Shown here piece by piece: positions 1 through 64,000 of a stretch of 64,000 nt of DNA (the stretch's first letter is position 1; every line of letters begins with the position of its first letter). A model generated the notes under the pieces. That model did no database searches. It was not told the origin of the DNA and saw only the letters and a list, made by a program, of their open reading frames with translations. The translations under genes were made by a program, and so were the position numbers. Source of the DNA: a virus. Its lineage: Duplodnaviria; Heunggongvirae; Uroviricota; Caudoviricetes. The DNA lies in the IMG/VR virus record IMGVR_UViG_3300035034_003552, one strand, 5' to 3'.

Positions 1-3000
1 AACAATACTAACTTTTTAACCTTTAGTAGTGACGGAGAGACATCATTATCCAGTGGAGACCATAGCGGAATAAAGAACGGATATGTTTACGCTAAGACCA
101 CGAAAGATACTGGAATGATATATGAACATACTAAATTAGGAAACGGTACAATAAAAGAAAAAGAAGGAACAGTAGATTTAGGAACAGTTGCAGATATGGG
201 ATTTGCCGCACCTCCCTCAGACCAGCAGGTAACATTTACGCTTACAAATCTTTCTACTCAAGACCATAATGTTAATTTAAGGTTTGCAAATGGAAGTATG
301 ACAACACATGACTTCAACGAAAGGATATACGTAAGTACCAGCTATGTTGCAAGTCAGAGAATAACGGGGTCAGTTGAGTATGCTGCGCCAGAGAGTATCA
401 ATCTCAGTCTGGATAGCGGATGGAACAGGAGCTTTCCTACAAGAGTAGGACTGGATACGCCAATACGAGTAGAGATAGATATGATAGATCAGTCAAATAA
501 CGGCTATATCACATCGAATTTTGTGATGTCTCCGTCTTCAAAAACCACGAAATATACCTCCCACAACGATGATTACCTTGATGACTTTCCCGATAATACT
601 TACAGACCTAATGACAGAATAGAAGTATCTTCAAGTCATGAAGAATATAAGGATGCGAGTTTTGTTTCCAACCCGAGATTTTTTGATGGGTTCATAAACG
701 GAGATGGCCCGCTTTTAATGCAGGAGAAGTATAAAGCCTTCCTAAATGTAAAGAAACCACAAAAGATAATAGAAGACAATAAAGAGTATTACATCATAGA
801 TTATGACATAAACTCCCTTAATTATTACGATTACAGGGGTAATTTTAAGATACCCGGTAACATATACCCAGAAACCTTAAAGGTGAGGTTAGAAATCAGT
901 AACTATGATTATGACTACATGGGTACCCTGAATGATGATGGAGTTCAAATCTTTTTCAATGATGATAGGTCAAAAGTAAAAGACCTAGACAGCGGCATAT
1001 ATGAAAAGCTTACTGTTAATTCTTTTACCTCTATTGAAGATCCGATAGAAAAAGAATGGGTATCATCAACAAAAATATTTTCTGACATAAGCTTAAGGCG
1101 TTCTGATCTATATGAAAAAGATCTGCCGCCAATAAGTGACTTTAATATACCAGACAGTGTAGATGGACCCTTCAGTTATTCAATAGATACCGATAATGAC
1201 AATATAAATATAAACAAAGATGATGGTAAGGTCAAGGCTTTTGTAAGAAACACAAATGAATGGCCATTAAATGTGCACAACGGATATTATTATTTCAATC
1301 AGAAAGAAAATTACTTGTTTGCAAATAAAAATACTGTAACCATAGAAAATATCGGTACAGATGATAATGATAGGTATGAGTTTTTACTTAAAGGCAATTG
1401 TAAAAGAAGCTTTACTGAGCCAGAATCAAAAACTATCACAATAGACGATAAAGAGGGTTTTGAAAAACATAAAACTTTCTCAAATATAGATTTCGATTCA
1501 GTTCCAGATAACTTAAAATTAACTCTAAACAAAGAAGATAACATCAAGTATAACTTCAATGTAGATGCCGACATAAAGGATATAGCAATAGACGAAGAAA
1601 GAAATATCTTATGGTTAGCAACGGGCAGAAAAGGTGTTATCATGTACGATTATTACAATAAAGAGATACTTAAAGAATTTAACACCATAAATAGTGATGA
1701 CATAAAGGAAGATAATATCAGCTCAATAGAATATGCAGATAATAAAGTTGCGATCGGATACTATTCTAGCGGGGTTGATTTAATCAATTCTGTTACCTAT
1801 GAGCTCATAAATGAATTTAATGAATCAAGTGAGCTTAATTTATACTGGAGAAACGGAAATAAGATAAGAGATCTTTATATGACAGAACAGTATTTAATTA
1901 TAGGTAGTGGGTCAGGCGGCGGAATAGCAGTAGTAGATATACCTTCAAATGTGATAGAACATTATAGAGGTGAAGGTGCTCAAAATTATATAACAGCATT
2001 AGATTATTATGATAACTATATTTATGCAAGTTACAATGCTGGAGGACCAGAAAGCAGTGTAATGAGGTGGCAGCTAAAAGATAACAATTACGATAATGCT
2101 ATTAATTACAAAGACGATATTCGCAACAGCTACCCCTCTATCATCGATATTAAGTACGATAGTAAAAAGCTATATTTAATACAGGATATACCAAACCAGT
2201 TACTTATACTGGATGATGAAACTAAAGAAAAACAAACAGTAATTCCTCCAGGTAATCACGATGTGAAATCAATTGAAACAGATAGTGATTATATTTATCT
2301 TGGAACAATATCTGGGGTGTATATCTACGAAAAAGAAAGCTTAATACTTAAGCAGGAAATAGATAACCCGATCGATCTCGGCCTTGGAACAACCATAAAC
2401 TCTATCACATCTAAAAATGGTAGAACATTTATAGGTAGTATAAGTGACGGCGGAGAGATCGGAAGAAAATATAATGGATACGGTGAACTGCTCTCTGAGC
2501 CTATCGATTTAGGCGAAGACATAGCAGATATAGAAACAGTTGACTGGGTATCAGAGGAGCTTGACGGCAGCCGAATAGTAATAGAAGGCAGAACATCTCC
2601 AGATACAAAAGACTGGTCTAATTGGTCACTGAACCCTCCTAAGAACAGATACTATCAATACAAGATAGAGATGTGGAGTGATGAAGCACTAGATAATAGA
2701 ACCAGTCCTTTACTTGAGTCTATAATAATTAAATACTATAAAACTGCAAACAGGACAGAAGATGTAGAAATTTATACTAATCCTATTGACTTCATAGTAA
2801 AACAGGATTCAAGATATCACCAGCTATTTAATGATACTGCTACTGAAATATTAACTACTTTTATAAGAGATAAAACCGATTATGACCTAAGCGATTTAGA
2901 AATAGATAATGTTACTGCAGATGAGATAAGTGATTTCATAGATGTATCGATACAGGATGACATCATATATGCTAAAACAATATTCGATGAAGATGGTAAG

Positions 3001-4152
3001 GATATCGACTATATATTAAATGATGTGCCTGCACAGGGCAGTCCAATAATAATTACGGATGTTGAAAATGATAAAACACTAAGATCCGTAAAGTTCAGGA
3101 ACGAATGGGGACAGTACGGGATAATGAATACAGAAGTTCTTGAGGTAACCAAAGACAGCACAGTAATAGCGTCGTTTAATGACATAAAAGATATCATAGC
3201 TTATGATGAAGATAATAATTTGCTGGACGCTTCTGGTGTAAGTAATAACGAAATAACTGTTTATCGCAATAGACAGGAGTTAAGCCAGGGTGAAGAAATA
3301 GAAGTTTCATATATATTGAGAAATTCATTTCTAGCAGACCACAATCACGAGAAAGAAAAGACCAGATTTATATTCTCAGACCACTTTGAAAAACTAAAAT
3401 TAGAATATGAGTCAGCTAAAAATACTCAATTCTATGAGGCTAAAGAAGCTGAGTTAAATCCTATCTTTAACCCATACAATAGTGGCTTTGCTTATCTAAC
3501 CGAAAACGAGAAAGATCCGTTCTTTATTAAATTAGAGGTATCACCTAAGTGGACATTCTTTGGAATAGAGGAAAACATATCAGTCTTTTGTATGATAACA
3601 GATATACTGGGAAACCCTATTCAAAACAGAGGTATAGAATTATTTACAAGTACCGGTAAGTTTACTGACTCAGAAGATGACAGTACAGGAGAGATACAGA
3701 CAACCACCGACAGATTTGGAGTTGTAAGAGCTTCACTTCTTCCTAATTCTGGGGCCAGAAACATAACAATAACAGCAAGGGTAAATGGATCTTCATTATC
3801 TGAGACTAAAAGTGTTAACGTAGTTTATGACAGACAACCTGACTATTATGTTTATTTAACCTCGGATACTGACTTTTTAACAACCAGTGTGGGTAATGAC
3901 CGACAGGAAACTCTTTTAAAAGCCCGAGTTGTAGATAAGAACTGGAACCCGGTAACAGAACAAGAAGTAAAGTTCAGTATAACAAAAGGATATGGATCTG
4001 TAGAGAGAAGTAAAGAAACAAATGAAGGCGGAGTTGCCACAGGGGTTTATACATCAAGCTCAAGAGAGGGCTTAACGACCATAAAGGCAACAGCTGTAAT
4101 AAACAATGAATACTATAATACCACAAAAGAAATAGAAGTAATGGATATATAA
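1..4152 (+). CDS. Giant tail/adhesin-like structural protein, 5'-truncated at the window edge. It has beta-propeller-type repeats and C-terminal bacterial Ig-like (Big_1/invasin-like) domains.
   Basis: The frame is open from nt 1 with no in-frame stop before the first Met at 115. There are seven or more repeats of the type 'YIYLGTISGVYIYEKESL' / 'YLIIGSGSGGGIAVVD' (Reg_prop / Y_Y_Y-like propeller blades). The C-terminus has Ig-like modules ('NITITARVNGSSLSETKSVNVVYD', 'IKATAVINNEYYNTTKEIEV'). Confidence 0.75.
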   Translation, partial: NNTNFLTFSSDGETSLSSGDHSGIKNGYVYAKTTKDTGMIYEHTKLGNGTIKEKEGTVDLGTVADMGFAAPPSDQQVTFTLTNLSTQDHNVNLRFANGSMTTHDFNERIYVSTSYVASQRITGSVEYAAPESINLSLDSGWNRSFPTRVGLDTPIRVEIDMIDQSNNGYITSNFVMSPSSKTTKYTSHNDDYLDDFPDNTYRPNDRIEVSSSHEEYKDASFVSNPRFFDGFINGDGPLLMQEKYKAFLNVKKPQKIIEDNKEYYIIDYDINSLNYYDYRGNFKIPGNIYPETLKVRLEISNYDYDYMGTLNDDGVQIFFNDDRSKVKDLDSGIYEKLTVNSFTSIEDPIEKEWVSSTKIFSDISLRRSDLYEKDLPPISDFNIPDSVDGPFSYSIDTDNDNININKDDGKVKAFVRNTNEWPLNVHNGYYYFNQKENYLFANKNTVTIENIGTDDNDRYEFLLKGNCKRSFTEPESKTITIDDKEGFEKHKTFSNIDFDSVPDNLKLTLNKEDNIKYNFNVDADIKDIAIDEERNILWLATGRKGVIMYDYYNKEILKEFNTINSDDIKEDNISSIEYADNKVAIGYYSSGVDLINSVTYELINEFNESSELNLYWRNGNKIRDLYMTEQYLIIGSGSGGGIAVVDIPSNVIEHYRGEGAQNYITALDYYDNYIYASYNAGGPESSVMRWQLKDNNYDNAINYKDDIRNSYPSIIDIKYDSKKLYLIQDIPNQLLILDDETKEKQTVIPPGNHDVKSIETDSDYIYLGTISGVYIYEKESLILKQEIDNPIDLGLGTTINSITSKNGRTFIGSISDGGEIGRKYNGYGELLSEPIDLGEDIADIETVDWVSEELDGSRIVIEGRTSPDTKDWSNWSLNPPKNRYYQYKIEMWSDEALDNRTSPLLESIIIKYYKTANRTEDVEIYTNPIDFIVKQDSRYHQLFNDTATEILTTFIRDKTDYDLSDLEIDNVTADEISDFIDVSIQDDIIYAKTIFDEDGKDIDYILNDVPAQGSPIIITDVENDKTLRSVKFRNEWGQYGIMNTEVLEVTKDSTVIASFNDIKDIIAYDEDNNLLDASGVSNNEITVYRNRQELSQGEEIEVSYILRNSFLADHNHEKEKTRFIFSDHFEKLKLEYESAKNTQFYEAKEAELNPIFNPYNSGFAYLTENEKDPFFIKLEVSPKWTFFGIEENISVFCMITDILGNPIQNRGIELFTSTGKFTDSEDDSTGEIQTTTDRFGVVRASLLPNSGARNITITARVNGSSLSETKSVNVVYDRQPDYYVYLTSDTDFLTTSVGNDRQETLLKARVVDKNWNPVTEQEVKFSITKGYGSVERSKETNEGGVATGVYTSSSREGLTTIKATAVINNEYYNTTKEIEVMDI

Positions 4153-4164
4153 GGAGGGTAGTAA

Positions 4165-6936
4165 ATGACTAATGCTTTTGATAAAGAAATAAAAGAAGGT
4201 AAATATAGCTTAAAAATTGGTACAGAAGTGCCAGAAGATGATATTAATATATGTTATTTAGATAGCCCTCCTTTAAAATCAACAGAAAATGTAAAGCTGT
4301 CAGATCTATCTGGAAGCATCACCGAAAATTACTGGGGCAATCAGAACCAAGAGAAAGACATGTATCCAGATTTAAACCATAAGTTAAATGACCTGGCCTT
4401 TATAAATGATACAGTTCCAACTGATGATATCTTGATCACTGACATATATTTAGACCAGGATAACTTAAATATACCACTTTATTATGATTATAACTTACTT
4501 TATAGATATAAAAATTACACATCTGATCCAAAAACAGGTATAGAAATTATAGACGAGAACGGAAGAGAGGTCAGCAGAGACAAGTACAAGATAGAACTAA
4601 CTAAAGTCGCTGAGGCTACTTATGATGTTAGGCTCTTATTGTCTTTTAACTCTGATGATGAACACACTTATAGCGTAGTTTATAATGCTATTGATAACAA
4701 CAACGTAACAATAAATTCGCATGAAGAGATACTGAATGCAGATATCATATTTAAAGAAGCAAGTATGCATGAAATAAGGGATCCAGATAATGAAAACAAA
4801 AAGATATATGCTAAAAAGTTAGACCTAAGAGCCAATGAGTATAACATCTATGTTCCTATAGATGCTGAAAAAAGAAACGATTCCAAGTTCAATAAAACTC
4901 TGGATGCAGACCTACCACTACCATTTCAATATGAAGTAGATATTAGTGGTTATAAGAGGTCAGAACATAAAGGTATTGCAATACATTTTGTTATTGATAA
5001 GTCGGGCTCTATGGGAGGCGAAGACCCGTGGACACCCATGAAAGACACGGTAAGATATTTTAGAGATGATCCTGATGTAGATTGTAAGTTTAATGTAACA
5101 TATTTTAGTAGCAGTGTTACAAATGTCTATAATAATTATGTTGGGGCAAATACGGTACTTGGTTGGAATCCTCCTGGAATGGGAGGAGGAACGGCATTCT
5201 TCGATGGCACTAAAAGTGCTGTAAGCAAGATGATAAGTAAAAATAATATAGATGAAGAAAATAGCAACACCCTAAAGGGTTGGAAAAAGGTAATCATAAC
5301 CCTTACTGATGGGAACGACAATGCAAGTGGATCGTCTCCACATAGCGTAAATAAAACTGCTCATGATAATTTAGATCTTACTATCTGGGGAATAGCCTTT
5401 GGTAGTGGGGCAGATGTGGGATCAGTAGAAGCCATATCAGATAAGATGGCCCAAAGCAGTAATCTGGGACAGATGTTTAAATCAATAAGAGAAGATGCAG
5501 CACCAAAACCATTCTCCGATAGGATAATGACAGGTTCTGGTCTAGTCTCAGAAAATAACAGCCCACTTAAGTTAAGACAGTTAATGCTTAACATTACGGA
5601 CGATATGATGGTAGAAACAGTAGAAATAACTATGACAGATACCGACGCGGATATTCATACATTTTTCTATAACGAAAATTCATCAAACAGGGTCGGAACT
5701 GTTTTTGATGGCGAGTCTAACAGCAAACTATATGCCAAAAATTTATTGACTTTTAATAAATCAAAAGATAAATGGGAGTTCAATACTGACAATAGGATAT
5801 ATGTATATGCTGAAACAAATAAGAAAACTAGAATATATACTAGAAAATACTCGGTTAAACTAAAAGAAAATAAAGGTATTTATGCAAGGATGCCAGATAT
5901 AGATAATATATTTAAAAACTGGTATTTAGAAGTACATGATGGCCGCTTCAGGACTGAAAATACTGAAGGTGATAAGACAACAGTTTATTCATATTTTCTA
6001 CCAGAATATCAGAGGCAGTTAGATGTTACAGATGGTAATAACGTAATAAGAATAACGGACGAGATACCTAAGGTGATCGACTCTAACACCTTAGAACTTG
6101 CTAACAGCCCTTTAGATATAGCACATGAAATTGAATCAGGTAAGAGGATTATCAAAAACATAGATGTAAAACAGGACGGTCAAGAAATAGAAATAGAAGA
6201 CTTTAATTCAGCCGGAGGCGTCCTCTTCTTAAGAGACAATATAGATCCTACTAAAGATATTAGAGTTAGTTATTCATACACTAACGAGTGGTATACGTAT
6301 AAAGGTTACTATGATAGTGATCATGATGAATTTGTATCACTAGACTTAAACCCATTTGATGGGCACAAATACAAAAAGAAGCTACCTAACAATACCTATG
6401 AGCTGGAAGATACAAGAAACTTATTCAATAAAGTTGTTTACTTATATATAAGACCAGCTGAGACAACAGAAAATAGGCCAGGCTATCCAAGAGATATAGT
6501 GCTAGGCTCTAAAAAAGACTACACATTGTTCCACACGATAGGAAGTCCGATAGAAGAATCAAACAACATGTATTCTGAACAGGTTAAATTACTGGCTAAA
6601 TGCTATCTTAAACCCAACGCTTCTCGTAATGATATTTCAATCATAGACGGTCGCCAAAGAGGTGGCGGGCTTAAAGAAGAAATAAATAAAGAAGTAATAG
6701 ATCAGATCAACCCAGAGGCGAACTTCTACTGGGATATTGGATATTTAGATGGTAAAGCTTATCCAGGTAACTCAGTAGTCATTGTAAAACTACCAAAGAA
6801 AATACTAAAAGAGTACGATGGCAAGTTTGAGTCTCAAGAAATAGACGAGATTGTAGATAAACACATAGCATACGGATCTTATTTTATAGTTGAGTATGTA
6901 GATGATGAAGATTTTATCAGTGAATATGATTTATAA
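4165..6936 (+). CDS. von Willebrand factor type A (vWA) domain protein with MIDAS motif; probable structural or adhesion protein.
   Basis: SD 'aaggaggg' 8 nt upstream. 'IAIHFVIDKSGSMGG' matches the DxSxS MIDAS signature, and 'VIITLTDGNDN' is a typical vWA strand; 923 aa. Confidence 0.7.
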   Translation: MTNAFDKEIKEGKYSLKIGTEVPEDDINICYLDSPPLKSTENVKLSDLSGSITENYWGNQNQEKDMYPDLNHKLNDLAFINDTVPTDDILITDIYLDQDNLNIPLYYDYNLLYRYKNYTSDPKTGIEIIDENGREVSRDKYKIELTKVAEATYDVRLLLSFNSDDEHTYSVVYNAIDNNNVTINSHEEILNADIIFKEASMHEIRDPDNENKKIYAKKLDLRANEYNIYVPIDAEKRNDSKFNKTLDADLPLPFQYEVDISGYKRSEHKGIAIHFVIDKSGSMGGEDPWTPMKDTVRYFRDDPDVDCKFNVTYFSSSVTNVYNNYVGANTVLGWNPPGMGGGTAFFDGTKSAVSKMISKNNIDEENSNTLKGWKKVIITLTDGNDNASGSSPHSVNKTAHDNLDLTIWGIAFGSGADVGSVEAISDKMAQSSNLGQMFKSIREDAAPKPFSDRIMTGSGLVSENNSPLKLRQLMLNITDDMMVETVEITMTDTDADIHTFFYNENSSNRVGTVFDGESNSKLYAKNLLTFNKSKDKWEFNTDNRIYVYAETNKKTRIYTRKYSVKLKENKGIYARMPDIDNIFKNWYLEVHDGRFRTENTEGDKTTVYSYFLPEYQRQLDVTDGNNVIRITDEIPKVIDSNTLELANSPLDIAHEIESGKRIIKNIDVKQDGQEIEIEDFNSAGGVLFLRDNIDPTKDIRVSYSYTNEWYTYKGYYDSDHDEFVSLDLNPFDGHKYKKKLPNNTYELEDTRNLFNKVVYLYIRPAETTENRPGYPRDIVLGSKKDYTLFHTIGSPIEESNNMYSEQVKLLAKCYLKPNASRNDISIIDGRQRGGGLKEEINKEVIDQINPEANFYWDIGYLDGKAYPGNSVVIVKLPKKILKEYDGKFESQEIDEIVDKHIAYGSYFIVEYVDDEDFISEYDL

Positions 6937-6951
6937 GGAAGGAGGACCTGC

Positions 6952-7341
6952 ATGGCTAATAGTGATTACCCAGATAGGGCAGATAGGTTTCCCAAGAGAA
7001 TAGAAAGATCAGACGGTACTGTAAATGTTGATGCAGAGGATTTCAACTTGATTCAGGACGCAATAGTCTCTATACAAAAGATACTGGGAGACGAGCCTTC
7101 TCTAGGCCAAGAAACGGTAAAAGACTTACTTAAAAGACTGAATGAAGATAAGGTAGAAAAAGGAACTCCGATAAGTTTAAATACAAGAACAGTAGAAAAT
7201 CAAGACGGGGAAAAAGAGCTAGAGGTTTCCTTTTCTTATGTAGAGGATGAAGATATAGACCATTTTGTTCTAGAGGTCTGGGACGAAGGTAAGCAAAGAT
7301 ATGTCCCATACGATAATAAATTAGGTATTATAAGAAAGTAG
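6952..7341 (+). CDS. Hypothetical small protein in the tail module.
   Basis: Strong SD 'aaggaaggagg'; 129 aa ORF, co-directional and tightly packed. Confidence 0.6.
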   Translation: MANSDYPDRADRFPKRIERSDGTVNVDAEDFNLIQDAIVSIQKILGDEPSLGQETVKDLLKRLNEDKVEKGTPISLNTRTVENQDGEKELEVSFSYVEDEDIDHFVLEVWDEGKQRYVPYDNKLGIIRK

Positions 7342-7773
7342 GTGCTTATATTGGATGTTTATAATATAGACGAGCTGGATACCGACAAAATAAGACTTAA
7401 AGTCGGGGATCAGCATATTATAACTAAAAATACTAGATTGAAAACTGAATATATAAGTGCCGACAACTTCAGAGTCAAAAAGGTTTCTAACGGTAAGAGT
7501 TCTACTTACTGTTATATGGATAAAGTTACATTACCAATTGATGGAAGAGCAAAAATAAGAGTAGGTACCGAAAGAGGCCAGTACTTAGATAGTATTGAGG
7601 TTAGGATACCTGGTAAAACTAATCTTAATGTAGAACTAGAAGAGAGACTAGACTCCCCAAAGGCGGCAGCTGTTGTAATGGATGTACCGCTATATCCTAG
7701 AATATTATTTACTCGGGTAGTAGATATTCCTCTATCAGTAAAAAATGTTGAAGCTGAGTCAATAAAAGTATGA
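7342..7773 (+). CDS. Hypothetical protein; start is GTG at 7342 or TTG at 7351.
   Basis: 143 aa ORF abutting the upstream stop; no ATG candidate; weak SD. Confidence 0.5.
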   Translation: MLILDVYNIDELDTDKIRLKVGDQHIITKNTRLKTEYISADNFRVKKVSNGKSSTYCYMDKVTLPIDGRAKIRVGTERGQYLDSIEVRIPGKTNLNVELEERLDSPKAAAVVMDVPLYPRILFTRVVDIPLSVKNVEAESIKV

Positions 7774-7813
7774 AATAGGAGGATTCCACAAAATATAAAT
7801 AGGAGATGATTAA

Positions 7814-9022
7814 ATGCCAAAAAGAACAAAGCTAGTATTTGACAGAAATTTGGACGACACACAGAAGTATAATATTTACAGAGACGGAAACTCAGGCGTT
7901 ACAAGTGCATCAGAACTGATAATGGAAATAGCACAGCCCGCCGCAGAAACTACAGTTAAAGATGTGGTTGGGGAAACGCTAACTCCAGATACTGACTATT
8001 TAGTCTACACAGCAGGGCATCAGAGCATAATCAATGATGCTACCAATTTCCCAATTACTGTATATGTTAACGGTACCGAAGAAACAGCAGGTTTTACAGT
8101 TAACTATACTAAAGGATTGGTTACATTTGACGTGGCTCTTACAGTAGATGATACAGTCACAATGGATTATTCCTATGATGCTGTTGAGGTACTTGATGAC
8201 GATGGAAGCCAGGCTAATGTAACATTCTTAGGAACAATGGCTGAAGATGTCACAGCTCCTGATATTCCAGCAAATCCATCTTTAGTTGCTGATGGTGCCA
8301 ACAATAAAGCAGTATTAGGTTGGGATGCAGTAACAGATGACAATGGAGATGAATTCTTCTATAAAGTAGAAGCAGAAGACGGTGCTGGAAATAGATCGAC
8401 TCTAACAGCCGAAGTATCAGCAACACTTAAAGAAGGCCTTGCAGCCAATCCTTATATCTTAGAGGAGTCTGCTGATGGTGGTACAACATGGAATGTAAAT
8501 TCAGAGTTAGCAACTACAAGCTTTGAAGAATTGGATGTTGATACAACAGCCCCAGACCCAGCAAGCGATGTAAGTAGTAATACAGTCAAGGGTTCAACAG
8601 CAGGAACAGCAGATGCTACCTTAACCTGGACAAACCCGGCAACAGATAACGGCACATTATCTAATGCTTATCGCTTAAAGGCACAGGATGCGGTTGGTAA
8701 TGTTTCTTCTCCAACAGCTGAGATCGCTCCAGTAGAAGTGGTGAGTGGCCTCAACAATATTCTGATTAAGAGAAAAGTTGATGATGGGTCATATCCTACA
8801 TTTGAGGATACAACATCAGAAATAGTATTAGATACTACAGACTTTGCGACAGAATCCGTAGTGGACTCTGGTCTAGCAGATGATACAGTTTATAACTATG
8901 CTATTTTTGTTACTGATAATGCTGGTAATGTTTCAACAGCAACAACAGTACAAGCAACAGTAAGTGACTTAACTGATCCTGGAACAGTAACAGGGTTAAC
9001 AGCTGAAGAAGTGACAGTGTAA
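7814..9022 (+). CDS. FN3/Ig-like repeat structural protein; decoration or fiber protein.
   Basis: SD 'aggag'. Repeated strand-end motif xDxAGNxS ('AEDGAGNRS', 'AQDAVGNVSS', 'VTDNAGNVST') typical of FN3/Ig-like modules. Thr/Ala-rich linkers. Confidence 0.65.
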   Translation: MPKRTKLVFDRNLDDTQKYNIYRDGNSGVTSASELIMEIAQPAAETTVKDVVGETLTPDTDYLVYTAGHQSIINDATNFPITVYVNGTEETAGFTVNYTKGLVTFDVALTVDDTVTMDYSYDAVEVLDDDGSQANVTFLGTMAEDVTAPDIPANPSLVADGANNKAVLGWDAVTDDNGDEFFYKVEAEDGAGNRSTLTAEVSATLKEGLAANPYILEESADGGTTWNVNSELATTSFEELDVDTTAPDPASDVSSNTVKGSTAGTADATLTWTNPATDNGTLSNAYRLKAQDAVGNVSSPTAEIAPVEVVSGLNNILIKRKVDDGSYPTFEDTTSEIVLDTTDFATESVVDSGLADDTVYNYAIFVTDNAGNVSTATTVQATVSDLTDPGTVTGLTAEEVTV

Positions 9023-9044
9023 ATAGTCAATAATTAAAATACTA

Positions 9045-9075
9045 CTAAAGCAGGGTAAAACCTGCTTTAGTATTT
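9045..9075 (+). terminator. Intrinsic terminator or attenuator hairpin between the 7814 and 9095 genes.
   Basis: 10-bp perfect stem 'ctaaagcagg'...'cctgctttag' with a 6-nt loop, followed by 'tattt'. Confidence 0.5.
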
Positions 9076-9094
9076 ACATAAAAGGAGTGAAAAA

Positions 9095-9634
9095 ATGCCA
9101 TTAAATATTAGATTAACATGGAACAAGAATACTGATGACACGACAGAATACGGTGTTTGGCGCCGACAGGAAAATACAGAATTAAGTGAAGTAACCAGAG
9201 TTGCTCAACCCGGTGATGGAAGTAACCCAGTTTATGAAGATACTAATGTTGATATAGCAGACCCAAGTGACCCGACTATAGCCACAAATAAACCTACAGC
9301 AACTACTTCTACTTTAGAAATTACAACCCCTTCAGAAGATGCGGCAAATCCAGTATACTACTATTCTATAAAAGCATACGACGAAGCAGGTAACGCGTCT
9401 CCCTTGTGCCCAGAAGTAAGTTTACAGCCATCAAACGCAATAGATAGATATGAATGGGAACTTGTAAGAGAAAGCGATACTACAGTTGTAGACAGTGGTC
9501 AAATCGACCCACTTAATCCTATATCCACTGAGTCAACACTAACAGAAGGAAATAGTTATCATTATAAAGCTCAAGCTTTTGATCTGGATGAAAACACAAG
9601 TAATATAGTTACATCAGCAACCTTTACTGCCTAA
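9095..9634 (+). CDS. FN3/Ig-like domain protein, paralogous to modules of the 7814 and 12802 genes.
   Basis: SD 'aaaaggagtg'; 'YYYSIKAYDEAGNASPLCPEVS' fits the same xDxAGNxS module; 179 aa. Confidence 0.6.
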   Translation: MPLNIRLTWNKNTDDTTEYGVWRRQENTELSEVTRVAQPGDGSNPVYEDTNVDIADPSDPTIATNKPTATTSTLEITTPSEDAANPVYYYSIKAYDEAGNASPLCPEVSLQPSNAIDRYEWELVRESDTTVVDSGQIDPLNPISTESTLTEGNSYHYKAQAFDLDENTSNIVTSATFTA

Positions 9635-9662
9635 TAGTTTTTAATGAATAAGGAGGTGTCCA

Positions 9663-10208
9663 ATGACTACACAATTTGAAAGACATTATGATAATATCGG
9701 TGAGATTATAGACGCACAAGATGTAAACGAGTTACAGGATGTTATAAATATAAACGAGCAAAATGTATTATTCCTTAAAGATGTAGACTTTGAAGATTAT
9801 GCATTGTGGCTGCTCAAAAATAGAGAAGAATTCGATAGATTATGGGTAGATACTTTTGATAATAAACAAAAAATAGACGAGGTGGAAAGTGAAGGTTTAG
9901 TATTTCTCCCTAAAGATAGAATGATAAAAGTGAGAAATGATAGGGACTATGCCGAAATATTTTCTGAGACATACAATGATGACAGCAAGATTAATAGATG
10001 CCTCTTATTGGTTCATGAAGTGACCCATAACAGCAATGACTTAATTAAATTCCAGATATCAGTAAATGGGATGGAGTTTGAAGATATAAATAAAAGTGAA
10101 TTGTATGAACCTAACGCTATAGGTAATAGTTTTAAACTAAAAGCCTTATTTAATAAAGATAGTGATAAAGGACCACATCTTTATAGATGGGCTTTATTAT
10201 GGGGATAA
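9663..10208 (+). CDS. Hypothetical protein.
   Basis: SD 'aaggagg'; 181 aa ORF. Confidence 0.6.
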   Translation: MTTQFERHYDNIGEIIDAQDVNELQDVININEQNVLFLKDVDFEDYALWLLKNREEFDRLWVDTFDNKQKIDEVESEGLVFLPKDRMIKVRNDRDYAEIFSETYNDDSKINRCLLLVHEVTHNSNDLIKFQISVNGMEFEDINKSELYEPNAIGNSFKLKALFNKDSDKGPHLYRWALLWG

Positions 10209-10232
10209 CAGCTATAAGAAAGGAGTGAGTAA

Positions 10233-12785
10233 ATGCCTCGCATATCAAAGCTAGATGATGGAACATATAAGATAGTACAGAACAAAGCAGAAAGAGAAAT
10301 AATAGAAAAGATAGAAAAAGAGATTGATGATCGGATAGCTGAAGACTTAAGAATAGAAACCAAGTTTGATGATATCACAGACCAGCTCGACTTTGATATA
10401 ACTCAAGTTAGAAATAATTTACAGCAGTTCATAATAGAACAAAATAATGTAAATGACCAGCTACAAAAAAATATAGATACCGAAGAAGCTCTTCGAAAAG
10501 AGGCTGACAACGAGCTCCAGGTAAATATAGATACCGAAGAGGATGAACGCAAAGCTGAAGATCTCAGACTGAACAATAAATTAGATACTGAAGAAGACGA
10601 AAGAATCTATCAGGATTCCATATTAAGAGACGAGATCCTTCAAGAGCAGGCAGCCAGAATCCAGGAAGATGAAAATCTACTAGAAAAAATAGTAGATGAA
10701 GAAACTGCCAGAATTGCAAAGGATACCGAACTCGAAAATAGGCTGGCCACCGAGGAAGATAAAAGGGCCGCGGAAGACAAGGACATCAGAGAAGCCTTAC
10801 AGTTTGAGATAGATGAACGCAAGCTTGATGTAAAGATACTCAATCAAAGACTTGGTACGGAAATACAGACTCGAACAAGTGAAGATAACCGTATTGATGA
10901 TCGTATAGATACTGAAATAGCAGATAGAACAGAAGAAGATATGATTCTGACCAACATGATAATGGATTTAGATTCTGAACTGCAGACGGAATCTAATACA
11001 AGAGAAGCAGAAGATATTAATTTACAGAACCAGCTTAATACAGAAGCAAATACGAGAGAAACAGAAGTAGCTGACCTACAGCTGCAGTTAGATAACGAAA
11101 AACAAAGTAGGATAGATGAAGATAGTAACTTAAATAAAAGATTAGATGACCACACCACAAACAATAATAGTGAATTTAATAGGGTAGATAAAAGAATTGA
11201 CGATGAAGTAAGAGATAGAAATGCTGATGTAGGTAGTCTACAAACCCAAGTTGATAACTTAGATACAATGCTTTCTGATGAGGAAACAGCTAGATTCAAT
11301 TCTGATAAGGATTTACAGGATGCAATAGATGCAGAGGAAGCCGCAAGAATAGCAGGAGACAATAACCTGCAGAACTCCCTCAATGAATCGATAGATCAAC
11401 TACTGGCGACAGAGTTTTACGGTGTAGGAGAAGAAAACTTAGGTAATATTAACACAAGCACTCATACCCTAAATACTAACCAGCAGGTAATACAGAATAC
11501 TAAATACTTTGTAGTCATGAATCCAGATGGTACAGAAGTTATCGGAGATAGCGGCAACAAGGTAAATATTATAGATGTAAGCGGTAAGACAGTTACTTTT
11601 AGCGAGATACCAAACCAGGAGATTATGCTCCAGTTTGCAATCAAGAAGACATTGGGTACTTTACCGGCAGATGCTTTGATTACCTATGATGTTGTTGGTA
11701 CTAAGTTAGATGCAGACATAACTGAAGTCATAGGAGCTGCCTATTATGATGGACGCAAGAATGTATCAGATAATTTCTCTCTAGATGTGAGAATAGAAAA
11801 TGAAATAGAAGACAGAATAAACGCCGATAACACCCTGCAGTCTAATATCGACTCCGAAGAGGCAGCAAGAATTAGTGCTGATAATACTCTGCAAAATAAT
11901 ATAGATTCAGAAGAGGCGGCCAGAATAGCCGCAGATAACGCATTAGAGCAGACTATAGAAGATGAGGTACAAACAGCAATCACTCAGCTTCAGGCGGATA
12001 TAGCAGCCGAAGAACAGGCGAGGATAGAAGCTGATGCAGCGCTTCAAGAAACCATAGACAACGATATCCAAATTGCTATTTCTCAAATCCAGGATGAGAT
12101 AGCGGCGGAAACAGCAGCCAGGCAGCAGCAAATAGCCGATCTACAGGAACAGATAGATAATGACATCCAGACTGCTATTGACCAGATGCAGTCAGATTTG
12201 GACAGCGAAAAAACAGCAAGACAGAATGCAGATGATGACCTACAATCTCAAATAGATACTATTAATACTGATGTAGCTTCAAAATTTGATGACTTATATG
12301 ATGACTTCTACGCCCATCATCACGGTAGTGAATATGTAAATCAAGATGGAGACCAGATGACTGGAGATTTAAGTTTCTCTTCGGGTATGGGAATCAAGTG
12401 GTCAGAGAATACTGATGGAGCCGATATCAGATTTAATAGCACAAGTGACAGCGCGCAGCAGTCCAACCTTGAATTTAGAGTCAGAGACAATATGGACGAA
12501 GGCTTTAAGTTTATAGCCCGCGATAACGATCCTGTATCTGAATTACAATTATTATATTTAAATAGTGATAACTTCGACTACAGAGGTCATGAGATATGGC
12601 ATGCAGGAAATGATGGCCACAATTCTGGCCTTAATGCAGACTTGGTCGACGGAGAACACAGCCAAGAATTAAAAGATAATGCTCGTAAGCAGACTAATGA
12701 ATTAAGAGTAGAGACCAGAACATCAGATCCTACTGATCCAGAGGTGGGTAGAATATGGTTAAGAACAGACTTAGTACCAGAGTAA
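10233..12785 (+). CDS. Long coiled-coil tail fiber protein with heptad-like peptide repeats and a conserved fiber C-terminal region.
   Basis: SD 'aaaggag'. About 600 aa of 'IDTEEA.R.EADN.LQ' / 'AARIAADNxLQxxIDSEE' repeats. 'YAHHHGSEYVNQDGDQMTGDLSF' is a motif shared with the downstream fibers ('GDTMSGSLTI', 'GDTMRGKL'). Confidence 0.7.
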   Translation: MPRISKLDDGTYKIVQNKAEREIIEKIEKEIDDRIAEDLRIETKFDDITDQLDFDITQVRNNLQQFIIEQNNVNDQLQKNIDTEEALRKEADNELQVNIDTEEDERKAEDLRLNNKLDTEEDERIYQDSILRDEILQEQAARIQEDENLLEKIVDEETARIAKDTELENRLATEEDKRAAEDKDIREALQFEIDERKLDVKILNQRLGTEIQTRTSEDNRIDDRIDTEIADRTEEDMILTNMIMDLDSELQTESNTREAEDINLQNQLNTEANTRETEVADLQLQLDNEKQSRIDEDSNLNKRLDDHTTNNNSEFNRVDKRIDDEVRDRNADVGSLQTQVDNLDTMLSDEETARFNSDKDLQDAIDAEEAARIAGDNNLQNSLNESIDQLLATEFYGVGEENLGNINTSTHTLNTNQQVIQNTKYFVVMNPDGTEVIGDSGNKVNIIDVSGKTVTFSEIPNQEIMLQFAIKKTLGTLPADALITYDVVGTKLDADITEVIGAAYYDGRKNVSDNFSLDVRIENEIEDRINADNTLQSNIDSEEAARISADNTLQNNIDSEEAARIAADNALEQTIEDEVQTAITQLQADIAAEEQARIEADAALQETIDNDIQIAISQIQDEIAAETAARQQQIADLQEQIDNDIQTAIDQMQSDLDSEKTARQNADDDLQSQIDTINTDVASKFDDLYDDFYAHHHGSEYVNQDGDQMTGDLSFSSGMGIKWSENTDGADIRFNSTSDSAQQSNLEFRVRDNMDEGFKFIARDNDPVSELQLLYLNSDNFDYRGHEIWHAGNDGHNSGLNADLVDGEHSQELKDNARKQTNELRVETRTSDPTDPEVGRIWLRTDLVPE
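11800..12260 (+). repeat. Imperfect tandem DNA repeats of about 57-63 nt that encode the coiled-coil peptide repeats of the 10233 fiber gene.
   Basis: Peptide series 'ADNTLQSNIDSEEAARIS / ADNTLQNNIDSEEAARIA / ADNALEQTIEDEVQTAITQLQADIAAEEQARIE...' read directly from the sequence. Confidence 0.6.
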
Positions 12786-12801
12786 TGGAGGTGAGTTGTA
12801 A

Positions 12802-15800
12802 ATGGCAGGACAAAAAATAGTATATGACTATTATAGGGAAAGAAGAGGGAGCTGGTACTGGCCAACATCAAACTTAAGAGAATGGTTAAACAGTGATCAA
12901 AACAATGTAGGATATACTAATAATCCTCCAAATAGTAGCAATCTCGGATCTGATAGTTACGCAGATGAAGCCGGGTTTTTAACTAATTTCACAGCAGCAG
13001 AAAGAAATGCTATAGCAGTTACGAGGCATAGATCCTATTTAAGAGGGGTAGACAACGCAGTCAAAGATGGTGGACATAAGGACGCCGACTTAAGCGGTTA
13101 TTATTACAGTACCCCATTTATAAATTATTATTCTCCAGATGTCGAAGATAATTGGACTAGTTATAACTATAAAATAGTTGATGACAAAGTATTCTTATTT
13201 TCCCAGCCCGAGCTGCATCATTACGTCCAGAGCAGAGACTACTCAATTAAAAAACCTCCATCTCAATATATAAGAAATAAATACAATATATCCTCCGATT
13301 ATATGAGATACTTTGCAGAAAGCGGAACTCACTATGATAGATTATTCTCGATAAGCAGCAATGGAGAAAGTACACAGGCAATCCCATCAACCGATCAGGG
13401 GATAGTTCCTGCCCTCCACCTTAAACCTGGATACACATTAGATAACGGAAAACAAGTATCTAATTTAGATGTAGGAGAAGAAGTTATATTTGGTAATTAC
13501 GGGGGGCACCAGATAAAATGGAAGGTTGTTAATAAAACCAACAGCAATTACGCCCTGTTATGGGCAAAGGAAGTAGTAACTCTTAAGGCTTTTGATGCTC
13601 CCAATGATGATTTTTCCTGGGAATTTTCAGATTATATAAATTTTAGTAATTATGACGTAGATATAATAAACGATCTACAGAAATGGTATCCCACAAATGA
13701 TAAAACTCTCCCAAGGCTTTATTTAACGAATGAAGATGATCTAAATTCAAGACAGGATGGCGGCTGGACTTTAAAGCTACAGGCGGATGGTACAGGGTCT
13801 GGAATAGAAAAAATAGTGCTACCAGACGGATCGGAAGTATATAACGATTACGCCGAGTATTATATTACTGAAAATAAAAGATACTTTATAAAAGTTATTG
13901 ATAATGGAGGCAATAGAAATAATCTAACAATACCTGTGAGTAATATAAATCCACCCTCATCGGTAAATATAAATTCTTCCTCTGATGGCTGGACTAATTC
14001 TCCAGTAAATATAGAAATAAAAGCATCAAACGATATAGATGATTTTTATAGAGCAGTGATAAATCCATCAGCAAAAGGAAGCTATACTGGTCCTGAGTTC
14101 CCGGACTCTATTTCTTATGTAGGAAAGAGATTTAAGATAAGTGGATATATGGAAACATTGGATTATAGCATAGACCCTGGTAATCTAACTGCTGGAGTTG
14201 GTTTTTCTTACAATACAAGAAGAAAAATTGGAGATGGATACGATATTACAAAAACCTGGCCCAGACAGGTAAGTTTCAGGTTAAAAGATATGTATCAATC
14301 AAAAAAATACTTTGAATATGAGTATACTATTGATGGTAATTTTTCCAGTAGTCTAAAACCATTTTTTCACGTTACCAATAGCTATCATCTTTACGATTTC
14401 ACCGTCCAGTACACAGATGTTAAATACGAACTTCTTGATAAAAGTGATTTCGGGATAAACTACATTAAACTACCAAATGGTCAGAAAATATACCAAGATA
14501 CTTATACTACTACTATAACAGAAGAAGGTAGTTACACTTTTGAGGTAATGGATAACAGAGGAGTAACAACCTCCAGAACAATAGATGTCTTAATAGAAAC
14601 TAATGCTCCTGATTTAAGTATCAGTCAGGAAATAACAGAAAAAACAAATCAAAGTTACGACTTAATAGTAAACGCCTCCGATAGTGAAAGTGGTGTAAAA
14701 AGGATACTACAACCCAATGGTGAGTGGGTAAATTCAAACTCATTAACTTATAATATTTACCAGAATGGCACCTATCAGTTTACGGCTGAAGATAATGCCG
14801 GCAACAGAAAAGCTAAATCAATAACAGTATCGAATATAGATAAAAAAAGGCCAATAGATCCAAATATACATGTTTCAGGTAAGGGAGAACATCACGTTAG
14901 TTTAGCATGGACTGCTGAAGATGAAGATTCTGAAATAGAAACTATTAAACTCTACTTTCAGAAATCAAATAGTTCTGGTGATTATCTGAGGGATGTTGAC
15001 ATAGACGGTGATGGCAATACTGAATATGATATCAATGTAAATGGATTAAGCTCCTACACGATAAATAACTTAGAAGACTATTCATATTACAGATATTATC
15101 TTAGAGTTATAGACTCACTTGGTAATGTTAGAAACGACGGTTACTACACGGTTCAGACCTCGGATACCACTCCTCCAACAATAGATATCACATCTCATAG
15201 CGATAACAGCGATATAGGATACATCAGTGGCAATCAACTTACTATAAGCGGAACAGCCGCTGATAACGGCGAAATCGATAGAATAATCCTAAATGCTTCG
15301 GGCGCGGTCACGCTCAATGATTTAGTAATAGATGATAGTTCACCTGAGAGCTGGTCTTATACAAGAAGTTATCCAGAAGGACACACCAGATTAGAAGTTA
15401 AAGCAATAGATGAAGCCGGCAACCAATCCGACACTAAGTATGTCGAGTTCGATGTGGATACTGAAGCTCCAGAAATCACCTGGAACAATCACACCGACCA
15501 CAGCTGGCGCAATACCGTACCAGATGTTCACACTAACAATATAGATACCAACTCTGGCATCCATAGTTCGAAACTTGCAGTAACTTCAAGTACGACAAAA
15601 CCTTCAAACTGGGTCGTCGATGATAGCCCAGGAGAAACACACTTCATTAATAGGTTAAAAAATAAGCCAGACGGAGAATGGTACTGTCATATTGAAATTA
15701 CAGACGAAAACGGTAACAGTACTTACGAATACGATGGCCCTTATAAAATAGATAGAACTAAACCTTCCCACATAAATCATGCAATAACTGAGGAAGATTT

Positions 15801-17130
15801 CAAAAGAGACGAGAACTACTATATAAAACCCGGCAATACTTTAAAGGTAGAAATAGAAGGTAGTGACAATAAATTACTAACTCATAACCACCTCACGATA
15901 AGTGATGAAGTAAATATAAGTAGCATACATAACCTAGAAGATAATTCATTTACCGAATATAGTTCTGGTCAGTATGCGAAAATAGTTTCAGCAACCAAAA
16001 AAGATGACAACACGACAGTGTTTGAGGTAAAAATAAATAATGATTGTCCTAACGGAAAATCTTATTCAGTTAGTGGTTCCCATAAAGACGCTGCTGATAA
16101 TATCACAGACTTCACAACAGGTATGAATATTATAGTAGATGGCCAAAAAGCAGAGCTAATAAACTGGGAAGTTAAAAATTATGGTTATTATGATGGAAAT
16201 ATATACTGGGGTAAAGCTAACGAAGATATAGTATTAAATCTTGACAGTTATGACGACACAAGCGGTGCAGGAACAGCTTATATTGAACTTGTTAACAAAG
16301 AGACAGGCGACACAGAGAACGCCCTGTATAAACGTAATAACGGCTACCTACACGGTGATAGATATGATAGTAATACAGATATAATAAACGGCAGACTCAT
16401 AACTTCTGATAATAAAAGTATGGAAGTTGAGTTTGATATTAAATTAGGAGAAGAAAAAACAATTTATGATGTAATCCAGTCTTCTAATGATAACGCAGGG
16501 AATATAATGAGCCCCAGTATGCTAGATAAGGATATAGGAATTGACATAAACCCTCCTGCAATAGAGGTTAGCCCAGAAACAGTAATGTATAAGCCAAACA
16601 TAATAGAGGTTGACCTAAGTATAACAGATCCAGATTCTGGAGTTAATAAAGTTGAATATAAGTTCGACAATAGTACTTACTATAGTGATGATAACTTAAG
16701 AGAGACATCAAGTGACGATACGATCTATGTTGAAGCTCCAGGGGAATGGTACCTACACATAAAGGCAGAAGATAATGTAGGCAATACATCAAGAAGAACG
16801 TTTGGTCCTTATATCAATTACTCTGATCCTGAGCAGTATGTAAAAATAGGCAGAGCAGACGGAGAACAGTCAATACCATTATATAAACTGAATGAAAGAA
16901 TAGATAATAGATTTAGAATAAAACATAAGAACGAAGTACTCTGCATGGGATTAGTGGATCCAGATGATAAAAGAGCAACAAGTATAAGAATTAGAATGGA
17001 AGATAGAATATACGCGATAGAAGGCAATAACGAAGTATTTAGATTTTCTGAGTATTACGGTGTTTCGACATTCAACAAATACCACGGATTTGGATACGGA
17101 CAATTTAGACCACCAGAAGATATAGACTAG
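12802..17130 (+). CDS. Giant (1442 aa) Ig-like repeat protein; tail or host-recognition structural protein.
   Basis: SD 'aatggaggtg'. Multiple about 90-aa modules ending in the xDxAGNxS motif ('TAEDNAGNRKAKSITVSNIDKKRP', 'VKAIDEAGNQSDTKYVEFDVDTEAPEI', 'IKAEDNVGNTSRRTFGPY', 'SSNDNAGNIMSP'). Confidence 0.7.
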   Translation: MAGQKIVYDYYRERRGSWYWPTSNLREWLNSDQNNVGYTNNPPNSSNLGSDSYADEAGFLTNFTAAERNAIAVTRHRSYLRGVDNAVKDGGHKDADLSGYYYSTPFINYYSPDVEDNWTSYNYKIVDDKVFLFSQPELHHYVQSRDYSIKKPPSQYIRNKYNISSDYMRYFAESGTHYDRLFSISSNGESTQAIPSTDQGIVPALHLKPGYTLDNGKQVSNLDVGEEVIFGNYGGHQIKWKVVNKTNSNYALLWAKEVVTLKAFDAPNDDFSWEFSDYINFSNYDVDIINDLQKWYPTNDKTLPRLYLTNEDDLNSRQDGGWTLKLQADGTGSGIEKIVLPDGSEVYNDYAEYYITENKRYFIKVIDNGGNRNNLTIPVSNINPPSSVNINSSSDGWTNSPVNIEIKASNDIDDFYRAVINPSAKGSYTGPEFPDSISYVGKRFKISGYMETLDYSIDPGNLTAGVGFSYNTRRKIGDGYDITKTWPRQVSFRLKDMYQSKKYFEYEYTIDGNFSSSLKPFFHVTNSYHLYDFTVQYTDVKYELLDKSDFGINYIKLPNGQKIYQDTYTTTITEEGSYTFEVMDNRGVTTSRTIDVLIETNAPDLSISQEITEKTNQSYDLIVNASDSESGVKRILQPNGEWVNSNSLTYNIYQNGTYQFTAEDNAGNRKAKSITVSNIDKKRPIDPNIHVSGKGEHHVSLAWTAEDEDSEIETIKLYFQKSNSSGDYLRDVDIDGDGNTEYDINVNGLSSYTINNLEDYSYYRYYLRVIDSLGNVRNDGYYTVQTSDTTPPTIDITSHSDNSDIGYISGNQLTISGTAADNGEIDRIILNASGAVTLNDLVIDDSSPESWSYTRSYPEGHTRLEVKAIDEAGNQSDTKYVEFDVDTEAPEITWNNHTDHSWRNTVPDVHTNNIDTNSGIHSSKLAVTSSTTKPSNWVVDDSPGETHFINRLKNKPDGEWYCHIEITDENGNSTYEYDGPYKIDRTKPSHINHAITEEDFKRDENYYIKPGNTLKVEIEGSDNKLLTHNHLTISDEVNISSIHNLEDNSFTEYSSGQYAKIVSATKKDDNTTVFEVKINNDCPNGKSYSVSGSHKDAADNITDFTTGMNIIVDGQKAELINWEVKNYGYYDGNIYWGKANEDIVLNLDSYDDTSGAGTAYIELVNKETGDTENALYKRNNGYLHGDRYDSNTDIINGRLITSDNKSMEVEFDIKLGEEKTIYDVIQSSNDNAGNIMSPSMLDKDIGIDINPPAIEVSPETVMYKPNIIEVDLSITDPDSGVNKVEYKFDNSTYYSDDNLRETSSDDTIYVEAPGEWYLHIKAEDNVGNTSRRTFGPYINYSDPEQYVKIGRADGEQSIPLYKLNERIDNRFRIKHKNEVLCMGLVDPDDKRATSIRIRMEDRIYAIEGNNEVFRFSEYYGVSTFNKYHGFGYGQFRPPEDID

Positions 17131-17139
17131 GAGGAAATA

Positions 17140-17502
17140 ATGAGTATATTAACTAATACACCTGACTGGAGTGCGCAATCAGATAGAGTAATAGAACCAG
17201 ATTCAGCAAAGAAGTCAGCTGGGTGGCGGCTTGGAGAGGAGCCCCCTCCTGGTTACTTTAACTGGTTCTGGAATATAGTATCAGATTCACTTAGTATTTT
17301 AGACACACATAATCATGATAGCAGATATTACACTAAAAATCACTTCGATTCACATGACCACGACGATAAGTATTATACTAAAGACGATGTTAATAGCATG
17401 CTTGGTTCGACATATATTGAAAGTCCAACAGTTGGTAATATTATAGTTTCAGATACAGAACCAGTTAACGCAAATGAGAACGACATCTGGGTAAAGGTAT
17501 AA
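17140..17502 (+). CDS. Short fiber-adaptor protein: conserved N-terminal 'GWRLGEEPPPGYFNWFW' motif plus two HxHDxRYYTK repeats.
   Basis: SD 'aggagg'. The motif is shared with the 21336, 22686 and 23529 genes. 'THNHDSRYYTKNHFDSHDHDDKYYTKDD'. Confidence 0.7.
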   Translation: MSILTNTPDWSAQSDRVIEPDSAKKSAGWRLGEEPPPGYFNWFWNIVSDSLSILDTHNHDSRYYTKNHFDSHDHDDKYYTKDDVNSMLGSTYIESPTVGNIIVSDTEPVNANENDIWVKV

Positions 17503-17515
17503 AGGAGGTACTAAA

Positions 17516-20500
17516 TTGGCTTATATAACACCAAATAAAGAACCAGGCATATATATGGATCCATTTACTGTTGTCTTTAGTGTTGACAGTAGTGTAGCCA
17601 ACATAGCCTCTACAGATGATGGGAGTAATCCTACGATAGCGAAATATATCGCTTATGATAATCTTAATCCTCCCAATCCTTTCATAGCAACAGTACAGGA
17701 TGGAAGAGGTAATGTATTATTCGACGGTGGATTCCCTAAATATTACAATCATCGCTGCAATACTTCTTGGAATTCGTTCTCTGATCTAAATAACACTTTC
17801 AAATACTTCTATAATGCCCTGGACTGGATAGCGAATGATGACAAAGTAGCCGAGGGTAACCGCAAGATATTATTCTTAGGAGATGCTATCCCCGGGGAAA
17901 GTTATAATATAAAACAAACCGGTGGCAGTGATTTCAAAACCTCAATAGAAACTATGTGTAGGATCGGCAACTGGGATCCTACCTACAAAGTAAGAACAGA
18001 TTTTAGCGGCAACCAGATAGATTTAAGTTATGCTGATTTAGAACCTTATGCGGCAGTATTTTTAATGTCGAGCAGGCACACAAGTAATAAATACATCACA
18101 GATAATACCGTGAATAATATACTTGCTTTCAGAGAAGCAGGTAATGGTATGTTTATCATAACAGACCATGGTTCAAGTGCTAATACTGGTTTCTATAAAA
18201 CAGCTAATTATATAGCAGAAGAACTTGGAGCTTATTTTATAGGAGATTATGACAGATCCCCGGTAAATGTTGGATACTTAATAGATAATTACGGAAACCA
18301 TCCTCTTTGGAACGGAATGGCCAGAAGTGATTCTATTTCAGCAGGAGGATCTGAATCAGAAATAATTGTAGATGAAACGCCGACCACTACAACTGCTGAC
18401 TCACTAACAGTAAATGAGCAGGGATTTAAGACAGCAAGATTCTTAATCGAATTAGACAGCGGAGAAAAAGTATTTGAAACTTATTCCTACGGACTTAATG
18501 CTGGTGATCCTGTAACTATCCACAATGATTTAGAAAATGGAGTAGAAAAGATAGGCTTTGGAAGAACGATTGATTTAGAATTCACAATAAACTTAGGAAT
18601 AATGGATAGTGCAAGTGGGCTTGTAAAAAGAAACAGTGATGTTTTAGCTCAGTGGTCAAAAGACAGCAGCAATAGAACAACAGAATGGTTCACGGATAGC
18701 GGTAATAATACGATCAAGGTAGATAATGGGGACAACATAGAAATAGAAATGCAGAATCCAGTATATTATTCCGAGTCTTTTACTGTAAATGCAGCCCCAA
18801 GAGATTCAAGTGCTATTAGTATAAATCTTAAAGATAAACGAAGTGAATATATATCAGTTGACTGGACATATAACAATAGAATAGAACTTGACTATCTAGA
18901 GTTTATCTTTCTCAAAAATGAGGACGGAGGAACCCAGGTAGATATTGACGATGATGGAACGCTCGAAGATAAGATGAACCTAAACAATGCCTCTTCTTAT
19001 AGTGTATCCAATCTTGAACCAGCTACTGAATATAAATACAAATTAAGAGTTTATGATAAAAACGGCGGCAGCCTGGATAGTGATTACTATACTACAAAGA
19101 CTGATGGGGCTTTTAAGGTTAAGATAGACAATAATTTTAAAGTACCTAAAAATATGCTAGTTAAAAAAGACTCTGGATGGGTTAAACTAGAGACCTCAAT
19201 AAAAAGAGATGGTAATTTTAAAGAACTTGATACCGGTAACACAATAAGAACTCAGCTTTTTAATACCGATATGTGGAGTGAATTCTCCAAAGAAGTAAGA
19301 GCTATTCATCTGATAGAAAACGACAGTGACATATACAATACTGAACTGATAGATGTGATTGAAGTTATAGATTTTTACGGCGGGACAGCAGAACTTGTAA
19401 AGAGCGACTCACTTGTGGAAACTTATGTAGACTTTACAAGTACAGATGGCCCGGGCCAGCCGGCAGGATTTACCTATATGGTAGAAAACGCTGAAGGCAA
19501 AAAACATATTGGCCACTGTCAGTTGGATATAACCGAACCGCCCACACTTGTTGCTAATGATGATTCTTTCGATATATATGAAGGTGGGTTTATTAACATT
19601 TACAAATCACAGATGCTTGATAATGATTACGATGAAGGCGGAAATGGCCCCATAGAAATAATAGGATTTTCTGATGTAACAGGAGGATCACTAACAGAGT
19701 ATGATAACTACGTAAGATTTGATGTAACAAGCCTGGTAGGTGAAGCCGCTGAGTTTAAGTACACCATAACAAATACTATAGGTCTTGAAACTACAGCTTA
19801 TGTAAAACTTATAATAAGGAAAGGCCTAATAGCAGGTACAGATACCATCGAAGCCTATAAGGATATAGAAAAGACAATACCACTTTCCACTCTTGATGTT
19901 GAGGATATATCAGAAAACCCTCCCGTAATTTTAACTGGTTTAAGCAATGTCAGTGGCGCAACAGCAACCCATGATGACAGCAGTATTTACATTAAACCTA
20001 CAGATCCAGATGGGACTACTATTTCTTTTAATTACTCAGTTAAAAACGATATAGATCTTACGGATACGGGTACCGTAAGCATAGGCATTCAGCCAACACC
20101 TCAGCTTCAAGCTTCAGATGATACATTTGAGGTTACCCAGGGTAAGGAGCTCATACTTTCCAAGTCTGATCTATCTGATAATGATAGTGATGCTGGAGGA
20201 TTTTATCCCTTAACGGTAACCAATGTTCATAGTCCTATTGGAGGTAATCTCAATGTTAGTGGAGATACCATAACTTTTGAATCAACAGGCTTGGCCGGGG
20301 AAGAAGCTGGCTTTAAATATGATATAAAAAATACTCAGGGGATAACACAGACTGGTAATGTTTATATAACAGTTAATCCACTACCAGCAGTAGAGGCTTT
20401 GGTTTACAACAGCACCGCGGAAACAGAAGCAGTACTTGACCAATACACACCACCAACAATGAAAGATATGTTTGATGACTGGTACAGATTTGCTCATAGC

Positions 20501-21316
20501 GGCAGCAGTATAAAAATAAATCCAGTAAGAGGATATTCTGTAGGTTATGTTGATTTATATAGTGAAGACGTTTGGACTTACAATTCATCAACTGATGAGG
20601 TAATATGTCAGATAAATTCAGTACCATATATAGGATTCATTTCTAATGACACTATAGAAAACTTCACTTTTGAAGCTAATTTCAGAGCAATAGGTGATGA
20701 TGATGCAATGTCATTTGTTATCGCTTTTGTGGAAGAAAACGGAGATGAATATACACTCTCAGCAGTAAGAGATCACGGTGGTAGTAATAGTGGGACAATA
20801 GCAGGGAACAATCACTGGGCCATATATTACAACTACAAAAGATCAAGTGCAGATATGTTAGATTATGTGGGAGAAGGAACAATAAGAGTAGGTAGTGGTA
20901 GTTGGAGTTCGTATCCATCAGGCACAAACGTTAAGGTAGAAAGAGAAGGTAATATCATAACTGCTTATACAAGTCAATTTGGAGAAGAATCATATGTTCC
21001 GTCATCTAAGCTGACTGTGGATTTAGATAGTGACCCAAAACTCCATAAATTTAAGGGAGAGCAAAGATATGGTTATGGTTCTCACTCTCAAAATCAGTCA
21101 ACATTTAGCAGTATAAACATTCAGGGTGGTATGAACAAAAATAAAATATATAACTTTGATACAGGAGAAGTTTACGTATATAACGAGAATACCATGCAAT
21201 GGGAAGTTTCTGATACCACTATCCAAGATGAAATTGGTTATGTGAGAGAAGTAGTAAATCCAGAAACTGGTGACAGATATTTAGTAAAAGAAAACGAGAT
21301 TATAAAAATGACCTAA
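17516..21316 (+). CDS. Giant (1266 aa) adhesin-like protein with three cadherin-like/VCBS-type repeats and a C-terminal lectin-like region; TTG start.
   Basis: SD 'aaggagg' + 7 nt + TTG. Repeats 'ANDDSFDIYEGGFINIYKSQMLDNDYDEGGNGPIEIIGF', 'ASDDTFEVTQGKELILSKSDLSDNDSDAGGFYPLTVTNV' and 'IAGTDTIEAYKD...' resemble bacterial cadherin-like / VCBS repeats (xDDxxxVxxGxxLxIxxxxLLxNDxDxDG). Confidence 0.65.
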   Translation: MAYITPNKEPGIYMDPFTVVFSVDSSVANIASTDDGSNPTIAKYIAYDNLNPPNPFIATVQDGRGNVLFDGGFPKYYNHRCNTSWNSFSDLNNTFKYFYNALDWIANDDKVAEGNRKILFLGDAIPGESYNIKQTGGSDFKTSIETMCRIGNWDPTYKVRTDFSGNQIDLSYADLEPYAAVFLMSSRHTSNKYITDNTVNNILAFREAGNGMFIITDHGSSANTGFYKTANYIAEELGAYFIGDYDRSPVNVGYLIDNYGNHPLWNGMARSDSISAGGSESEIIVDETPTTTTADSLTVNEQGFKTARFLIELDSGEKVFETYSYGLNAGDPVTIHNDLENGVEKIGFGRTIDLEFTINLGIMDSASGLVKRNSDVLAQWSKDSSNRTTEWFTDSGNNTIKVDNGDNIEIEMQNPVYYSESFTVNAAPRDSSAISINLKDKRSEYISVDWTYNNRIELDYLEFIFLKNEDGGTQVDIDDDGTLEDKMNLNNASSYSVSNLEPATEYKYKLRVYDKNGGSLDSDYYTTKTDGAFKVKIDNNFKVPKNMLVKKDSGWVKLETSIKRDGNFKELDTGNTIRTQLFNTDMWSEFSKEVRAIHLIENDSDIYNTELIDVIEVIDFYGGTAELVKSDSLVETYVDFTSTDGPGQPAGFTYMVENAEGKKHIGHCQLDITEPPTLVANDDSFDIYEGGFINIYKSQMLDNDYDEGGNGPIEIIGFSDVTGGSLTEYDNYVRFDVTSLVGEAAEFKYTITNTIGLETTAYVKLIIRKGLIAGTDTIEAYKDIEKTIPLSTLDVEDISENPPVILTGLSNVSGATATHDDSSIYIKPTDPDGTTISFNYSVKNDIDLTDTGTVSIGIQPTPQLQASDDTFEVTQGKELILSKSDLSDNDSDAGGFYPLTVTNVHSPIGGNLNVSGDTITFESTGLAGEEAGFKYDIKNTQGITQTGNVYITVNPLPAVEALVYNSTAETEAVLDQYTPPTMKDMFDDWYRFAHSGSSIKINPVRGYSVGYVDLYSEDVWTYNSSTDEVICQINSVPYIGFISNDTIENFTFEANFRAIGDDDAMSFVIAFVEENGDEYTLSAVRDHGGSNSGTIAGNNHWAIYYNYKRSSADMLDYVGEGTIRVGSGSWSSYPSGTNVKVEREGNIITAYTSQFGEESYVPSSKLTVDLDSDPKLHKFKGEQRYGYGSHSQNQSTFSSINIQGGMNKNKIYNFDTGEVYVYNENTMQWEVSDTTIQDEIGYVREVVNPETGDRYLVKENEIIKMT

Positions 21317-21335
21317 AAAGAAAGGCAGTGATACT

Positions 21336-22109
21336 ATGGAAAATTACGATTTACCAGAGTGGACTCCCGCCGCCAACCTAATAATAAAACCCGATACAGA
21401 ACGAATAAATCTAGGTTGGAACGCAGGAGAAAAGCCACCACCTGGCCACTTTAACTGGTTTTGGAGCACAACCTATAAAGCCTTAGAAGTGCTGCAGGAT
21501 CATAGACATGATGATAGATACCACACCAGAATGGAGATGAGTAACCTATTAGGAAATGTATCCCCTAAAGGTCACCAACATGAAGGTGGGGATGTAATAT
21601 CAAAAGTTTCTCTAGCGGCCATCGCCGAAGAAGCTCAGGACTCAAAATTACTGGAAGGTCGCCAGGCCGAACAGTTTGCAGATAACGTACACTACCACGA
21701 TGATCGATACTACACCGAATCAGAATTAGACAATAAATTAAATCTAAAATCTAATTCTGGCCACACTCACAATTACTCACCTGATGACCACATACACTCA
21801 GATATTTACAAGACAGAAGAAGAAATATATCACCTTGCCTCAATGGTAAGTGTCCAAGATTTATCTATTCTTCAGGGTTCAATAGAGGACGGAGAAAGAC
21901 TACCACTTCCAAGCGGATTTACCGAAAGCGAATGCCAATGGATGGTCAGCCCACGACATGTAGTGACTACAGGTAATACAAATGGTTATGATGACGGGAA
22001 GGGTATAAGGTTTTATGTTGATAACAATAGAGATGTAGTAGCAAGATTTGATGGCTTGGGCGGTATGAGCGGAACAGCAAATTATATGGTAATAGGAGTT
22101 AAAAAATAA
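21336..22109 (+). CDS. Tail fiber paralog: N-terminal PPPGHFNWFW adaptor motif, HxH repeats, C-terminal domain of type II (shared with the 24349 gene).
   Basis: 'GWNAGEKPPPGHFNWFWSTT...DHRHDDRYHTR', 'VHYHDDRYYTESELDNKLNLKSNSGHTHNY'. The C-terminal 'LPLPSGFTESECQWMVS...NYMVIGVKK' aligns with the 24349 C-terminus 'LPIPSGFLRQECHYMAS...NYIVIGVR'. Confidence 0.75.
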   Translation: MENYDLPEWTPAANLIIKPDTERINLGWNAGEKPPPGHFNWFWSTTYKALEVLQDHRHDDRYHTRMEMSNLLGNVSPKGHQHEGGDVISKVSLAAIAEEAQDSKLLEGRQAEQFADNVHYHDDRYYTESELDNKLNLKSNSGHTHNYSPDDHIHSDIYKTEEEIYHLASMVSVQDLSILQGSIEDGERLPLPSGFTESECQWMVSPRHVVTTGNTNGYDDGKGIRFYVDNNRDVVARFDGLGGMSGTANYMVIGVKK

Positions 22110-22122
22110 AAGAGGTGGAATA

Positions 22123-22557
22123 ATGTACTTACTTATTAATACAGATAAAGAAACTATTTATGGGTTCGCATCAAGCAAACCTAATACAGATGACTTAGAG
22201 AAAAATAATTGTACAGCAGTAAAATATACAGGAGATAAAGATTATTCATTGCTTAAGCCGGATATAACTGATGGTGTAGTAATGGATGTAATAGACAAAA
22301 CTGAATACTTTATGAGTGCCGATGATCAGCAGATAAATGCCGGTACGGATACTACTTATATTAAAGCTGCAGTAAAAGATGGTGACAGTGACAAAGTTGA
22401 GTTTATAGTAAATGATGAATCAGTTGGTGTTACCATGACAACCGACACTGTTGCCGAACTTGAATTTAGTGCTGATAATCCAGGTATTTATACTATAACA
22501 GCAAAAAGTGTTGATAAAAGATACTTAAGCAACTCAATAAACATAGAGGTGATATAG
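22123..22557 (+). CDS. Hypothetical small protein following a fiber gene; possible fiber assembly or chaperone protein.
   Basis: SD 'agaggtgg'; 144 aa. Its position and size resemble those of the 26341 gene, which also follows a fiber gene. Confidence 0.55.
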   Translation: MYLLINTDKETIYGFASSKPNTDDLEKNNCTAVKYTGDKDYSLLKPDITDGVVMDVIDKTEYFMSADDQQINAGTDTTYIKAAVKDGDSDKVEFIVNDESVGVTMTTDTVAELEFSADNPGIYTITAKSVDKRYLSNSINIEVI

Positions 22558-22558
22558 T

Positions 22559-22675
22559 ATGTCAGATCTTAAATTTAATGGGACAAAGCCAAAAGAAAAA
22601 GAACCGGCAGAAAAGATAAAAGACCTCGAAGCTAGAATAGACAAGCTAGAAGAAATAATAAAAGAAAACGGATAG
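22559..22675 (+). CDS. Small (38 aa) coiled-coil peptide ORF, below the ORF-track cutoff.
   Basis: SD 'agaggtga' then ATG at 22559. It ends exactly where the next gene's SD begins. 'MSDLKFNGTKPKEKEPAEKIKDLEARIDKLEEIIKENG'. Confidence 0.35.
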   Translation: MSDLKFNGTKPKEKEPAEKIKDLEARIDKLEEIIKENG

Positions 22676-22685
22676 GAGGCAGTAA

Positions 22686-23516
22686 ATGGGATACTTAGAT
22701 GAAGTACCACAGTGGAATCCACCATCACTCAAAAAACATGCCCCAACACCTAAGAAAATAGAAGAAGGTTGGAATATAGACGAAAGACCGCCGGCTGGAT
22801 ATTTTAACTGGTTTTGGAGTGTTACAGCAAAAGCAATACAAGTATTTGATACTCACGATCACGACTACAAATATATAATCAGAGGCGAAGATGGAGCTAT
22901 CTCAGAAGAAATGCTCCAGTCAAACATTATAAATAACGAACATCTCTCAATGGATTTTAACTTAGAAGAGTACGGGGTAGCAGATACAGCACACGATCAT
23001 GATTCCAAGTACCTAAATAAAAATGGTGACACAATGTCTGGATCTTTAACCATAGGGAGAAATGCATTGCTTAAAAAGGTAACAAGTAACTCAGTAGAAA
23101 CCATAATAAGCAGTGATGGAAGAGTCTGGAATGCAGTATATAACGATATAGCTGAGATGTATAAAGCAGATAAATGGCTTAAAGAAAATCAAGTTCTTGT
23201 CTGGGATGGAGAAAAAGTCACAACGACTACTGAGAAAGAAGATAAAAGAGTCATTGGTGTTTATTCTGATACCTACGCTCAATGCCTGGGAGGACAACCC
23301 GATAGTAAGGGTGTAGTACCAATAGGAATAAGCGGAAAAGTAAAGGTCAAAGTGAAAGGACCTGTTAGCTCAGGTGATCTATTAACTACATCTGAAATAC
23401 CGGGAGTTGCTGTTAAATCAGAAAACAAAGAATTAGGAACAATATTCGGAAAGGCAATGACAGATGTCAAGGAAGACAAGATTAAAATTATATGGGCTTT
23501 CATAGCCGTAATATAA
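22686..23516 (+). CDS. Tail fiber paralog: N-terminal adaptor motif, HxH repeats, C-terminal domain of type I (shared with the 26799 gene).
   Basis: 'GWNIDERPPAGYFNWFWSVT...THDHDYKY', 'AHDHDSKYLNKNGDTMSGSLTI'. The C-terminal roughly 150 aa 'GRVWNAVYNDIAEMY...VIGVYSDTYAQCLGGQPDSKGVVPIGISGKVKVKVKGPV' aligns with 26799 'GRVWNSVYNDLAEMF...VVGVYSDTFAQCYGGQPDDEGAVPIGIAGRVDVKIKGPI'. Confidence 0.75.
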   Translation: MGYLDEVPQWNPPSLKKHAPTPKKIEEGWNIDERPPAGYFNWFWSVTAKAIQVFDTHDHDYKYIIRGEDGAISEEMLQSNIINNEHLSMDFNLEEYGVADTAHDHDSKYLNKNGDTMSGSLTIGRNALLKKVTSNSVETIISSDGRVWNAVYNDIAEMYKADKWLKENQVLVWDGEKVTTTTEKEDKRVIGVYSDTYAQCLGGQPDSKGVVPIGISGKVKVKVKGPVSSGDLLTTSEIPGVAVKSENKELGTIFGKAMTDVKEDKIKIIWAFIAVI

Positions 23517-23528
23517 GGAGGTAAATAA

Positions 23529-24335
23529 ATGTCAATAACAAATAAAATTCCAATTTGGAATTCTCCAAATAGTAAGATGGTTAATCCTCCAAGCTCGAAG
23601 ATAAATAGTGGTTGGAATCCCGGGGAAAAACCGCCAGCATACTATTTCAACTGGTTCTGGACCGCAACATCAAAAGCACTTGAAGAAATAAACAATCACT
23701 TACATGATTCAAGGTATGCAAGAATAAGCCACAACCACAATCAAAGTGATTTAGATATCAGCACTCACGAGAATAAAGACTCGGGAATACACGGAGTTGG
23801 AGCAAGTGAGATAGAAAGCACTTACGGAGCCCAGCAAAAAGCTGACATAGCAGAAAATAGGGCAAAAAATTACGCAGAAGATTTAGCAAGTGATGCAGGT
23901 GTCCCAACAGGAGCTGTAATAATGTGGACAGGGTCTACTTCTAATATACCAAACGGTTGGACTCTATGTAATGGTAATAATGGAGCACCAAATCTACAGA
24001 ATAGATTCGTAGTAGGAGCTGGAGCTTCTTATAGTGTAGGCAATACTGGTGGTGCTATATCAGTAAGACTGACAGAAGAACATATGCCATCACACTCCCA
24101 TACGGGTAACACTAGTTCAGGTGGAAATCACAGACATAGGATGAGCGCTAGATCGTGGACACATGCTGGTTTTAATCATATAAATGCTGCTGACACTACA
24201 GGTGCTAGCGGTAGTGTCTATACAGACTACAATGGGGCTCACTCTCATTCCTTTACGACTAGAACCACTGGTGGAGATCAGAGTCACGAAAACAGACCGC
24301 CATATTACGCTTTAGCATATATTATGAAATTATAA
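23529..24335 (+). CDS. Tail fiber with N-terminal adaptor motif and C-terminal phage tail-collar domain.
   Basis: 'GWNPGEKPPAYYFNWFWTAT...NHLHDSRYAR'. C-terminal 'GAVIMWTGSTSNIPNGWTLCNGNNGAPNLQNRFVVGAG...ENRPPYYALAYIMKL' matches the tail-collar signature (xIPxGWxLCNGxxGTPDLRxRFxVGAG...eNrPPYxALxYII). Confidence 0.8.
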   Translation: MSITNKIPIWNSPNSKMVNPPSSKINSGWNPGEKPPAYYFNWFWTATSKALEEINNHLHDSRYARISHNHNQSDLDISTHENKDSGIHGVGASEIESTYGAQQKADIAENRAKNYAEDLASDAGVPTGAVIMWTGSTSNIPNGWTLCNGNNGAPNLQNRFVVGAGASYSVGNTGGAISVRLTEEHMPSHSHTGNTSSGGNHRHRMSARSWTHAGFNHINAADTTGASGSVYTDYNGAHSHSFTTRTTGGDQSHENRPPYYALAYIMKL

Positions 24336-24348
24336 GGGAGGTGGATAA

Positions 24349-26325
24349 ATGCCACTTACTGACGAAGAAATGGAAAATAGGATACTCGAATTAGAGAGTG
24401 CGCTCGAATACCACGACCACATAGTACTATTTGAAAACGGTGGCGGGGGAGCGGACATTAAAAAGAATGCATTAACCTCAGAGCTTTCCACAGAGATCAA
24501 TAACAACTCCTCACACAGACTTACCCTTCAGAAAAACCCTCATGAAACAAGGGCACATCAAATACTTATCACTTCAGGCTCGTATCAGAGCCACAATATC
24601 GAAGAAGCTTTAAATATCATAGAAAATGACAGCCAAATAAATTATGGTGAACTGGAAGAATTCGCCGCACAGAAAACTAACACCATAAAAACCGGTGATG
24701 CCGTAACAAACTGGACTACAGCTGAGGCCTCAACCAAGAACAACAGGGCTCTCTTCGATCTGATAGGCAGTCATAAACATGATTCCAGATATCTTAATAT
24801 AGATGATTTCAATAACGAGATAGACAGGCATTATGATAGTGATGACCATGATGAAAGATACTACACCAAAGATAAGATGAACAGTGACCTCAACCTAAAG
24901 TCTAATAAAACACACCTTCATGATGATATTTATTTAAGGAGAAATCAGCTCGATGATCTGTATTTTAATGTAGCTGACGATGAACTCAATATAGACCTTG
25001 AGCTAATAAAGAATTCACCTAAAGTAATCCTGGACGATAAGAGCACTAACGGTAAGAACATACAGTTTAAGTCAACCAATGAGAGATTAGAGGTCGAAAT
25101 AAATAATAACCTAGCTGCTACCTTAAAGAAGGACTTTAACGTGCTCACATCTGGTGAAATTAAACTGCGGGGAACACCGGTATCCCTAGAAGGACATATC
25201 CATGATAACAGGTATTATACAGAAACAGAAACTCAGGACTTATTAAAAGATAAGTCGGAAAAAGGTCATGTGCACGACCATATATACTACAGAGAATCAG
25301 AAGTAGATAATTTCTTAGACGGCAAAACTGATGTTGGCCATGTGCATGTTGAACACTACACAAGAGAACAGGCTGATGATAGGTTTGTCAATGTAACTAC
25401 TGATTCAATAGAGAAACTTACTGTAGAAGATAAATTAATAATGAATGAGAGAATAGACCTGCACGAAAAAGGAATGCTTTTTAAAAGCTATATGTCTGGG
25501 ATAAATGTTAGCAATGATCCAGGCGGAGAACTGAGCATGAAAATTGATGCCGGCAACTTAGACCAGCTTTATTTGGATACTGACAAAGTAAAGGTTAGAA
25601 GAAACCTTGAAGTTGTTGGCGATATAGAACTGGGCCATCTAATAAACGGTGTCAATATAGAAGACTTAAATGAAGATTACAATTACCATAAGGCTCAGAG
25701 CGATTCTCACCACGAAAAATACACAGACCGCGAAGCAAGAGTAGCAATCTACAATGACTCAAACCACTACGATTTATCCAACCACCAACATAATCATAAT
25801 GATATATATTATAAAAAAGACTTTCTGGATTCAAGGTTCGATCAGAAATCAGATAAAGGCCATGATCATGATGATCAGTATATGCCAATAGATGAGCTGC
25901 AGAAAGAGCTTGATAATAAATCAGATATAGACCACCTTCACGATGATAGATACTACACCAAAGATAAGATGAATGAACAGATAACTCTAATAGGTGACGA
26001 GCTGGCCAGAAAATCAAACAAAACTCATGACCATAATGAAGAATATTACACTCATGATGATGTTGAAAGAATAATAGAAGAAAGAACTGGTAACAGCACC
26101 TATATAGTAAGTGGAGAAATAGTAACTGACATAAATGGTAGGGCCACACTCCCCATTCCATCGGGATTCTTAAGACAGGAGTGTCACTACATGGCTTCTA
26201 TAGGTGAGAATACACTGATACCATATTCCAGTTCTGGAATAGATATAAATAGAAGTAATGGTGAAATAAGAGTGCGTCCAAGCAGCGTAGATTCAGTAAA
26301 CTATATAGTAATTGGTGTTAGATAG
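24349..26325 (+). CDS. Histidine-repeat tail fiber (658 aa): at least 10 copies of an HxHDxRYYTK-type motif, C-terminal domain of type II.
   Basis: 'SHKHDSRYLNIDDF', 'DDHDERYYTKDKMNSDLNLKSNKTHLHDDIYL', 'GHIHDNRYYTETE', 'GHVHDHIYYRESEVDNFLDGKTDVGHVHVEHYTREQADDRF', 'NHQHNHNDIYYKKDF', 'GHDHDDQYMP', 'IDHLHDDRYYTKDKMNEQ', 'THDHNEEYYTHDDVE'. The C-terminus is shared with the 21336 gene. Confidence 0.75.
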   Translation: MPLTDEEMENRILELESALEYHDHIVLFENGGGGADIKKNALTSELSTEINNNSSHRLTLQKNPHETRAHQILITSGSYQSHNIEEALNIIENDSQINYGELEEFAAQKTNTIKTGDAVTNWTTAEASTKNNRALFDLIGSHKHDSRYLNIDDFNNEIDRHYDSDDHDERYYTKDKMNSDLNLKSNKTHLHDDIYLRRNQLDDLYFNVADDELNIDLELIKNSPKVILDDKSTNGKNIQFKSTNERLEVEINNNLAATLKKDFNVLTSGEIKLRGTPVSLEGHIHDNRYYTETETQDLLKDKSEKGHVHDHIYYRESEVDNFLDGKTDVGHVHVEHYTREQADDRFVNVTTDSIEKLTVEDKLIMNERIDLHEKGMLFKSYMSGINVSNDPGGELSMKIDAGNLDQLYLDTDKVKVRRNLEVVGDIELGHLINGVNIEDLNEDYNYHKAQSDSHHEKYTDREARVAIYNDSNHYDLSNHQHNHNDIYYKKDFLDSRFDQKSDKGHDHDDQYMPIDELQKELDNKSDIDHLHDDRYYTKDKMNEQITLIGDELARKSNKTHDHNEEYYTHDDVERIIEERTGNSTYIVSGEIVTDINGRATLPIPSGFLRQECHYMASIGENTLIPYSSSGIDINRSNGEIRVRPSSVDSVNYIVIGVR

Positions 26326-26340
26326 AAAGGAGGATTATAA

Positions 26341-26799
26341 GTGTTTTATTTACTTGATGAAGATACATTAGAGATAAAAGCCTCTCTTAGAGGGAAGCCC
26401 AACATAGAGGAGATAGAAAAAAACGGAATCATAGTCCTAGACTCACATTATGAATACTCTCCTCGAAAACTTGAGGCGGTCAAAAACTATGACAAAATAC
26501 GACTTACCTTCAAGCCCGAGATTAAAACTTACACAGAGGTCAACAAAAATCACATAATAATTAATATAGAAATCCATAAAGAAAATGGAGATATAGATAC
26601 AGAAAGATCAGAAGACTTAACCATATTCAGAGAAGACTATGATAATCCAGATGATACTTTTTTCACCGAGGTAACATTAGAAAATGGTAAAGCCAGAAAG
26701 GAACTAGTAGTTAAAGATACTGGCAAGTATATTATCGAAGTCAGAAACTCTAACTTTAGTGACACCTCTGAGACGGTAGTTGTGGAGGGGATTATCTAA
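26341..26799 (+). CDS. Hypothetical small protein following a fiber gene (GTG start); possible assembly or chaperone protein.
   Basis: SD 'aaaggagg' + GTG; 152 aa. The N-terminus 'MFYLLDEDTLEIKASLRGKPNIEEIEKNG' resembles that of the 22123 product 'MYLLINTDKETIYGFASSKPNTDDLEKNN'. Confidence 0.55.
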   Translation: MFYLLDEDTLEIKASLRGKPNIEEIEKNGIIVLDSHYEYSPRKLEAVKNYDKIRLTFKPEIKTYTEVNKNHIIINIEIHKENGDIDTERSEDLTIFREDYDNPDDTFFTEVTLENGKARKELVVKDTGKYIIEVRNSNFSDTSETVVVEGII

Positions 26800-28940
26800 T
26801 GTCAAAGATTATAAAAAGAACAGATCAGACTTATGAAGAAGTTAAAACTAATTTTGAAATAAACGTTCTCAATGATATAGAAACAATTTTTAAGGATATA
26901 GATGCAGAAATATCAGAAAGAATAACTTCTGATGAAGAACTCCAGATTCAAATAGAAAGCCTCAGTGGAGATCTAACATCACAGGTAAGTTTAATAAACA
27001 ACATGATAACAGAAGAGACTAATAGGATAGACAGCAGAGTAGATCAGGAAATCTCTACTAGGGAAATAGAAGTAGAAAACTTAAATACTCGTGTCGATAA
27101 AGAGATTACCGATAGGAAAAACGAAGTAGATAGGCTTGACACCAGGGTAACAGACGAGGCTAATAAAAGGCTCAATGAAGATACACAGCTGCAGAATAAT
27201 ATAGATACACTGGAAAACTATACAGTTAATAATGTATCAAGGATAGATACTGACATATCGAATCTCGAAAATAGGACATCCTCCCTTAATGCAACTGTCA
27301 ATAAAACAATAAATGACAATGAAACAGATAGTATAAATAGGGACAATGATCTGCACGATAAAGTAGATCAAAACGAGGTAGAAAGTATTGACCGAGACCA
27401 GGAGATAAAAGATAAACAGTTTTACATACTGGCCCAGGAGGAAAAGAGTACCTCAGTAGATACAACTTCTGTTACTTTATCCACTGACCTAAACGTTGTA
27501 AGTGACCCCGATTATGTAACAATAAAGAACTTAGATGGATCAGAAGTATTAGACAGCAGCGGTAATCCTGTAGTGGCTGTCTCGATGTCCGATAAGACGG
27601 TAACACTAAGTGAGGCGCCCAATGAGCCGATAAAGATAGAGTTTGCCCATAGGAAGCATTTCTGGAACCTCTCAGCCGACTCGATGCTGGTTGGAGATAT
27701 AGTATCCTCCAGAAAAGACGCAGACATATCAGAGATAATTGGAGTGAAGTATTTTGACGGAACAAAGTCAGTATTCGATAATGATTCACTTGATGTAAGA
27801 ATTGACACTTTAGACAGTGATATTAATTCAAGAGTGGACAATGAAGTCTCTACTTTAAACAGCAGGATGGATAGTGAAGTCTCAACCTTAAACTCCAGAA
27901 TTACCTCAGAAAGAAATACCCTAAACGATAGAATAGATTCTGAAGTAAGTTCGCTGGATTCTGATATAGCCAATCTGGATTCAAGGGTAACTTCAGAGAA
28001 AAATACCTTAAATAACAGAATAGATAGTGAGGTATCCACATTAAACTCCACCATAAACAGTGAAGTTTCTACATTAAATAGCAGAATAGATACTGAAGTA
28101 TCTAATCTTAATACAGCAATAGACACAAGTCATACCTCGCTTCAAAATCAGATAGACTCACTTTCAGATGATTACAACTCTCACCTCCATGATAGCAGAT
28201 ACATTATGGAGGCTGGAGATACAATGCGCGGGAAGTTAAACATGAATGGTAATAAGTTTGTTGTTTATGGAGACAACTCAGATGGTGCATATCTTAATAG
28301 TGATAGCGGCATTTCTGGCCCTAATGATAACTTATTTATCGCAAAAACAGATGCACAGGGCATTCCCGATGGCAACATAGTAATAGGCTGGCATAACTTG
28401 GCTAACGGTTCTAAAGGGAAAGACATCACTATAGATCCTAACAATCTAATCCATCTTCACGAAACTACCCGTCTCTCTCAAGGGGCCACTCTTCAGAAGA
28501 CAAAATCAAATGGAGCAACAGACACTATAATAGATGATCATGGTAGAGTCTGGAACTCTGTTTACAATGACCTGGCAGAGATGTTTGACTGTGACGTAGA
28601 TGCTTCTCCTGGGGACATAATGTCGATTAGTGATGGTAAAGTAATAAAATCTCAACGATATTACAGCGAGAAGGTAGTTGGTGTTTACTCAGACACTTTT
28701 GCTCAATGTTATGGTGGTCAGCCTGATGATGAAGGAGCTGTTCCAATAGGGATAGCAGGTCGGGTTGATGTTAAAATAAAAGGTCCCATAGAAGAAGGTA
28801 ACTTAATAACTTCAAGCAAGGAGGAGGGTGTCGGACAGAAGGCAGATGTTCACGTTGTAGGCACGGTAATAGGAAAGGCTTTAGAGAACAAAGAATCAAA
28901 GGGAGTAGAAAGAGTCAAGATGCTCATACTAAATAACTAG
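26799..28940 (+). CDS. Coiled-coil tail fiber with 9-11 aa tandem peptide repeats and C-terminal domain of type I.
   Basis: Long 'ETNRIDSRVDQEISTREIEVENLNTRVDKEITDRKNEVDRLDTRV...' coiled coil. Repeat block 'RVDNEVSTLNSRMDSEVSTLNSRITSERNTLNDRIDSEVSSLDSDIANLDSRVTSEKNTLNNRIDSEVSTLNS'. 'NSHLHDSRYIMEAGDTMRGKL'. The C-terminus is shared with the 22686 gene. Confidence 0.75.
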   Translation: MSKIIKRTDQTYEEVKTNFEINVLNDIETIFKDIDAEISERITSDEELQIQIESLSGDLTSQVSLINNMITEETNRIDSRVDQEISTREIEVENLNTRVDKEITDRKNEVDRLDTRVTDEANKRLNEDTQLQNNIDTLENYTVNNVSRIDTDISNLENRTSSLNATVNKTINDNETDSINRDNDLHDKVDQNEVESIDRDQEIKDKQFYILAQEEKSTSVDTTSVTLSTDLNVVSDPDYVTIKNLDGSEVLDSSGNPVVAVSMSDKTVTLSEAPNEPIKIEFAHRKHFWNLSADSMLVGDIVSSRKDADISEIIGVKYFDGTKSVFDNDSLDVRIDTLDSDINSRVDNEVSTLNSRMDSEVSTLNSRITSERNTLNDRIDSEVSSLDSDIANLDSRVTSEKNTLNNRIDSEVSTLNSTINSEVSTLNSRIDTEVSNLNTAIDTSHTSLQNQIDSLSDDYNSHLHDSRYIMEAGDTMRGKLNMNGNKFVVYGDNSDGAYLNSDSGISGPNDNLFIAKTDAQGIPDGNIVIGWHNLANGSKGKDITIDPNNLIHLHETTRLSQGATLQKTKSNGATDTIIDDHGRVWNSVYNDLAEMFDCDVDASPGDIMSISDGKVIKSQRYYSEKVVGVYSDTFAQCYGGQPDDEGAVPIGIAGRVDVKIKGPIEEGNLITSSKEEGVGQKADVHVVGTVIGKALENKESKGVERVKMLILNN
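27797..28130 (+). repeat. Tandem about 27-33 nt DNA repeats encoding the (D/T)SEVSTLNSRI peptide repeats inside the 26799 fiber gene.
   Basis: Read directly. The repeats also create the spurious antisense ORF 27512..28126 (repetitive 'SILLFKVETSLS'). Confidence 0.6.
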
Positions 28941-28952
28941 GAGGAAATAAAA

Positions 28953-29246
28953 ATGACAGTAATCGATATTAATGGTGTGGTCTTAAAAGAGTATAGAGAT
29001 GCTAATTTCTATATTGCGAATGGAACTAATGGTAAAACATACGGGTTTAAGATGTCCAAAAAGACAGGTTCTACTGAACTCAAACAGCTCGCCACAGACG
29101 CAGAAGAGTTTAACATAAGAATGATAGATAATGACAATATGGATGTTATAGCAGAGCTTTTAGACGCTGAGCTCGTAAATTACAACTTTGACGATACCGA
29201 TGAAGAAATAAATCTAAAGGGAACTAATTTAACTATTTATAAATAA
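28953..29246 (+). CDS. Hypothetical small protein.
   Basis: SD 'aggagg'; 97 aa; followed by a GC hairpin. Confidence 0.55.
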   Translation: MTVIDINGVVLKEYRDANFYIANGTNGKTYGFKMSKKTGSTELKQLATDAEEFNIRMIDNDNMDVIAELLDAELVNYNFDDTDEEINLKGTNLTIYK

Positions 29247-29257
29247 AAACTAAAATA

Positions 29258-29277
29258 GCGGGGGCGCAAGTCCCCGC
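29258..29277 (+). terminator. GC-rich hairpin (weak intrinsic terminator) after the fiber gene block.
   Basis: 'gcgggggcgcaagtccccgc': a 6-7 bp G:C stem, but the downstream tract is not U-rich. Confidence 0.35.
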
Positions 29278-29299
29278 ATAAAACAAATAGGAGGATAAC

Positions 29300-29629
29300 A
29301 TGTACGAATATAAAGCAGTTGTAACAAGAGTAATAGATGGTGACACATTTGAAGCCAATGTAGATTTAGGATTTAAAACCTATCAGAGACAAACCTTCAG
29401 ACTAAAGGGTGTTGATACTCCAGAAGTTTATGGAACAGAGGAGATAAGAGGTCTGGAAGCAAAAGATGTTGTTGAGAATATGATTTTAGGCAAAGAAGTT
29501 ATTATCGAGACAGAAAAGACTGGCAGCTTCGGTAGATGGATAGCAGATGTAACGGTACCCAGAGAAAATGGGGGAATTAATTTAGGAGATTTACTAATAA
29601 AGAATGGTTTGGCAGAAATATACGAATAG
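29300..29629 (+). CDS. Thermonuclease (staphylococcal nuclease, SNase-like) family protein.
   Basis: SD 'aggagg'. 'VIDGDTFEANVDLG...QRQTFRLKGVDTPEV' matches the SNase signatures (DGDT ... RLxGIDxPE); 109 aa. Confidence 0.7.
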   Translation: MYEYKAVVTRVIDGDTFEANVDLGFKTYQRQTFRLKGVDTPEVYGTEEIRGLEAKDVVENMILGKEVIIETEKTGSFGRWIADVTVPRENGGINLGDLLIKNGLAEIYE

Positions 29630-29642
29630 AGGTGTTTAAGTA

Positions 29643-32141
29643 ATGTCAAAAGATTATATAGAAGATTTTATGGGCACACTACCCGAGTACCAGAGAAAAG
29701 AGTTTGATAAGATACTCGGCAAAAAAGAAGAAGATGGACTTATCAAGAGCAAAGAAGAATATGAACAGGAGCTTGATAAGCTAATAAACAAACTGAATGA
29801 AGAAAAACCAGAACCAATGACTAAGTTCAGAAAACAGTCTGGGAAAACAGATTCTGGAGATTATAATAAGACTTTTGATGAAATAAATATAGACTTGAAC
29901 GCATTATTTCAACAGTCTACCAACCTGGATAAAGCTGTTTCCAAACACCACCAGCTGAATAAATCAGGGTTGATGCTGATCAAAAAGAATATAAAGGACC
30001 TGGAGAACAAAGTATCAAGATATATGACACTACTTGGCAACAACGAAGGGTTTATAGATTCCTTCTATGAAACATTTTTGGATTCTACCAATAAAGAAAA
30101 AGAACATAAATACTATACAGACCCAATGACAGAAAGTCAGATCGACAGTAATGATATTGCTAAGATAGACCAAACAGGAGAGGCTCTAAAATTAGCAACT
30201 ACAGAAAGTATAGATTGTTTAACAAGTGAAAGCGGCAGCAGACTTGCTCAAATTAACATATTAAAACAGCCGGGAAGCGGATTTATAGGAGATGCCAATG
30301 ACATCTACGATATAGAAAAGGCAATTGATGATGATTTAGAAAGCTTCTGGGGTGAAGTTATCCTATCAGACGGAGAGATGAAACTTGATTTTAGTGATTA
30401 CGGCATAACAGAAGGAGCTTTTTGCGAATTCGAGATAGTATTCAATTCACTATCAGTAATCTCTGAGATAAACTTTTCTCCATTCACTGAGTTCCCAATG
30501 GAAGTCCTAAATATTAGATCATACGATGGTTTAACCAAAACAGCAGAAAGAACCGACCTCTTAAATCATACAGATTCCATTTCTATAGATGAACCACACA
30601 CCTTCCAATTCCCAGCAATTGAATCAAGAAGATTAGTATTTGTAGTAAACCAAAAACACTTTAAAGAAAATAACTACCTCGTAAAACAATCAGAGAGAAA
30701 TAACACTGAAATGTGGCAGAAGATAACCAATAAAGAAAAAGAAGTAACAGCTTCTGGAGAATGGGTAGATGATCTAAACGGTGAAAATCCTACAGTAAGT
30801 CAGGACTTCCTGAACACTATAAGCGGCTGGGACACATACGAGAAGAAATTAAAAGAATTCAATAAAAAAGTAAGGGAAAATGAAAAGAAATCTAACTTTA
30901 TGGGCACCTTAACCGGTATCTTAACAGCAGGAGCAGTAGTAATGACAGGTGGTGCGATAACACCAGCTCTAACAATAGGGGCAATAGGAGCAGGGGCAGG
31001 TGTAGGAAACCTAGTAAAAGACGGATTGCTTGAGAATTATGACTTCAGAAAAGACAAGTTAATAGAGGTAAATAAAAAAGAGTACTTATACGGCCTATAC
31101 GATATAGATATAAAAGGCAAAAAGTATATAAATAATTCTGTTTATGTATCAAAGCCAATCAAAACTCCGGCCAACATATCACAGATTGCCCTTGAAACCT
31201 CGGAAAGTCACCCCAGCTTAGATGAGTTCCCAAACATAGATATAACTGACATAGAATATTATGTAACTAATATAGATGAACCAACAGAAGATGACTGGTA
31301 TCCGATACTACCGACAAATAAGAAGTTTATAGATTCAGAAAGATTATTTGTTGATGCCTACACAAGCAAGGCAGAACTTAAATTTGAGGTACAGGATATG
31401 GGGTCTATCAAAATATACTCCAACAATGAAAGACTGAATCTAAATACTGACTACAGTCTGGATAATAAGACAGTAGATGGTAAAACCATAACTGTTGTTA
31501 CATTAAATAATATAAGCACAGGCGCTCTCTATACAGCATCATACAGACCAAAGAGTACAGCACATCTGCTTGATTTAGGTAATTCCGATGAAGTCACGAA
31601 GCTGACTAAAATCGAGAACTTTGAAAACGGAGCAGACAGAAACGGCATGGTTAAACTTAAAAACTATCCTTTCATAGACTACAGTAAGATCAACTCAGAA
31701 GAAAGAGCTAGCGGCTATGATCCTAATTTATCTGATTACAGACCGATAGAGGTAACTTTAAACGGGAGAATAGAGGGAAATAACGGTCACCTTTATCCTG
31801 CAGCCAGACCGATGCATATAAATGAGGATGGACCACAAACTAAAAATGTTACAAATTATACTGATAAAATACAAACTTCGCTAAGAGGTTATGAAGTAGA
31901 CGACTATCCTTTCTTTGAGTATCGACAGGATGGCAGCAAGATATTCTTCTCAGACAGTTTCAATGAATACGATAATGTTGATACCACAAACTCTACGGCA
32001 GAGATAAAAGTAAAGTACTCTTATTTAATATCAAAACTGAGAGTTAAAGCCGTACTCAGAAGAAACGTAGCCGGCAAAGAGTCAGTAACACCAGTACTTG
32101 AAGACTATACGCTTAAGTTTAAGACAGTGAATACTGGATAG
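29643..32141 (+). CDS. Paralog A of a five-member family (832 aa) with a conserved N-terminal domain and a central glycine-zipper hydrophobic segment.
   Basis: N-terminal 'KFRKQSGKTDSGDYNKTFDEINIDLNALFQQST...GFIDSFYETF' aligns with the N-termini of the 32153, 34386, 36420 and 36678 products. 'MGTLTGILTAGAVVMTGGAITPALTIGAIGAGAGVGNLV' is a Gly-zipper membrane-like segment. Confidence 0.7.
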   Translation: MSKDYIEDFMGTLPEYQRKEFDKILGKKEEDGLIKSKEEYEQELDKLINKLNEEKPEPMTKFRKQSGKTDSGDYNKTFDEINIDLNALFQQSTNLDKAVSKHHQLNKSGLMLIKKNIKDLENKVSRYMTLLGNNEGFIDSFYETFLDSTNKEKEHKYYTDPMTESQIDSNDIAKIDQTGEALKLATTESIDCLTSESGSRLAQINILKQPGSGFIGDANDIYDIEKAIDDDLESFWGEVILSDGEMKLDFSDYGITEGAFCEFEIVFNSLSVISEINFSPFTEFPMEVLNIRSYDGLTKTAERTDLLNHTDSISIDEPHTFQFPAIESRRLVFVVNQKHFKENNYLVKQSERNNTEMWQKITNKEKEVTASGEWVDDLNGENPTVSQDFLNTISGWDTYEKKLKEFNKKVRENEKKSNFMGTLTGILTAGAVVMTGGAITPALTIGAIGAGAGVGNLVKDGLLENYDFRKDKLIEVNKKEYLYGLYDIDIKGKKYINNSVYVSKPIKTPANISQIALETSESHPSLDEFPNIDITDIEYYVTNIDEPTEDDWYPILPTNKKFIDSERLFVDAYTSKAELKFEVQDMGSIKIYSNNERLNLNTDYSLDNKTVDGKTITVVTLNNISTGALYTASYRPKSTAHLLDLGNSDEVTKLTKIENFENGADRNGMVKLKNYPFIDYSKINSEERASGYDPNLSDYRPIEVTLNGRIEGNNGHLYPAARPMHINEDGPQTKNVTNYTDKIQTSLRGYEVDDYPFFEYRQDGSKIFFSDSFNEYDNVDTTNSTAEIKVKYSYLISKLRVKAVLRRNVAGKESVTPVLEDYTLKFKTVNTG

Positions 32142-32152
32142 GAGGTCAATTA

Positions 32153-34384
32153 ATGCCAGATAAATATAGAATAAAAAGCAACAGCAATATATTAATAAAG
32201 CAAGCTAGAGACATACTGGATAAAATCGGGGACAACATAAGAGACAAGAATCTATCGAAGTCTTCTGAGGTTATAAAAGAAATGCTTGAGGGCTTAAAGA
32301 ATATGTTTACTGAGATAGGTAAACCAAAGATGAAGAAAAGATATGCCCCAATAGATGGTCCCCCTTGGTCTGAGGACTACAATAAAACGATGAAAGAAAT
32401 ACAGGAGGACTTAAACACTTCCTATGATGAGATGCAAAGCCTCGAAGATGGAGTAATAACAGACTTTAACTTCAACAAAATACAGCGTACCAATATAAAT
32501 AATAGAATAGGTGTACTCAAGGAAAGGCTAAATGACTTTGTTTTATTTACAAATATAGATAATGATCTGGTACATGCTAAAGATATGTTCAATAACTTGG
32601 ATATGGTAGACGTAAAAGGAACATCGGGCAGCAGAGCTGCAATAGATACAGATAATGGGGTTGTCTCTTTATCGAGAGCCGGCTCAGAAAATCTATCACC
32701 GAATATGAACGTAGATATAGTAAAGACAAACAGTAACGGATTCCCGGGCAACTTACACCAGGTTAAAAACGCAAATCCTATAGAGGGCGGACAATTTGAG
32801 CCCATAAAAAGAAAAGACCCTGAGTGGATGTTTTACGGAGAAGAAGATATGCACCTCGTACCAGAAACAGTTTTAGATAATAACCCAGATACATGGTTTG
32901 AATATGAGTGCTGCGATATACCAGAATCAAAAAAGAAACAGCAAAAGCACTTCGGATTCACCTATGAAGATGGAGAACAATGGTCAAGAGATCCCGCAGA
33001 ACCATATAAGCGCGATGGCCAGGCTCCAGAAATACAGGACAACAGCTCAACCGATTCATTCCTGGGATCTGTGAATAACGCTTTTAACGGTTCTGGTGGG
33101 ATAGTGGGCTCTGCACTAGGATCTATACACGGTTCTAGTTTAAGAAAGATAGGTAGAATAACTGGTAGTTCTGGTATTTTCGGTAAACTTTTTGGCTCTA
33201 TTAAAAACAGTAAATCAAGTAATAGTGGAAACAGGAACAAAAATCAGGCTGATCTTTCAAAGCCACTTAGGTTAAACCTTGAACTTAGCTTTGAGGAAGC
33301 TCAGATAGCAAACTGGATCAATGTAAATCCACACGTACCTCCTTTTGATGGATCAACAGCTCCTAGAGTTGTAAATATATTCATTTCAGACGGGGATGAG
33401 TATAAGAGATCCATCGTAGATGAGACATATAAAGACCTGCGTCTAAGTGAAGAGTTAAACGAATCTCCGGCTACATATGAAGAAGATGAAATACCTAGTG
33501 GTGATAACTTCACTGGCCAGGCTGTTTATACATTTCCGCCTTCTAAGACAGAAACAATCTCGATAATAATAGAACAGGAAGCTCCTTATGATTGTCGGAT
33601 AGGGCATATATATTACCAGAGAGTGGATAAGATTAAAACAGAAGAGACCGGGCCATTAGGCGGTATTTTCGGAGGTAATGATACATCTTATGAGACAAAA
33701 AAGACTTATGTAGAAGGACCGAAAGTTAAGCTCGGCGTCTTATATACTGACTGGGATGACAAACTAGGTATAACTGATTTAGGTGAAGGAACATTCGCTG
33801 AACCACTTACTGATCTAGTGGGAGGTATATCGGGTTTTGTCTTCGGCAGTGAAGAAAAATCACTTGTTAGCAGCAATATAGAATCTGGGATAAATGGATT
33901 TGAGGGCTGGAGATGGGCGATAGGAATAAAAGGAATCAATGTCTTTGCCTATGAATTCGAACAGACAAGTGAAATAGTAAGTAAAGAGCACATAATAGGG
34001 GATTCAATAAAGAGAATATCTCTTACAGTAAATGAAGAAATACCAAAAAGTTTTGTAACCAACGATAATTACGAAAAAAGAAACGACTGGATAAAATACT
34101 ATGTATCAGTTGACGGCAATCAGTGGCACAGGATAAGTCCAGAGTCACACGGAGAAACAATAGAAAACGGTGATATAGTCCCTGAAGTATACGTAGTAAA
34201 TAGTGAAGTCTCAGAGGAGAACAGAAATCCCAATACTGGTTATATAGATTTAGAAAAGGATGCGGCAACAGTAAGATTTAAAGCAATCCTTTCAAGACCA
34301 ACCAGTATAGAAGATGCAGAGCATTTCACTCCAGTACTAAGAGGTTATGCGCTCAAAATGCAAACTGAAGGTGAGGTAGTATAG
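32153..34384 (+). CDS. Paralog B (743 aa) of the same family, with a Gly/Ser-rich hydrophobic stretch.
   Basis: 'KMKKRYAPIDGPPWSEDYNKTMKEIQEDLNTSYDEMQS' N-terminal motif. 'GSVNNAFNGSGGIVGSALGSIHGSSLRKIGRITGSSGIFGKLFGSI'. Confidence 0.7.
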   Translation: MPDKYRIKSNSNILIKQARDILDKIGDNIRDKNLSKSSEVIKEMLEGLKNMFTEIGKPKMKKRYAPIDGPPWSEDYNKTMKEIQEDLNTSYDEMQSLEDGVITDFNFNKIQRTNINNRIGVLKERLNDFVLFTNIDNDLVHAKDMFNNLDMVDVKGTSGSRAAIDTDNGVVSLSRAGSENLSPNMNVDIVKTNSNGFPGNLHQVKNANPIEGGQFEPIKRKDPEWMFYGEEDMHLVPETVLDNNPDTWFEYECCDIPESKKKQQKHFGFTYEDGEQWSRDPAEPYKRDGQAPEIQDNSSTDSFLGSVNNAFNGSGGIVGSALGSIHGSSLRKIGRITGSSGIFGKLFGSIKNSKSSNSGNRNKNQADLSKPLRLNLELSFEEAQIANWINVNPHVPPFDGSTAPRVVNIFISDGDEYKRSIVDETYKDLRLSEELNESPATYEEDEIPSGDNFTGQAVYTFPPSKTETISIIIEQEAPYDCRIGHIYYQRVDKIKTEETGPLGGIFGGNDTSYETKKTYVEGPKVKLGVLYTDWDDKLGITDLGEGTFAEPLTDLVGGISGFVFGSEEKSLVSSNIESGINGFEGWRWAIGIKGINVFAYEFEQTSEIVSKEHIIGDSIKRISLTVNEEIPKSFVTNDNYEKRNDWIKYYVSVDGNQWHRISPESHGETIENGDIVPEVYVVNSEVSEENRNPNTGYIDLEKDAATVRFKAILSRPTSIEDAEHFTPVLRGYALKMQTEGEVV

Positions 34385-34385
34385 T

Positions 34386-36413
34386 ATGGGCATAAGAAGA
34401 AGACATATTAGAGAAACACTAGAGAAGATAATCAAAGAGGAGATACAAAAGGGTAGATATCCCAATACAGAAACAATAACTAATAGATTGAGAAAAGAGT
34501 TTGATAAACACCAACCGGGATTACCCAAGTTCGGACCGATAAAAGCCCCTAAAAATGGGGTGTCTTCTCCAGAAGATTATAATGAAATGATAGAAGAAAT
34601 CTATGAAGATCTATATATGGTGTTTACTGAAACATCAGAACAGGCCAATAGATTGCTTAAGAACTTCGATTATGGTGAAGTAGAGAGAAATAAAATACTT
34701 AAAAGACTCGAAAAGCTTGAGGACAGAATAGATAATCTGCTGCTTCTAGCTGAGAATACGGACGGCTACTTAGACAGCATATATGATAACTTTCACGATT
34801 ATGAGAATATAAACATGGAAGAAACCACGGCCAATGTTGACTTAAAAAGCAGAGAAGTCTCATTGGGAGAAATAAAAAGTGATGGTAAAAAGTATTCTCT
34901 TACTAATAGGAGGTATGAAGTTGATATAGTAGATGGCCCGGGTAGGCTTGAAACAATAGAGTCATTTTCCAACGCCTTGGATGACTATCTTAATTCAGCC
35001 TGGATGACAAAACTGGTAAAGAGTGATAAGTCTTCAGCCACAGTAGAAGTGGTTATCCATCTGACCGATCTCGAGAACGACCCCAATGATAGGTTTGCTG
35101 ACGAGATACTGGTAAGCTCGCTAGAGTTTGTCGACAGCAGCCCGAAAATTACTGAAGTTTCGGCCATGTGGTCAAATGATAATATAAACTATTTTAGCAT
35201 AGATAAAAATAAGCAGCTGGTAGATGTTGTAGAGAATGAAAAATGGATCTGCGATGAAACGCCAATGCAATATATAAAGTTGAGGCTGACCAAAAATGAA
35301 CCAGATAAGGAACTTGAAGATGGAAACTTCCTTTATAGGTTCGGCGCCAAGAGTATAGATGTTAAGAAAGTAGGCTTTAAACAAGCTGGCAGATTTGTTT
35401 CAAAATATCATGATGTTAGTAACATAGATAGTGCGAATCCAATCAATCAAGTATCACTTGATGTAGTAGAAGAACTTCCCAAATTTACTTCTATAGAATA
35501 CTACCTTGACTTCCCCGAAAGTACAGGACTTATTCCCATAAGTAAGATAGAAGATCCAAACCCAGAACACACTAAAATAATCAACCTGGATAATATCTCG
35601 ACACCAAATCCAATAGACATAACTGGATCCTCAAACAAGATAGATACTCATAACGGAATAGACTTCTACAACCTAAAGTCGCTCGGCCACACCCCAACAA
35701 AAGGTAGTGTTAACCTATACAGAGGTAAGGACATGTGGAAAAAGCAAGAATTTGTAACAGAAAGCTATAAAGATACCGATTATTCCCATGAGCCAACACT
35801 TAAAGATTGGGTGAACCTCCCTGGTGATGTTAAAAAGAGCGATATAAAACCCGATTTTCTAAACAGCAGCTCAAACTTGAATAAATCAAATAGCCAGGGA
35901 GCTATGACCAAGTGGACTACTTACATTCATTGTGAAACAACTAAAACCATAAAAGAGAGCATAACAATAGCAGAAGATGTTAATACAGCTCTAATACTAA
36001 ATGGTAGAACAGTTTCAGTAGATGAGGATGGCAATTATATTATCAGAATGCCTCAAGGTTGGAACAAGATAGAAGTATTAAGTTACAACAAAGATAACAA
36101 TTCGACTAATATAAATATTAACTTCTCCCCTCATAACTACGGTAAAATGCTTGCCGAAAACTCTCCTCTAGAAAAAGTTAGCACTTATGATCTCAAGAAT
36201 AATGTCTTAATGAATGATAAGAATAAATACGCCATAGACGGCAATAAGATTATTCTAAACTATGATCCTAGCGGTCTAGAGTATGAAATAAGCTACTCTT
36301 ATGCTGTTTCAACAGGGTTTAATGAAATTAAGCTAGTGGCAGAACTTAAAAGAGAAAGAGACCAGGCAAGTCTTACTCCAAAACTTAAGAAATACAATAT
36401 AAGAATTTCATAG
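34386..36413 (+). CDS. Paralog C (675 aa) of the same family.
   Basis: 'FGPIKAPKNGVSSPEDYNEMIEEIYEDLYMVFTETSEQ...GYLDSIYDNFHDYE' aligns with A, B and E. Confidence 0.7.
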   Translation: MGIRRRHIRETLEKIIKEEIQKGRYPNTETITNRLRKEFDKHQPGLPKFGPIKAPKNGVSSPEDYNEMIEEIYEDLYMVFTETSEQANRLLKNFDYGEVERNKILKRLEKLEDRIDNLLLLAENTDGYLDSIYDNFHDYENINMEETTANVDLKSREVSLGEIKSDGKKYSLTNRRYEVDIVDGPGRLETIESFSNALDDYLNSAWMTKLVKSDKSSATVEVVIHLTDLENDPNDRFADEILVSSLEFVDSSPKITEVSAMWSNDNINYFSIDKNKQLVDVVENEKWICDETPMQYIKLRLTKNEPDKELEDGNFLYRFGAKSIDVKKVGFKQAGRFVSKYHDVSNIDSANPINQVSLDVVEELPKFTSIEYYLDFPESTGLIPISKIEDPNPEHTKIINLDNISTPNPIDITGSSNKIDTHNGIDFYNLKSLGHTPTKGSVNLYRGKDMWKKQEFVTESYKDTDYSHEPTLKDWVNLPGDVKKSDIKPDFLNSSSNLNKSNSQGAMTKWTTYIHCETTKTIKESITIAEDVNTALILNGRTVSVDEDGNYIIRMPQGWNKIEVLSYNKDNNSTNININFSPHNYGKMLAENSPLEKVSTYDLKNNVLMNDKNKYAIDGNKIILNYDPSGLEYEISYSYAVSTGFNEIKLVAELKRERDQASLTPKLKKYNIRIS

Positions 36414-36419
36414 GAGTTG

Positions 36420-36677
36420 ATGATAATCGAAAACAAAAACTTTAAAACAGAAATGAAAAAAAGAAATGCGCGGCACAGAGGCCCCACTGAGAGTTATAAG
36501 TATAATATGGATGTTTATGAAAGAGTGGTAGATATCAGTAACGCCTATGAAAACATAGAATACACCGATGAGATCCTAGCTCAAAGACAAGGGGTAGAAG
36601 CTACCAAAAGAAACAATGCACAGAGATTGAATAAGATAAAAGACGAGTTAGGCGAAATGATAAAGGAGGTCAATTAA
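36420..36677 (+). CDS. Paralog D: an 85-aa stand-alone copy of the family's N-terminal motif only.
   Basis: 'KKRNARHRGPTESYKYNMDVYERVVDISNAYENIEY' matches the motif; ATG at 36420, with TTG at 36417 as an alternative. Confidence 0.5.
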   Translation: MIIENKNFKTEMKKRNARHRGPTESYKYNMDVYERVVDISNAYENIEYTDEILAQRQGVEATKRNNAQRLNKIKDELGEMIKEVN

Positions 36678-37925
36678 ATGCCAGATAAATTCACTCCCAG
36701 TTTAAAAAAGCCAAATGTAAGATACAGAGGAAAGACCTCTAGTAAAGAGTACAACCAGATGACTAATAATCTCTATTATGACTTAAGTAATATATTCACT
36801 GAGACCAATAAGAACACCAAAGAAGCTGCAGACCTCATTGATCAGCTGACATTAGAAAACAAAATACTGAGCAACCAGATAAAAGAACTTGAGGGTAAGC
36901 TTGATAACGTAAAAGACCTATTAGTAGAGATTCAGAAAAGAAATAATCAGTACAACAAGACTATATTTGCTGATGACTTTAAGGAAGACAGTGATGCAAG
37001 TACTGTAAACAAAGCCTTCATAGACTCTGAACATAGAGTGGCCACCCTGCCCACAAGCGGCAAGGGAATAAGTAAGACACATATTTGGGACTCATTTAAA
37101 GAGGAGGTGTTTATACCAGATGAATTAAAGGTTTCATTTAATAAGTCAATAGAAGACTATGTTGATGCAGAAGAAAATGACCCAAAGAATGTTTTCGATG
37201 GATCAGATGAAACAACATGGATCAGAAAGATAAGATATCCAGACGATGACCCAAAGACTACAGAGGAACTTACAATGTATGTTAAGCTCCCTGAAAACAT
37301 AATAAATAACAGGCTATTTAATACCATAATAGTCCATCCCTTCCCGATAAATGGGCTCGACATAATGAACATCGAATACTCTAAAAGTGTTACGAGCAAT
37401 ATAAATAATGCAAAGTGGGATAGAATACCAGGGTGGCCGAGGAATGAAAAAGCAGAGCCAATCAACATTAATAATAGTGGACCCATAAAGTTCTGTTTTG
37501 AAGATATCAATGCTAACTGGATAAGGATAAAAATAAGACAGAATAAATCCATCATAGAAAACAATATGAAAGTATTTAATATCGGGCTAAAACAGTTTGA
37601 AATTAAGTACAACAACTATACTTCAGAAGAAGCTTCATTTATAATACCTATTAATTTGACTGCGCCAGAGGCTGTCCTATATACGATAAGGGACATAAAA
37701 GCGCTATTGGATAATGATAGCACAATATCTGAAGGTTACAGGTCCTACAGTCTTGAGGTTTATGGTAAAGACGAGTTCGGTGATACCGAGTATTTAGGCA
37801 GCAATCTACCAATAAAGAATATAAAACATAAAAACATAGAAGTTAAGGTTACAATACATGCAGATAAAAACAAAGAGTCAACCCCTGCTGTATCAGCCTT
37901 AAATATATACTACGAAGCTATTTAA
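36678..37925 (+). CDS. Paralog E (415 aa) of the same family.
   Basis: SD 'aaaggaggt'. 'KKPNVRYRGKTSSKEYNQMTNNLYYDLSNIFTETNK' followed by the coiled coil 'LENKILSNQIKELEGKLDNVKDLLVEIQ'. Confidence 0.7.
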   Translation: MPDKFTPSLKKPNVRYRGKTSSKEYNQMTNNLYYDLSNIFTETNKNTKEAADLIDQLTLENKILSNQIKELEGKLDNVKDLLVEIQKRNNQYNKTIFADDFKEDSDASTVNKAFIDSEHRVATLPTSGKGISKTHIWDSFKEEVFIPDELKVSFNKSIEDYVDAEENDPKNVFDGSDETTWIRKIRYPDDDPKTTEELTMYVKLPENIINNRLFNTIIVHPFPINGLDIMNIEYSKSVTSNINNAKWDRIPGWPRNEKAEPININNSGPIKFCFEDINANWIRIKIRQNKSIIENNMKVFNIGLKQFEIKYNNYTSEEASFIIPINLTAPEAVLYTIRDIKALLDNDSTISEGYRSYSLEVYGKDEFGDTEYLGSNLPIKNIKHKNIEVKVTIHADKNKESTPAVSALNIYYEAI

Positions 37926-37954
37926 AAAATATTTTATAACTAGGAGGAATCAAG

Positions 37955-38500
37955 TTGGGAATATTCCAACAGAGTATGCAGGTAGCGTTCCGCTTTCTTT
38001 TTGGCCAGGTCAATTCGACTCTATCTGCATTCTTCCTGTTTTCTGCAATAGCACTTATAATTTCTTATTTTTCTAACAAAATGAAAGCAGTTAAAGAGCA
38101 GTCTAAATATATTGGGGTTTATAATGTTCTAATAATAATATCTCATCACATAGATATAATCATAATCAATAATATAGCCCCTGCTGAGGACACAACAAGG
38201 ATGTTTGTAATAATTCTCATGTCAGCCAGGGTTCTCAATGAGATATTTGCTTATTTTAAAACTGATGGCATAACAATACCTAAGATACTTACATTAAGTG
38301 TGGAAAAAATGGAAGAATTGGATAAGGAAGATCTAAAGAAAAACTTAAGCGGCAAGGAAAAAGACGACATGAACCAGTGGAATGAAGAAAAGATCAGCAA
38401 ACAAATTGAATACATCAGTAAAAAGATTAAAAACTTCGAGGAATTAGAAAAACAGATCAAAGAAAAACTTGATCGCCAAGAAGGAGGGGAGAATGAATAA
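37955..38500 (+). CDS. Holin-like membrane protein with a charged C-terminal tail; TTG start.
   Basis: SD 'aggagg' + 7 nt + TTG. N-terminal hydrophobic helices 'STLSAFFLFSAIALIISYF', 'VLIIISHHIDIIIINNIA'; highly charged C-terminus. Confidence 0.5.
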   Translation: MGIFQQSMQVAFRFLFGQVNSTLSAFFLFSAIALIISYFSNKMKAVKEQSKYIGVYNVLIIISHHIDIIIINNIAPAEDTTRMFVIILMSARVLNEIFAYFKTDGITIPKILTLSVEKMEELDKEDLKKNLSGKEKDDMNQWNEEKISKQIEYISKKIKNFEELEKQIKEKLDRQEGGENE

Positions 38501-39228
38501 TGACTATTTTTAAGATCCTTGCAACCATCTTCATGGAATTCGGGGTTGGGTTGTTTGTAGGACTGTTAATAAAAGAAGGAAGTCATGAAAACACTGTAGA
38601 TGAAATAAAGATAGCGACACTAATGTTTATTGTTGTCTTATTCAGTTGGTATTTCGGCTCGGCAAGAGCGATTATTGAAATAATCTTTGAAGTTAGTTAC
38701 CTATGGGGGGCACTTATATTTGGTGTATTCCTGGGTAACCATATTAAATTACGATTCTTCAAAAAGATAATATTCTTGCTAAGAAAGAAAGACCTACAAT
38801 TGGCAATATCGGAATATCAGATAATAGCGAATCAAGTTGCAATTAATTACAGTGATAAAACCATTAAAAAGATGGAAAATAAACTAGACAGGATAGGAAA
38901 ACTGATCAATAACCTAAAAGCTTTTAAAGATTACCAGACCGGTCAATGGATTATCCATCTAGATGAGATAAATACTATCTGTTATGAGTACTCAATGCTC
39001 AGTAAGAAGATAGGAGAACAAGAAAGTGATCGAAAGTTAAGAGATGACCTAATTCAGACCGGAGATGAACTGGCTGAAATCGTATATCACACACTAAATC
39101 ACACTGAAAAAGAACTTAACACGATAGGAATTATAACAAATAGAGGTGGTCATAATGAAAAAAGAAAACTTGATAGAGAAAAAAGCCAAAGAGATAATGG
39201 ACATAGCGAAGGGACTAAATCTGAGTAG
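38500..39228 (+). CDS. Multi-pass membrane protein in the lysis cassette (holin or antiholin-like) with a charged C-terminus.
   Basis: 'MTIFKILATIFMEFGVGLFVGLLI', 'IATLMFIVVLFSWYFG', 'LWGALIFGVFLG' predicted TM helices; ATGA overlap with the upstream gene. Confidence 0.5.
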   Translation: MTIFKILATIFMEFGVGLFVGLLIKEGSHENTVDEIKIATLMFIVVLFSWYFGSARAIIEIIFEVSYLWGALIFGVFLGNHIKLRFFKKIIFLLRKKDLQLAISEYQIIANQVAINYSDKTIKKMENKLDRIGKLINNLKAFKDYQTGQWIIHLDEINTICYEYSMLSKKIGEQESDRKLRDDLIQTGDELAEIVYHTLNHTEKELNTIGIITNRGGHNEKRKLDREKSQRDNGHSEGTKSE

Positions 39229-39790
39229 GGATATAGACCTGTCTGGTAAGTTAGTTATAGTAGATGCCGGCCATGGCGGAGAAGATCCTGGGGCAGTAGG
39301 ACAGAACGGCTTAAAAGAGTCAGAGGTAGCTTTAAAAGTAGCATACCTTGTTGGATATAAACTCAAAAAGATGGGCGCAAGAGTAGTACTAACACGCCCT
39401 ACAAATGAGTTCATCACTCTCAAAGAGAGAGTAGAAATCGCCAAAGAAGGAGAAAACAGAGAAGCTGACTGCTTTGTGAGCATTCACTGTAATGCAGTAG
39501 CAAACAGAGATGTGTCTGGTATAGAGACATATCACTACAGGAACAGCTCCACAGGACCAGAGTTAGCAGATAGTATCCAAACCTCTATTATGGCTTTATT
39601 TGATGAGAATAAAGATAGAGGGGTCAAGGGAGCTGGCCTATATGTTACTAAATACACACCAATGCCTGCAGTGCTGACAGAGTTAGAATTCATTTCAAAT
39701 CCCGAAATGGAAAAGAAATTTAAAAATCCTAACATTATATATAAGTACACTGAAGCAATTTCAGAGGGTATAATAGACTACATTAAATAA
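39155..39790 (+). CDS. N-acetylmuramoyl-L-alanine amidase (Amidase_3 family) endolysin without a separate wall-binding domain.
   Basis: SD 'agaggtgg' 5 nt before ATG 39155. 'LVIVDAGHGGEDPGAVG...VVLTRPTNEFITLKERVEIA...ADCFVSIHCNA...SGIETYHY' is the canonical Amidase_3 (CwlD-like) motif set. The 5' end overlaps the 38500 gene out of frame. Confidence 0.8.
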   Translation: MKKENLIEKKAKEIMDIAKGLNLSRDIDLSGKLVIVDAGHGGEDPGAVGQNGLKESEVALKVAYLVGYKLKKMGARVVLTRPTNEFITLKERVEIAKEGENREADCFVSIHCNAVANRDVSGIETYHYRNSSTGPELADSIQTSIMALFDENKDRGVKGAGLYVTKYTPMPAVLTELEFISNPEMEKKFKNPNIIYKYTEAISEGIIDYIK

Positions 39791-39801
39791 GGAGTGATTA
39801 T

Positions 39802-40095
39802 ATGACAATAGAATTAGTAGTAGTTGGAGCAATAGCAGGTCTGGTTGGAATAGCAGTTGGCCAATATGTAAAAACAGACGATGTCGATAAGCTAATAACC
39901 ACATTATCTAAAATATCTAATATAGTGGTAAAGTCGACAGAACAGGACATAGGTAATAAGTCTGGTGATCAGAAAAAGCATGTTGCAAAGATGAAACTCA
40001 AAAATGAAATGCAGAACCTCGGTATTGACCTGGCAGAAACACTAATGGATGAGGCTATAGAGGCCTCAGTTAAAGAGATGAACAAAGAAGAATAA
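39802..40095 (+). CDS. Small membrane protein with an N-terminal TM helix (holin or spanin-like).
   Basis: SD 'aaggagtg'; 'MTIELVVVGAIAGLVGIAVGQYV', then a charged tail. Confidence 0.5.
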   Translation: MTIELVVVGAIAGLVGIAVGQYVKTDDVDKLITTLSKISNIVVKSTEQDIGNKSGDQKKHVAKMKLKNEMQNLGIDLAETLMDEAIEASVKEMNKEE

Positions 40096-40100
40096 GCTAT

Positions 40101-40170
40101 AACCCCCCTCCTATCAATGGTTTTCAGCCTTTCCTGCCATTAGTTAGGGGGGTATTTTTATCTATTTTTA
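40101..40170 (+). terminator. Strong rho-independent terminator closing the structural and lysis transcription unit.
   Basis: Long imperfect hairpin 'acccccctcctatcaatgg...ccattagttaggggggt' followed by 'atttttatctattttt'. Confidence 0.7.
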
Positions 40171-40220
40171 ATGCGAGCAGAAATGGGAAGTCGTATTTCA
40201 TAATTATATTCGGTTATCTG

Positions 40221-40249
40221 TTGACAGCATTACATTTGAGTGTTATAAT
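40221..40249 (+). promoter_or_regulatory. Consensus sigma-A/sigma-70-type promoter (TTGACA-17-TATAAT) for the replication/recombination module.
   Basis: 'ttgaca' 40221-40226, 17-nt spacer, 'tataat' 40244-40249. The ORF-track entry 40221..41093 starts at this 'ttgaca' and is an artefact. Confidence 0.7.
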
Positions 40250-40325
40250 TAAGTTGCAGTTAAGAAAGAGGTACCGGCGTTACAGTATATTAAACGCTAT
40301 AAAAAATTATAAGGAGGTAACGCTG

Positions 40326-41093
40326 ATGAAAACTACAGAAATTATGAAAGCACAACAGCCAGAAAGACTGAAAGAGGTAATTGAACAAAAGCTTAACCCT
40401 AACTGGATTAAGCAGAGAAAAGGTAGAGGCGGAATGATGTTAGATTACTTGGAAGGACACAGAGTAATCTCAATCCTAAATGACGCTACAGATTATAAGT
40501 GGAGTTTTGAGATTATTAGTAAAGAAACAATCTCCCCGAAAAAAGGTAAAGAGTTTATCGAGGTACTCGGTAAGCTAACAATACCAGGAGTCGGTGTAAA
40601 GCAGGCTTACGGTACAAAGGAACTATATGGTGACCAGAGTCAGGCAGCCAAAGCAGCTACCACTGACGCCCTTAAGAAGGCAGCCAGTATGGCAGGAGTC
40701 GGACTTGAGTTGTGGTCGGATGATGAGCCAGCAAATGATTACAATAATAACAGCAATGGCAACAGCAATTACAACAACAATGGTAATGGTGCCAGCAATG
40801 GTAACAGCAATTACAATAATAACAACAGCCAGAGCAATAGTAATAATTCTAGCAAATCAAGTAATAACGGCAGTAGTACCAAGACATGGGCTCAACCAGA
40901 AATAGTAAAAGCCGCAAACGCACTCAAGGAACACAAAAAAGCATTGGGAATTAAGAAGAACAAAGAACTTAACTCCTATGTTGATGAATGGTCAGATGGT
41001 GAACTGAGTAGTTGGAGTGATATAACACCAGCAAATATACAAGATTTCAACAAGTGGTTAGAAAACAATAAGATTCAAAAGCTGTCAGCCTAA
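40326..41093 (+). CDS. Rad52/Rad22-family (Sak-like) single-strand annealing protein with an Asn/Ser-rich low-complexity linker.
   Basis: SD 'aaggaggt'. 'KQRKGRGGMMLDYLEGHRVISILNDATDYKWSFEI...GVGVKQAYGTKELYGD...AAKAATTDALKKAASMAGVGLELW' parallels the Rad52 N-terminal core (xxGGxxxxYIEGxxVIxLAN...GYxWS...KxAxTDALKRA...FGxxLG). 'NNNSNGNSNYNNNGNGASNGNSNYNNNNSQSNSNNSSKSSNNGSS' tail. Confidence 0.75.
   Translation: MKTTEIMKAQQPERLKEVIEQKLNPNWIKQRKGRGGMMLDYLEGHRVISILNDATDYKWSFEIISKETISPKKGKEFIEVLGKLTIPGVGVKQAYGTKELYGDQSQAAKAATTDALKKAASMAGVGLELWSDDEPANDYNNNSNGNSNYNNNGNGASNGNSNYNNNNSQSNSNNSSKSSNNGSSTKTWAQPEIVKAANALKEHKKALGIKKNKELNSYVDEWSDGELSSWSDITPANIQDFNKWLENNKIQKLSA
40738..40880 (+). repeat. AAT/AGC-rich imperfect tandem repeats of about 24 nt encoding the N/S-rich segment of the Rad52-like protein.
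   Basis: 'aatggcaacagcaattacaacaac' / 'aatggtaacagcaattacaataat' near-duplicates read directly from the sequence. They generate the spurious out-of-frame ORF 40627..40905. Confidence 0.55.
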
Positions 41094-41162
41094 ATACTAA
41101 GATCCCTGCTAGTACCTATCCGTACTGGCGGGGATTAATTCTTAATGGTAAGGAGATTTAAG

Positions 41163-41489
41163 ATGAAATACTGTAAAGATTGTTCCAACTTTAATATAAG
41201 CATACGCACTTGTTCGATCATGTTAGTAGATTTATACCAGCATATTGAACAGGATGATAAAATAAATGATTTATTAAAAGATAAAATAGATACTTATGAT
41301 TTCATGAAGTTTAAAGTAGACAATGCTTTAGAAGAAAGCAATATGACAGGGATTGACCCTGAACAGTATCTACAAGGAGAAATAGTTCATGGTGGTGGCC
41401 AGTTAAATAAAGATAACGCCTGTCCATTCTACCAAAAAGATATACTTAAAAGCTCAATTAATCAGATAAAGAGCATCTTTTCTTCTTAG
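41163..41489 (+). CDS. Small Cys-containing hypothetical protein.
   Basis: SD 'aaggag' then ATG 41163 ('MKYCKDCSNFN...'); CxxC near the N-terminus and further Cys residues. Confidence 0.5.
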   Translation: MKYCKDCSNFNISIRTCSIMLVDLYQHIEQDDKINDLLKDKIDTYDFMKFKVDNALEESNMTGIDPEQYLQGEIVHGGGQLNKDNACPFYQKDILKSSINQIKSIFSS

Positions 41490-41516
41490 TTTTAAAGATA
41501 GATCGGAGGAGATATC

Positions 41517-42200
41517 ATGGGTTCCAAAGTAGATTTAATGGTATATTTTGTTGAGAGTATGTTTGAAAGTAAACCTACTCAGGAGCAGAAAAACAATATC
41601 ATAAATACTATAAGCAACTTACTGCAAAATGGTTATTCAGATAGAGATATTAAATTGGTAATAGATAAACATATAAGGAAGTTTGGAGTAGAAAAAGATA
41701 TTACACAGGTTTTTGATGACAGGCACAAAAAGCCAACAGACGATGTCAACTTGATAGATCCTAACAAATTTTACTATCATTCGTCCCTGAGAATAGCACC
41801 AGGGCCACCTACAACGAAATACAATCCTGAAACGCGAGAGATAACTAGACGCTATGAAGACTACTTTTTAGAAATGAAAGCTAGTTATACGATAAAGGAT
41901 TTAGTTAAATATTATTGTGAGACTATGAAAATCAAAATGAATAAGCACACTATTAGTAGATACCATTCTGTATTTGAGAATTTACTTAGTTCTTACAGTT
42001 TAGACAGGATACTTTTTACGATAGATGCAGCGGCTGAAATAAGACAGTCAAACCATCTGAATCCATTGGTAAACCCATTTGGACTAACAGATTATATGCA
42101 TACAGGTGAAGAAAACTACAGTCTCAAGGTTAATTTAAGTAAACAGGAAGGTGTTGATGAAATTGTCTATCGCAAAAGACCCCCAATATTCGATGATTGA
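41517..42200 (+). CDS. Hypothetical protein in the replication module.
   Basis: SD 'ggaggag'; 227 aa. Confidence 0.6.
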   Translation: MGSKVDLMVYFVESMFESKPTQEQKNNIINTISNLLQNGYSDRDIKLVIDKHIRKFGVEKDITQVFDDRHKKPTDDVNLIDPNKFYYHSSLRIAPGPPTTKYNPETREITRRYEDYFLEMKASYTIKDLVKYYCETMKIKMNKHTISRYHSVFENLLSSYSLDRILFTIDAAAEIRQSNHLNPLVNPFGLTDYMHTGEENYSLKVNLSKQEGVDEIVYRKRPPIFDD

Positions 42201-43209
42201 GTTTGGATGTCATCTGCCAAATGGGTATTTCAAGCGAGGACAATATATAACATCTGATGACTTACTGGATATGCGCAAGAAGTACAGTAATACAGGAATT
42301 TATACTACAATTTATAGATATTCTAAAGAATTAGAAGAAGAAGACCCCATTTACGGACCATTTTATTTGGACTTCGATGCTGATATGTGGGGCGTCAGCG
42401 ATGATGTAGCAGAAAAGAACTTAAAAAAAGTACAGGAAGACTTAAAACTAGCAATAACTTATTTTGAAGTCATATACAACATACCGAGGGAATATGCCAG
42501 ATGTTACTATTCAGGTAAAAAGGGGGTACATCTGGTTTACCCTGCTGATCTATTCGGGATTAAGCCGAGGGAAGACCTTAATAGAATATTTAAGCTTATA
42601 AAAGATGATGTAAGTAAATATGTCAATCACGACACGATAGATCAAAGAATATATGATAATAAAAGATTATTCAGAGTGCCAAACTCAAGGCACCAGGATA
42701 CAGGACTTTATAAGATACCGGCCAGTCCAGATTTTTTAATAAACAGCTCACTCAAGGAGATAAGAGATAAGGCAAAGATGCCACAGGAGCTTAAAGTTAA
42801 AGAACCCAGGACATTAAGAAAGCCGGCAAAACAGTACAGAGCAGTAGTTGATAAATATGAATACCAGAAAAAAGAGCGGGAAGAAAAGATGAAAAGGTAC
42901 AAAGATAAGCCGTTAAAACACACACCTCCATGTATCGATAACCTATTAGAAGACGGAGCACGAAAGGGCCACCGCAACAATTCGATGGCTGCACTAACAA
43001 GTTTTCTCAAACAGACTGGGTTAACCGAAGAAGAGGTATTCATGAAAATAAAGAAGTGGGGCAAAGAGAAATGTGTTCCACCAATTAATGAAAACGAGAT
43101 AAAAGCGACAGTCCCTTCAGTTTATGGAAGTGAAAAGAACTACGGATGTGCAGCACTAAAGGAACTATCGACTTGTGAAAAGGATAAATGCAAGCTGGTA
43201 AAAGATTAA
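42157..43209 (+). CDS. Archaeo-eukaryotic-primase-type primase-polymerase (PrimPol) with a C-terminal PriCT-1 domain.
   Basis: AEP motifs 'FYLDFD' (DxD), 'GKKGVHLVYP' (sGxGxH), 'RLFRVPNSRHQDTG'. The C-terminal 'GARKGHRNNSMAALTSFLKQTGLTEEEVF' fits PriCT-1 (GxRNxxLxxxA). ATG 42157 after 'aggaaggtg'. Confidence 0.7.
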   Translation: MKLSIAKDPQYSMIEFGCHLPNGYFKRGQYITSDDLLDMRKKYSNTGIYTTIYRYSKELEEEDPIYGPFYLDFDADMWGVSDDVAEKNLKKVQEDLKLAITYFEVIYNIPREYARCYYSGKKGVHLVYPADLFGIKPREDLNRIFKLIKDDVSKYVNHDTIDQRIYDNKRLFRVPNSRHQDTGLYKIPASPDFLINSSLKEIRDKAKMPQELKVKEPRTLRKPAKQYRAVVDKYEYQKKEREEKMKRYKDKPLKHTPPCIDNLLEDGARKGHRNNSMAALTSFLKQTGLTEEEVFMKIKKWGKEKCVPPINENEIKATVPSVYGSEKNYGCAALKELSTCEKDKCKLVKD

Positions 43210-44096
43210 AAAGGATTTTTGTCTTCTATTTCACGCTCAAGTATAGCATCAGTAACATGAGTATAGATCTCTGTTGTAGAGAGATTAGCGTGGCCAAGAA
43301 GTTTCTGTAAGTTTCTGATGTCCATACCGGCTGAGTGATACAGCGTAGCAAAGGTATGACGCAGGCTATGGCTTGATATGTCAGCGTTAAGGCCCATATT
43401 CTTTACCAGCTTTTTTACTATCCAATGGACAGTATGTCGACTGATTCTATTTTTCCTTTTAGAAATGAAGACAGCATCAAGTCTAGTCTTAGGTCTTTTT
43501 TCTAAATACTCTTTAAGTAGCTTGGCAATGTCTTTATTGAGAAAGATGGTACGCTCTTTAGAGCCCTTACCTAAAACTCGAATTACATTCTCATTAAGAC
43601 TCAAATCATTCATATTAAGACCAGTCAGTTCACTTACTCGAAGACCCGCCATGCTCATCAGGCCTATCATGGCCTTGTTTCTCGTATGAAACTCGGTGAA
43701 GGTTTCGTCAACGCCGTCCAAAATAAGCAAAAGCTGTCTCCTAGTAAGGAAGAGAGGTAACTTTTTGCCTCTAGGGGTATGGTAATCAATTTTTTCCATC
43801 GGGTTTGAGCCAATAAGGTCCTCATTGTAGAGGTAAATGAAGAAAGAGTTTAAGGAAGATACTTTCCTGGCCACTGTATAAGGGGAGTTTTCCCTTAGAT
43901 CAGTACAGTGAGAAAGAAAAGATCTAATATCATCCACTTCGAAGTTATCAAGTTTCTTATCAATATGTGATAAAAGGAGCTCGATATCTCGTAAATATTC
44001 TTCAATAGTGGAAGCACTTATATTCTTTTCAACTCTTAACCAGTTCTGCCAGTTGTTAATGATTTTCTTAGCTTCTTTCATGGAAGATTCCTCCAA
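43206..44096 (-). CDS. Xer-like tyrosine recombinase / integrase (XerC/XerD family, 296 aa).
   Basis: 'ARKVSSLNSFFIYLYNEDLIGSNP', 'GLRVSELTGLNMND', 'VLGKGSKERTIFL', 'HSLRHTFATLYHSAGMDIRNLQKLLGHANLSTTEIYTHV' (R...K...HxxR...Y catalytic set). No large N-terminal arm-binding domain. Confidence 0.85.
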   Translation of the reverse strand: MEESSMKEAKKIINNWQNWLRVEKNISASTIEEYLRDIELLLSHIDKKLDNFEVDDIRSFLSHCTDLRENSPYTVARKVSSLNSFFIYLYNEDLIGSNPMEKIDYHTPRGKKLPLFLTRRQLLLILDGVDETFTEFHTRNKAMIGLMSMAGLRVSELTGLNMNDLSLNENVIRVLGKGSKERTIFLNKDIAKLLKEYLEKRPKTRLDAVFISKRKNRISRHTVHWIVKKLVKNMGLNADISSHSLRHTFATLYHSAGMDIRNLQKLLGHANLSTTEIYTHVTDAILEREIEDKNPF

Positions 44097-44128
44097 TTCA
44101 ACAAAATATAGATTTTGTTTAGTTAGAA

Positions 44129-44157
44129 CTCATATTATATATATTTATACGTAAACT
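44129..44157. promoter_or_regulatory. Candidate dif-like Xer recombination site next to the recombinase gene.
   Basis: '...catattatatatatttATACGTAAACT' in the recombinase 5' intergenic region. Its right half resembles the conserved XerD-arm of firmicute dif (ttATGTAAACT), and the centre is TA-rich. Confidence 0.3.
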
Positions 44158-44276
44158 ATTAAAATCCTTTTTTTTAAATCGGGAAATTACTATATTATAG
44201 TTAAACTTGTATTTAATCCCATTCTGCCAAGTTATCTCTGGATTTTGGGACAGAAAAGAAATTTAGGAGGCTTATT

Positions 44277-45389
44277 ATGGAAAATGAACAATCCACAGCA
44301 AATGCTCCAGAACGACATCCACTTGCTGATGATGAACAATTAGCTCCACCACCTGTTGTTGAGGCTAATGATGAAGATTTAGATAATAATTTACCACCAA
44401 TACAGTCAGTTCCACAAGATCAACTTGATGGAATGCCGGATTATATGAAAAATACTTCAATGCTTATCGAGGAGTTTGATAGATATTGTAAAGAAAATCC
44501 TGATGGTGGTTATGTTACAGGATATCAACAGTTAGATGATGCATTAATCGGATTCCAGCCTGGACTACATTTTGTTGCTGGTATGAGTAATGCAGGTAAA
44601 TCCTCTTTTCTACTAAATTTAGCATGGAGTGTCGGACAATCAAACGATAACGCCTATGCTTTATATATAACTTTAGATGATGGAACAAATGACTTACTAC
44701 CAAGAATAGTTGCTATGGAACAGCAAGTACCTATTAATACTGCAAGGTATCCTGGCCGGTATTCAGAGTTTGATAACTTAATGGATGCTCGCGAGGAAGG
44801 TGTGAGAATTCTCTATGATAATGTAGATAAATTTGGAATGATTAATAAAGATTACGGTTGGAACGCCGAGGAGCTTGAGGACTTAGTAAAAGAATTAAGA
44901 ATGCAATTAGCCGCAAGTGGGTCCGGTCGTGACTTATGTATCTTCATTGATAACTTTCACGACCTCTCCTCTGAAAAAATTAGTATTGGTACTGACCAGA
45001 ATGCACGATTCGAACAAGCTGGTGGTGCACTAAAAAACATTTCAGAAACCTATGATGTGCCTATTATAGCAACAGCTGAGTACAAAAAACTCGAAGGTAA
45101 ATCAAGGCCAGTTATCTCAGATATTAAACAGACTGGTAAAACAATCTATCAGGCCAAAACAGTTATGCTATGCTATAACGAAGTTGGAGTTAAAGATGAA
45201 ATGGCCAAGGTCTTTTTTGGTAGAGAGGAACGTGAAAGAAAGAGTCCAATCTTTGAAGTACACATAGCAAAAAATAAAAGTTCAGACATGAAATCCCGTC
45301 TCTTCTATGAGTTTTATGAAGAAATGGCCAGATTTGAAGAAGTACCAAGTCACAGATCTGGATACTACCTAAATATGCTAGGAGGTTGA
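44277..45389 (+). CDS. DnaB-C-terminal-family (RecA-fold) replicative helicase-like ATPase.
   Basis: SD 'aggagg'. 'TGYQQLDDALIGFQPGLHFVAGMSNAGKSSFLLNLA' (Walker A in DnaB-like context), 'LCIFIDNFHDL' (H2-like). Confidence 0.7.
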   Translation: MENEQSTANAPERHPLADDEQLAPPPVVEANDEDLDNNLPPIQSVPQDQLDGMPDYMKNTSMLIEEFDRYCKENPDGGYVTGYQQLDDALIGFQPGLHFVAGMSNAGKSSFLLNLAWSVGQSNDNAYALYITLDDGTNDLLPRIVAMEQQVPINTARYPGRYSEFDNLMDAREEGVRILYDNVDKFGMINKDYGWNAEELEDLVKELRMQLAASGSGRDLCIFIDNFHDLSSEKISIGTDQNARFEQAGGALKNISETYDVPIIATAEYKKLEGKSRPVISDIKQTGKTIYQAKTVMLCYNEVGVKDEMAKVFFGREERERKSPIFEVHIAKNKSSDMKSRLFYEFYEEMARFEEVPSHRSGYYLNMLGG

Positions 45390-45395
45390 TAAACA

Positions 45396-45776
45396 ATGGA
45401 TAAAGACTTACTGATAAGCAGCATGATCCATTCTAAGATGGAACAATTACTTATCCCCTATCAAACAGTCAAGCAAATAAGCAGAAAAACAGATACACCA
45501 GAACAGATAATTGATGATAGAAAAAATAAATACATCCAGAGAAACTTAAGAAAATGGAACAGATTCAGTAAAGAAGAGAAAAAAGAAAAGTCTAGACTGT
45601 GGCAGGAAGAAGCTGCAGTATTGGATTTTTTAAGAACAGAAGGAATCACTGATGGAATTCCAAGTAATATAGAGATTATGTGGCAGCAAAATGAGGAAGG
45701 TCATATAAGCTCCTGTGATGTAAGGCTGTATTATAATAATAAAGCCAAAGGAGGAAATAATGAAGCTATTCGATGA
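45396..45776 (+). CDS. Hypothetical basic protein.
   Basis: SD 'ggagg'; 126 aa. Confidence 0.55.
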   Translation: MDKDLLISSMIHSKMEQLLIPYQTVKQISRKTDTPEQIIDDRKNKYIQRNLRKWNRFSKEEKKEKSRLWQEEAAVLDFLRTEGITDGIPSNIEIMWQQNEEGHISSCDVRLYYNNKAKGGNNEAIR

Positions 45777-46014
45777 TGCTAAAAAGAAGTTAAAGAAACT
45801 TGCTAAATGTGATGAATATTTCCCCTGTCCTCTCTGCTATCGATGTATGGCAGAAAGTAGTAGTAATCCTAAGTGCAGGAAATGCAAGGCGGCCAATTGC
45901 AAGCACAATGATGAGCAACGAGCCAAGCTGATTAAAAGAGATAATTTCAAGCTTAAGGTTAATGATGATGTAAAAGATGCAATAAGGAATATGGAGGATG
46001 ATATATGCAAGTAG
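45760..46014 (+). CDS. Cys-rich zinc-ribbon-like small protein.
   Basis: 'CDEYFPCPLCYRCM...PKCRKCKAANCKH' contains eight or more Cys in CxxC-type spacing. It overlaps both neighbouring genes by 10-17 nt. Confidence 0.5.
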   Translation: MKLFDDAKKKLKKLAKCDEYFPCPLCYRCMAESSSNPKCRKCKAANCKHNDEQRAKLIKRDNFKLKVNDDVKDAIRNMEDDICK

Positions 46015-46568
46015 AATACATAGACACAAAAGGAAGTTGGCGTGAAGTAGCAAATGCCGCCAGAACGACTATCGGCATGGAAGCTGGGGATGGCGAACCC
46101 TCTTCAGAGTGGAAAACAAAGATACTTAAAGCAGAGCACTCTCCTATTCGTCTGCTTAAGATTAGATGGAAGTGGGTTGACTTAAAGAGTTGGATCTCAG
46201 TCCATTTTGTGAGGCACAAATTTGGTGTAGAACACTTCGTAAGAAGTCAGCGTAATGATCGCCAGGACGAATACGACAGGGACTCTGCTCCTCAATCTAC
46301 GCTTATTACTCACGAAGTTGAGGCCAATGCACAGGCTATTATAAACATCTCTCGTAAAAGATTATGCAAGCAGTCACATCCAGAGACGGTTGCAACCTGG
46401 ATAAAGTTTTTAGAAGAAGTAGTAAGGCCTGTAGAGCCAGAGTTGTATGACATTTGTGTAAGGGAATGCATTTATCGCGGGCATTGCACAGAAATGAAAT
46501 CTTGTGGATACTCACAGAGTATGGCCTATTCAGACAGGCTATTCAGCTATGAAATGCTAATACAATAA
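46005..46568 (+). CDS. Flavin-dependent thymidylate synthase (ThyX)-like protein, short form.
   Basis: N-terminal 'VEYIDTKGSWREVANAARTTIG' parallels the ThyX N-terminus (VELVDxxGxDxxxVxAARVS). 'VHFVRHKFGVEHFVRSQRN' resembles the ThyX RHRxxxxxxxSxR(Y) signature with one extra residue. Confidence 0.5.
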   Translation: MQVEYIDTKGSWREVANAARTTIGMEAGDGEPSSEWKTKILKAEHSPIRLLKIRWKWVDLKSWISVHFVRHKFGVEHFVRSQRNDRQDEYDRDSAPQSTLITHEVEANAQAIINISRKRLCKQSHPETVATWIKFLEEVVRPVEPELYDICVRECIYRGHCTEMKSCGYSQSMAYSDRLFSYEMLIQ

Positions 46569-46583
46569 CAGGAGTTGAACTAA

Positions 46584-46763
46584 TTGGCAGACAAGAAAAT
46601 GATGGTGAAAACTTATGATTATAGAGACATGAAGAAAAAAGCTGAAAAGTATCATGATGCCAGAGATCTCTTAACTGAGATTAAGGAATATATAGACGCA
46701 GGGACTATTGATATAGAAAAACCAAGAATAGTTTCTGAGATAAACAAAGTACTACAAAATTAA
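46584..46763 (+). CDS. Small (59 aa) hypothetical ORF filling the 46569-46781 gap; TTG start.
   Basis: SD 'aggag' + 8 nt + TTG; ends at the next gene's SD; not in the ORF track (<60 aa). Confidence 0.35.
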   Translation: MADKKMMVKTYDYRDMKKKAEKYHDARDLLTEIKEYIDAGTIDIEKPRIVSEINKVLQN

Positions 46764-46781
46764 AGGAGGAATTTATTAGTT

Positions 46782-47009
46782 ATGAAATTAGAAGACATTA
46801 AAGGCAAGAAGGTAAACACTATTACTAAGAGTGAGAATGGTGGTTATTGGGTGGTATTAGAAGACGGAAGTGCAGTAGGATTTAGTTCTTCACTTAATAA
46901 GATAGACAGCAACACTTTCCAGACAACAGTTGCAGTAACAAGTGCTCCGCCTAAAGAAGAAACTGAAGCAGTAACACCAGATATGAGTGCAGACGAAATA
47001 AGAAAGTAG
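46782..47009 (+). CDS. Hypothetical small protein.
   Basis: SD 'aaaggagg'; 75 aa. Confidence 0.55.
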   Translation: MKLEDIKGKKVNTITKSENGGYWVVLEDGSAVGFSSSLNKIDSNTFQTTVAVTSAPPKEETEAVTPDMSADEIRK

Positions 47010-47019
47010 GTTAAAGTTC

Positions 47020-47355
47020 ATGCAGGTATTACATGTAGAAATAGATGAAAGCATACCAAGTGACATAGTTAACAGATTCAAAGAGAGCCTTCATGACAGT
47101 ATAGATGATGATATAAGAATAATCGTAAGTCGTGAAGGCAAGTTAAAGGTATCAATGCATGATCCTGATACTTTAGCAGAAATAAAGTCGGACATCAAAG
47201 AGATTAAAGAGTTTCTGTTCAGACCAAGATATATCTTAAATGAAGATTTTGTAGGATATGATGATAATATGGAGTCCTTTGAACCATTTAAGACAGACAA
47301 AATAACACTTGATGATATCAAAATGTTTTTCAAGGAGGATGTAGATGAAATTTGA
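47020..47355 (+). CDS. Hypothetical acidic protein.
   Basis: 111 aa ORF, tightly packed. Confidence 0.5.
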   Translation: MQVLHVEIDESIPSDIVNRFKESLHDSIDDDIRIIVSREGKLKVSMHDPDTLAEIKSDIKEIKEFLFRPRYILNEDFVGYDDNMESFEPFKTDKITLDDIKMFFKEDVDEI

Positions 47356-47554
47356 TGACCTCTCTCCTCTTGAACGCTGGATGGTGAGAGAACTACACGA
47401 ACTAATACATGAAAATAATATCGAACTAAAAGATATAGGAAGTTTAAATAATCTATGGGAAAACAAAGTGATCACAGAAGAAAAAAGAGAACTCTATAGA
47501 GAAGTGTCATCAGACCCAGAACTGCTACATAAAATAATAGAAATTAGGAGGTAA
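47345..47554 (+). CDS. Hypothetical small protein.
   Basis: SD 'aaggagg'; 69 aa; ATGA overlap with the upstream gene. Confidence 0.5.
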   Translation: MKFDDLSPLERWMVRELHELIHENNIELKDIGSLNNLWENKVITEEKRELYREVSSDPELLHKIIEIRR

Positions 47555-47558
47555 CTAA

Positions 47559-47798
47559 ATGGCCAGTCTTGATAAGGTTTTAGGAGATTCAATACAGAAA
47601 GAGATTGACAGGGAGGCTATGAGGGGATCTGAACCAAAAAAAGCGGGTGTCGGGAACGCATTACCCCCTAGCGGAACTCTTAAGTGTAGGTTCTGCAATG
47701 AACCAATCTATGCCAAAGGGAAAAAGAAGGTATATGAGTGGGAGGTTAAATATAGAGCACATGTAAATTGTGCAAAAAAACATGAAGAAAGCAAATAA
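47559..47798 (+). CDS. Small zinc-finger-like protein.
   Basis: SD 'aggagg'; 'CRFCNEPIYAKGKK...YRAHVNCAKKHEE' (CxxC...HxxC). Confidence 0.55.
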   Translation: MASLDKVLGDSIQKEIDREAMRGSEPKKAGVGNALPPSGTLKCRFCNEPIYAKGKKKVYEWEVKYRAHVNCAKKHEESK

Positions 47799-47803
47799 AA
47801 ATT

Positions 47804-47832
47804 AGAGGGGGTTCTCCCCTCTTCTCTTTATT
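47804..47832 (+). terminator. Intrinsic terminator.
   Basis: 'agagggggttctcccctct' hairpin followed by 'tctctttatt'. Confidence 0.6.
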
Positions 47833-47847
47833 AAGGGAGTGTTATCG

Positions 47848-48276
47848 GTGGAAAACTTATTAGGATTATATTACCCGCTGCAGGGAGATACATTCGTATT
47901 CGGTAAGGCTAGATTTTATTCTATGTCAAGTTTAAAACAGAAGGGAAATAGCTTAAACAGCGAAAGTTTTAAGGATACATTTTTTGATTTCTTTGAGAAA
48001 GAAACTAGTTTAGGCAATGATCCATTTATCTTAATTAGAAACGATATAATAAATACAGAGTTTGTACTTGAACTGTTATTTGTAACTGAAGCAGTGAAAA
48101 AAAGTCACGACTCTTATGTCATTAAGGGTGAAATTGAACCACCTAAGATATCTTCTAATAAAGATATAGTCTATTTCGATATGAAAGCAGATGAAAAAAA
48201 CTTTTATAACTTTTTAAAGAACATACCAGAAAAATGTCTGGGAGCAAAGGTAGATCTGAAGGGTGGTAAAGATTGA
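47848..48276 (+). CDS. Hypothetical protein; GTG start.
   Basis: ORF 47839..48276. GTG 47848 is better spaced from 'aaggga' than GTG 47839. Confidence 0.45.
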   Translation: MENLLGLYYPLQGDTFVFGKARFYSMSSLKQKGNSLNSESFKDTFFDFFEKETSLGNDPFILIRNDIINTEFVLELLFVTEAVKKSHDSYVIKGEIEPPKISSNKDIVYFDMKADEKNFYNFLKNIPEKCLGAKVDLKGGKD

Positions 48277-48640
48277 ATTAATAAGCGAGTATCTTATTAA
48301 AGTACAGGCCAATAGCAAACTGGATAATAGGGCAGGATTTCTAGTACACGGTAAGCTGTATCCATTCAACCATTTGGAGGAAGTAGTTCATGAAAGTCAT
48401 CCACATAATAACGGCTATATGACTACGGTATCACTTACATTAGTAAGACCAAGAGATCGTAATATACACTCAATAGATATAACAGTAGAGTTTAATTTAA
48501 CCGAGGAGATAGCTGATAAACTAAGGTCTGTTATAGAACTTAAATTTAAAGACGAATATAGCAATGAAGAGCTTAAAGATTGTGGAACTATAGTTTTAGA
48601 TGACTACATAATAAGAATAGATCAAAATATCAACTTATAA
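48263..48640 (+). CDS. Hypothetical protein; member of an 'ELIxEYL' N-terminal-motif group.
   Basis: GTG start overlapping the upstream stop; 'MVKIELISEYLIKV'. Confidence 0.5.
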   Translation: MVKIELISEYLIKVQANSKLDNRAGFLVHGKLYPFNHLEEVVHESHPHNNGYMTTVSLTLVRPRDRNIHSIDITVEFNLTEEIADKLRSVIELKFKDEYSNEELKDCGTIVLDDYIIRIDQNINL

Positions 48641-48654
48641 AGGAGAATAATTTC

Positions 48655-49416
48655 ATGGAACTTATACAGGAATACTTAAATATTTTTGAAGATTATTATG
48701 ACGAACTGGAAGTAGAAAAAGATGTTGGCTTTACCGTCCAGGGCGAGCTTTTTGAAATAACAAGCCTTGTTGATGTAGAAAGAAGTCCTCGTACGAATGG
48801 TTTTTATTACACAATGGAGGATTTTCATCACGCCCATGAGTCAAGTCCAAGGGCTGGATTTACATCTAAATACCAATTAACATTTAATTCTCAGGATTAT
48901 AATACAAGAATTTATCTTGCTATAGGAGAAGATGAATATTCAATGGAGGTATTGCAGGTAATACAGGAGTATATAAGAACAGGTGAAGTAATGATTAATA
49001 AAACTATAGAGATTGGGCGCCTTGTTGAGCGCGTAGAAAGAGTTCCATCAATTAATACGTATACGACTCCCGAAGTCCAGTCACATACTCATGTATTTAT
49101 GGGAGATCATGTAGATTCTGACGGCTCTACTCCTGTATCCGAACATTCAGAGGTAGAACCACACCCTATAGAAACTTTTGAAGTCAGTATGAGAATTGGA
49201 ATTGATACAGATGAAGATGGTGACTGGATGACTGAATTCCAGGAGATGCCTCTTACTGAAGATACTTTAACCGAAATTGCTCACAATCTTACTCAAGAAG
49301 TAGAAAGAGAATTCAGTGGAGTTATGAATGGTGGTAATGCGGCTGGTTCCATAAAAGAATCAGTAGAAAACAGCATGCAGAGGCTTATATCAAGCTTTAT
49401 CTCTGGAGATGAGTAA
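48655..49416 (+). CDS. Hypothetical acidic protein; 'ELIQEYL' N-terminus.
   Basis: SD 'aaaggag'; 253 aa. Confidence 0.6.
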   Translation: MELIQEYLNIFEDYYDELEVEKDVGFTVQGELFEITSLVDVERSPRTNGFYYTMEDFHHAHESSPRAGFTSKYQLTFNSQDYNTRIYLAIGEDEYSMEVLQVIQEYIRTGEVMINKTIEIGRLVERVERVPSINTYTTPEVQSHTHVFMGDHVDSDGSTPVSEHSEVEPHPIETFEVSMRIGIDTDEDGDWMTEFQEMPLTEDTLTEIAHNLTQEVEREFSGVMNGGNAAGSIKESVENSMQRLISSFISGDE

Positions 49417-49903
49417 GATGGATCTTATAAAAGAATACTTAAAAGTTAACCAGGAAAAAATAGATTATGGTATCTGGATTAAACATATATTCATACCTTA
49501 CAGAAAAATGAATATTAAAAAAGTCCAAAAGACATATATTAGACACCAGCGATCAGAGTATGACGGACTTAGCGCTTATTCTGTTAGAGGCTATTCAGAA
49601 GACATAGGCATTAGATTAGAGTTAGAAGCTACAAAAAATTCACATGAAAGAATAAACATGACATTAGAACTCGGTATAGATAAGGCTTTTGTTCTACTAA
49701 AAGAGTCTGGTAAGAACAACGAGATGAGAGAACTATTTGAAAAAGCATATAAAGATGTATTAGAAAACGAAGAAATCGAAACCAGAATGGATCTACAGAT
49801 AGTAAGGGAAGAAATAAAAGATCTATCACCTTACTACTCATATCACTTACAATTTTCTACAGAATACAACACAGAAACAAATGGTTACGATTACGTATTT
49901 TAA
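49409..49903 (+). CDS. Hypothetical protein; 'DLIKEYL' N-terminus.
   Basis: SD 'ggagatgag'; 164 aa. Confidence 0.55.
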   Translation: MSKMDLIKEYLKVNQEKIDYGIWIKHIFIPYRKMNIKKVQKTYIRHQRSEYDGLSAYSVRGYSEDIGIRLELEATKNSHERINMTLELGIDKAFVLLKESGKNNEMRELFEKAYKDVLENEEIETRMDLQIVREEIKDLSPYYSYHLQFSTEYNTETNGYDYVF

Positions 49904-49921
49904 TAAAAGGAGATTACTTAA

Positions 49922-50683
49922 ATGGAGTTTACCATAGAAGAGCTTAAAGTTTTTGGACAATGCCCACTTAAATATAAATACGGTTATATGAATGACTACA
50001 AATACAGAAAATCCAGAGAACAAGAATATGCAGACTCCATTAGGTCAGTCTCAACATGGTTTTTCGATAATGTAAGAACCGGCAGTATCCCCACCAAAAG
50101 AGAAATAAGAAAAAAGTGGGGGAGTATCTGGCATAAAGGCAAAGATGTTTACGATATCTTATTTGATACTTCTTATAAATATGAAAGGCGCCGCAATATA
50201 AAGGGAGTTGAAAAGATTGATAAATTTTACGATAGATTCACCAAAACACCGGGAACCATCTTAATAAATAATTACCCCTTCGATGTTCCAATAGGTAACG
50301 GCCACATATTAAAAGGTAGATTCGACATAATAAGAGAAGTAGAAAAAAACAATTCTACAAGAATTGAACTACTGAATTTAAGGACAGATAAATATGTTCC
50401 TTACAGTAGATTAAGGGAAAGGGATTTACTGCTTACTATACATGACTATGCATATAGGAAGACATTTGAACAGATCCCGGACCAACTAGCTTATTATGCC
50501 TTTAAGAATGATACAAGGGCCGTTATAGACCCTATGAGGCCGAAGCATTTTAAGAAGTTAGAGACTATGGTCAACAACATTGCATCTATTATAGATCAAG
50601 GTCTCTTCTTTCCTCGCTTCGATGAAGAACATAAAATATGCAGACACTGTGATTATACAACTGTCTGTGCGGGACGGAGGTGA
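49922..50683 (+). CDS. Cas4-like / RecB-family PD-(D/E)XK nuclease with a cysteine (Fe-S) cluster.
   Basis: SD 'aaaggag'. N-terminal 'ELKVFGQCPLKYKYGYM' (Cas4-type 'CPRK(F/Y)' box), 'GRFDIIREVEK' (D...ExK), C-terminal 'CRHCDYTTVCAG'. Confidence 0.65.
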   Translation: MEFTIEELKVFGQCPLKYKYGYMNDYKYRKSREQEYADSIRSVSTWFFDNVRTGSIPTKREIRKKWGSIWHKGKDVYDILFDTSYKYERRRNIKGVEKIDKFYDRFTKTPGTILINNYPFDVPIGNGHILKGRFDIIREVEKNNSTRIELLNLRTDKYVPYSRLRERDLLLTIHDYAYRKTFEQIPDQLAYYAFKNDTRAVIDPMRPKHFKKLETMVNNIASIIDQGLFFPRFDEEHKICRHCDYTTVCAGRR

Positions 50684-50687
50684 AAAT

Positions 50688-50867
50688 ATGCTTGATATCA
50701 AAAACGGTGAAGGGAAAACAGTACTGACACTCAATGATGAAGGGGAACAAGAATCTATCGATGAAGAGTATTTTAATAAAATTAATGAAGAAAATGAAAC
50801 TAACTACAGAGTAAAAGAAAATGGTGAAATTGTAAATATCGAAGAAGAAGAAAACGACAACAACTAA
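50688..50867 (+). CDS. Small, highly acidic protein (59 aa).
   Basis: SD 'ggaggtg' + 5 nt + ATG 50688. The ORF-track entry 50622..50867 probably starts too early. Confidence 0.45.
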   Translation: MLDIKNGEGKTVLTLNDEGEQESIDEEYFNKINEENETNYRVKENGEIVNIEEEENDNN

Positions 50868-50883
50868 AAAGGAGATGAACTAA

Positions 50884-51381
50884 TTGATCATACTAGGAAT
50901 TGACCCATCTACAGTCGCAACAGGGTATTCAGTAATGGAAGCAGACGAAAACGCCTTAGTTCTCTCTCCTACCGTTGTTGAATATGGCAGCATAAACACA
51001 AAGAGAAAGAATCGAATTTCAGATAGAATAACAAAGATTTATGATGAACTTGAAGTATTAATCAATAAATATGAACCAGACATCATAGTATCAGAAGATC
51101 AGTACGGTGGCCATACCAACGCTGTAAAAGCTCTTAGCCAGGTCCGAGGTGCAATAATGATTCTATCATCCAAACATGAACTACCTCTCTTCCTCTTAGC
51201 TCCAAGCCGTGTTAAGAAAGTAGTAACCGGTAAAGGCAACTGCAATAAACAAAAAGTTATTGAGGGCATAAGTGAAAGGTTTGTAATAGATGAAGATGAC
51301 CTTACAAGTGATATGGCAGATGCTATAGGAATAGCCTATACATTTCTAACATTCGAAGAAAACGACCTTAGAACAGCATAA
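50884..51381 (+). CDS. RuvC-family Holliday junction resolvase.
   Basis: SD 'aaaggag'. 'MIILGIDPSTVATGYSVME' is the classic RuvC N-terminal motif; 165 aa; TTG start. Confidence 0.75.
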   Translation: MIILGIDPSTVATGYSVMEADENALVLSPTVVEYGSINTKRKNRISDRITKIYDELEVLINKYEPDIIVSEDQYGGHTNAVKALSQVRGAIMILSSKHELPLFLLAPSRVKKVVTGKGNCNKQKVIEGISERFVIDEDDLTSDMADAIGIAYTFLTFEENDLRTA

Positions 51382-51417
51382 ATACCAAACGTTACAGCCA
51401 AGGAGGCACACACCGAA

Positions 51418-52212
51418 GTGATGGATACAGAAGAACAATTAACAGCAGATGAAGTAGAAGAACTAGTCAAAGATTACAAAGACCCAGAAAGCGATACTGA
51501 AGCCGCAAAGAAATTACTCAATGCATTTTACCCATATCATCAAAAGTTTATTAAGATAATCAAAAGAAGTACCTGCAATATTTCCGATGAAGACAGCAGA
51601 GAATTTATAGGATTATTTATAGAAGATAAAGAAACTAAAGATCAGTTCATAAAAAACTGGAACACTGGCTGGGCTAAGAAAGTAGGGACCAGCCGGGCCT
51701 CTTTTCTGACAGAGCTGTGTAAAAACATCTCATACGAGGAAATAAGCCAGGAATGCAAGCTAATAACTTTAAAGCTGGCAGACAGGTATGAAGATTTAAA
51801 CAGAAGTTTTTTAGCTTATATCAGCTCTTCTTTTAAATATGAGCTCAAAAGAAGCCTTGATGAATTGACTCAGGATCCACTTGTTATGATGCAAAACTAC
51901 AATATCCCTTATGATTATCACGAGATAGACAGCATGGAGGGTAGTAGTTACATAGTCAATGAGAACATGCAGTATGATGAAAATGCATTCACAATGAAAT
52001 ACGAGGAACTGGGTCCAGACTGGATAAGAGGGATCACCTGTTCAAGAGAATTTAAAGATTTAGACTTGGTAGAAAGAAAGATTATCAAGTACTACTATCT
52101 CGACGATCTTACCGATGAAGCAATCGGAAATGAAATAGGTTATTCAAGACAGTGGGCACATGAAATGAGACAGAGAACGATAAAAAAACTTAAAGAAAAA
52201 ATAGTAATGTAA
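51418..52212 (+). CDS. Phage-encoded sigma-70-family sigma factor.
   Basis: SD 'aaggagg'. C-terminal region-4 HTH 'RKIIKYYYLDDLTDEAIGNEIGYSRQWAHEMRQRTIKKLKEKI'. Confidence 0.65.
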   Translation: MMDTEEQLTADEVEELVKDYKDPESDTEAAKKLLNAFYPYHQKFIKIIKRSTCNISDEDSREFIGLFIEDKETKDQFIKNWNTGWAKKVGTSRASFLTELCKNISYEEISQECKLITLKLADRYEDLNRSFLAYISSSFKYELKRSLDELTQDPLVMMQNYNIPYDYHEIDSMEGSSYIVNENMQYDENAFTMKYEELGPDWIRGITCSREFKDLDLVERKIIKYYYLDDLTDEAIGNEIGYSRQWAHEMRQRTIKKLKEKIVM

Positions 52213-52234
52213 TACGAAAATGTTAATATAGACC

Positions 52235-52264
52235 TTGACAAGTGTAATACATATATGTTATACT
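52235..52264 (+). promoter_or_regulatory. Sigma-A-type promoter (TTGACA-18-TATACT) upstream of the second Cas4-like gene.
   Basis: 'ttgaca' 52235-52240; 'tatact' 52259-52264. Confidence 0.55.
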
Positions 52265-52294
52265 ATAAACAACAGATGGAAGGAGGGCTTGTAA

Positions 52295-53005
52295 ATGGCA
52301 ACAGAACTCATAAAAGAATATATAGAAACTACTGATGGTGGATATGGTAAAGGTTACAGCTTAAAAGATCTTGTCAATTCACACCTTAGACAAAAACAAG
52401 TATTTTCAGAAAGAGATATGACAAAATTTCACCCCTCCTCCGTTGGTTATTGCGCAAGGAAAGTGGCAGCTGACATGATTGGTACATTTCCTAAAGAATT
52501 TATTGAGGACAGGATACTAAGAATATTCCAAAACGGCCACTATTCTCATGATAGAATACAGGATTGGCTTGAAGAAATGGGATTAATGGTTGAAGCAGAA
52601 AGAAAACTTATAGATGAAAGCTTAAACATAAGAGGTAACTGCGATGGTGTTATAGAGTTATATGATGAAGGTGAATTTATCATCGAAATCAAAACTATAA
52701 GTGCCAAAGGCTACAGGTACACTAAAAAGCCCAAGGACAAACACTACGCACAGATACAGCTTTACATGCATCTATCAGAGGTCCATAAAGGTATCCTCTT
52801 CTATGAATGCAAGGATGACCAGCGAATCAAAGAATTTAAGGTCGATTATGACCCAGAATTTGCACAGGAACTTATAGAAAAGATTAAGTTTATAAATAGT
52901 CATGTAGAGGAAGGTACTCTACCAGATAAACAATACGAGAAAAACAGCTTTGACTGCCGCTATTGTGAGTACAGAGAAACAATATGCTGGGCAGACGAAG
53001 ATTAA
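52295..53005 (+). CDS. Second Cas4-like PD-(D/E)XK nuclease with a Cys cluster.
   Basis: SD 'ggaaggaggg'. 'HPSSVGYCARKVA' (N-terminal Cys box), 'GNCDGVIELYDEGEFIIEIKT' (D...ExK), C-terminal 'CRYCEYRETICW'. Confidence 0.65.
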   Translation: MATELIKEYIETTDGGYGKGYSLKDLVNSHLRQKQVFSERDMTKFHPSSVGYCARKVAADMIGTFPKEFIEDRILRIFQNGHYSHDRIQDWLEEMGLMVEAERKLIDESLNIRGNCDGVIELYDEGEFIIEIKTISAKGYRYTKKPKDKHYAQIQLYMHLSEVHKGILFYECKDDQRIKEFKVDYDPEFAQELIEKIKFINSHVEEGTLPDKQYEKNSFDCRYCEYRETICWADED

Positions 53006-53370
53006 TTTAGTTAACCAAACTCCTTAAAATAAACCTCTAGAAATTGGTGACACAAAAGATTGATCAACTATTTAGCTTGTCAAATGTATATGTCACCTCT
53101 AAAAACTTGACCGGGTCCATAAAAGTGACTCCCTGTCGACAAGCACAGAGTCAGCCTGGTTTTTTGCCGAGAAGTTAATAAGACCCTTTAAAATCGAGGG
53201 CACTGTTCAGAGAACTATGAGGTTTCTAATCGGCTTAGTTTTTCCATGATAACAGGTGCGGATGTTCAACAGCCATTCGCACCACTCCTTAAATATAATA
53301 ATTTTCCTTTCTTCCGTCCCTGAAATATGGGGCGGTAATTTTATCCCAAAAATACACGAAAAGAGGTAAG

Positions 53371-53604
53371 ATGATGGCAAATAACAAAGATCAAACGTCT
53401 CTCAAGCTTATAGGTATGGCCACTAATATGTTTTCAGCAAATAAAGATGAAATAGAGGCATTTCTTTCAGCTTGGGATGAACATTTACATATATTTGAAG
53501 ATACAAAATCAGATAGAGGTAGAACTTTAAGTGACTTAATAGAAGATCTTAAAGAATATGCTGATGAAAAGTACAGTATAAGTTCTGTTATTAAAGAAGA
53601 GTAA
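53371..53604 (+). CDS. Hypothetical small protein.
   Basis: SD 'aagaggtaag'; 77 aa. Confidence 0.5.
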   Translation: MMANNKDQTSLKLIGMATNMFSANKDEIEAFLSAWDEHLHIFEDTKSDRGRTLSDLIEDLKEYADEKYSISSVIKEE

Positions 53605-53619
53605 AAAGGCGGTAGATAA

Positions 53620-53895
53620 ATGAATGTTAGACTCACGGTAAAAACAATATTCTCAGTATTAATAGCATACATGGTAGATATCTTCAATGAAGTCTATCCT
53701 ATTATAGGTAATTACATAGTTGGAGGACAGCTTGAGTCGTCAGATTTCAATTATTTACTTTTACAGTATTATAAAGAAGTGGATACTCTCTTCTATGCTC
53801 TTATAATTATGCTTTTAATCATGGTATGGTATCGAGAAATCAAGTATTTACATGACAACTATTGGGTGGCTGAAAAAGAAACAGCTACTGAATAA
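53620..53895 (+). CDS. Small two-TM membrane protein immediately upstream of the SPFH gene (possible NfeD-like partner).
   Basis: 'IFSVLIAYMVDIF' and 'LFYALIIMLLIMVWY' hydrophobic helices; 91 aa. Confidence 0.5.
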   Translation: MNVRLTVKTIFSVLIAYMVDIFNEVYPIIGNYIVGGQLESSDFNYLLLQYYKEVDTLFYALIIMLLIMVWYREIKYLHDNYWVAEKETATE

Positions 53896-53929
53896 CAAAT
53901 AATATATACAAAAGGGGTTGCATAAGTTA

Positions 53930-54973
53930 ATGAAGAAAAAGATTTTATTACTATCGATCATTTTATTAGTCGTACTATTCGCTACAACAGGTTGTGTCAT
54001 CAAGGAATACAAGGAACCATTGATTGTTGAGGGTGGCTCTAATGAAACACTTATTCTAATTCCAATGGTGGGGAACAATAAGGACACTCAGGAGAAATTA
54101 GATTCTCTTTCCTATCTTGAGGAAAACAAAGTAGCTTCAAAAAGAGTTGAATTAACTCAAGGCTGGCTTAAGAAAGGACGCCTACCTAACTCTGGGACAT
54201 ATATCCCCGACCAAAAAGCTATTAGAGTAGATAGAACTCCAGTAAACTTGGAGTGGACTGCAGAGAAAAATAGAGGCAGTAGCTCAAGCGATCAGGGTAT
54301 CGTCGGAGAAAGTAAGAACTCAATCAGTTTTGCGGTTGACTGGTATGTAACAGCAACAGTACTTGAAGAAAACGCACATGAATTCCTATATTGGTACGGT
54401 GTTAATAATGAAACTGCCAGAACAAAAGGCGGCAGAACCTACAGTGTAAAATCAAGACAGCTACATGATGTTGTTAATACTGAAGTAAGAAGGATGGTTG
54501 CCAAGCTCTTTACTGAAAAAACAGGACGGCTATCACTCGATGAAATAATGTCTGGTAAAGATAGGCTATCACAGGAAATTGAAAGCGAAGTTAAAGAACA
54601 TTTCGAGAAAAAAGGTATCACCATCACCGCTTCTGGATGGACTGGTGACATCACATATTTTGATGATGCAGTACAGGAATCAATTAACCAAGAATTTAAG
54701 GCTGACAGAAAGGCAAAGGCACAGGCTAAGGTAAATCAAATGAACTTAGATATGGCCAAAAACGAGGTTGAAGTGGCCAAGCAAGAAAGACTAGCCGCCG
54801 AGGAAAGACAGAAAGCCTGGGACATCATCGCACAGCGCAGAGAATTAGATATCTTAGAAAATTATGTAGATGTTCTTAATGAAAAATGGGATGGTAAGTA
54901 TCCTTCTACTCTCTTAAAGAATGGTGGAGGTTCTAATCAACCATTTATGATGGAACTACCAATGCCCGAATAA
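53930..54973 (+). CDS. SPFH/band-7 (stomatin/prohibitin/flotillin-like) lipoprotein.
   Basis: 'MKKKILLLSIILLVVLFATTGC' is a signal peptide with a lipobox-like TTGC. The mid-region 'RRMVAKLFTEKTGRLSLDEIMSGKDRLSQEIESEVKEHFEKKGITITASGWTGDITYFDDAVQESI', followed by the Ala/Glu/Lys coiled coil 'KAKAQAKVNQMNLDMAKNEVEVAKQERLAAEERQKA', is typical of SPFH domains. TTG at 53918 is an alternative start. Confidence 0.6.
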   Translation: MKKKILLLSIILLVVLFATTGCVIKEYKEPLIVEGGSNETLILIPMVGNNKDTQEKLDSLSYLEENKVASKRVELTQGWLKKGRLPNSGTYIPDQKAIRVDRTPVNLEWTAEKNRGSSSSDQGIVGESKNSISFAVDWYVTATVLEENAHEFLYWYGVNNETARTKGGRTYSVKSRQLHDVVNTEVRRMVAKLFTEKTGRLSLDEIMSGKDRLSQEIESEVKEHFEKKGITITASGWTGDITYFDDAVQESINQEFKADRKAKAQAKVNQMNLDMAKNEVEVAKQERLAAEERQKAWDIIAQRRELDILENYVDVLNEKWDGKYPSTLLKNGGGSNQPFMMELPMPE

Positions 54974-54986
54974 ATAGGAGGAATAT

Positions 54987-55244
54987 ATGGACTTTTCTAA
55001 AGCACTAAGTAAAGTGAAAGAAGGAAAGAAAATCGCAAGAAAAGGCTGGAACGGTAATGGTATGTATATTTATTTTGTCTCTGAAGATAGTTATGAGTCA
55101 AAAACTAAACATGCGAAGAAAGAATTTGGTGATGTAACACCTTATCTGCCATACCTTGCCCTAAAAACTGTTAATGACAAAGTAGTCCCATGGACCGTGA
55201 GTCAGACGGATATCTTATCTGATGATTGGACCGTGTTAGAATAA
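54987..55244 (+). CDS. DUF2829-like small protein (family of the Thoeris anti-defence protein Tad2).
   Basis: SD 'aggagg'. 'ALSKVKEGKKIARKGWNGNGMYIYF' and 'VVPWTVSQTDILSDDWTVLE' match the DUF2829 hallmarks (A(L/I)xxGKK(V/I)xRKGWNGKGM...W.PSQ.D(L/I)LA.DWE) from memory; 85 aa. Confidence 0.5.
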   Translation: MDFSKALSKVKEGKKIARKGWNGNGMYIYFVSEDSYESKTKHAKKEFGDVTPYLPYLALKTVNDKVVPWTVSQTDILSDDWTVLE

Positions 55245-55298
55245 ATAAACTAAATAGGGAGGCTTAACTGCCTCTCTTCTTTTTATTGGAGTGAGAAT

Positions 55299-55583
55299 AT
55301 GGATCTGTACTTTATAGAGCAAAATATTAAGTGGCCCGGCATTAAAAAAACTACAGGATACAGTGAATATTACTGCGAGCAATCAATAGAATTAATCAAC
55401 TGGGCCGTAAATGCAAAAGAAAGACTTAAAGTTCATAAACTGGTAGACATAGCAGATAAGCTGGAGACAGAAAAAAGGAATAGCTTCGGGTTTATGATAG
55501 GACTAACAAGAGGCGAATCAAAATATCTTGCTGTGATCGACTTACCACAACCAAAAGAAGTTAAATATAAAGGGGCTAGATAA
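55299..55583 (+). CDS. Hypothetical protein.
   Basis: SD 'ggagtgag'; 94 aa. Confidence 0.5.
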   Translation: MDLYFIEQNIKWPGIKKTTGYSEYYCEQSIELINWAVNAKERLKVHKLVDIADKLETEKRNSFGFMIGLTRGESKYLAVIDLPQPKEVKYKGAR

Positions 55584-55585
55584 AA

Positions 55586-55855
55586 GTGGAATTATTAGAA
55601 AACTTAAATATTAAAAATCTGTTCGAGACTAAAAAAGATGCTATTGAAAAATTCAACGATGTATTAGACCAAGACGAAATTCACTCTCAAATACGGGATA
55701 CTCTTGATAAGATAGAGAGTCAGATGCACAATAACATAATGGCACTTGAGGAGATCGAACAAAAAAAGAAAAAGCTTGAAGAGTATGAGAAAGAACTCAA
55801 TAAGAGAACTGATTCTTACAGAGATATGTACACAAAATTAGAAGAAATCATATAG
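55586..55855 (+). CDS. Small coiled-coil protein; GTG start.
   Basis: 89 aa, heptad-rich 'IMALEEIEQKKKKLEEYEKELNKRTD'. Confidence 0.45.
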   Translation: MELLENLNIKNLFETKKDAIEKFNDVLDQDEIHSQIRDTLDKIESQMHNNIMALEEIEQKKKKLEEYEKELNKRTDSYRDMYTKLEEII

Positions 55856-55865
55856 GAGTGATTAG

Positions 55866-56210
55866 ATGTTAGGATTATTAGTATCAAATGATGAAATAGT
55901 CGGGAAACTTGAGGATCTAAGCTTTGAAAGGAAAAATAATGGCATATATGACTATGCCGAAGGTAATTTTAGTATCATGCCTCTAGATGATAAGGATTAT
56001 GACATTGAAGAAATCGACATCTTAAAGGTCAGTGTTACCACTAAGTTCTTAGGTATTGAGGATAATTACAATACTGTAAATAAGTTAATTAAGAATGTAG
56101 AGATATTCGACCAGGACGATGAAAAACTGGAAAGCTTAGATGATATTCAGGAATCGTATCCTTACACCTTTAAATCAGATAGGATCTACAAGCAGATACA
56201 AGAAAACTAA
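55866..56210 (+). CDS. Hypothetical protein.
   Basis: SD 'aggagtg'; 114 aa. Confidence 0.55.
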   Translation: MLGLLVSNDEIVGKLEDLSFERKNNGIYDYAEGNFSIMPLDDKDYDIEEIDILKVSVTTKFLGIEDNYNTVNKLIKNVEIFDQDDEKLESLDDIQESYPYTFKSDRIYKQIQEN

Positions 56211-56237
56211 AACAAGAAAGGGAGATAATTTCACACT

Positions 56238-58628
56238 ATGCCAATAAACTATATAACTAAAAGAGATAAAGAGATAGTAGAATTTGACAGAGAAAAAATA
56301 GAGATTGCAGTAAATAATGCAGCCGTAGATGGTAATTTCGAGGAGAATCCCTTAGAACTGGGTATAAAGGTCGCAGATATAGTAGTACGAAAACTGCTTC
56401 CTGCTTATGAGGACAATACCAAAAACGATACTCCAACTGTGGAGCTTGTTCAAGATCTTATTGAGGAAACATTGATGGAACTAGGAAACTTCAAGATTGC
56501 TAAAAAGTATATTATATATAGAAGTAAAAGAGAAAGTGTTAGAATCAAGAAAAATAAAGAAGATGATAAAAACTCTATCCTTTCAAATGAATTCCTGAGC
56601 AAGTATAAACACCAGCCTAACCCTTTCCCAACAGAGCTGGGGGAATTTATTTATTATAGAACCTATTCGCGATGGTTGGAAGTAGAACAGCGCCGCGAGT
56701 ATTGGTGGGAAACAGTTAAAAGAGCTGTAGAATACAACTGCTCACTTGCACCAACAACTGAAGAAGAAGCTGAGGAATTATATGATAATGTATATAACTT
56801 AAGAAACTTTGTTGCCGGTCGTACATTATGGACAGCGAGTACAGAATCATCTAAAAAATACGGAATGAGTAACTACAATTGTTCCTTTACAGTTATAGAT
56901 AGCTTTAAGGCATACCAGGACATTTTCTACTTGCTTATGATAGGCAGCGGAACTGGATTTCGCGTTCTTCCTCGTGATGTTGATCATCTGCCTAAGATCA
57001 GAACTAATGTGGAAATTATTCATAAATATTATGACCCTATTGAGAAGGACGAGAGGCGTGAATATACCGACTTCGACTTTGATGGTAGAGTTGCTACTAT
57101 TAATGTTGGAGACTCAAAAGAGGGCTGGATTCAATCCCTAGAGTATTACTTTAAGTTCTTAACCGAACATTCTTATAGACCAGTAAGTAAAATCATCTTT
57201 AATTATGACTCCGTACGCCCGAAAGGCGAGAAACTTAAGACATTTGGTGGTACAGCTTCTGGCCATGGAAGTCTAAAGCGTATGTTTACTAAGGTTGATA
57301 AACTATTACACAGCAAAAGCGATAGAGATACAGACGATCTGGATAGAGTTAAGCTAAAGCCTATTGACGCAATGGATATTTCAAACATTATTGCTGAAAA
57401 TGTAGTTAGTGGTGGAGTAAGACGCTCCTCTCAAATTTGCCTCTTTTCTGCTGATGATAAAGAGATTGCCCAGGCTAAAAGCAAGTTATATGAGCAGGTA
57501 AATGGAGAATGGGTAATAGATGAAGAAATAGCACACCGTCAAATGAGTAATAACAGTATCTTTTACGAAGAAAAGCCAACCAGAGAACAACTTAAATGGC
57601 ATGTTGAGCAAATGCGTTTTAGCGGAGAACCGGGATTCATTAATGCAGAAGAAGGAAGGCGCCGCAGGGAAGATTTTAAAGGTGTAAATCCCTGTGCTGA
57701 GATTCTGTTAGATTCTAAGGGTGTATGTAACTTAACCTCCCTTAATGTAATGAGCTTTGTAGAAGACGGTGAGCTTGATAGAGAAGCCATGATGAACTCA
57801 CAAAGATTATCTGCTAGAGCCGGTTATAGGATGGCCACAATAGAGTTTGAACTGCCAGAATGGGGTTACATCAATGACAGAGATAGACTAATTGGGCTAT
57901 CAGTTACTGGGTGGCAGGATATGGTGAATGCTGCTGACTTAGATAAAGATGAAGAAGCACAACTATTAAGACAGCTAAAAAATGCTGGCCAGGATGCTGC
58001 AGAAGAAATAGCGGCAGAATTAGATGGTAACGAACCTAAGCTAGTCACTACCGTTAAGCCAGAAGGCACTCAGACACAAATGCCTACGGTATCAAGCGGA
58101 CTCCATTATAACCATAGTGCATATTATTTAAGAAGAGTTAGAATTTCTGCTTCTGATCCGCTGGCCCGGGTGTGTGAAGAATTGGATTATCCAGTACACC
58201 CTGAAACCGGTCAGGATCCTGACAATCCAGAAACACTAGTCATAGAATTCCCAGTACGCGCTCCAGAAGGCAAAGTCAAGGATGACGTTGGAGCCCTAGA
58301 ACAGTTAGAAACCTACAAGATGTTTATGAAAAACTATGTTGATCATAATGCTTCGATCACTGTTCATGTCAAGGATGACGAATGGGAAGATGTAGAAGAA
58401 TGGTTATGGGAAAACTGGGAATATACAGTTGGTATCTCCTTTCTTTCTTATAATGACAGCTTCTATGAACTAATGCCTTATGAGGAAATTACCGAAGAAG
58501 AATACTTAGATAGAGCAGAAAAAATGAAAGAGTTTAAGCCCGGTCTAGTTGCTAAGTATGAAACTGAACAGCTTGAGAGAGAGGTTGAGGGTAGTTCCTG
58601 TGAGACTGGAGCCTGTCCGATCAGATAA
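56238..58628 (+). CDS. nrdJ: Ribonucleotide reductase, class II (adenosylcobalamin-dependent, NrdJ-type), with an N-terminal ATP-cone-like region.
   Basis: SD 'aagggag'. N-terminal 'ITKRDKEIVEFDREKIEIAVNNAAVDG' (ATP-cone-like), 'NPCAEILLDSKGVCNLTSLNV' (class II active-site Cys/Asn motif NPCxEIxL...CNLxSxN), C-terminal 'SSCETGACPI' redox Cys pair; 796 aa. Confidence 0.8.
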   Translation: MPINYITKRDKEIVEFDREKIEIAVNNAAVDGNFEENPLELGIKVADIVVRKLLPAYEDNTKNDTPTVELVQDLIEETLMELGNFKIAKKYIIYRSKRESVRIKKNKEDDKNSILSNEFLSKYKHQPNPFPTELGEFIYYRTYSRWLEVEQRREYWWETVKRAVEYNCSLAPTTEEEAEELYDNVYNLRNFVAGRTLWTASTESSKKYGMSNYNCSFTVIDSFKAYQDIFYLLMIGSGTGFRVLPRDVDHLPKIRTNVEIIHKYYDPIEKDERREYTDFDFDGRVATINVGDSKEGWIQSLEYYFKFLTEHSYRPVSKIIFNYDSVRPKGEKLKTFGGTASGHGSLKRMFTKVDKLLHSKSDRDTDDLDRVKLKPIDAMDISNIIAENVVSGGVRRSSQICLFSADDKEIAQAKSKLYEQVNGEWVIDEEIAHRQMSNNSIFYEEKPTREQLKWHVEQMRFSGEPGFINAEEGRRRREDFKGVNPCAEILLDSKGVCNLTSLNVMSFVEDGELDREAMMNSQRLSARAGYRMATIEFELPEWGYINDRDRLIGLSVTGWQDMVNAADLDKDEEAQLLRQLKNAGQDAAEEIAAELDGNEPKLVTTVKPEGTQTQMPTVSSGLHYNHSAYYLRRVRISASDPLARVCEELDYPVHPETGQDPDNPETLVIEFPVRAPEGKVKDDVGALEQLETYKMFMKNYVDHNASITVHVKDDEWEDVEEWLWENWEYTVGISFLSYNDSFYELMPYEEITEEEYLDRAEKMKEFKPGLVAKYETEQLEREVEGSSCETGACPIR

Positions 58629-58801
58629 TGTTTAAACTAACAGATAATAAAGAGCTCCTTGAAGCACTAAGAAAGGGCTTTAAAAACAAAGGTGGGTATT
58701 GTCCCTGTAAATTAGAAAAGACAGATGATAATATCTGCCCCTGTACTGAGTTTATAGAGACCGGTAAATGTCACTGCGGATTATTTGTAGAAGTTGAATA
58801 A
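58628..58801 (+). CDS. Ferredoxin-thioredoxin-reductase-catalytic-subunit-like miniprotein (57 aa, CPC/CPC/CHC), translationally coupled to nrdJ.
   Basis: ATG overlaps the nrdJ stop (TAATG). 'MFKLTDNKELLEALRKGFKNKGGYCPCKLEKTDDNICPCTEFIETGKCHCGLFVEVE' carries the CPC-x-CPC-x-CHCxLF arrangement characteristic of FTR catalytic chains. Not in the ORF track (<60 aa). Confidence 0.5.
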   Translation: MFKLTDNKELLEALRKGFKNKGGYCPCKLEKTDDNICPCTEFIETGKCHCGLFVEVE

Positions 58802-58807
58802 TAACTT

Positions 58808-58836
58808 AGACCCCTCAAAAGGGGTCTTTTTTTTTG
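58808..58836 (+). terminator. Strong rho-independent terminator ending the plus-strand module.
   Basis: 'agacccctcaaaaggggtct' followed by T9. Confidence 0.8.
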
Positions 58837-58848
58837 CCCATAATAAAA

Positions 58849-58878
58849 GGCCGCCCGAAAATGAAAAATAGGGCGGCC
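58849..58878 (-). terminator. Terminator for the convergent minus-strand gene block.
   Basis: 'ggccgccc...gggcggcc' 8-bp GC stem. On the minus strand it is followed by 'ttttattatggg'. Confidence 0.55.
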
Positions 58879-58906
58879 ACAGTTTTATCTATATTCTGTT
58901 ATTTTT

Positions 58907-59233
58907 CTAATCTAGGTCGATAATTGATTCTACCCCATACTGCTCTAAAAGATTGAATAAATCTGGATAGTCTTCTTTCATCTTATCCTTCTCAATTTCA
59001 GTAATAGATTCTCCACATACAGGACACCTTTCTGTCTCTTCATATTCTTCAGACTTTAAAATATTAAGCAGTTCTAGATAGGCGTCATCCTTGGTTTTTT
59101 CATACTCCAGTAAATCTGTCATACCTTCTTTCTCAGCGTGTTTAAGTACTTTCTTAGAATCAGTAAATAGGTTAAATTCATCAGTTCTTCTAATCTTAAT
59201 GAGATCTACTATAGCTTTCTCTTTGTTAGTCAT
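58907..59233 (-). CDS. Hypothetical acidic protein with a CxxC motif.
   Basis: 108 aa; 'RCPVCGESI'. Confidence 0.55.
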   Translation of the reverse strand: MTNKEKAIVDLIKIRRTDEFNLFTDSKKVLKHAEKEGMTDLLEYEKTKDDAYLELLNILKSEEYEETERCPVCGESITEIEKDKMKEDYPDLFNLLEQYGVESIIDLD

Positions 59234-59514
59234 TAGAATCCCCCTTCAATATTTTCTTGCCCTACTACGTCAAGATACTTAAAAATTAAGGAGCCACTAT
59301 CTATTAAGTTCTCTTTAACTGGTCCATTAATCCAGCTTTCTTTAACTACTGCTAAATTAGAGGCACTAAAAAGAGCTTTACCAATACATAAATACCTTCC
59401 GTTAGGTCTTTTTTTTAGTACTACAATGTCTTCTCTATGCCTGAAGGTAAGCCCTCTTGGTCTATTTTTAGAACCTATAAATTCAACAACATCTCCTAAT
59501 TTATAATTACTCAT
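59233..59514 (-). CDS. Hypothetical protein.
   Basis: 93 aa; ATGA overlap with the downstream gene. Confidence 0.55.
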   Translation of the reverse strand: MSNYKLGDVVEFIGSKNRPRGLTFRHREDIVVLKKRPNGRYLCIGKALFSASNLAVVKESWINGPVKENLIDSGSLIFKYLDVVGQENIEGGF

Positions 59515-59656
59515 CAGTTTTAGCAGGTTCGGTCATCTTCCAAAAAGTTTCTGGAGTAACTGTTACGGCTCTTTCCTCGCTTGTGCTGTCATTTCTTAAA
59601 TTTATTGTCACATTAACACCATCAAAATTAAAACCAACAATACTATATGGACTCAT
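59507..59656 (-). CDS. Small (49 aa) hypothetical ORF.
   Basis: Minus-strand SD 'aaggagatataaat' + ATG at 59656; 8-nt overlap with the next gene; below the ORF-track cutoff. Confidence 0.35.
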   Translation of the reverse strand: MSPYSIVGFNFDGVNVTINLRNDSTSEERAVTVTPETFWKMTEPAKTDE

Positions 59657-59690
59657 ATTTATATCTCCTTTGGAATATATTTAGTTACTG

Positions 59691-60074
59691 TTATCTGTCC
59701 TGATCCATCGCATTTTGGACAGTATTTTCATTTTTAGTCACAGTCATAAACTTATCTATTATATAATCAATTGCGTCTTCTTTTTCTGTAAATATTATAT
59801 AACTTTTCATATTTTCAGCCTCCAATTCATAAAAACCACCATAACCATTTTCTTTTTCACCTGTTTTGTGATTATACCAATCCCAGAAATTAGAAACACC
59901 ATGCTCTCCCCAGTACTGGCCGCCTTTAATAGTTATCCTGTTCCCATTACTGAGTTGATAGTCTTCTCCAATTACTACATCTTCACCATATATGCGTTTT
60001 GGGTCTGAAGTGGCTTCTGTTGCGTCTCTGACCATTTTTTTTATATCATTACTTACCATCTTCGTCGCCTCCAA
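59691..60074 (-). CDS. Hypothetical protein.
   Basis: 127 aa; minus-strand SD 'ggaggcgacgaag' precedes the ATG. Confidence 0.55.
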   Translation of the reverse strand: MEATKMVSNDIKKMVRDATEATSDPKRIYGEDVVIGEDYQLSNGNRITIKGGQYWGEHGVSNFWDWYNHKTGEKENGYGGFYELEAENMKSYIIFTEKEDAIDYIIDKFMTVTKNENTVQNAMDQDR

Positions 60075-60353
60075 ATATTAAAAGCCTGAAAAAGTTTATA
60101 ACTACTGCAGCTACGAATATTATTCCTAAAAGTTGCAAATGATCACTCCTCCAGTTTTTCTTTAAAAGTATTATAACCATCTTGCCATGCTTGTCCTGGA
60201 GTTTCAGCCCATGATACACCAGTAATAGGTTTTACCTGGTATGACGGCAGGTTCGTTTGGTTTAACGTGAACATCTATTTTAACATCTTTAAATTCGATA
60301 GTAATCACCCCATTAGAAAACTCCGCACATATTAGTATCTGCGGATATTATTT

Positions 60354-60746
60354 TCACTCTCCATATATTTCTTTTATAGATATCTTTAACATCTGAATAG
60401 CTTCTTTAAATATAGGATCATATTTTTTCTTCTGCTCCTTGTAGTAATCTCTACCAGTAGGTGTTATTCTATAAAACTTCTTACTATTTACCATTTCGTC
60501 TTCTTTATAATAACTTAAGTAACCCTGGTTGGCCAATCTTTTAAGTATCGGGTATACACTACCTGAGGAAGGGCTCCAGTCCGATACTTCTTCAAATTCT
60601 TGCTCCATCCACTCCATCATCTCTGCTCCGTACATTTCTGCCTTACGATTAACCAAATAATGAAGTATAAAGAGTCTAATGAGTCCAGAAGTACTTATCT
60701 TTGCCGGCTGCAACAGAAATCTGTTGTAAGTATTCCTATTAGTCAT
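60354..60746 (-). CDS. PadR-family transcriptional regulator.
   Basis: 'LIRLFILHYLVNRKAEMYGAEMMEWMEQEFEEVSDWSPSSGSVYPILKRLANQGYL' matches the PadR winged-helix consensus (...GYEI...xxxxGxLYPxLxRLExxGxL). Confidence 0.7.
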   Translation of the reverse strand: MTNRNTYNRFLLQPAKISTSGLIRLFILHYLVNRKAEMYGAEMMEWMEQEFEEVSDWSPSSGSVYPILKRLANQGYLSYYKEDEMVNSKKFYRITPTGRDYYKEQKKKYDPIFKEAIQMLKISIKEIYGE

Positions 60747-60760
60747 TTTAAATCCCCCTT

Positions 60761-61738
60761 TTACCAGTCTAACCTTGAAGTGAATACTAATTCATTTGTA
60801 CCTTTTCTAAAATTAGCTTCAAAGTTGCCAAAATAATTGGCGAGAAATTTACCGGTTTCTCCTGTATTCATATCTACATAGTACATACCGTAATATCTAT
60901 CCAGATCTTCTCTGGGATCTACCTGTTGATACTGGAAAAGTCTTGATACTATGAAGTAAGAACCGGTCTTATTGAAGCCGTTAGGTACAAGATATTTATC
61001 GTCCTCATATATGACCTTATTTACATGTAAATCATCAACTTCTAGTTTATCATAAGGCTCTATAAAGAACAATGGTTTGGCTATCTTGGCCATTGCCATT
61101 TGGCCATCGGGGGAAACTATCCCATCTCTTGCATAAACTCCTGTCTCCTTAATTTCTTGAGTATCTGGATCATATGTCATTAACTCTAACTCTCTTTTTT
61201 CTAGTCTGACTTCTGTTAAGATCAGCTTGTCTAAATTACTGTCATAAGATGTTGGATAAACTCTTCTTTCAGACAATAACTTAGGAATACCAAAATTATC
61301 TTCCTTCTCTAAAACATAAAGCTCTCTTATATGCCTATACCAGTAGTGTCTTAAATTATTATTAACCTGCGTAAGACCAGTTATATATAGTTTTTCACTA
61401 TCATCTGACCATACTGGCTTTACTCCCCAGTTTATTTCGGCTATTATCTTACCATCTCTTTTAAACTCCTGGACAGTAAGTGTAGGCCCTTTCTTTACAT
61501 AAGCGATATAGTTACCATCTGGTGATATAGCACCCATTCTGGCATCTTTGACAAACCCTGAGTAGGATGGATAACCCGCCATAGTCTTGAAAAACTCGTC
61601 TTCATTCATTGTCCATAGGTTAGTACCGCTTGGCCAGGTCCCTGGAACTTGATTTATTGGAGCTTCTTCTGCAAACCCTGTAACTGACATTAATAGAATC
61701 ATAAAAAATAAAATAGTAAGTCTAAAATTTCTTTTCAT
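60761..61738 (-). CDS. Secreted beta-propeller protein with PD40/TolB-like repeats.
   Basis: Signal peptide 'MKRNFRLTILFFMILLMSVTGFAEEA'. Repeats 'AISPDGNYIAYV', 'GIVSPDGQMAMAKI' (sPDGxxIAF PD40 motif); 325 aa. Confidence 0.6.
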   Translation of the reverse strand: MKRNFRLTILFFMILLMSVTGFAEEAPINQVPGTWPSGTNLWTMNEDEFFKTMAGYPSYSGFVKDARMGAISPDGNYIAYVKKGPTLTVQEFKRDGKIIAEINWGVKPVWSDDSEKLYITGLTQVNNNLRHYWYRHIRELYVLEKEDNFGIPKLLSERRVYPTSYDSNLDKLILTEVRLEKRELELMTYDPDTQEIKETGVYARDGIVSPDGQMAMAKIAKPLFFIEPYDKLEVDDLHVNKVIYEDDKYLVPNGFNKTGSYFIVSRLFQYQQVDPREDLDRYYGMYYVDMNTGETGKFLANYFGNFEANFRKGTNELVFTSRLDW

Positions 61739-61769
61739 AAGTAACTACCCCCTGTTTTTGTGTATCAAG

Positions 61770-61784
61770 CTCGATAATGTCGAG
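61770..61784. promoter_or_regulatory. Perfect 5-5-5 palindrome (CTCGA-TAATG-TCGAG) in the promoter region of the secreted-protein/PadR operon; candidate operator.
   Basis: Read directly. It lies about 30 nt upstream of the minus-strand gene start, next to 'ttgaaa'/'ttgata' -35-like hexamers. Confidence 0.3.
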
Positions 61785-61839
61785 TGTGATACTACTATTT
61801 TCAAGACAGAAGGTTTATATCCTTCATTTTTTTATAAAT

Positions 61840-62160
61840 TTATGCAGATTTTTTTACAACTGTCTCTCGATTAAGACGGGAGAAGAGCTGATCTTCGTTT
61901 TTTAAATCCGCTATGTGAGCCCTATATTCGAGTTCTGAGGGCATTTTCTTTTTGGTAGACAAGTAATCGTGTGCGTAATCTAAAGCCGTATACATCTCGT
62001 CTAGTAGGACATAATGTGGTTTGTTCTCCTCTGTGTATTCTTCCATACATTCCCTGCTGTCTATATAACCATCTCTATCATGTAGATCATAAACATTCTG
62101 GTTGGGATAAATTGGGCGGCCACAGTGGACACAATCATCTATAGGTACTTGGTTTCTCAT
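61840..62160 (-). CDS. Hypothetical Cys/His-containing small protein.
   Basis: 106 aa; 'CVHCGRPIYPNQNVYDLHDRDGYIDSREC'. Confidence 0.55.
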   Translation of the reverse strand: MRNQVPIDDCVHCGRPIYPNQNVYDLHDRDGYIDSRECMEEYTEENKPHYVLLDEMYTALDYAHDYLSTKKKMPSELEYRAHIADLKNEDQLFSRLNRETVVKKSA

Positions 62161-62171
62161 ATCATTTCCTC

Positions 62172-62627
62172 CTATTTTATCTTTTTGGCTACGGCATAAG
62201 CATCCTCGAATGTATCGTAATTGTCTACAGTACCGTATATATATTTATTGTTTTCTTTTCTGATAGGTCTCTCTACAACAAAAAACGGGTCATGAAAGAG
62301 GATTTTATTCTTTCCAACCTCTAAAGCGCCTTCTTTTAGATTCTTAAACTCATAAGCACTCATCTTAATATAGTTTAATGGAATATTATTTATCTCATAT
62401 CTCAAAAAGAATTCCTGCTCATTTAGGATATAATAAAAAGAAAACCAGCCAAAGATAACAAATAGTACGGTTTTAATAATGTGTATCCTATAAAGGGCAA
62501 CAAAAGCCCCTTCATCTCTTTTCATAGAGGAATAAGTTTTATATACTCTTAGTATCATAAACCCACACCCCATAGAGTAGAGTGTTAAGTATCCGATTAA
62601 AAAATCACTCAATTTATCCACCTCCAA
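62172..62627 (-). CDS. Membrane protein (2 TM) with a C-terminal domain paralogous to that of the adjacent HTH protein.
   Basis: 'FLIGYLTLYSMGCGFMIL', 'IIKTVLFVIFGWFSFYYIL'. The C-terminal 'EFKNLKEGALEVGKNKILFHDPFFVVERPI...YDTFEDAYAVAKKI' aligns with the 62644 C-terminus. Confidence 0.6.
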   Translation of the reverse strand: MEVDKLSDFLIGYLTLYSMGCGFMILRVYKTYSSMKRDEGAFVALYRIHIIKTVLFVIFGWFSFYYILNEQEFFLRYEINNIPLNYIKMSAYEFKNLKEGALEVGKNKILFHDPFFVVERPIRKENNKYIYGTVDNYDTFEDAYAVAKKIK

Positions 62628-62643
62628 TAAAAAAGACTGCTAA

Positions 62644-63171
62644 TTAAATAACCTTAGCAGTCTCTATAGCGTCTTCAAATATATGATAACCTTCATGTGT
62701 TTCATATATATCCACTTCTTTTCTGACTATGCCTTCATCTGTTGATTCGATTCCTTTTTCTACGGTTTCTATATATCTATCAACAACAAAGTATGACTTA
62801 TCACCAGATATTTCATATCTTATTCTATTTTTACCTACTAGAAAAATTCCATCAACTAATTTCTTAAAATTCTCAGCATAATTAAGACTTGGGATTATGG
62901 GTTGATCATCCATAAAATGATTGGGCAAATAACCTGCAGCAACCATCAAATCTATATATTCTAAGCAGGAGTTCTTTGAAATCTGCAACAAGGTCTTTGG
63001 GTTTGGCGGTGTATCTTTCCTGGTATTCATTAATTTTGAGATATAAGTTCTATCAACACCGACCTCATCACAAAACTTTGTTGCAGTTTCGTAATTATCA
63101 ACAGCCTCTTCTAACATTTCTTTTAACATCTCTGGTTTAAACTGAAAGTTTTCAGGTTCCAATAAGATCAC
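62644..63171 (-). CDS. XRE-type helix-turn-helix regulator with a C-terminal domain shared with the 62172 membrane protein.
   Basis: 'ATKFCDEVGVDRTYISKLMNTRKDTPPNPKTLLQISKNSCLEY' (HTH). 'NFKKLVDGIFLVGKNRIRYEISGDKSYFVVDRYI...YETHEGYHIFEDAIETAKVI'. Confidence 0.6.
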   Translation of the reverse strand: MILLEPENFQFKPEMLKEMLEEAVDNYETATKFCDEVGVDRTYISKLMNTRKDTPPNPKTLLQISKNSCLEYIDLMVAAGYLPNHFMDDQPIIPSLNYAENFKKLVDGIFLVGKNRIRYEISGDKSYFVVDRYIETVEKGIESTDEGIVRKEVDIYETHEGYHIFEDAIETAKVI

Positions 63172-63401
63172 ATTCCTTCTTTATATTTTCTCAATATCTT
63201 CAGCATAAATTCCTCTACTGCTTAAAAGTTTAAGTTCTGACATTATAAATTCTTCCGTACTGTCATATCCATATATCTCTTTTTTCTCATTTTATTTTCC
63301 CCACTTATGCTCTGTTAGCCTTCTTGACGCTCCTCGGGGCAAGCCCACAAGGTTTTCTAGTCCCTAACTTCTATAACACCCTTTCTAACCTTAAAATTAA
63401 T

Positions 63402-63563
63402 TTAATCTATCAATACTTCTTCAACCTCTCTTTTATCTACTGCACTAGCAACATTTTTTAAATCCTGAGATAATAAATCAAACTCTTCTTCTGTCATTTC
63501 CCTCTCACAAAACTCATGAGCTCTAGTAAAAAATGTCTGTAATTTCTGTTCTAATTCTCTCAT
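63402..63563 (-). CDS. Small (53 aa) acidic hypothetical protein. The ORF-track version 63402..63656 probably starts too far upstream.
   Basis: Minus-strand 'aggagagataat' + ATG at 63563, preceded by a consensus promoter. Confidence 0.45.
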   Translation of the reverse strand: MRELEQKLQTFFTRAHEFCEREMTEEEFDLLSQDLKNVASAVDKREVEEVLID

Positions 63564-63627
63564 ATTATCTCTCCTAATTAGTTTTTTTTGTGGCGCTTTT
63601 TTCTTTGTTTTCTGTCTCACTGTTACC

Positions 63628-63656
63628 AGTATAGCACTTATATTATACCATGTCAA
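63628..63656 (-). promoter_or_regulatory. Consensus promoter on the minus strand (TTGACA-17-TATACT).
   Basis: Minus-strand 'ttgacatggtataatataagtgctatact' (plus 63628-63656). Confidence 0.55.
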
Positions 63657-63694
63657 GTAAAATTTAAAATTAATTTATTTTATTTTATTTTTTA

Positions 63695-63737
63695 TCAGGC
63701 CTCTTTTACAAGGCCTGATTTTTTTAATTATTTTTTG
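63695..63737. terminator. Hairpin 'caggcctcttttacaaggcctg' flanked by A/T tracts; bidirectional terminator-like element downstream of the 63728 gene.
   Basis: 7-bp stem. T7 follows on the plus strand and an A-run precedes it on the minus-strand reading. Confidence 0.45.
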
Positions 63738-63994
63738 TCAATATCAATTATATAATCTTTGTTATCTAATACATTCAAAACGAATCTCAAATTATTTTTT
63801 GAGTTATTAACTTCAGTCGCGTAAAAGTCATTACCTTGCTTTAGAATTTCAATGATACTTTCAGCTGTTACATTGCCTCTTTTTTTCTTTTCTGTAAGTG
63901 CTTCGCACTTCTCTATTATCATCCACTTTTCTTGTCTTTTTTCTCTTTTATTCTCCTCAACAAGTTTAATTAATTCTTTTCTTTTAATCATCAA
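63728..63994 (-). CDS. Hypothetical basic/acidic small protein.
   Basis: 88 aa; the start is at the window edge (TTG/ATG). Confidence 0.45.
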   Translation of the reverse strand: MMIKRKELIKLVEENKREKRQEKWMIIEKCEALTEKKKRGNVTAESIIEILKQGNDFYATEVNNSKNNLRFVLNVLDNKDYIIDIDKK

Positions 63995-64000
63995 AAACCA

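Follow-up and report, generated by a model that had tools for sequence, protein, structure and literature searches.

A Tad2-family protein and a partner/SPFH lipoprotein pair appear to share one short transcription unit in a probable jumbo phage

The genes described here lie on the plus strand of IMG/VR virus record IMGVR_UViG_3300035034_003552, of which a stretch of 64,000 nucleotides (the window) was analyzed. Three ORFs were confirmed, at 53620-53895, 53918-54973 and 54987-55244. For the second of these a start at ATG 53930 (347 aa) is more likely than the TTG at 53918 (351 aa) of the mechanical ORF, because the Shine-Dalgarno sequence AAAGGGG abuts the TTG but precedes the ATG by 12 nt. 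The initial annotation had described the three genes as a 91-aa protein with two transmembrane segments, an SPFH lipoprotein with an Ala/Glu/Lys coiled coil, and a DUF2829 (Tad2) protein bearing the motifs RKGWNG and W.VSQ.DILSDDW. The ORFs and the motifs were all located, and these three descriptions agree with the results presented below. The features of the locus are as follows.

53314..53335, plus strand: terminator-like hairpin with a 7-bp stem (6 GC pairs) and a T-rich tail; likely to delimit the transcription unit on its upstream side
53371..53604, plus strand: 77-aa acidic ORF, function not assigned; first gene of the unit, with a good Shine-Dalgarno sequence (AAGAGGT)
53620..53895, plus strand: partner, a 91-aa two-helix membrane protein with homologues beside SPFH genes
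53911..53917, plus strand: Shine-Dalgarno sequence AAAGGGG, predicted to serve ATG 53930
53930..54973, plus strand: predicted SPFH/Band-7 lipoprotein, 347 aa (Pfam Band_7, phrog_200, lipobox, AF2 fold)
54987..55244, plus strand: Tad2-family (DUF2829) protein, 85 aa (PF11195), with a strong Shine-Dalgarno sequence (AGGAGG)
55256..55277, plus strand: intrinsic-terminator-like hairpin, an 8-bp stem followed by TCTTTTTATT, 12 nt past the Tad2 stop; delimits the unit on its downstream side

Between the two terminator-like hairpins there seem to be four genes in one transcription unit, the 77-aa ORF at 53371-53604 included, and the partner, SPFH and Tad2 genes appear from this layout to be co-transcribed. 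Terminator-like sites are enriched in the region, with 10 found against 1.5 expected. The 77-aa ORF has no match in Pfam, PHROG, PADLOC or NCBIfam; it has no tblastn match in the related loci either and is not conserved in relatives. With the five proteins of the region, PADLOC returned 0 matches at E<=0.1, and the NCBIfam search of the region proteins gave nothing meaningful. A megablast search with 5 kb of sequence found no match among 50,697 phage records, nothing was found by Rfam within 50-64 kb, and the window lacks tRNAs. The genes neighbouring the partner/SPFH pair are DNA and nucleotide-metabolism genes (nucleases, a sigma-like factor, RNR). The virus is probably a jumbo phage, and its host probably belongs to the Bacillota; a virion protein is 28-32% identical to those of jumbo Bacillus and Moorella phages, and the nearest SPFH protein among isolate phages is gp65 of Bacillus phage G, with 35% identity.

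The 85-aa protein matches Pfam family PF11195 with an E-value of 4.9e-26 (91.5 bits, against a cutoff of 25), its residues 1-83 aligning with positions 1-72 of the 73-position profile. Matches to solved Tad2 structures are also highly significant, with E~1e-25 for 8V3E and 9EIB, 4.6e-13 for 8SME, 3.5e-13 for 8KBI and 2e-11 for 8WJD. The ADP-ribose pocket was compared at residues W25, N26, W73, S76, T78 and D79 of SPO1 Tad2 (bioRxiv 10.1101/2023.05.01.538930), and in an ungapped alignment all six are there in the 85-aa protein, as W21, N22, W69, S72, T74 and D75. Of the ten SPO1 Tad2 ligand-contact residues listed in the same work, seven are identical and one more is a conservative replacement. 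Mutation of W21, N22, S90, T92 or D93 in HgmTad2 abolishes binding of gcADPR (PMC10680739), and these five residues are conserved, 5/5, in the protein encoded here. By homology, then, the Tad2-family sponges have a bona fide member in this protein.

Its sequence does not reveal whether the signal bound is 3'cADPR, His-ADPR, 2'cADPR or cUMP/cCMP. MoTad2, the closest characterized homologue, binds His-ADPR, 2'cADPR and cUMP/cCMP and does not block type I Thoeris (bioRxiv 10.1101/2024.01.03.573942; PMC12393519; bioRxiv 10.64898/2025.12.03.692087), and the classical Thoeris signal, which had been implied as the target, must be regarded as uncertain. Specificity is not transferable from either MoTad2 or SPO1 Tad2, since the pocket reads S-Q-T-D here and S-V-S-D in MoTad2, and N63 and V67 stand in place of D67 and H71 of the SPO1 protein. 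In SPO1 Tad2 a second pocket is occluded by F44 (bioRxiv 10.1101/2024.01.03.573942). The corresponding position is occupied by threonine (T40) in the 85-aa protein, and by threonine in MoTad2 too, so that the second pocket is probably open.

The 347-aa protein matches the Band_7 family PF01145 above the Pfam cutoff (E=1.9e-10; 41.5 bits, cutoff 23.6) and the PHROG family phrog_200, annotated 'lipoprotein' (E=4.9e-21). Its layout consists of a signal peptide, a beta-rich N-domain and SPFH core (about residues 31-243), a single helix of 74 residues (246-319) and a C-terminal tail, KWDGKYP...QPFMMELPMP, in which W-DGK-P is conserved. In the AF2 monomer model (pLDDT 76 overall, 85-96 in the core) 55% of the residues of the long helix are A, E, K, Q or R, as expected from the coiled coil first described. 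The top Foldseek matches of this model are prohibitin, stomatin, erlin, HflK/C and flotillin, with E-values from 2e-9 to 1e-6 and a probability of 1.00, and it aligns with cage-forming SPFH proteins over about 300 columns. The lipobox is FATTG-C22 (numbered from the ATG start), and MKKKILLLSIILLVVLFATTG-C22 fits G+LPP, the pattern for Gram-positive lipoboxes. The same pattern is present in 11 of 14 close SPFH homologues, in phage G gp65 and in a fecal phage protein, while the lipobox Cys is missing from the homologues P0006-P0008. Exact-sequence look-ups with both possible starts found no identical entry, and scanning IMG/VR with the single sequence turned up no close relative; an alignment-based scan was successful. 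The protein is predicted to be a lipobox-bearing SPFH lipoprotein.

The partner consists of two hydrophobic segments, a 32-residue loop between them and a 20-residue tail. Its topology by the positive-inside rule is N-in/C-in, the two tails having K+R densities of 0.36 and 0.28 and the loop one of 0.05. The predicted extracytoplasmic loop is acidic and conserved (GNYIVGGQLESSD), and a W-x-x-EIK motif follows TM2. Profile matching places the partner in a family, previously undescribed, of two-helix membrane proteins of ~85 aa. The family search yielded 109 cluster representatives, of which the low-scoring tail is not reliable throughout, because the weakest match examined (P0100) does not lie beside an SPFH gene. 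Pfam has no family at E<=1 for the partner, nor for 10 diverse members of its family. The pair had been compared in the initial annotation to an NfeD-SPFH operon. The functional link between a small membrane protein and SPFH that this implied is upheld by the linkage and fusions described in the next paragraph, but the partner was rejected as an NfeD homologue, there being no Pfam match at E<=1 and no detectable NfeD homology. With only two helices and a 32-residue loop, moreover, the partner has no space for the NfeD OB-fold. The likeness to NfeD-SPFH operons is an analogy only.

Homologues of the partner are encoded directly beside SPFH in loci L001, L003, L005, L006, L013 and L014 and, as gp64, in phage G, and the two genes are adjacent in every close relative. 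The match between gp64 and the partner scores 25.8 bits, against a maximum of 11.0 for shuffled sequences (n=500). Among 58 non-redundant phage and bacterial loci, a partner-like element is adjacent to the SPFH subfamily or fused to its N-terminus in about 46, and is not detected in 12; the background rate of such an element beside other genes is 8/298 (2.7%). Given this difference in rates, the partner and SPFH genes are considered to be one module. The partner profile matches the N-terminal extension of the fused SPFH proteins (hhalign 81%, E=1.2e-5), the G-C of the lipobox is invariant across 87 fused forms, and the AF2 model of one natural fusion (P0012) contains a confident helical hairpin (H2-38 and H43-78; pLDDT 72-89) preceding the anchor helix. 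A 74-aa ORF of the fecal phage (L008) and the extension of P0011 are not above shuffles against the partner profile and are matches at the level of architecture only. Bacterial copies of the module occur in ordinary chromosomal contexts, beside purL or purM/purN, and no third gene family recurs near it. By these comparisons the partner/SPFH pair is a split version of a two-part membrane module that is widespread in phages and bacteria. For the fused bacterial forms, the invariant internal lipobox raises the rather remote possibility that signal peptidase II cuts a single precursor into the two parts for which the phage has separate genes.

The interpretation that we favour, and hold to be reasonably likely, is that a jumbo-type phage carries two functionally separate things, a Tad2 sponge and a partner/SPFH membrane module, within a single short transcription unit. 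By homology, Tad2 would be a homotetramer with inter-subunit pockets formed by W21 and N22 of one chain and W69, S72, T74 and D75 of another. These pockets would sequester a TIR-derived alarm molecule of the ADP-ribose type, with the result that the host effector would never be switched on, and the second pocket may accept cyclic pyrimidine mononucleotides, as in MoTad2. The SPFH protein would be exported and lipid-anchored via Cys22 on the outer leaflet of the cytoplasmic membrane, and its long helix and conserved C-terminal tail would then oligomerise it in the manner of HflK/C or prohibitin; the module is probably a ring or cage attached to the outer side of this membrane. The partner would span the membrane, and its acidic loop would project from this same side, where it presumably touches the SPFH domains. 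We infer the oligomeric cage, the contact between partner and SPFH, and any role in infection. Most likely the module would serve the phage, over a long infection cycle, to set apart or stabilise part of the host membrane, and superinfection exclusion would be one possible outcome.

The three genes had originally been grouped as a compact candidate anti-defence or exclusion island. Read as a functional unit, such an island would have Tad2 remove the signal, while the cage would guard against or corral membrane effectors or else block the entry of superinfecting DNA; we consider it unlikely. Points in its favour are that the known phage exclusion proteins T5 Llp and TP-J34 Ltp are lipoproteins, and that Pycsar, another target of MoTad2, has membrane-spanning effectors. 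The terminator-like hairpins that bracket the unit make co-transcription likely. Tad2 follows SPFH in the window and in its closest relatives (L003/L004 and L006), and in the very distant phage G the Tad2-like gp59 lies 2.3 kb from gp64/gp65. Type II Thoeris, which MoTad2 also targets, uses membrane-spanning effectors (bioRxiv 10.1101/2024.01.03.573942). However, L001 and L005 have the module without Tad2 beside it, and of 52 additional loci, viral and bacterial, 0 have Tad2 near the module. The purL and purM/purN contexts of the bacterial copies are ordinary ones, the gene order around the pair varies between loci, the region has no PADLOC match, and the SPFH domain is predicted to be extracytoplasmic. 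Because Tad2 is only a local neighbour of the module, confined to the closest relatives and phage G, the single anti-defence island is not supported. Its occurrence in two very distant lineages, the clade of the window and phage G, nevertheless hints at some non-random association that the reading as separate units leaves unexplained. A bolder reading is a two-layer counter-defence, in which TIR or Pycsar signals would be captured by Tad2 and the outer-face cage would confine or neutralise the membrane-spanning effectors that these signals activate, or seal the membrane against them. We judge this decidedly improbable; if true, it would provide the first function assigned to the widespread phage SPFH lipoproteins. 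Adjacency in the accessory regions of phages must in general be interpreted with caution and should not be read as a functional island.

The partner/SPFH pair might instead be an HflK/C-like regulator that cages a host membrane protease (FtsH or similar) from the outer face, thereby stabilising phage proteins or altering host proteolysis. The Foldseek matches do include the HflK/C-FtsH complexes 7vhq, 7wi3 and 9cz2, which have the same anchor-out topology, and the JGI label of the fused homologues is 'regulator of protease activity HflC', although this label is generic. Prohibitin, stomatin and erlin score equally well, however, so that the match is to the architecture of the superfamily and not to HflK/C specifically. 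With only 11-14% identity to HflK/C and no recurring protease gene near the module, such a regulator seems quite unlikely. Other features of the partner, namely its small size, two hydrophobic helices and charged C-terminal tail, would be compatible with a class II-like holin or antiholin, and the SPFH lipoprotein, acting at the membrane, would then modulate the timing of lysis. This is very improbable: there is no match to a holin PHROG or Pfam family, no endolysin gene is adjacent, the neighbours are the DNA and nucleotide-metabolism genes mentioned above, and a family that is conserved in bacterial chromosomes and often fused to SPFH is ill-fitting for a lysis gene. The holin reading of the partner was rejected on context and bacterial conservation. 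As for the DUF2829 protein, its homology to AcrIIA7/HgmTad2 (E=3.5e-13) and the annotation of one Klebsiella phage homologue as 'anti-CRISPR protein' recall the original proposal for AcrIIA7, by which it would be an anti-CRISPR and not a sponge. However, Cas9 was inhibited neither in vitro nor in vivo by HgmTad2 and other Tad2 proteins, whose ligands are gcADPR and cyclic dinucleotides (PMC10680739). Sponge activity has been demonstrated for MoTad2, which is a closer homologue, and an anti-CRISPR role is extremely unlikely.

With the Tad2 sponge and the membrane module taken as separate units, as we prefer, the module is the more informative of the two. The Tad2 family already has thousands of known homologues and the 85-aa protein is one more, but its mixture of a MoTad2-like overall sequence with the S-Q-T-D of SPO1 Tad2 and HgmTad2 makes it a useful test case for sponge specificity. 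The phage SPFH lipoproteins, noted for twenty years without a function, are by the present analysis half of a conserved two-part module. Its second half comes from a family of small membrane proteins, so far unannotated, which stands in for NfeD and is often fused to SPFH. The module thus offers a testable unit for structural and genetic work on what may be an SPFH assembly of a new type, located at the outer surface of the bacterial membrane.

Among characterized Tad2 proteins, MoTad2 (ModTad2; from a Myroides odoratus prophage; PDB 8V3E, 9EIB) is 50% identical to the 85-aa protein over 84 residues without a gap. The two are of similar length (88 and 85 aa), both belong to PF11195, and the W-N, W and D residues of the pocket are conserved. 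They differ in the pocket motif, S-V-S-D in MoTad2 and S72-Q-T74-D75 here, and at position 63, which is D in MoTad2 and N here. The activities of MoTad2 have been shown by experiment, whereas the protein described here is known by sequence; the host of the former belongs to the Bacteroidota, that of the latter probably to the Bacillota. SPO1 Tad2 (gp34.65; 8SME) and HgmTad2/AcrIIA7 (8KBI) share the fold family, and the S-Q-T-D motif is identical to that of both; W21 and N22 are identical to the HgmTad2 residues even in numbering. Identity to SPO1 Tad2 is 32%, however, with D67 and H71, which coordinate water in SPO1, replaced by N and V, and F44 by T. The long beta2-beta5 insertion by which HgmTad2 binds cyclic dinucleotides is missing from the 85-aa protein.

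The partner/SPFH pair resembles the SPFH-NfeD operons, such as E. coli QmcA-YbbJ (PDB 8Z5G), in having a membrane-anchored SPFH protein with a long coiled-coil helix encoded beside a small membrane protein. Its predicted fold matches the cage formers QmcA-YbbJ and HflK/C, and as in HflK/C the SPFH domain is placed on the non-cytoplasmic side. Unlike NfeD systems, the partner has no NfeD/OB-fold domain. The SPFH protein is predicted to be anchored by lipid and not, as in the SPFH-NfeD and HflK/C systems, by a transmembrane helix, its identity to these proteins is 11-14%, and the two parts of the present module are often fused in one polypeptide.

Related phage SPFH/Band-7 lipoproteins (compare phrog_200) include ORF098c of 44RR, ORF064c of Aeh1 and ORF139c of RB43 (all T4-like), gp200 of the Vi01-like Sajous1, a member in Schitovirus GIB1, and gp65 of phage G. 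In the literature they are treated at the level of annotation, with no function assigned and no mention of a conserved partner gene or of fused forms (PMC1524935, PMC10892097, PMC13239085). Parallels to the locus described here are found in Bacillus phage G, whose gp65, with the 35% identity given above, is accompanied by the same partner (gp64), and in Stenotrophomonas phage DLP_6, which has the same layout and the same C-terminal motif, EKWDGKLP.

Four closely packed + strand ORFs occupy 53.3-55.3 kb of the window, and the three ORFs reported in the initial annotation are present with the order and motifs that it quoted.

Features of the unit (ORFs from ORF reading, hairpins from a consensus scan, Shine-Dalgarno sequence read directly from the DNA)
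53314-53335, + strand, terminator-like hairpin upstream of the unit
53371-53604, + strand, 77-aa ORF
53620-53895, + strand, 91-aa ORF, the partner
53911-53917, + strand, Shine-Dalgarno AAAGGGG, abutting TTG 53918 and 12 nt 5' of ATG 53930
53918/53930-54973, + strand, SPFH ORF of 351/347 aa with two possible starts
54987-55244, + strand, 85-aa ORF, Tad2 family
55256-55277, + strand, terminator-like hairpin 12 nt past the Tad2 stop

Since terminator-like hairpins bracket them, the four genes look like one transcription unit; such sites are over-represented in the region (10 found vs 1.5 expected in the consensus scan). The SPFH protein most likely starts at ATG 53930 (MKKKILLL...), giving 347 aa, because the Shine-Dalgarno sequence abuts the TTG but is spaced from the ATG. 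The 365-bp non-coding gap ahead of the unit (53006-53370) is unusually long and contains several stable hairpins, one of them with a U-run after it near 53127-53168; the gap has a fold z-score of -2.2 and no Rfam match.

The 347-aa protein scores 41.5 bits against Band_7 (cutoff 23.6) and matches phrog_200 'lipoprotein' (E=4.9e-21). AlphaFold2 (14 homologues; mean pLDDT 76, core 85-96) predicts an anchor helix followed by a beta-rich region and the SPFH alpha/beta core, then a single helix of 74 residues (246-319) and, at low confidence, a tail. Foldseek matches in the PDB are to prohibitin, stomatin, erlin, HflK/C, flotillin and QmcA-YbbJ, with probability 1.00 at only 9-14% identity. These profile and fold matches bear out the SPFH assignment, and the lipoprotein assignment is likewise borne out by an N-terminus that fits the Gram-positive lipobox pattern (Cys22). 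Because the lipobox follows a signal peptide, the SPFH domain is predicted to lie outside the cytoplasmic membrane. By its model, this SPFH lipoprotein shares the architecture of the cage formers. Its tail motif, KWDGKYP...QPF..LPMP, is conserved from the window phage to Stenotrophomonas phage DLP_6 and bacterial homologues. Phage SPFH lipoproteins have been reported repeatedly, with no function given (PMC1524935, PMC10892097, PMC13239085).

The initial annotation compared the 91-aa protein and the SPFH lipoprotein to NfeD-SPFH operons. The NfeD relation proved wrong, as the 91-aa protein had no match in Pfam, PHROGs, NCBIfam or PADLOC; the link between the two genes was upheld by their adjacency in relatives, in Bacillus phage G and in a survey of loci. 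Close SPFH relatives (52-88% identity) are known only from metagenomes, and all four contexts fetched (L001, L003/L004, L005 and L006) have a homologous ORF of 80-88 aa immediately upstream of SPFH. Phage G has the same pair as gp64 (partner) and gp65 (SPFH); the partner profile gives gp64 25.8 bits, the best of 500 shuffles reaching 11.0. HMMER, run exhaustively over 1.84 billion representatives, found 109 family members at E<=1e-3, all 73-143 aa long and covering nearly the full profile. Two of the three that were looked up adjoin a Band_7 gene, lying immediately upstream of it, one of them in an NCBI genome assembly beside purL; the third and weakest does not. The density of K+R among 48 members is 0.36 and 0.28 in the tails vs 0.05 in the net-acidic loop, a charge bias that would orient the two termini inwards and the conserved loop outwards, to the side on which the SPFH domain lies. 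The 91-aa protein is thus not NfeD but a partner specific to this SPFH subfamily; its family is unannotated, and the module varies the theme of SPFH plus small membrane partner in a new way.

For the survey, an SPFH alignment was scanned against IMG/VR and one genome per species, which yielded 17 loci from viruses and 35 from bacteria; the bacterial ones are spread over Planctomycetota, Patescibacteria, Massilia, Chloroflexota, Clostridia, Fuchsiella and further taxa. Partners were counted over 58 non-redundant SPFH loci. An adjacent partner-profile match was found in 20, and in 12 a small neighbouring ORF has two or more hydrophobic helices without matching the profile; in five the profile matches the SPFH ORF itself, in an N-terminal extension, and nine have long SPFH forms with three N-terminal hydrophobic segments. 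No partner-like element was detectable in the survey at the other 12, one of which is DLP_6, where a two-helix ORF of 67 aa is annotated 2 bp upstream. Among other genes of >=200 aa in these loci, the background rate is 8/298 (2.7%). At a subgroup of loci, viral and bacterial (L019, L021, L024, L037, L051), the small partner-like membrane ORF is immediately downstream of SPFH instead of upstream; adjacency is conserved, gene order is not. No recurrent third gene family was found near the module in the surveyed loci.

More than 488 proteins are natural partner-SPFH fusions, many on Planctomycetota chromosomes. In these forms, mostly planctomycetal (loci L046, L048, L052, L053 and L065 among them), a lipobox G-C follows the third hydrophobic segment ~97-130 residues in. 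It is G96-C97 in the fusion P0012 and is invariant in the 87 sequences of alignment A7 (P0012 and 86 homologues). By hhalign the free partner and the extension share TM1, the Q-L loop, TM2 and E-I-K in order (81% probability, E=1.2e-5). The invariant internal G-C raises the possibility that signal peptidase II may split the fused precursor into the two parts that phages encode separately.

In the window (G+C ~36%), the genes between position 1 and 58.6 kb are almost all on the + strand. Gene orientation and GC/AT skew change sign at ~58.6 kb, just past the ribonucleotide reductase (RNR) gene; divergent transcription blocks therefore meet there, the far one covering 58600-64000. The unit is neighboured by genes for a RuvC-like protein (identity read from the translation), a sigma-70 region-4 protein, RNR and two PD-(D/E)XK/Cas4-like nucleases. 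The nucleases (49922-50683 and 52295-53005), each with a C-terminal Cys cluster, bracket the RuvC-like gene and the gene of the sigma-70 region-4 protein (51418-52212) just 5' of the unit. A tyrosine recombinase/integrase (43206-44096, - strand; Phage_integrase E=1e-45) runs opposite to the surrounding + strand replication block, which also encodes a Rad52-like protein (40221-41093) along with a fused archaeo-eukaryotic-type primase (42151-43209). In L005 (5039-8245) RNR has 1068 aa vs 796 in the window, with faint Hint/intein Pfam matches and a tblastn match broken into three pieces, consistent with at least one intein insertion missing from the window gene.

The structural proteins belong to rare PHROG families, and the 832-aa virion protein shares 28-32% identity with proteins of Moorella phage MTATph1 and of the ~220-kb jumbo myoviruses Bacillus phages vB_BauM_KLEB27-3 and 0305phi8-36. 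Megablast of 5 kb against 50,697 phage records found no near-identical phage in GenBank, and a relative of the SPFH gene is on a 198-kb metagenomic contig; the source is therefore an unisolated large phage, probably with a host in the Bacillota. One 629-bp ENA contig from a metagenome assembly encodes a protein (P0015) 100% identical to the partner, so this phage or a near-identical one has already been sampled elsewhere. A sequence look-up gave no exact record of the SPFH protein with either the TTG or the ATG start.

The DUF2829 identification of the 85-aa protein was confirmed by Pfam PF11195 (E=4.9e-26, full domain covered) and by matches to solved Tad2 structures. Its closest characterised relative is MoTad2 (8V3E/9EIB; E~1e-25, 50% identity, ungapped), with which it shares its length; SPO1 Tad2 (E=4.6e-13, 32% identity), HgmTad2/AcrIIA7 (E=3.5e-13) and SptTad2 (E=2e-11) follow. 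In SPO1 Tad2, 3'cADPR is gripped by W25, N26, W73 and D79, with further contacts from T78, I63 and T65 and water-mediated ones from D67, H71 and S76 (bioRxiv 10.1101/2023.05.01.538930). In ungapped alignment these are W21, N22, W69 and D75; T74, L59 and T61; and N63, V67 and S72: seven of ten identical, one conservative and two changed. HgmTad2 loses gcADPR binding in the W21A/N22A and S90A/T92A/D93A mutants (PMC10680739), and all five residues are kept in the alignment; the pocket residues, whose absence would have spoken against a Tad2, are therefore present. The protein is a predicted Tad2-family sponge, and its gene a new member of a well-known family (homologues in 380 phage records here, and 2,783 in IMG/VR; PMC12393519). 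The pocket motif, S-Q-T-D, is that of SPO1 Tad2 and HgmTad2, whereas MoTad2 has S-V-S-D. MoTad2 reportedly does not inhibit type I Thoeris and binds His-ADPR, the type II signal (bioRxiv 10.1101/2024.01.03.573942), and also 2'cADPR (bioRxiv 10.64898/2025.12.03.692087); its second pocket binds cUMP/cCMP (PMC12393519). Where SPO1 Tad2 has F44, which blocks the second pocket, the 85-aa protein has T. An anti-CRISPR label once given to the family was not reproduced (PMC10680739). By homology, which supports this step well, a tetrameric sponge would sequester the immune signal.

Cooperation of the module with Tad2 is one rival account of its role. A Tad2-like gene comes after SPFH in the window, in L003/L004 and, with an extra 57-aa ORF between, in L006. 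In phage G, Tad2-like gp59 (L007 330-599; JN638751 40613-40885; 36% identity to the 85-aa protein) is ~2.3 kb upstream of gp64/gp65, five genes away, so that Tad2 and the module occur close together in two phage lineages that are very far apart; this recurrence leaves a weak association alive. Neither L001 nor L005 has Tad2 beside the module, all 52 newly fetched loci lack it within 5 kb either side, and the single three-gene island of the initial annotation is unsupported. As SPFH in L005 has a homologue of the window 89-aa ORF (55586-55855) directly downstream, with RNR beyond that, the Tad2 gene looks like an insertion in the window lineage. Gene order around the pair also varies: RNR precedes it in L006 and follows it in the window, and TK, ThyA and DHFR precede it in L003. 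We conclude that partner and SPFH are conserved as a unit, and that the Tad2 gene, in the same promoter-terminator interval, is accessory and variable.

In the likeliest sequence of events, the SPFH protein would be exported and lipidated and would then oligomerise on the outer leaflet, its long helix and conserved tail building a ring or cage; the partner, held by its outside loop, would be inside or beneath this. Our preferred guess for the gain to the phage is membrane partitioning or stabilisation, including superinfection exclusion; besides cooperation with Tad2, rival accounts are that the module cages a protease or controls lysis. The SPFH domain would lie on the same side of the membrane as in HflK/C, prohibitin and erlin, and the proposed arrangement of partner and SPFH would be analogous to the SPFH-NfeD and HflK/C-FtsH assemblies.

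Follow-up and report, generated by a model that had tools for sequence, protein, structure and literature searches.

Ribonucleotide reductases (RNRs) that form a disulfide in their active site require an external reductant. Aerobes draw on NADPH for this purpose, by way of thioredoxin or glutaredoxin; which donor serves anaerobes and their phages under physiological conditions is, to our knowledge, often not known. The locus analysed here, which lies in a 64-kb stretch of phage DNA (the window), raises this question directly, as an RNR gene is followed without a gap by a very small ORF with the cysteine motifs of the catalytic subunit of ferredoxin:thioredoxin reductase (FTR; catalytic subunit FTRc), hereafter mini-FTR. 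The features of the locus are as follows.

56238–58628, + strand: class II monomeric-type (RTPR) adenosylcobalamin ribonucleoside-triphosphate reductase, 796 aa (TIGR02505, Pfam, PHROG)
56250–56534, + strand: N-terminal ATP-cone of the RNR, aa 5–99 (Pfam PF03477, E = 8e-18)
58599–58616, + strand: putative C-terminal redox tail of the RNR, C788-ETGA-C793 (...SSCETGACPIR; from the translation)
58626–58630, + strand: TAATG stop/start overlap, with the RNR TAA at 58626–58628 and the mini-FTR ATG at 58628–58630 (from the sequence)
58628–58801, + strand: mini-FTR, predicted minimal FTR-catalytic-domain protein, 57 aa, ~6.4 kDa (Pfam, PHROG, AF2/Foldseek, pN/pS)
58700–58777, + strand: cysteine signature C25PC27-x9-C37PC39-x8-C48HC50, followed by GLF (direct reading)
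58808–58836, + strand: intrinsic terminator, an 8-bp GC-rich hairpin AGACCCCT/AGGGGTCT followed by a T9 run (from the sequence)

The upstream gene product belongs to the RTPR family, as indicated by an equivalog-level match to TIGR02505 (388.3 bits, cut-off 340.05) together with the C-terminal cysteine pair C788-x4-C793-PIR, and the class II assignment made in an earlier note on this DNA is thereby upheld. Further matches were obtained to the Pfam families RNR_Alpha, Ribonuc_red_lgC and RNR-II_ins_dom and to PHROG 367. The ATP-cone is an addition relative to the RTPR model, the TIGR02505 match beginning at aa 132. The C788/C793 tail is likely to be the acceptor of external reducing equivalents, a role which we take from the established properties of the Lactobacillus leichmannii RTPR, a member of the same family (TIGR02505) in which a C-x4-C-P-I-[KR] tail takes electrons from thioredoxin. 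The L. leichmannii enzyme is reduced by thioredoxin, thioredoxin reductase and NADPH; its chain is thus NADPH-driven through a flavoenzyme and its RTPR has no ATP-cone, whereas the chain implied for the phage would be ferredoxin-driven and based on an Fe–S protein. A C-x4-C-P-[IV]-R tail is also present in the RTPRs of three related loci (L003, L007 and L009).

The 57-aa ORF is confirmed as a genuine gene under purifying selection. In comparison with three relatives its pN/pS is 0.12–0.22, since pS amounts to 0.70–0.88, close to saturation of the synonymous sites, while pN is 0.09–0.15, and relatives with 72–87% protein identity, or 81–84% as calculated from alignments, retain both the ORF and its adjacency to the RNR gene. 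These values, the conservation in relatives and the Pfam and PHROG matches presented below rule out a spurious ORF; a six-frame scan of the window for CPC/CHC motifs, limited to ORFs of 45 aa or more, returned this site and two antisense junk frames. The coupling of the two genes through TAATG, as described in the earlier note, was confirmed in the sequence for both ORFs and for their overlap, in which the RNR stop and the mini-FTR start have one base in common. This arrangement is kept in relatives, as TAATG in L003 and as TGATG in L008 and L009. The overlap is absent from L007, where mini-FTR lies 140 nt downstream and is preceded by its own AGGAG; this gap, as well as gaps of ~160 nt in loci with a NrdJ-type RNR, excludes the possibility that the ORF is a frameshifted C-terminal extension of the RNR. 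The terminator ends the RNR/mini-FTR transcription unit, facing convergent minus-strand genes.

Sequence and predicted fold together place mini-FTR in the FTR catalytic-subunit family. Its match to Pfam PF02943 (FeThRed_B; score 23.6 bits, gathering threshold 22, E = 5e-5) spans profile positions 39–87 of 106, about half of the canonical 13-kDa FTRc, and a match to PHROG 38239 was also found (E = 1e-10). About 38 N-terminal and 19 C-terminal profile positions are absent, so that mini-FTR does not have the size (~13 kDa) and flanking helices of a full-length FTRc, as had been anticipated from its length. The cysteine spacing had previously been miscounted as CPC-x11-CPC-x9-CHC and is in fact CPC-x9-CPC-x8-CHC. 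Once aligned to the FTRc chains 2pvd and 1dj7 and to the Methanosarcina acetivorans ferredoxin:disulfide reductase (FDR; 4tpu), the six cysteines and the histidine do correspond to the FTR catalytic residues, as proposed in the earlier note, and they form invariant columns among 56 homologues; altered motifs occur in variant relatives (CKC in L035, CCC...CCC in L031/32). In its CPC-x8-CHC half, mini-FTR is spaced exactly like the Synechocystis FTRc and matches 2pvd_A ('CPCVPMRERKECHCMLF') residue for residue, whereas the first inter-motif loop, with nine residues, is seven residues shorter than the x16 of canonical FTR. By analogy, C25, C37, C39 and C48 would be the ligands of a [4Fe-4S] cluster and C27/C50 the redox-active pair, with H49 between them, these roles being those which we assume to carry over from C55, 57, 74, 76, 85 and 87 in the Synechocystis FTR numbering.

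The AF2 model of mini-FTR has a pLDDT of 92.9 and superposes on FTRc and FDR. With this predicted structure as the query, the 11 best Foldseek matches in the PDB were all FTRc or M. acetivorans FDR (TMq 0.54–0.75, probability 0.89–1.0, r.m.s.d. 2.7–3.7 Å). The top match was 4TPU, for which TMt is just 0.27 relative to the 169-aa chain. By sequence alone, the similarity to FTRs of known structure is weak (E = 0.06–1.2 with phmmer), as are the matches in the PDB in general (E = 0.003–1), and the assignment is consequently based on the Pfam match, the conserved motifs and the fold prediction. Among the close bacterial homologues, most have a precomputed PF02943 match and are named by NCBI, for instance, 'ferredoxin-thioredoxin reductase catalytic domain-containing protein'.

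Mini-FTR thus has in common with the FTR catalytic subunit the CPC, CPC, CHC signature with its six cysteines, the final x8 spacing and the histidine, and its predicted fold can be overlaid on the core of FTRc with a TMq of up to 0.75. It differs in length (57 against ~110–117 aa), in the first loop (x9 against x16), in having no variable subunit (FTRV), and in being phage-encoded within an RNR operon, in a nonphotosynthetic and probably anaerobic setting. No FTRV candidate is adjacent, because the terminator follows the mini-FTR gene, and none would be expected, because this subunit reportedly occurs in oxygenic phototrophs only; in FTR itself, ferredoxin and thioredoxin contact the catalytic subunit only (PMC9025218). 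The Methanosarcina FDR (4TPU) is an FTRc-like [4Fe-4S] protein that likewise functions without a variable subunit, and in M. barkeri, an anaerobe, such a protein supplies an RNR with electrons from ferredoxin, a small redoxin acting as the carrier. However, FDR comprises ~170 aa with a rubredoxin-type domain (4tpu is labelled 'Rubredoxin'), and this fused domain, typical of FDRs of the M. acetivorans MA1659 type, is absent from mini-FTR, which corresponds to the FTRc-like core only; in the alignment, the FDR also has CYC where mini-FTR has CHC.

The same minimal family is represented in Clostridia (Oscillospirales and Christensenellaceae) by proteins of 65–68 aa, known from database annotation alone, which are ~40–54% identical to mini-FTR and have the same N-terminal helix and GGYCPC motif. 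Their form is CPC-x9-C(I/M/V)C-x15-CHC and includes a 'QIADPDFEGY' loop that mini-FTR does not have, and the family of this type comprises thousands of clusters. Their chemistry is probably that of mini-FTR. Of 80 Clostridia loci, 35 have a WCGPC thioredoxin immediately beside the gene and none has an RNR within 5 kb, in contrast to the phage gene, which follows an RNR. In phages the minimal proteins are linked to RNR genes, whereas their bacterial counterparts are linked to thioredoxin genes.

Among 31 IMG/VR loci, an RNR lies directly upstream of mini-FTR in 25, although many of these are near-identical and derive from one metagenome, so that they represent only about six to seven independent lineages; conservation beside the RNR in relatives, which the earlier note had asked to be checked, was confirmed. 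Five viral loci have no adjacent RNR. The partners are RTPR in L007–10, NrdJ (TIGR02504) in L011–24 and L027, and NrdD in L029/30, L033/34, L035 and L036; other than in L036, NrdG was recognized alongside NrdD in each of these NrdD loci. The NrdJ partners have a Cys-rich C-terminal finger, and the NrdD partners are of the Thermotoga maritima type, with an SCCR-like motif (4coi, E = 9e-142); the T. maritima enzyme was inactive with formate and required a >10 kDa protein from cell extract (PMC4493059). The partner RNRs of all three types depend on a protein dithiol. A role in NrdG activation was ruled out as a common function, because the miniprotein also accompanies class II RNRs, which work without an activase. 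CxxC glutaredoxin- or NrdH-like genes lie upstream of NrdD in L001, L029/30 and L033/34, and beside the RTPR of L009 is a glutaredoxin-like ORF in which the second cysteine has been lost (GCKRG). In the Clostridium botulinum phage c-st the order is glutaredoxin, NrdG, NrdD and then mini-FTR (CST077), while in the Bacteroides phage crAss001 mini-FTR (gp5) lies in a tRNA array and is unlinked to the B12-dependent RNR (gp69). Every cultured carrier also has a thiol-dependent RNR. A dUTPase gene is found nearby in c-st and L012, and dUTPase and helicase genes lie near the NrdJ-type and c-st loci, so the adjacency to RNR could partly reflect the structure of a nucleotide-metabolism module.

Partner proteins were sought within the window. 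Phmmer searches of all of its ORFs with thioredoxin and glutaredoxin seeds (E. coli TrxA, NrdH and Grx1, and the c-st glutaredoxin) found none; Pfam searches of its CxxC-bearing ORFs, including two with CxxC at residue 10, gave no redoxin; and regular expressions written to detect Fer4 or C[GP]xC motifs identified no ferredoxin or redoxin gene. Since these searches found genes for none of the three proteins (thioredoxin, glutaredoxin, ferredoxin) in the window, any electron-transfer chain must use host components or components encoded elsewhere in the phage genome. A role in defence or anti-defence was also considered and discarded, PADLOC having returned only noise (E > 0.02).

[quoted passage not shown] It would retain the core of FTRc only, namely the four cysteines of the predicted [4Fe-4S] cluster, the adjacent C27/C50 pair and the catalytic histidine H49, and would be produced together with the RTPR, given the overlapping stop and start and the single terminator after both genes. 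Single electrons would be accepted from reduced host ferredoxin, the presumed donor, and spent on the reduction of a disulfide, restoring the dithiol that the RNR uses at each turnover. The probable route runs from ferredoxin to mini-FTR, then to a thioredoxin-fold carrier, to C788/C793 of the RNR and on to the active-site cysteines. The carrier is most likely to be a host thioredoxin, because none is encoded in the window; alternatively, mini-FTR may reduce the RNR tail itself. The benefit would be an NADPH-independent synthesis of dNTPs in an anaerobic host, and the anaerobic Firmicutes host proposed in the earlier note is plausible.

The chemistry assumed here would be much the same if mini-FTR were a general ferredoxin-dependent thioredoxin reductase, maintaining the thioredoxin of the host in reduced form for numerous targets, of which the RNR would be just one beneficiary and its adjacency a matter of gene modules; the difference from the preferred explanation lies mainly in specificity. 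The pairing of the bacterial homologues with thioredoxin (35 of 80 loci) and never with RNR (0 of 80) points in that direction, as do the position of crAss001 gp5 in a tRNA array far from the RNR, the five viral loci without an adjacent RNR, and the dUTPase and helicase genes near the NrdJ-type and c-st loci. On the other hand, the position right after RNR or NrdG recurs with three non-orthologous RNR types in some six to seven lineages, the overlap of the mini-FTR start with the RNR stop is conserved, and all cultured carriers encode a thiol-dependent RNR, which makes a general reductase unlikely, if still a serious candidate. A doubtful alternative, somewhat less probable again, is that mini-FTR binds the RNR and itself reduces the cysteine pair at the C terminus without any thioredoxin-fold intermediate, giving a two-component ferredoxin-dependent RNR. 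The translational coupling of the two genes would suit such a complex, no redoxin gene is found in the window or beside the RTPRs of L003 and L007, the glutaredoxin-like ORF of L009 has lost its second cysteine, and an exposed FTR-type disulfide could be within reach of the flexible C-x4-C tail. Nevertheless, the characterized FTR and FDR enzymes all use thioredoxin-fold substrates, the bacterial relatives are paired with canonical thioredoxin, and the NrdD-type phage operons retain a CxxC redoxin; moreover, the window represents 64 kb of a genome of probably ~200 kb, as judged from the 202,621-bp contig of a relative.

It is very improbable that mini-FTR has no redox function and is instead a Cys-rich metal-binding protein (binding Zn, for example) that serves the RNR as a structural, assembly or regulatory partner and has merely retained an FTR-like cysteine pattern. 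Its very small size and the absence of the N- and C-terminal FTRc helices, the CKC and CCC...CCC motif variants, and the occurrence of Cys-rich Zn-finger C-termini in some class II RNRs, such as that seen here in NrdJ, would be compatible with such a function. Against it stand the invariance of the FTR-signature cysteines and histidine in 56 sequences and the identity of the 11 best PDB fold matches, all FTRc or FDR, and the bacterial pairing with thioredoxin is hard to reconcile with a non-redox protein.

The earlier proposal of a connection between the RNR and the ferredoxin pool gains support from the recurrence of mini-FTR with three RNR types, from the bacterial pairing with thioredoxin and from the closest precedent, in Methanosarcina barkeri. 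The pathway is, however, less unprecedented than the earlier note implied, since an FDR–NrdH–RNR chain has been described and phage homologues of mini-FTR are already annotated. According to the accounts given in two later articles (PMC9176816 and PMC6262447), FDR and NrdH of M. barkeri pass electrons to a class III RNR (Wei et al., 2015, Biochemistry 54:7019). The phage operons with glutaredoxin-like, NrdD, NrdG and mini-FTR genes resemble this FDR–NrdH–NrdD layout. At the present locus an FTR-like gene is likewise tied to an RNR, by the stop/start overlap here and by adjacency in 25 of 31 viral loci, but the setting is viral, the acceptor is a class II RTPR instead of the class III methanogen enzyme (NrdD3), and no NrdH- or glutaredoxin-like carrier is encoded in the window. 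A functional analogue in anaerobes is the FAD-containing NTR-like homodimer (subunits of ~35 kDa), which also transfers electrons from ferredoxin to thioredoxin, with an unrelated fold and cofactor.

Taken with the bacterial thioredoxin pairing, the recurrence of mini-FTR behind three RNR types suggests that ferredoxin electrons drive DNA-precursor synthesis, pointing to a ferredoxin-driven dNTP route in phage–host systems of the gut and other anaerobic environments. If this is correct, phages would be rewiring low-potential electron flow into DNA replication, mini-FTR would provide a tractable minimal model of FTR chemistry (~6 kDa, one cluster and one disulfide), and it would be a candidate for the missing reductant of NrdDh-type enzymes. 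More speculatively, and with little likelihood in our judgement, mini-FTR may be the smallest known Fe–S disulfide reductase, acting directly on the RTPR at a ratio fixed by the stop/start overlap in a thioredoxin- and NADPH-independent two-component RNR; by extension, mini-FTR and a glutaredoxin-like carrier may together be the missing reductant of T. maritima-type class III RNRs.

Our literature search on phage FTRs with RNR, FTR-like Clostridia proteins and crAss001 gp5 found no report of a link to RNR operons, and a 2013 survey of phage RNRs does not mention ferredoxin; nor did we find functional studies of members of the ~55–70-aa subfamily, or of CST077 or gp5. The latter two, both small FTR-like ORFs, are already annotated as such in databases and are 41% (c-st CST077) and 37.5% (crAss001 gp5) identical to mini-FTR. 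CST077 has a CMC-x11 motif and is paired with a class III RNR, whereas mini-FTR is paired with an RTPR; gp5 is unlinked to its RNR, whereas mini-FTR overlaps the RNR stop codon.

The window belongs to the genome of a large tailed phage; large ORFs upstream in it match PHROG families of virion structural and tail-fibre proteins, and the closest relative of the locus sits on a 202,621-bp contig. The transcription unit considered here comprises a ribonucleotide reductase (RNR) gene and a small downstream ORF, with the following features.

56238-58628, + strand: adenosylcobalamin-dependent ribonucleoside-triphosphate reductase of the monomeric type (RTPR), 796 aa (TIGR02505, 388 bits, cut-off 340)
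56250-56534, + strand: ATP-cone at the RTPR N-terminus, aa 5-99 (Pfam, E 8e-18)
58628-58801, + strand: 57-aa ORF (the miniprotein), reading MFKLTDNKELLEALRKGFKNKGGYCPCKLEKTDDNICPCTEFIETGKCHCGLFVEVE
58808-58836: terminator, an 8-bp GC-rich hairpin with a T9 run, closing the RTPR/miniprotein unit

The match to the RTPR equivalog model TIGR02505 begins only at aa 132, and the ATP-cone, an allosteric on/off domain, is thus an add-on to this enzyme type. The C-terminal tail of the reductase reads SSC788ETGAC793PIR. In the relative L003 (1216-5502), the RNR gene, ~84-90% identical to that of the window and followed by a miniprotein 87% identical, is interrupted twice, by an HNH/NUMOD4 endonuclease ORF after aa 296 (probably an intron) and by a LAGLIDADG intein at aa 486, unlike the uninterrupted allele of the window.

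The class II assignment and the TAATG coupling proposed in the earlier note both hold, the former by the TIGR02505 score and the latter because the last base of the RTPR TAA stop (58626-58628) is the first of the miniprotein ATG. The GGAG closest to this ATG lies 17 nt upstream, and translation is therefore likely to proceed by reinitiation at the overlap. The genes beyond the terminator converge on the unit from the minus strand. A second hairpin between the convergent units (GGCCGCCC-N14-GGGCGGCC, 58846-58882) probably terminates them; the first minus-strand ORF (58907-59233, 108 aa, one CxxC) shows a weak, below-cut-off match to the Pfam Mut7-C RNase-like family (E 1.4e-4), and a PadR-family transcriptional regulator (60354-60746, minus strand, Pfam E 1.7e-15) keeps its position in the relatives L003-L006.

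The miniprotein ORF is a real gene. The ORF and the overlap are kept in relatives at 72-87% protein identity, as TAATG in L003 and as TGATG in L008 and L009, while in L007 the ORF lies 140 nt downstream of the RNR gene with an AGGAG of its own. Nonsynonymous divergence is low (pN 0.09-0.15) against a synonymous divergence near saturation (pS 0.70-0.88), giving pN/pS ratios of 0.12-0.22. Antisense junk frames aside, a six-frame scan of the window for ORFs of 45 aa or more shows CPC and CHC motifs in this one alone.

The sequence matches FeThRed_B (PF02943), the Pfam family of the catalytic beta chain of ferredoxin:thioredoxin reductase (FTR), with 23.6 bits against a gathering score of 22, over profile positions 39-87 of 106. 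It also matches PHROG 38239, labelled 'function unknown' (E 1e-10), and, weakly by phmmer against the PDB, 7pwe ('FTR subunit B'), the ferredoxin:disulfide reductase (FDR) of M. acetivorans (4tpu) and the FTR catalytic subunits (FTRc) 1dj7, 2pvd and 7bzk. The cysteine spacing is CPC-x9-CPC-x8-CHC and not, as first read, CPC-x11-CPC-x9-CHC; the proposed correspondence with the FTR catalytic residues stands, since a gap-free alignment pairs NICPCTEFIETGKCHCGLFV with WNCPCVPMRERKECHCMLFL of Synechocystis FTRc. Across an alignment of 56 homologues, G23, Y24, C25, P26, C27, C37, C39, F42, G46, C48, H49, C50 and L52 are invariant. In Synechocystis numbering the cluster ligands are C55, C74, C76 and C85, the disulfide is C57-C87 and the histidine is H86; the equivalents in the miniprotein would be C25, C37, C39 and C48 as ligands, C27/C50 as redox pair, and H49. 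When an AlphaFold2 model built from the same alignment (pLDDT 92.9) was compared with the PDB by Foldseek, the top 11 matches were ten FTRc chains and the FDR structure 4tpu (TMq 0.54-0.75, probability 0.89-1.0), with E values of 0.009-0.3, none at or below 0.001, the sole other match having an E value of 6.7. By sequence, motif and predicted fold the miniprotein thus belongs to the FTRc family, of which it is the bare catalytic core. As the earlier note had recognized, it is not a full-length subunit, being about half as long as canonical FTRc with a first loop seven residues shorter. In contrast to the FTR holoenzyme, it comes without a variable subunit, which has been reported in oxygenic phototrophs only, where it shields the cluster; in FTR, ferredoxin and thioredoxin touch the catalytic subunit alone (PMC9025218).

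An RNR gene lies directly upstream of the miniprotein in 25 of 31 IMG/VR loci. The NrdJ loci include many near-identical ones that derive from a single metagenome, so that the set represents some 6-7 independent lineages.

Gene directly upstream of the miniprotein in the 31 IMG/VR loci
RTPR: 4 loci (L007-L010)
NrdJ (TIGR02504): 15 loci (L011-L024, L027)
NrdD, the class III RNR: 6 loci (L029/30, L033/34, L035, L036), with its activase NrdG identified in all except L036
no RNR directly upstream: 5 loci (L025/26, L031/32, L037)
contig edge, upstream gene outside the sequence: 1 locus (L028)

Some copies are variant or decayed: in L036 (6001-6152) the motif is lost after the first CPC through a frameshift or in a pseudogene, L031/L032 carry CCC…CCC, and L035 (2764-2976) carries CVC…CKC, with His replaced by Lys. 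Homologues also occur in 41 records of cultured phages (Clostridium, crAss-like and uncultured phages), whose genera are absent from the organisms listed for the 1153 records matching the window RTPR. In the C. botulinum phages c-st and D-1873, a glutaredoxin (CST074), NrdG (CST075) and an intein-containing NrdD (CST076) precede the miniprotein (CST077), annotated as 'weakly similar to Ferredoxin-thioredoxin reductase, catalytic chain'. The crAss001-like phages encode it inside a tRNA array as gp5, 'putative ferredoxin-thioredoxin reductase' (L002:2271-2468 in crAss001, its 3' end overlapping an annotated tRNA-Ser), together with a B12-dependent RNR, gp69, which in crAss001 is separated from gp5 by ~27 kb on the circular map; no thioredoxin or glutaredoxin is found among their annotated genes. 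A 232-aa protein named dihydrofolate reductase (BFVD A0A8S5RYM0, Myoviridae sp. ctNQV2) contains a domain matching the miniprotein model (TMq 0.82, 35% identity, E 6e-4), and may be a fusion or a gene-calling artefact.

The family extends well into bacteria. An exhaustive profile search yielded 1249 clusters (50% identity) at E <= 1e-3 and 368 at E <= 1e-10, and a word-indexed search 6137 clusters (90% identity), mainly of 65-68 aa; some members are already listed at NCBI under names like 'ferredoxin-thioredoxin reductase catalytic domain-containing protein'. The best 80 bacterial loci (L038-L117) all derive from Clostridia MAGs of the gut or rumen (Ruminococcaceae, Acutalibacteraceae, Christensenellaceae and others) and have the form CPC-x9-C(I/M/V)C-x15-CHC, as opposed to CPC-x9-CPC-x8-CHC in the window. 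None of the 80 has an RNR gene within 5 kb, and in 35 a WCGPC thioredoxin is the immediate neighbour (position +1 in 27, -1 in 8), an adjacency suggesting that a candidate two-gene ferredoxin-thioredoxin system is widespread among Oscillospirales and Christensenellales of the gut. The miniproteins adjoining these thioredoxins are 66 aa long. Two longer members, P0111 and P0152 (209 and 173 aa in total), have unrelated N-terminal regions and could be either true fusions or chimeras of gene calling.

The viral partner RNRs all form or relay disulfides: RTPR has a C-x4-C tail, NrdJ has a Cys-rich finger at its C-terminus (…CPDCGEHLIYEGGCTICKNCGFSKCG), and the NrdD partners are of the T. maritima type (L033 against 4coi, E 9e-142, where ANCCRL lines up with ASCCRL, the SCCR motif). 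Class II and class III enzymes share neither an activase nor a radical-generation step, and we infer that the re-reduction of disulfides is their sole common need. Glutaredoxin/NrdH-like ORFs with a CxxC motif lie upstream of NrdD in L001, the c-st locus (GCTAC), L029/30 (HCPKC) and L033/34 (HCPRC), and the RTPR locus L009 has a glutaredoxin-like ORF with a single Cys.

In the proposed mechanism, reduced ferredoxin, presumably that of the host, would pass single electrons to the predicted [4Fe-4S] cluster of the miniprotein, and the C27/C50 disulfide beside it would be cleaved as in FTR. C27 would then attack the disulfide of a thioredoxin-fold carrier, which would in turn reduce C788/C793 of RTPR for relay to the active site. 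Neither a redoxin nor a ferredoxin gene was found within the 64-kb window, which covers only part of the phage genome, and the carrier is therefore most likely to be host thioredoxin; the bacterial relatives pair with a thioredoxin of just this kind. An attractive alternative in view of the stop/start overlap, reduction of the RNR tail by the miniprotein itself, seems to us rather improbable. A published precedent is found in M. barkeri, whose class III RNR receives electrons from FDR through NrdH (Wei et al., 2015, as cited by PMC9176816 in ref. 70 and by PMC6262447 in ref. 32). FDRs are described in PMC6262447 as Fe-S enzymes related to FTRc and present in archaea and bacteria; the miniprotein has no rubredoxin-type domain and is thus not an FDR. 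The methanogen chain further differs in the class of RNR served, in its NrdH, which has no operon-encoded counterpart here, and in the viral origin of the present system.

FTR-like miniproteins of phages are already present in database annotation (c-st, crAss001 and UniProt entries such as 'Ferredoxin thioredoxin reductase [Siphoviridae sp.]'), and one archaeal system is known in which RNR reduction depends on ferredoxin. What appears to be unreported in the literature searched is the recurrent presence, in phage RNR operons of the RTPR, NrdJ and NrdD types, of an FTR core reduced to a minimum, the contrast between this arrangement and the bacterial relatives, which are linked to thioredoxin, and the hint that its presence in NrdD operons gives as to what reduces T. 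maritima-type NrdD. With formate the T. maritima enzyme showed no activity, and it required a >10-kDa protein from extracts, for which E. coli thioredoxin was no substitute (PMC4493059). In the NrdD genes of c-st and L029 (L001:2996-5932 and L029:2041-4995), the intein is inserted exactly at the conserved SCC(R) motif of this NrdD type (…ASCC|FDGQQK and …SNCC|FSGSQK).
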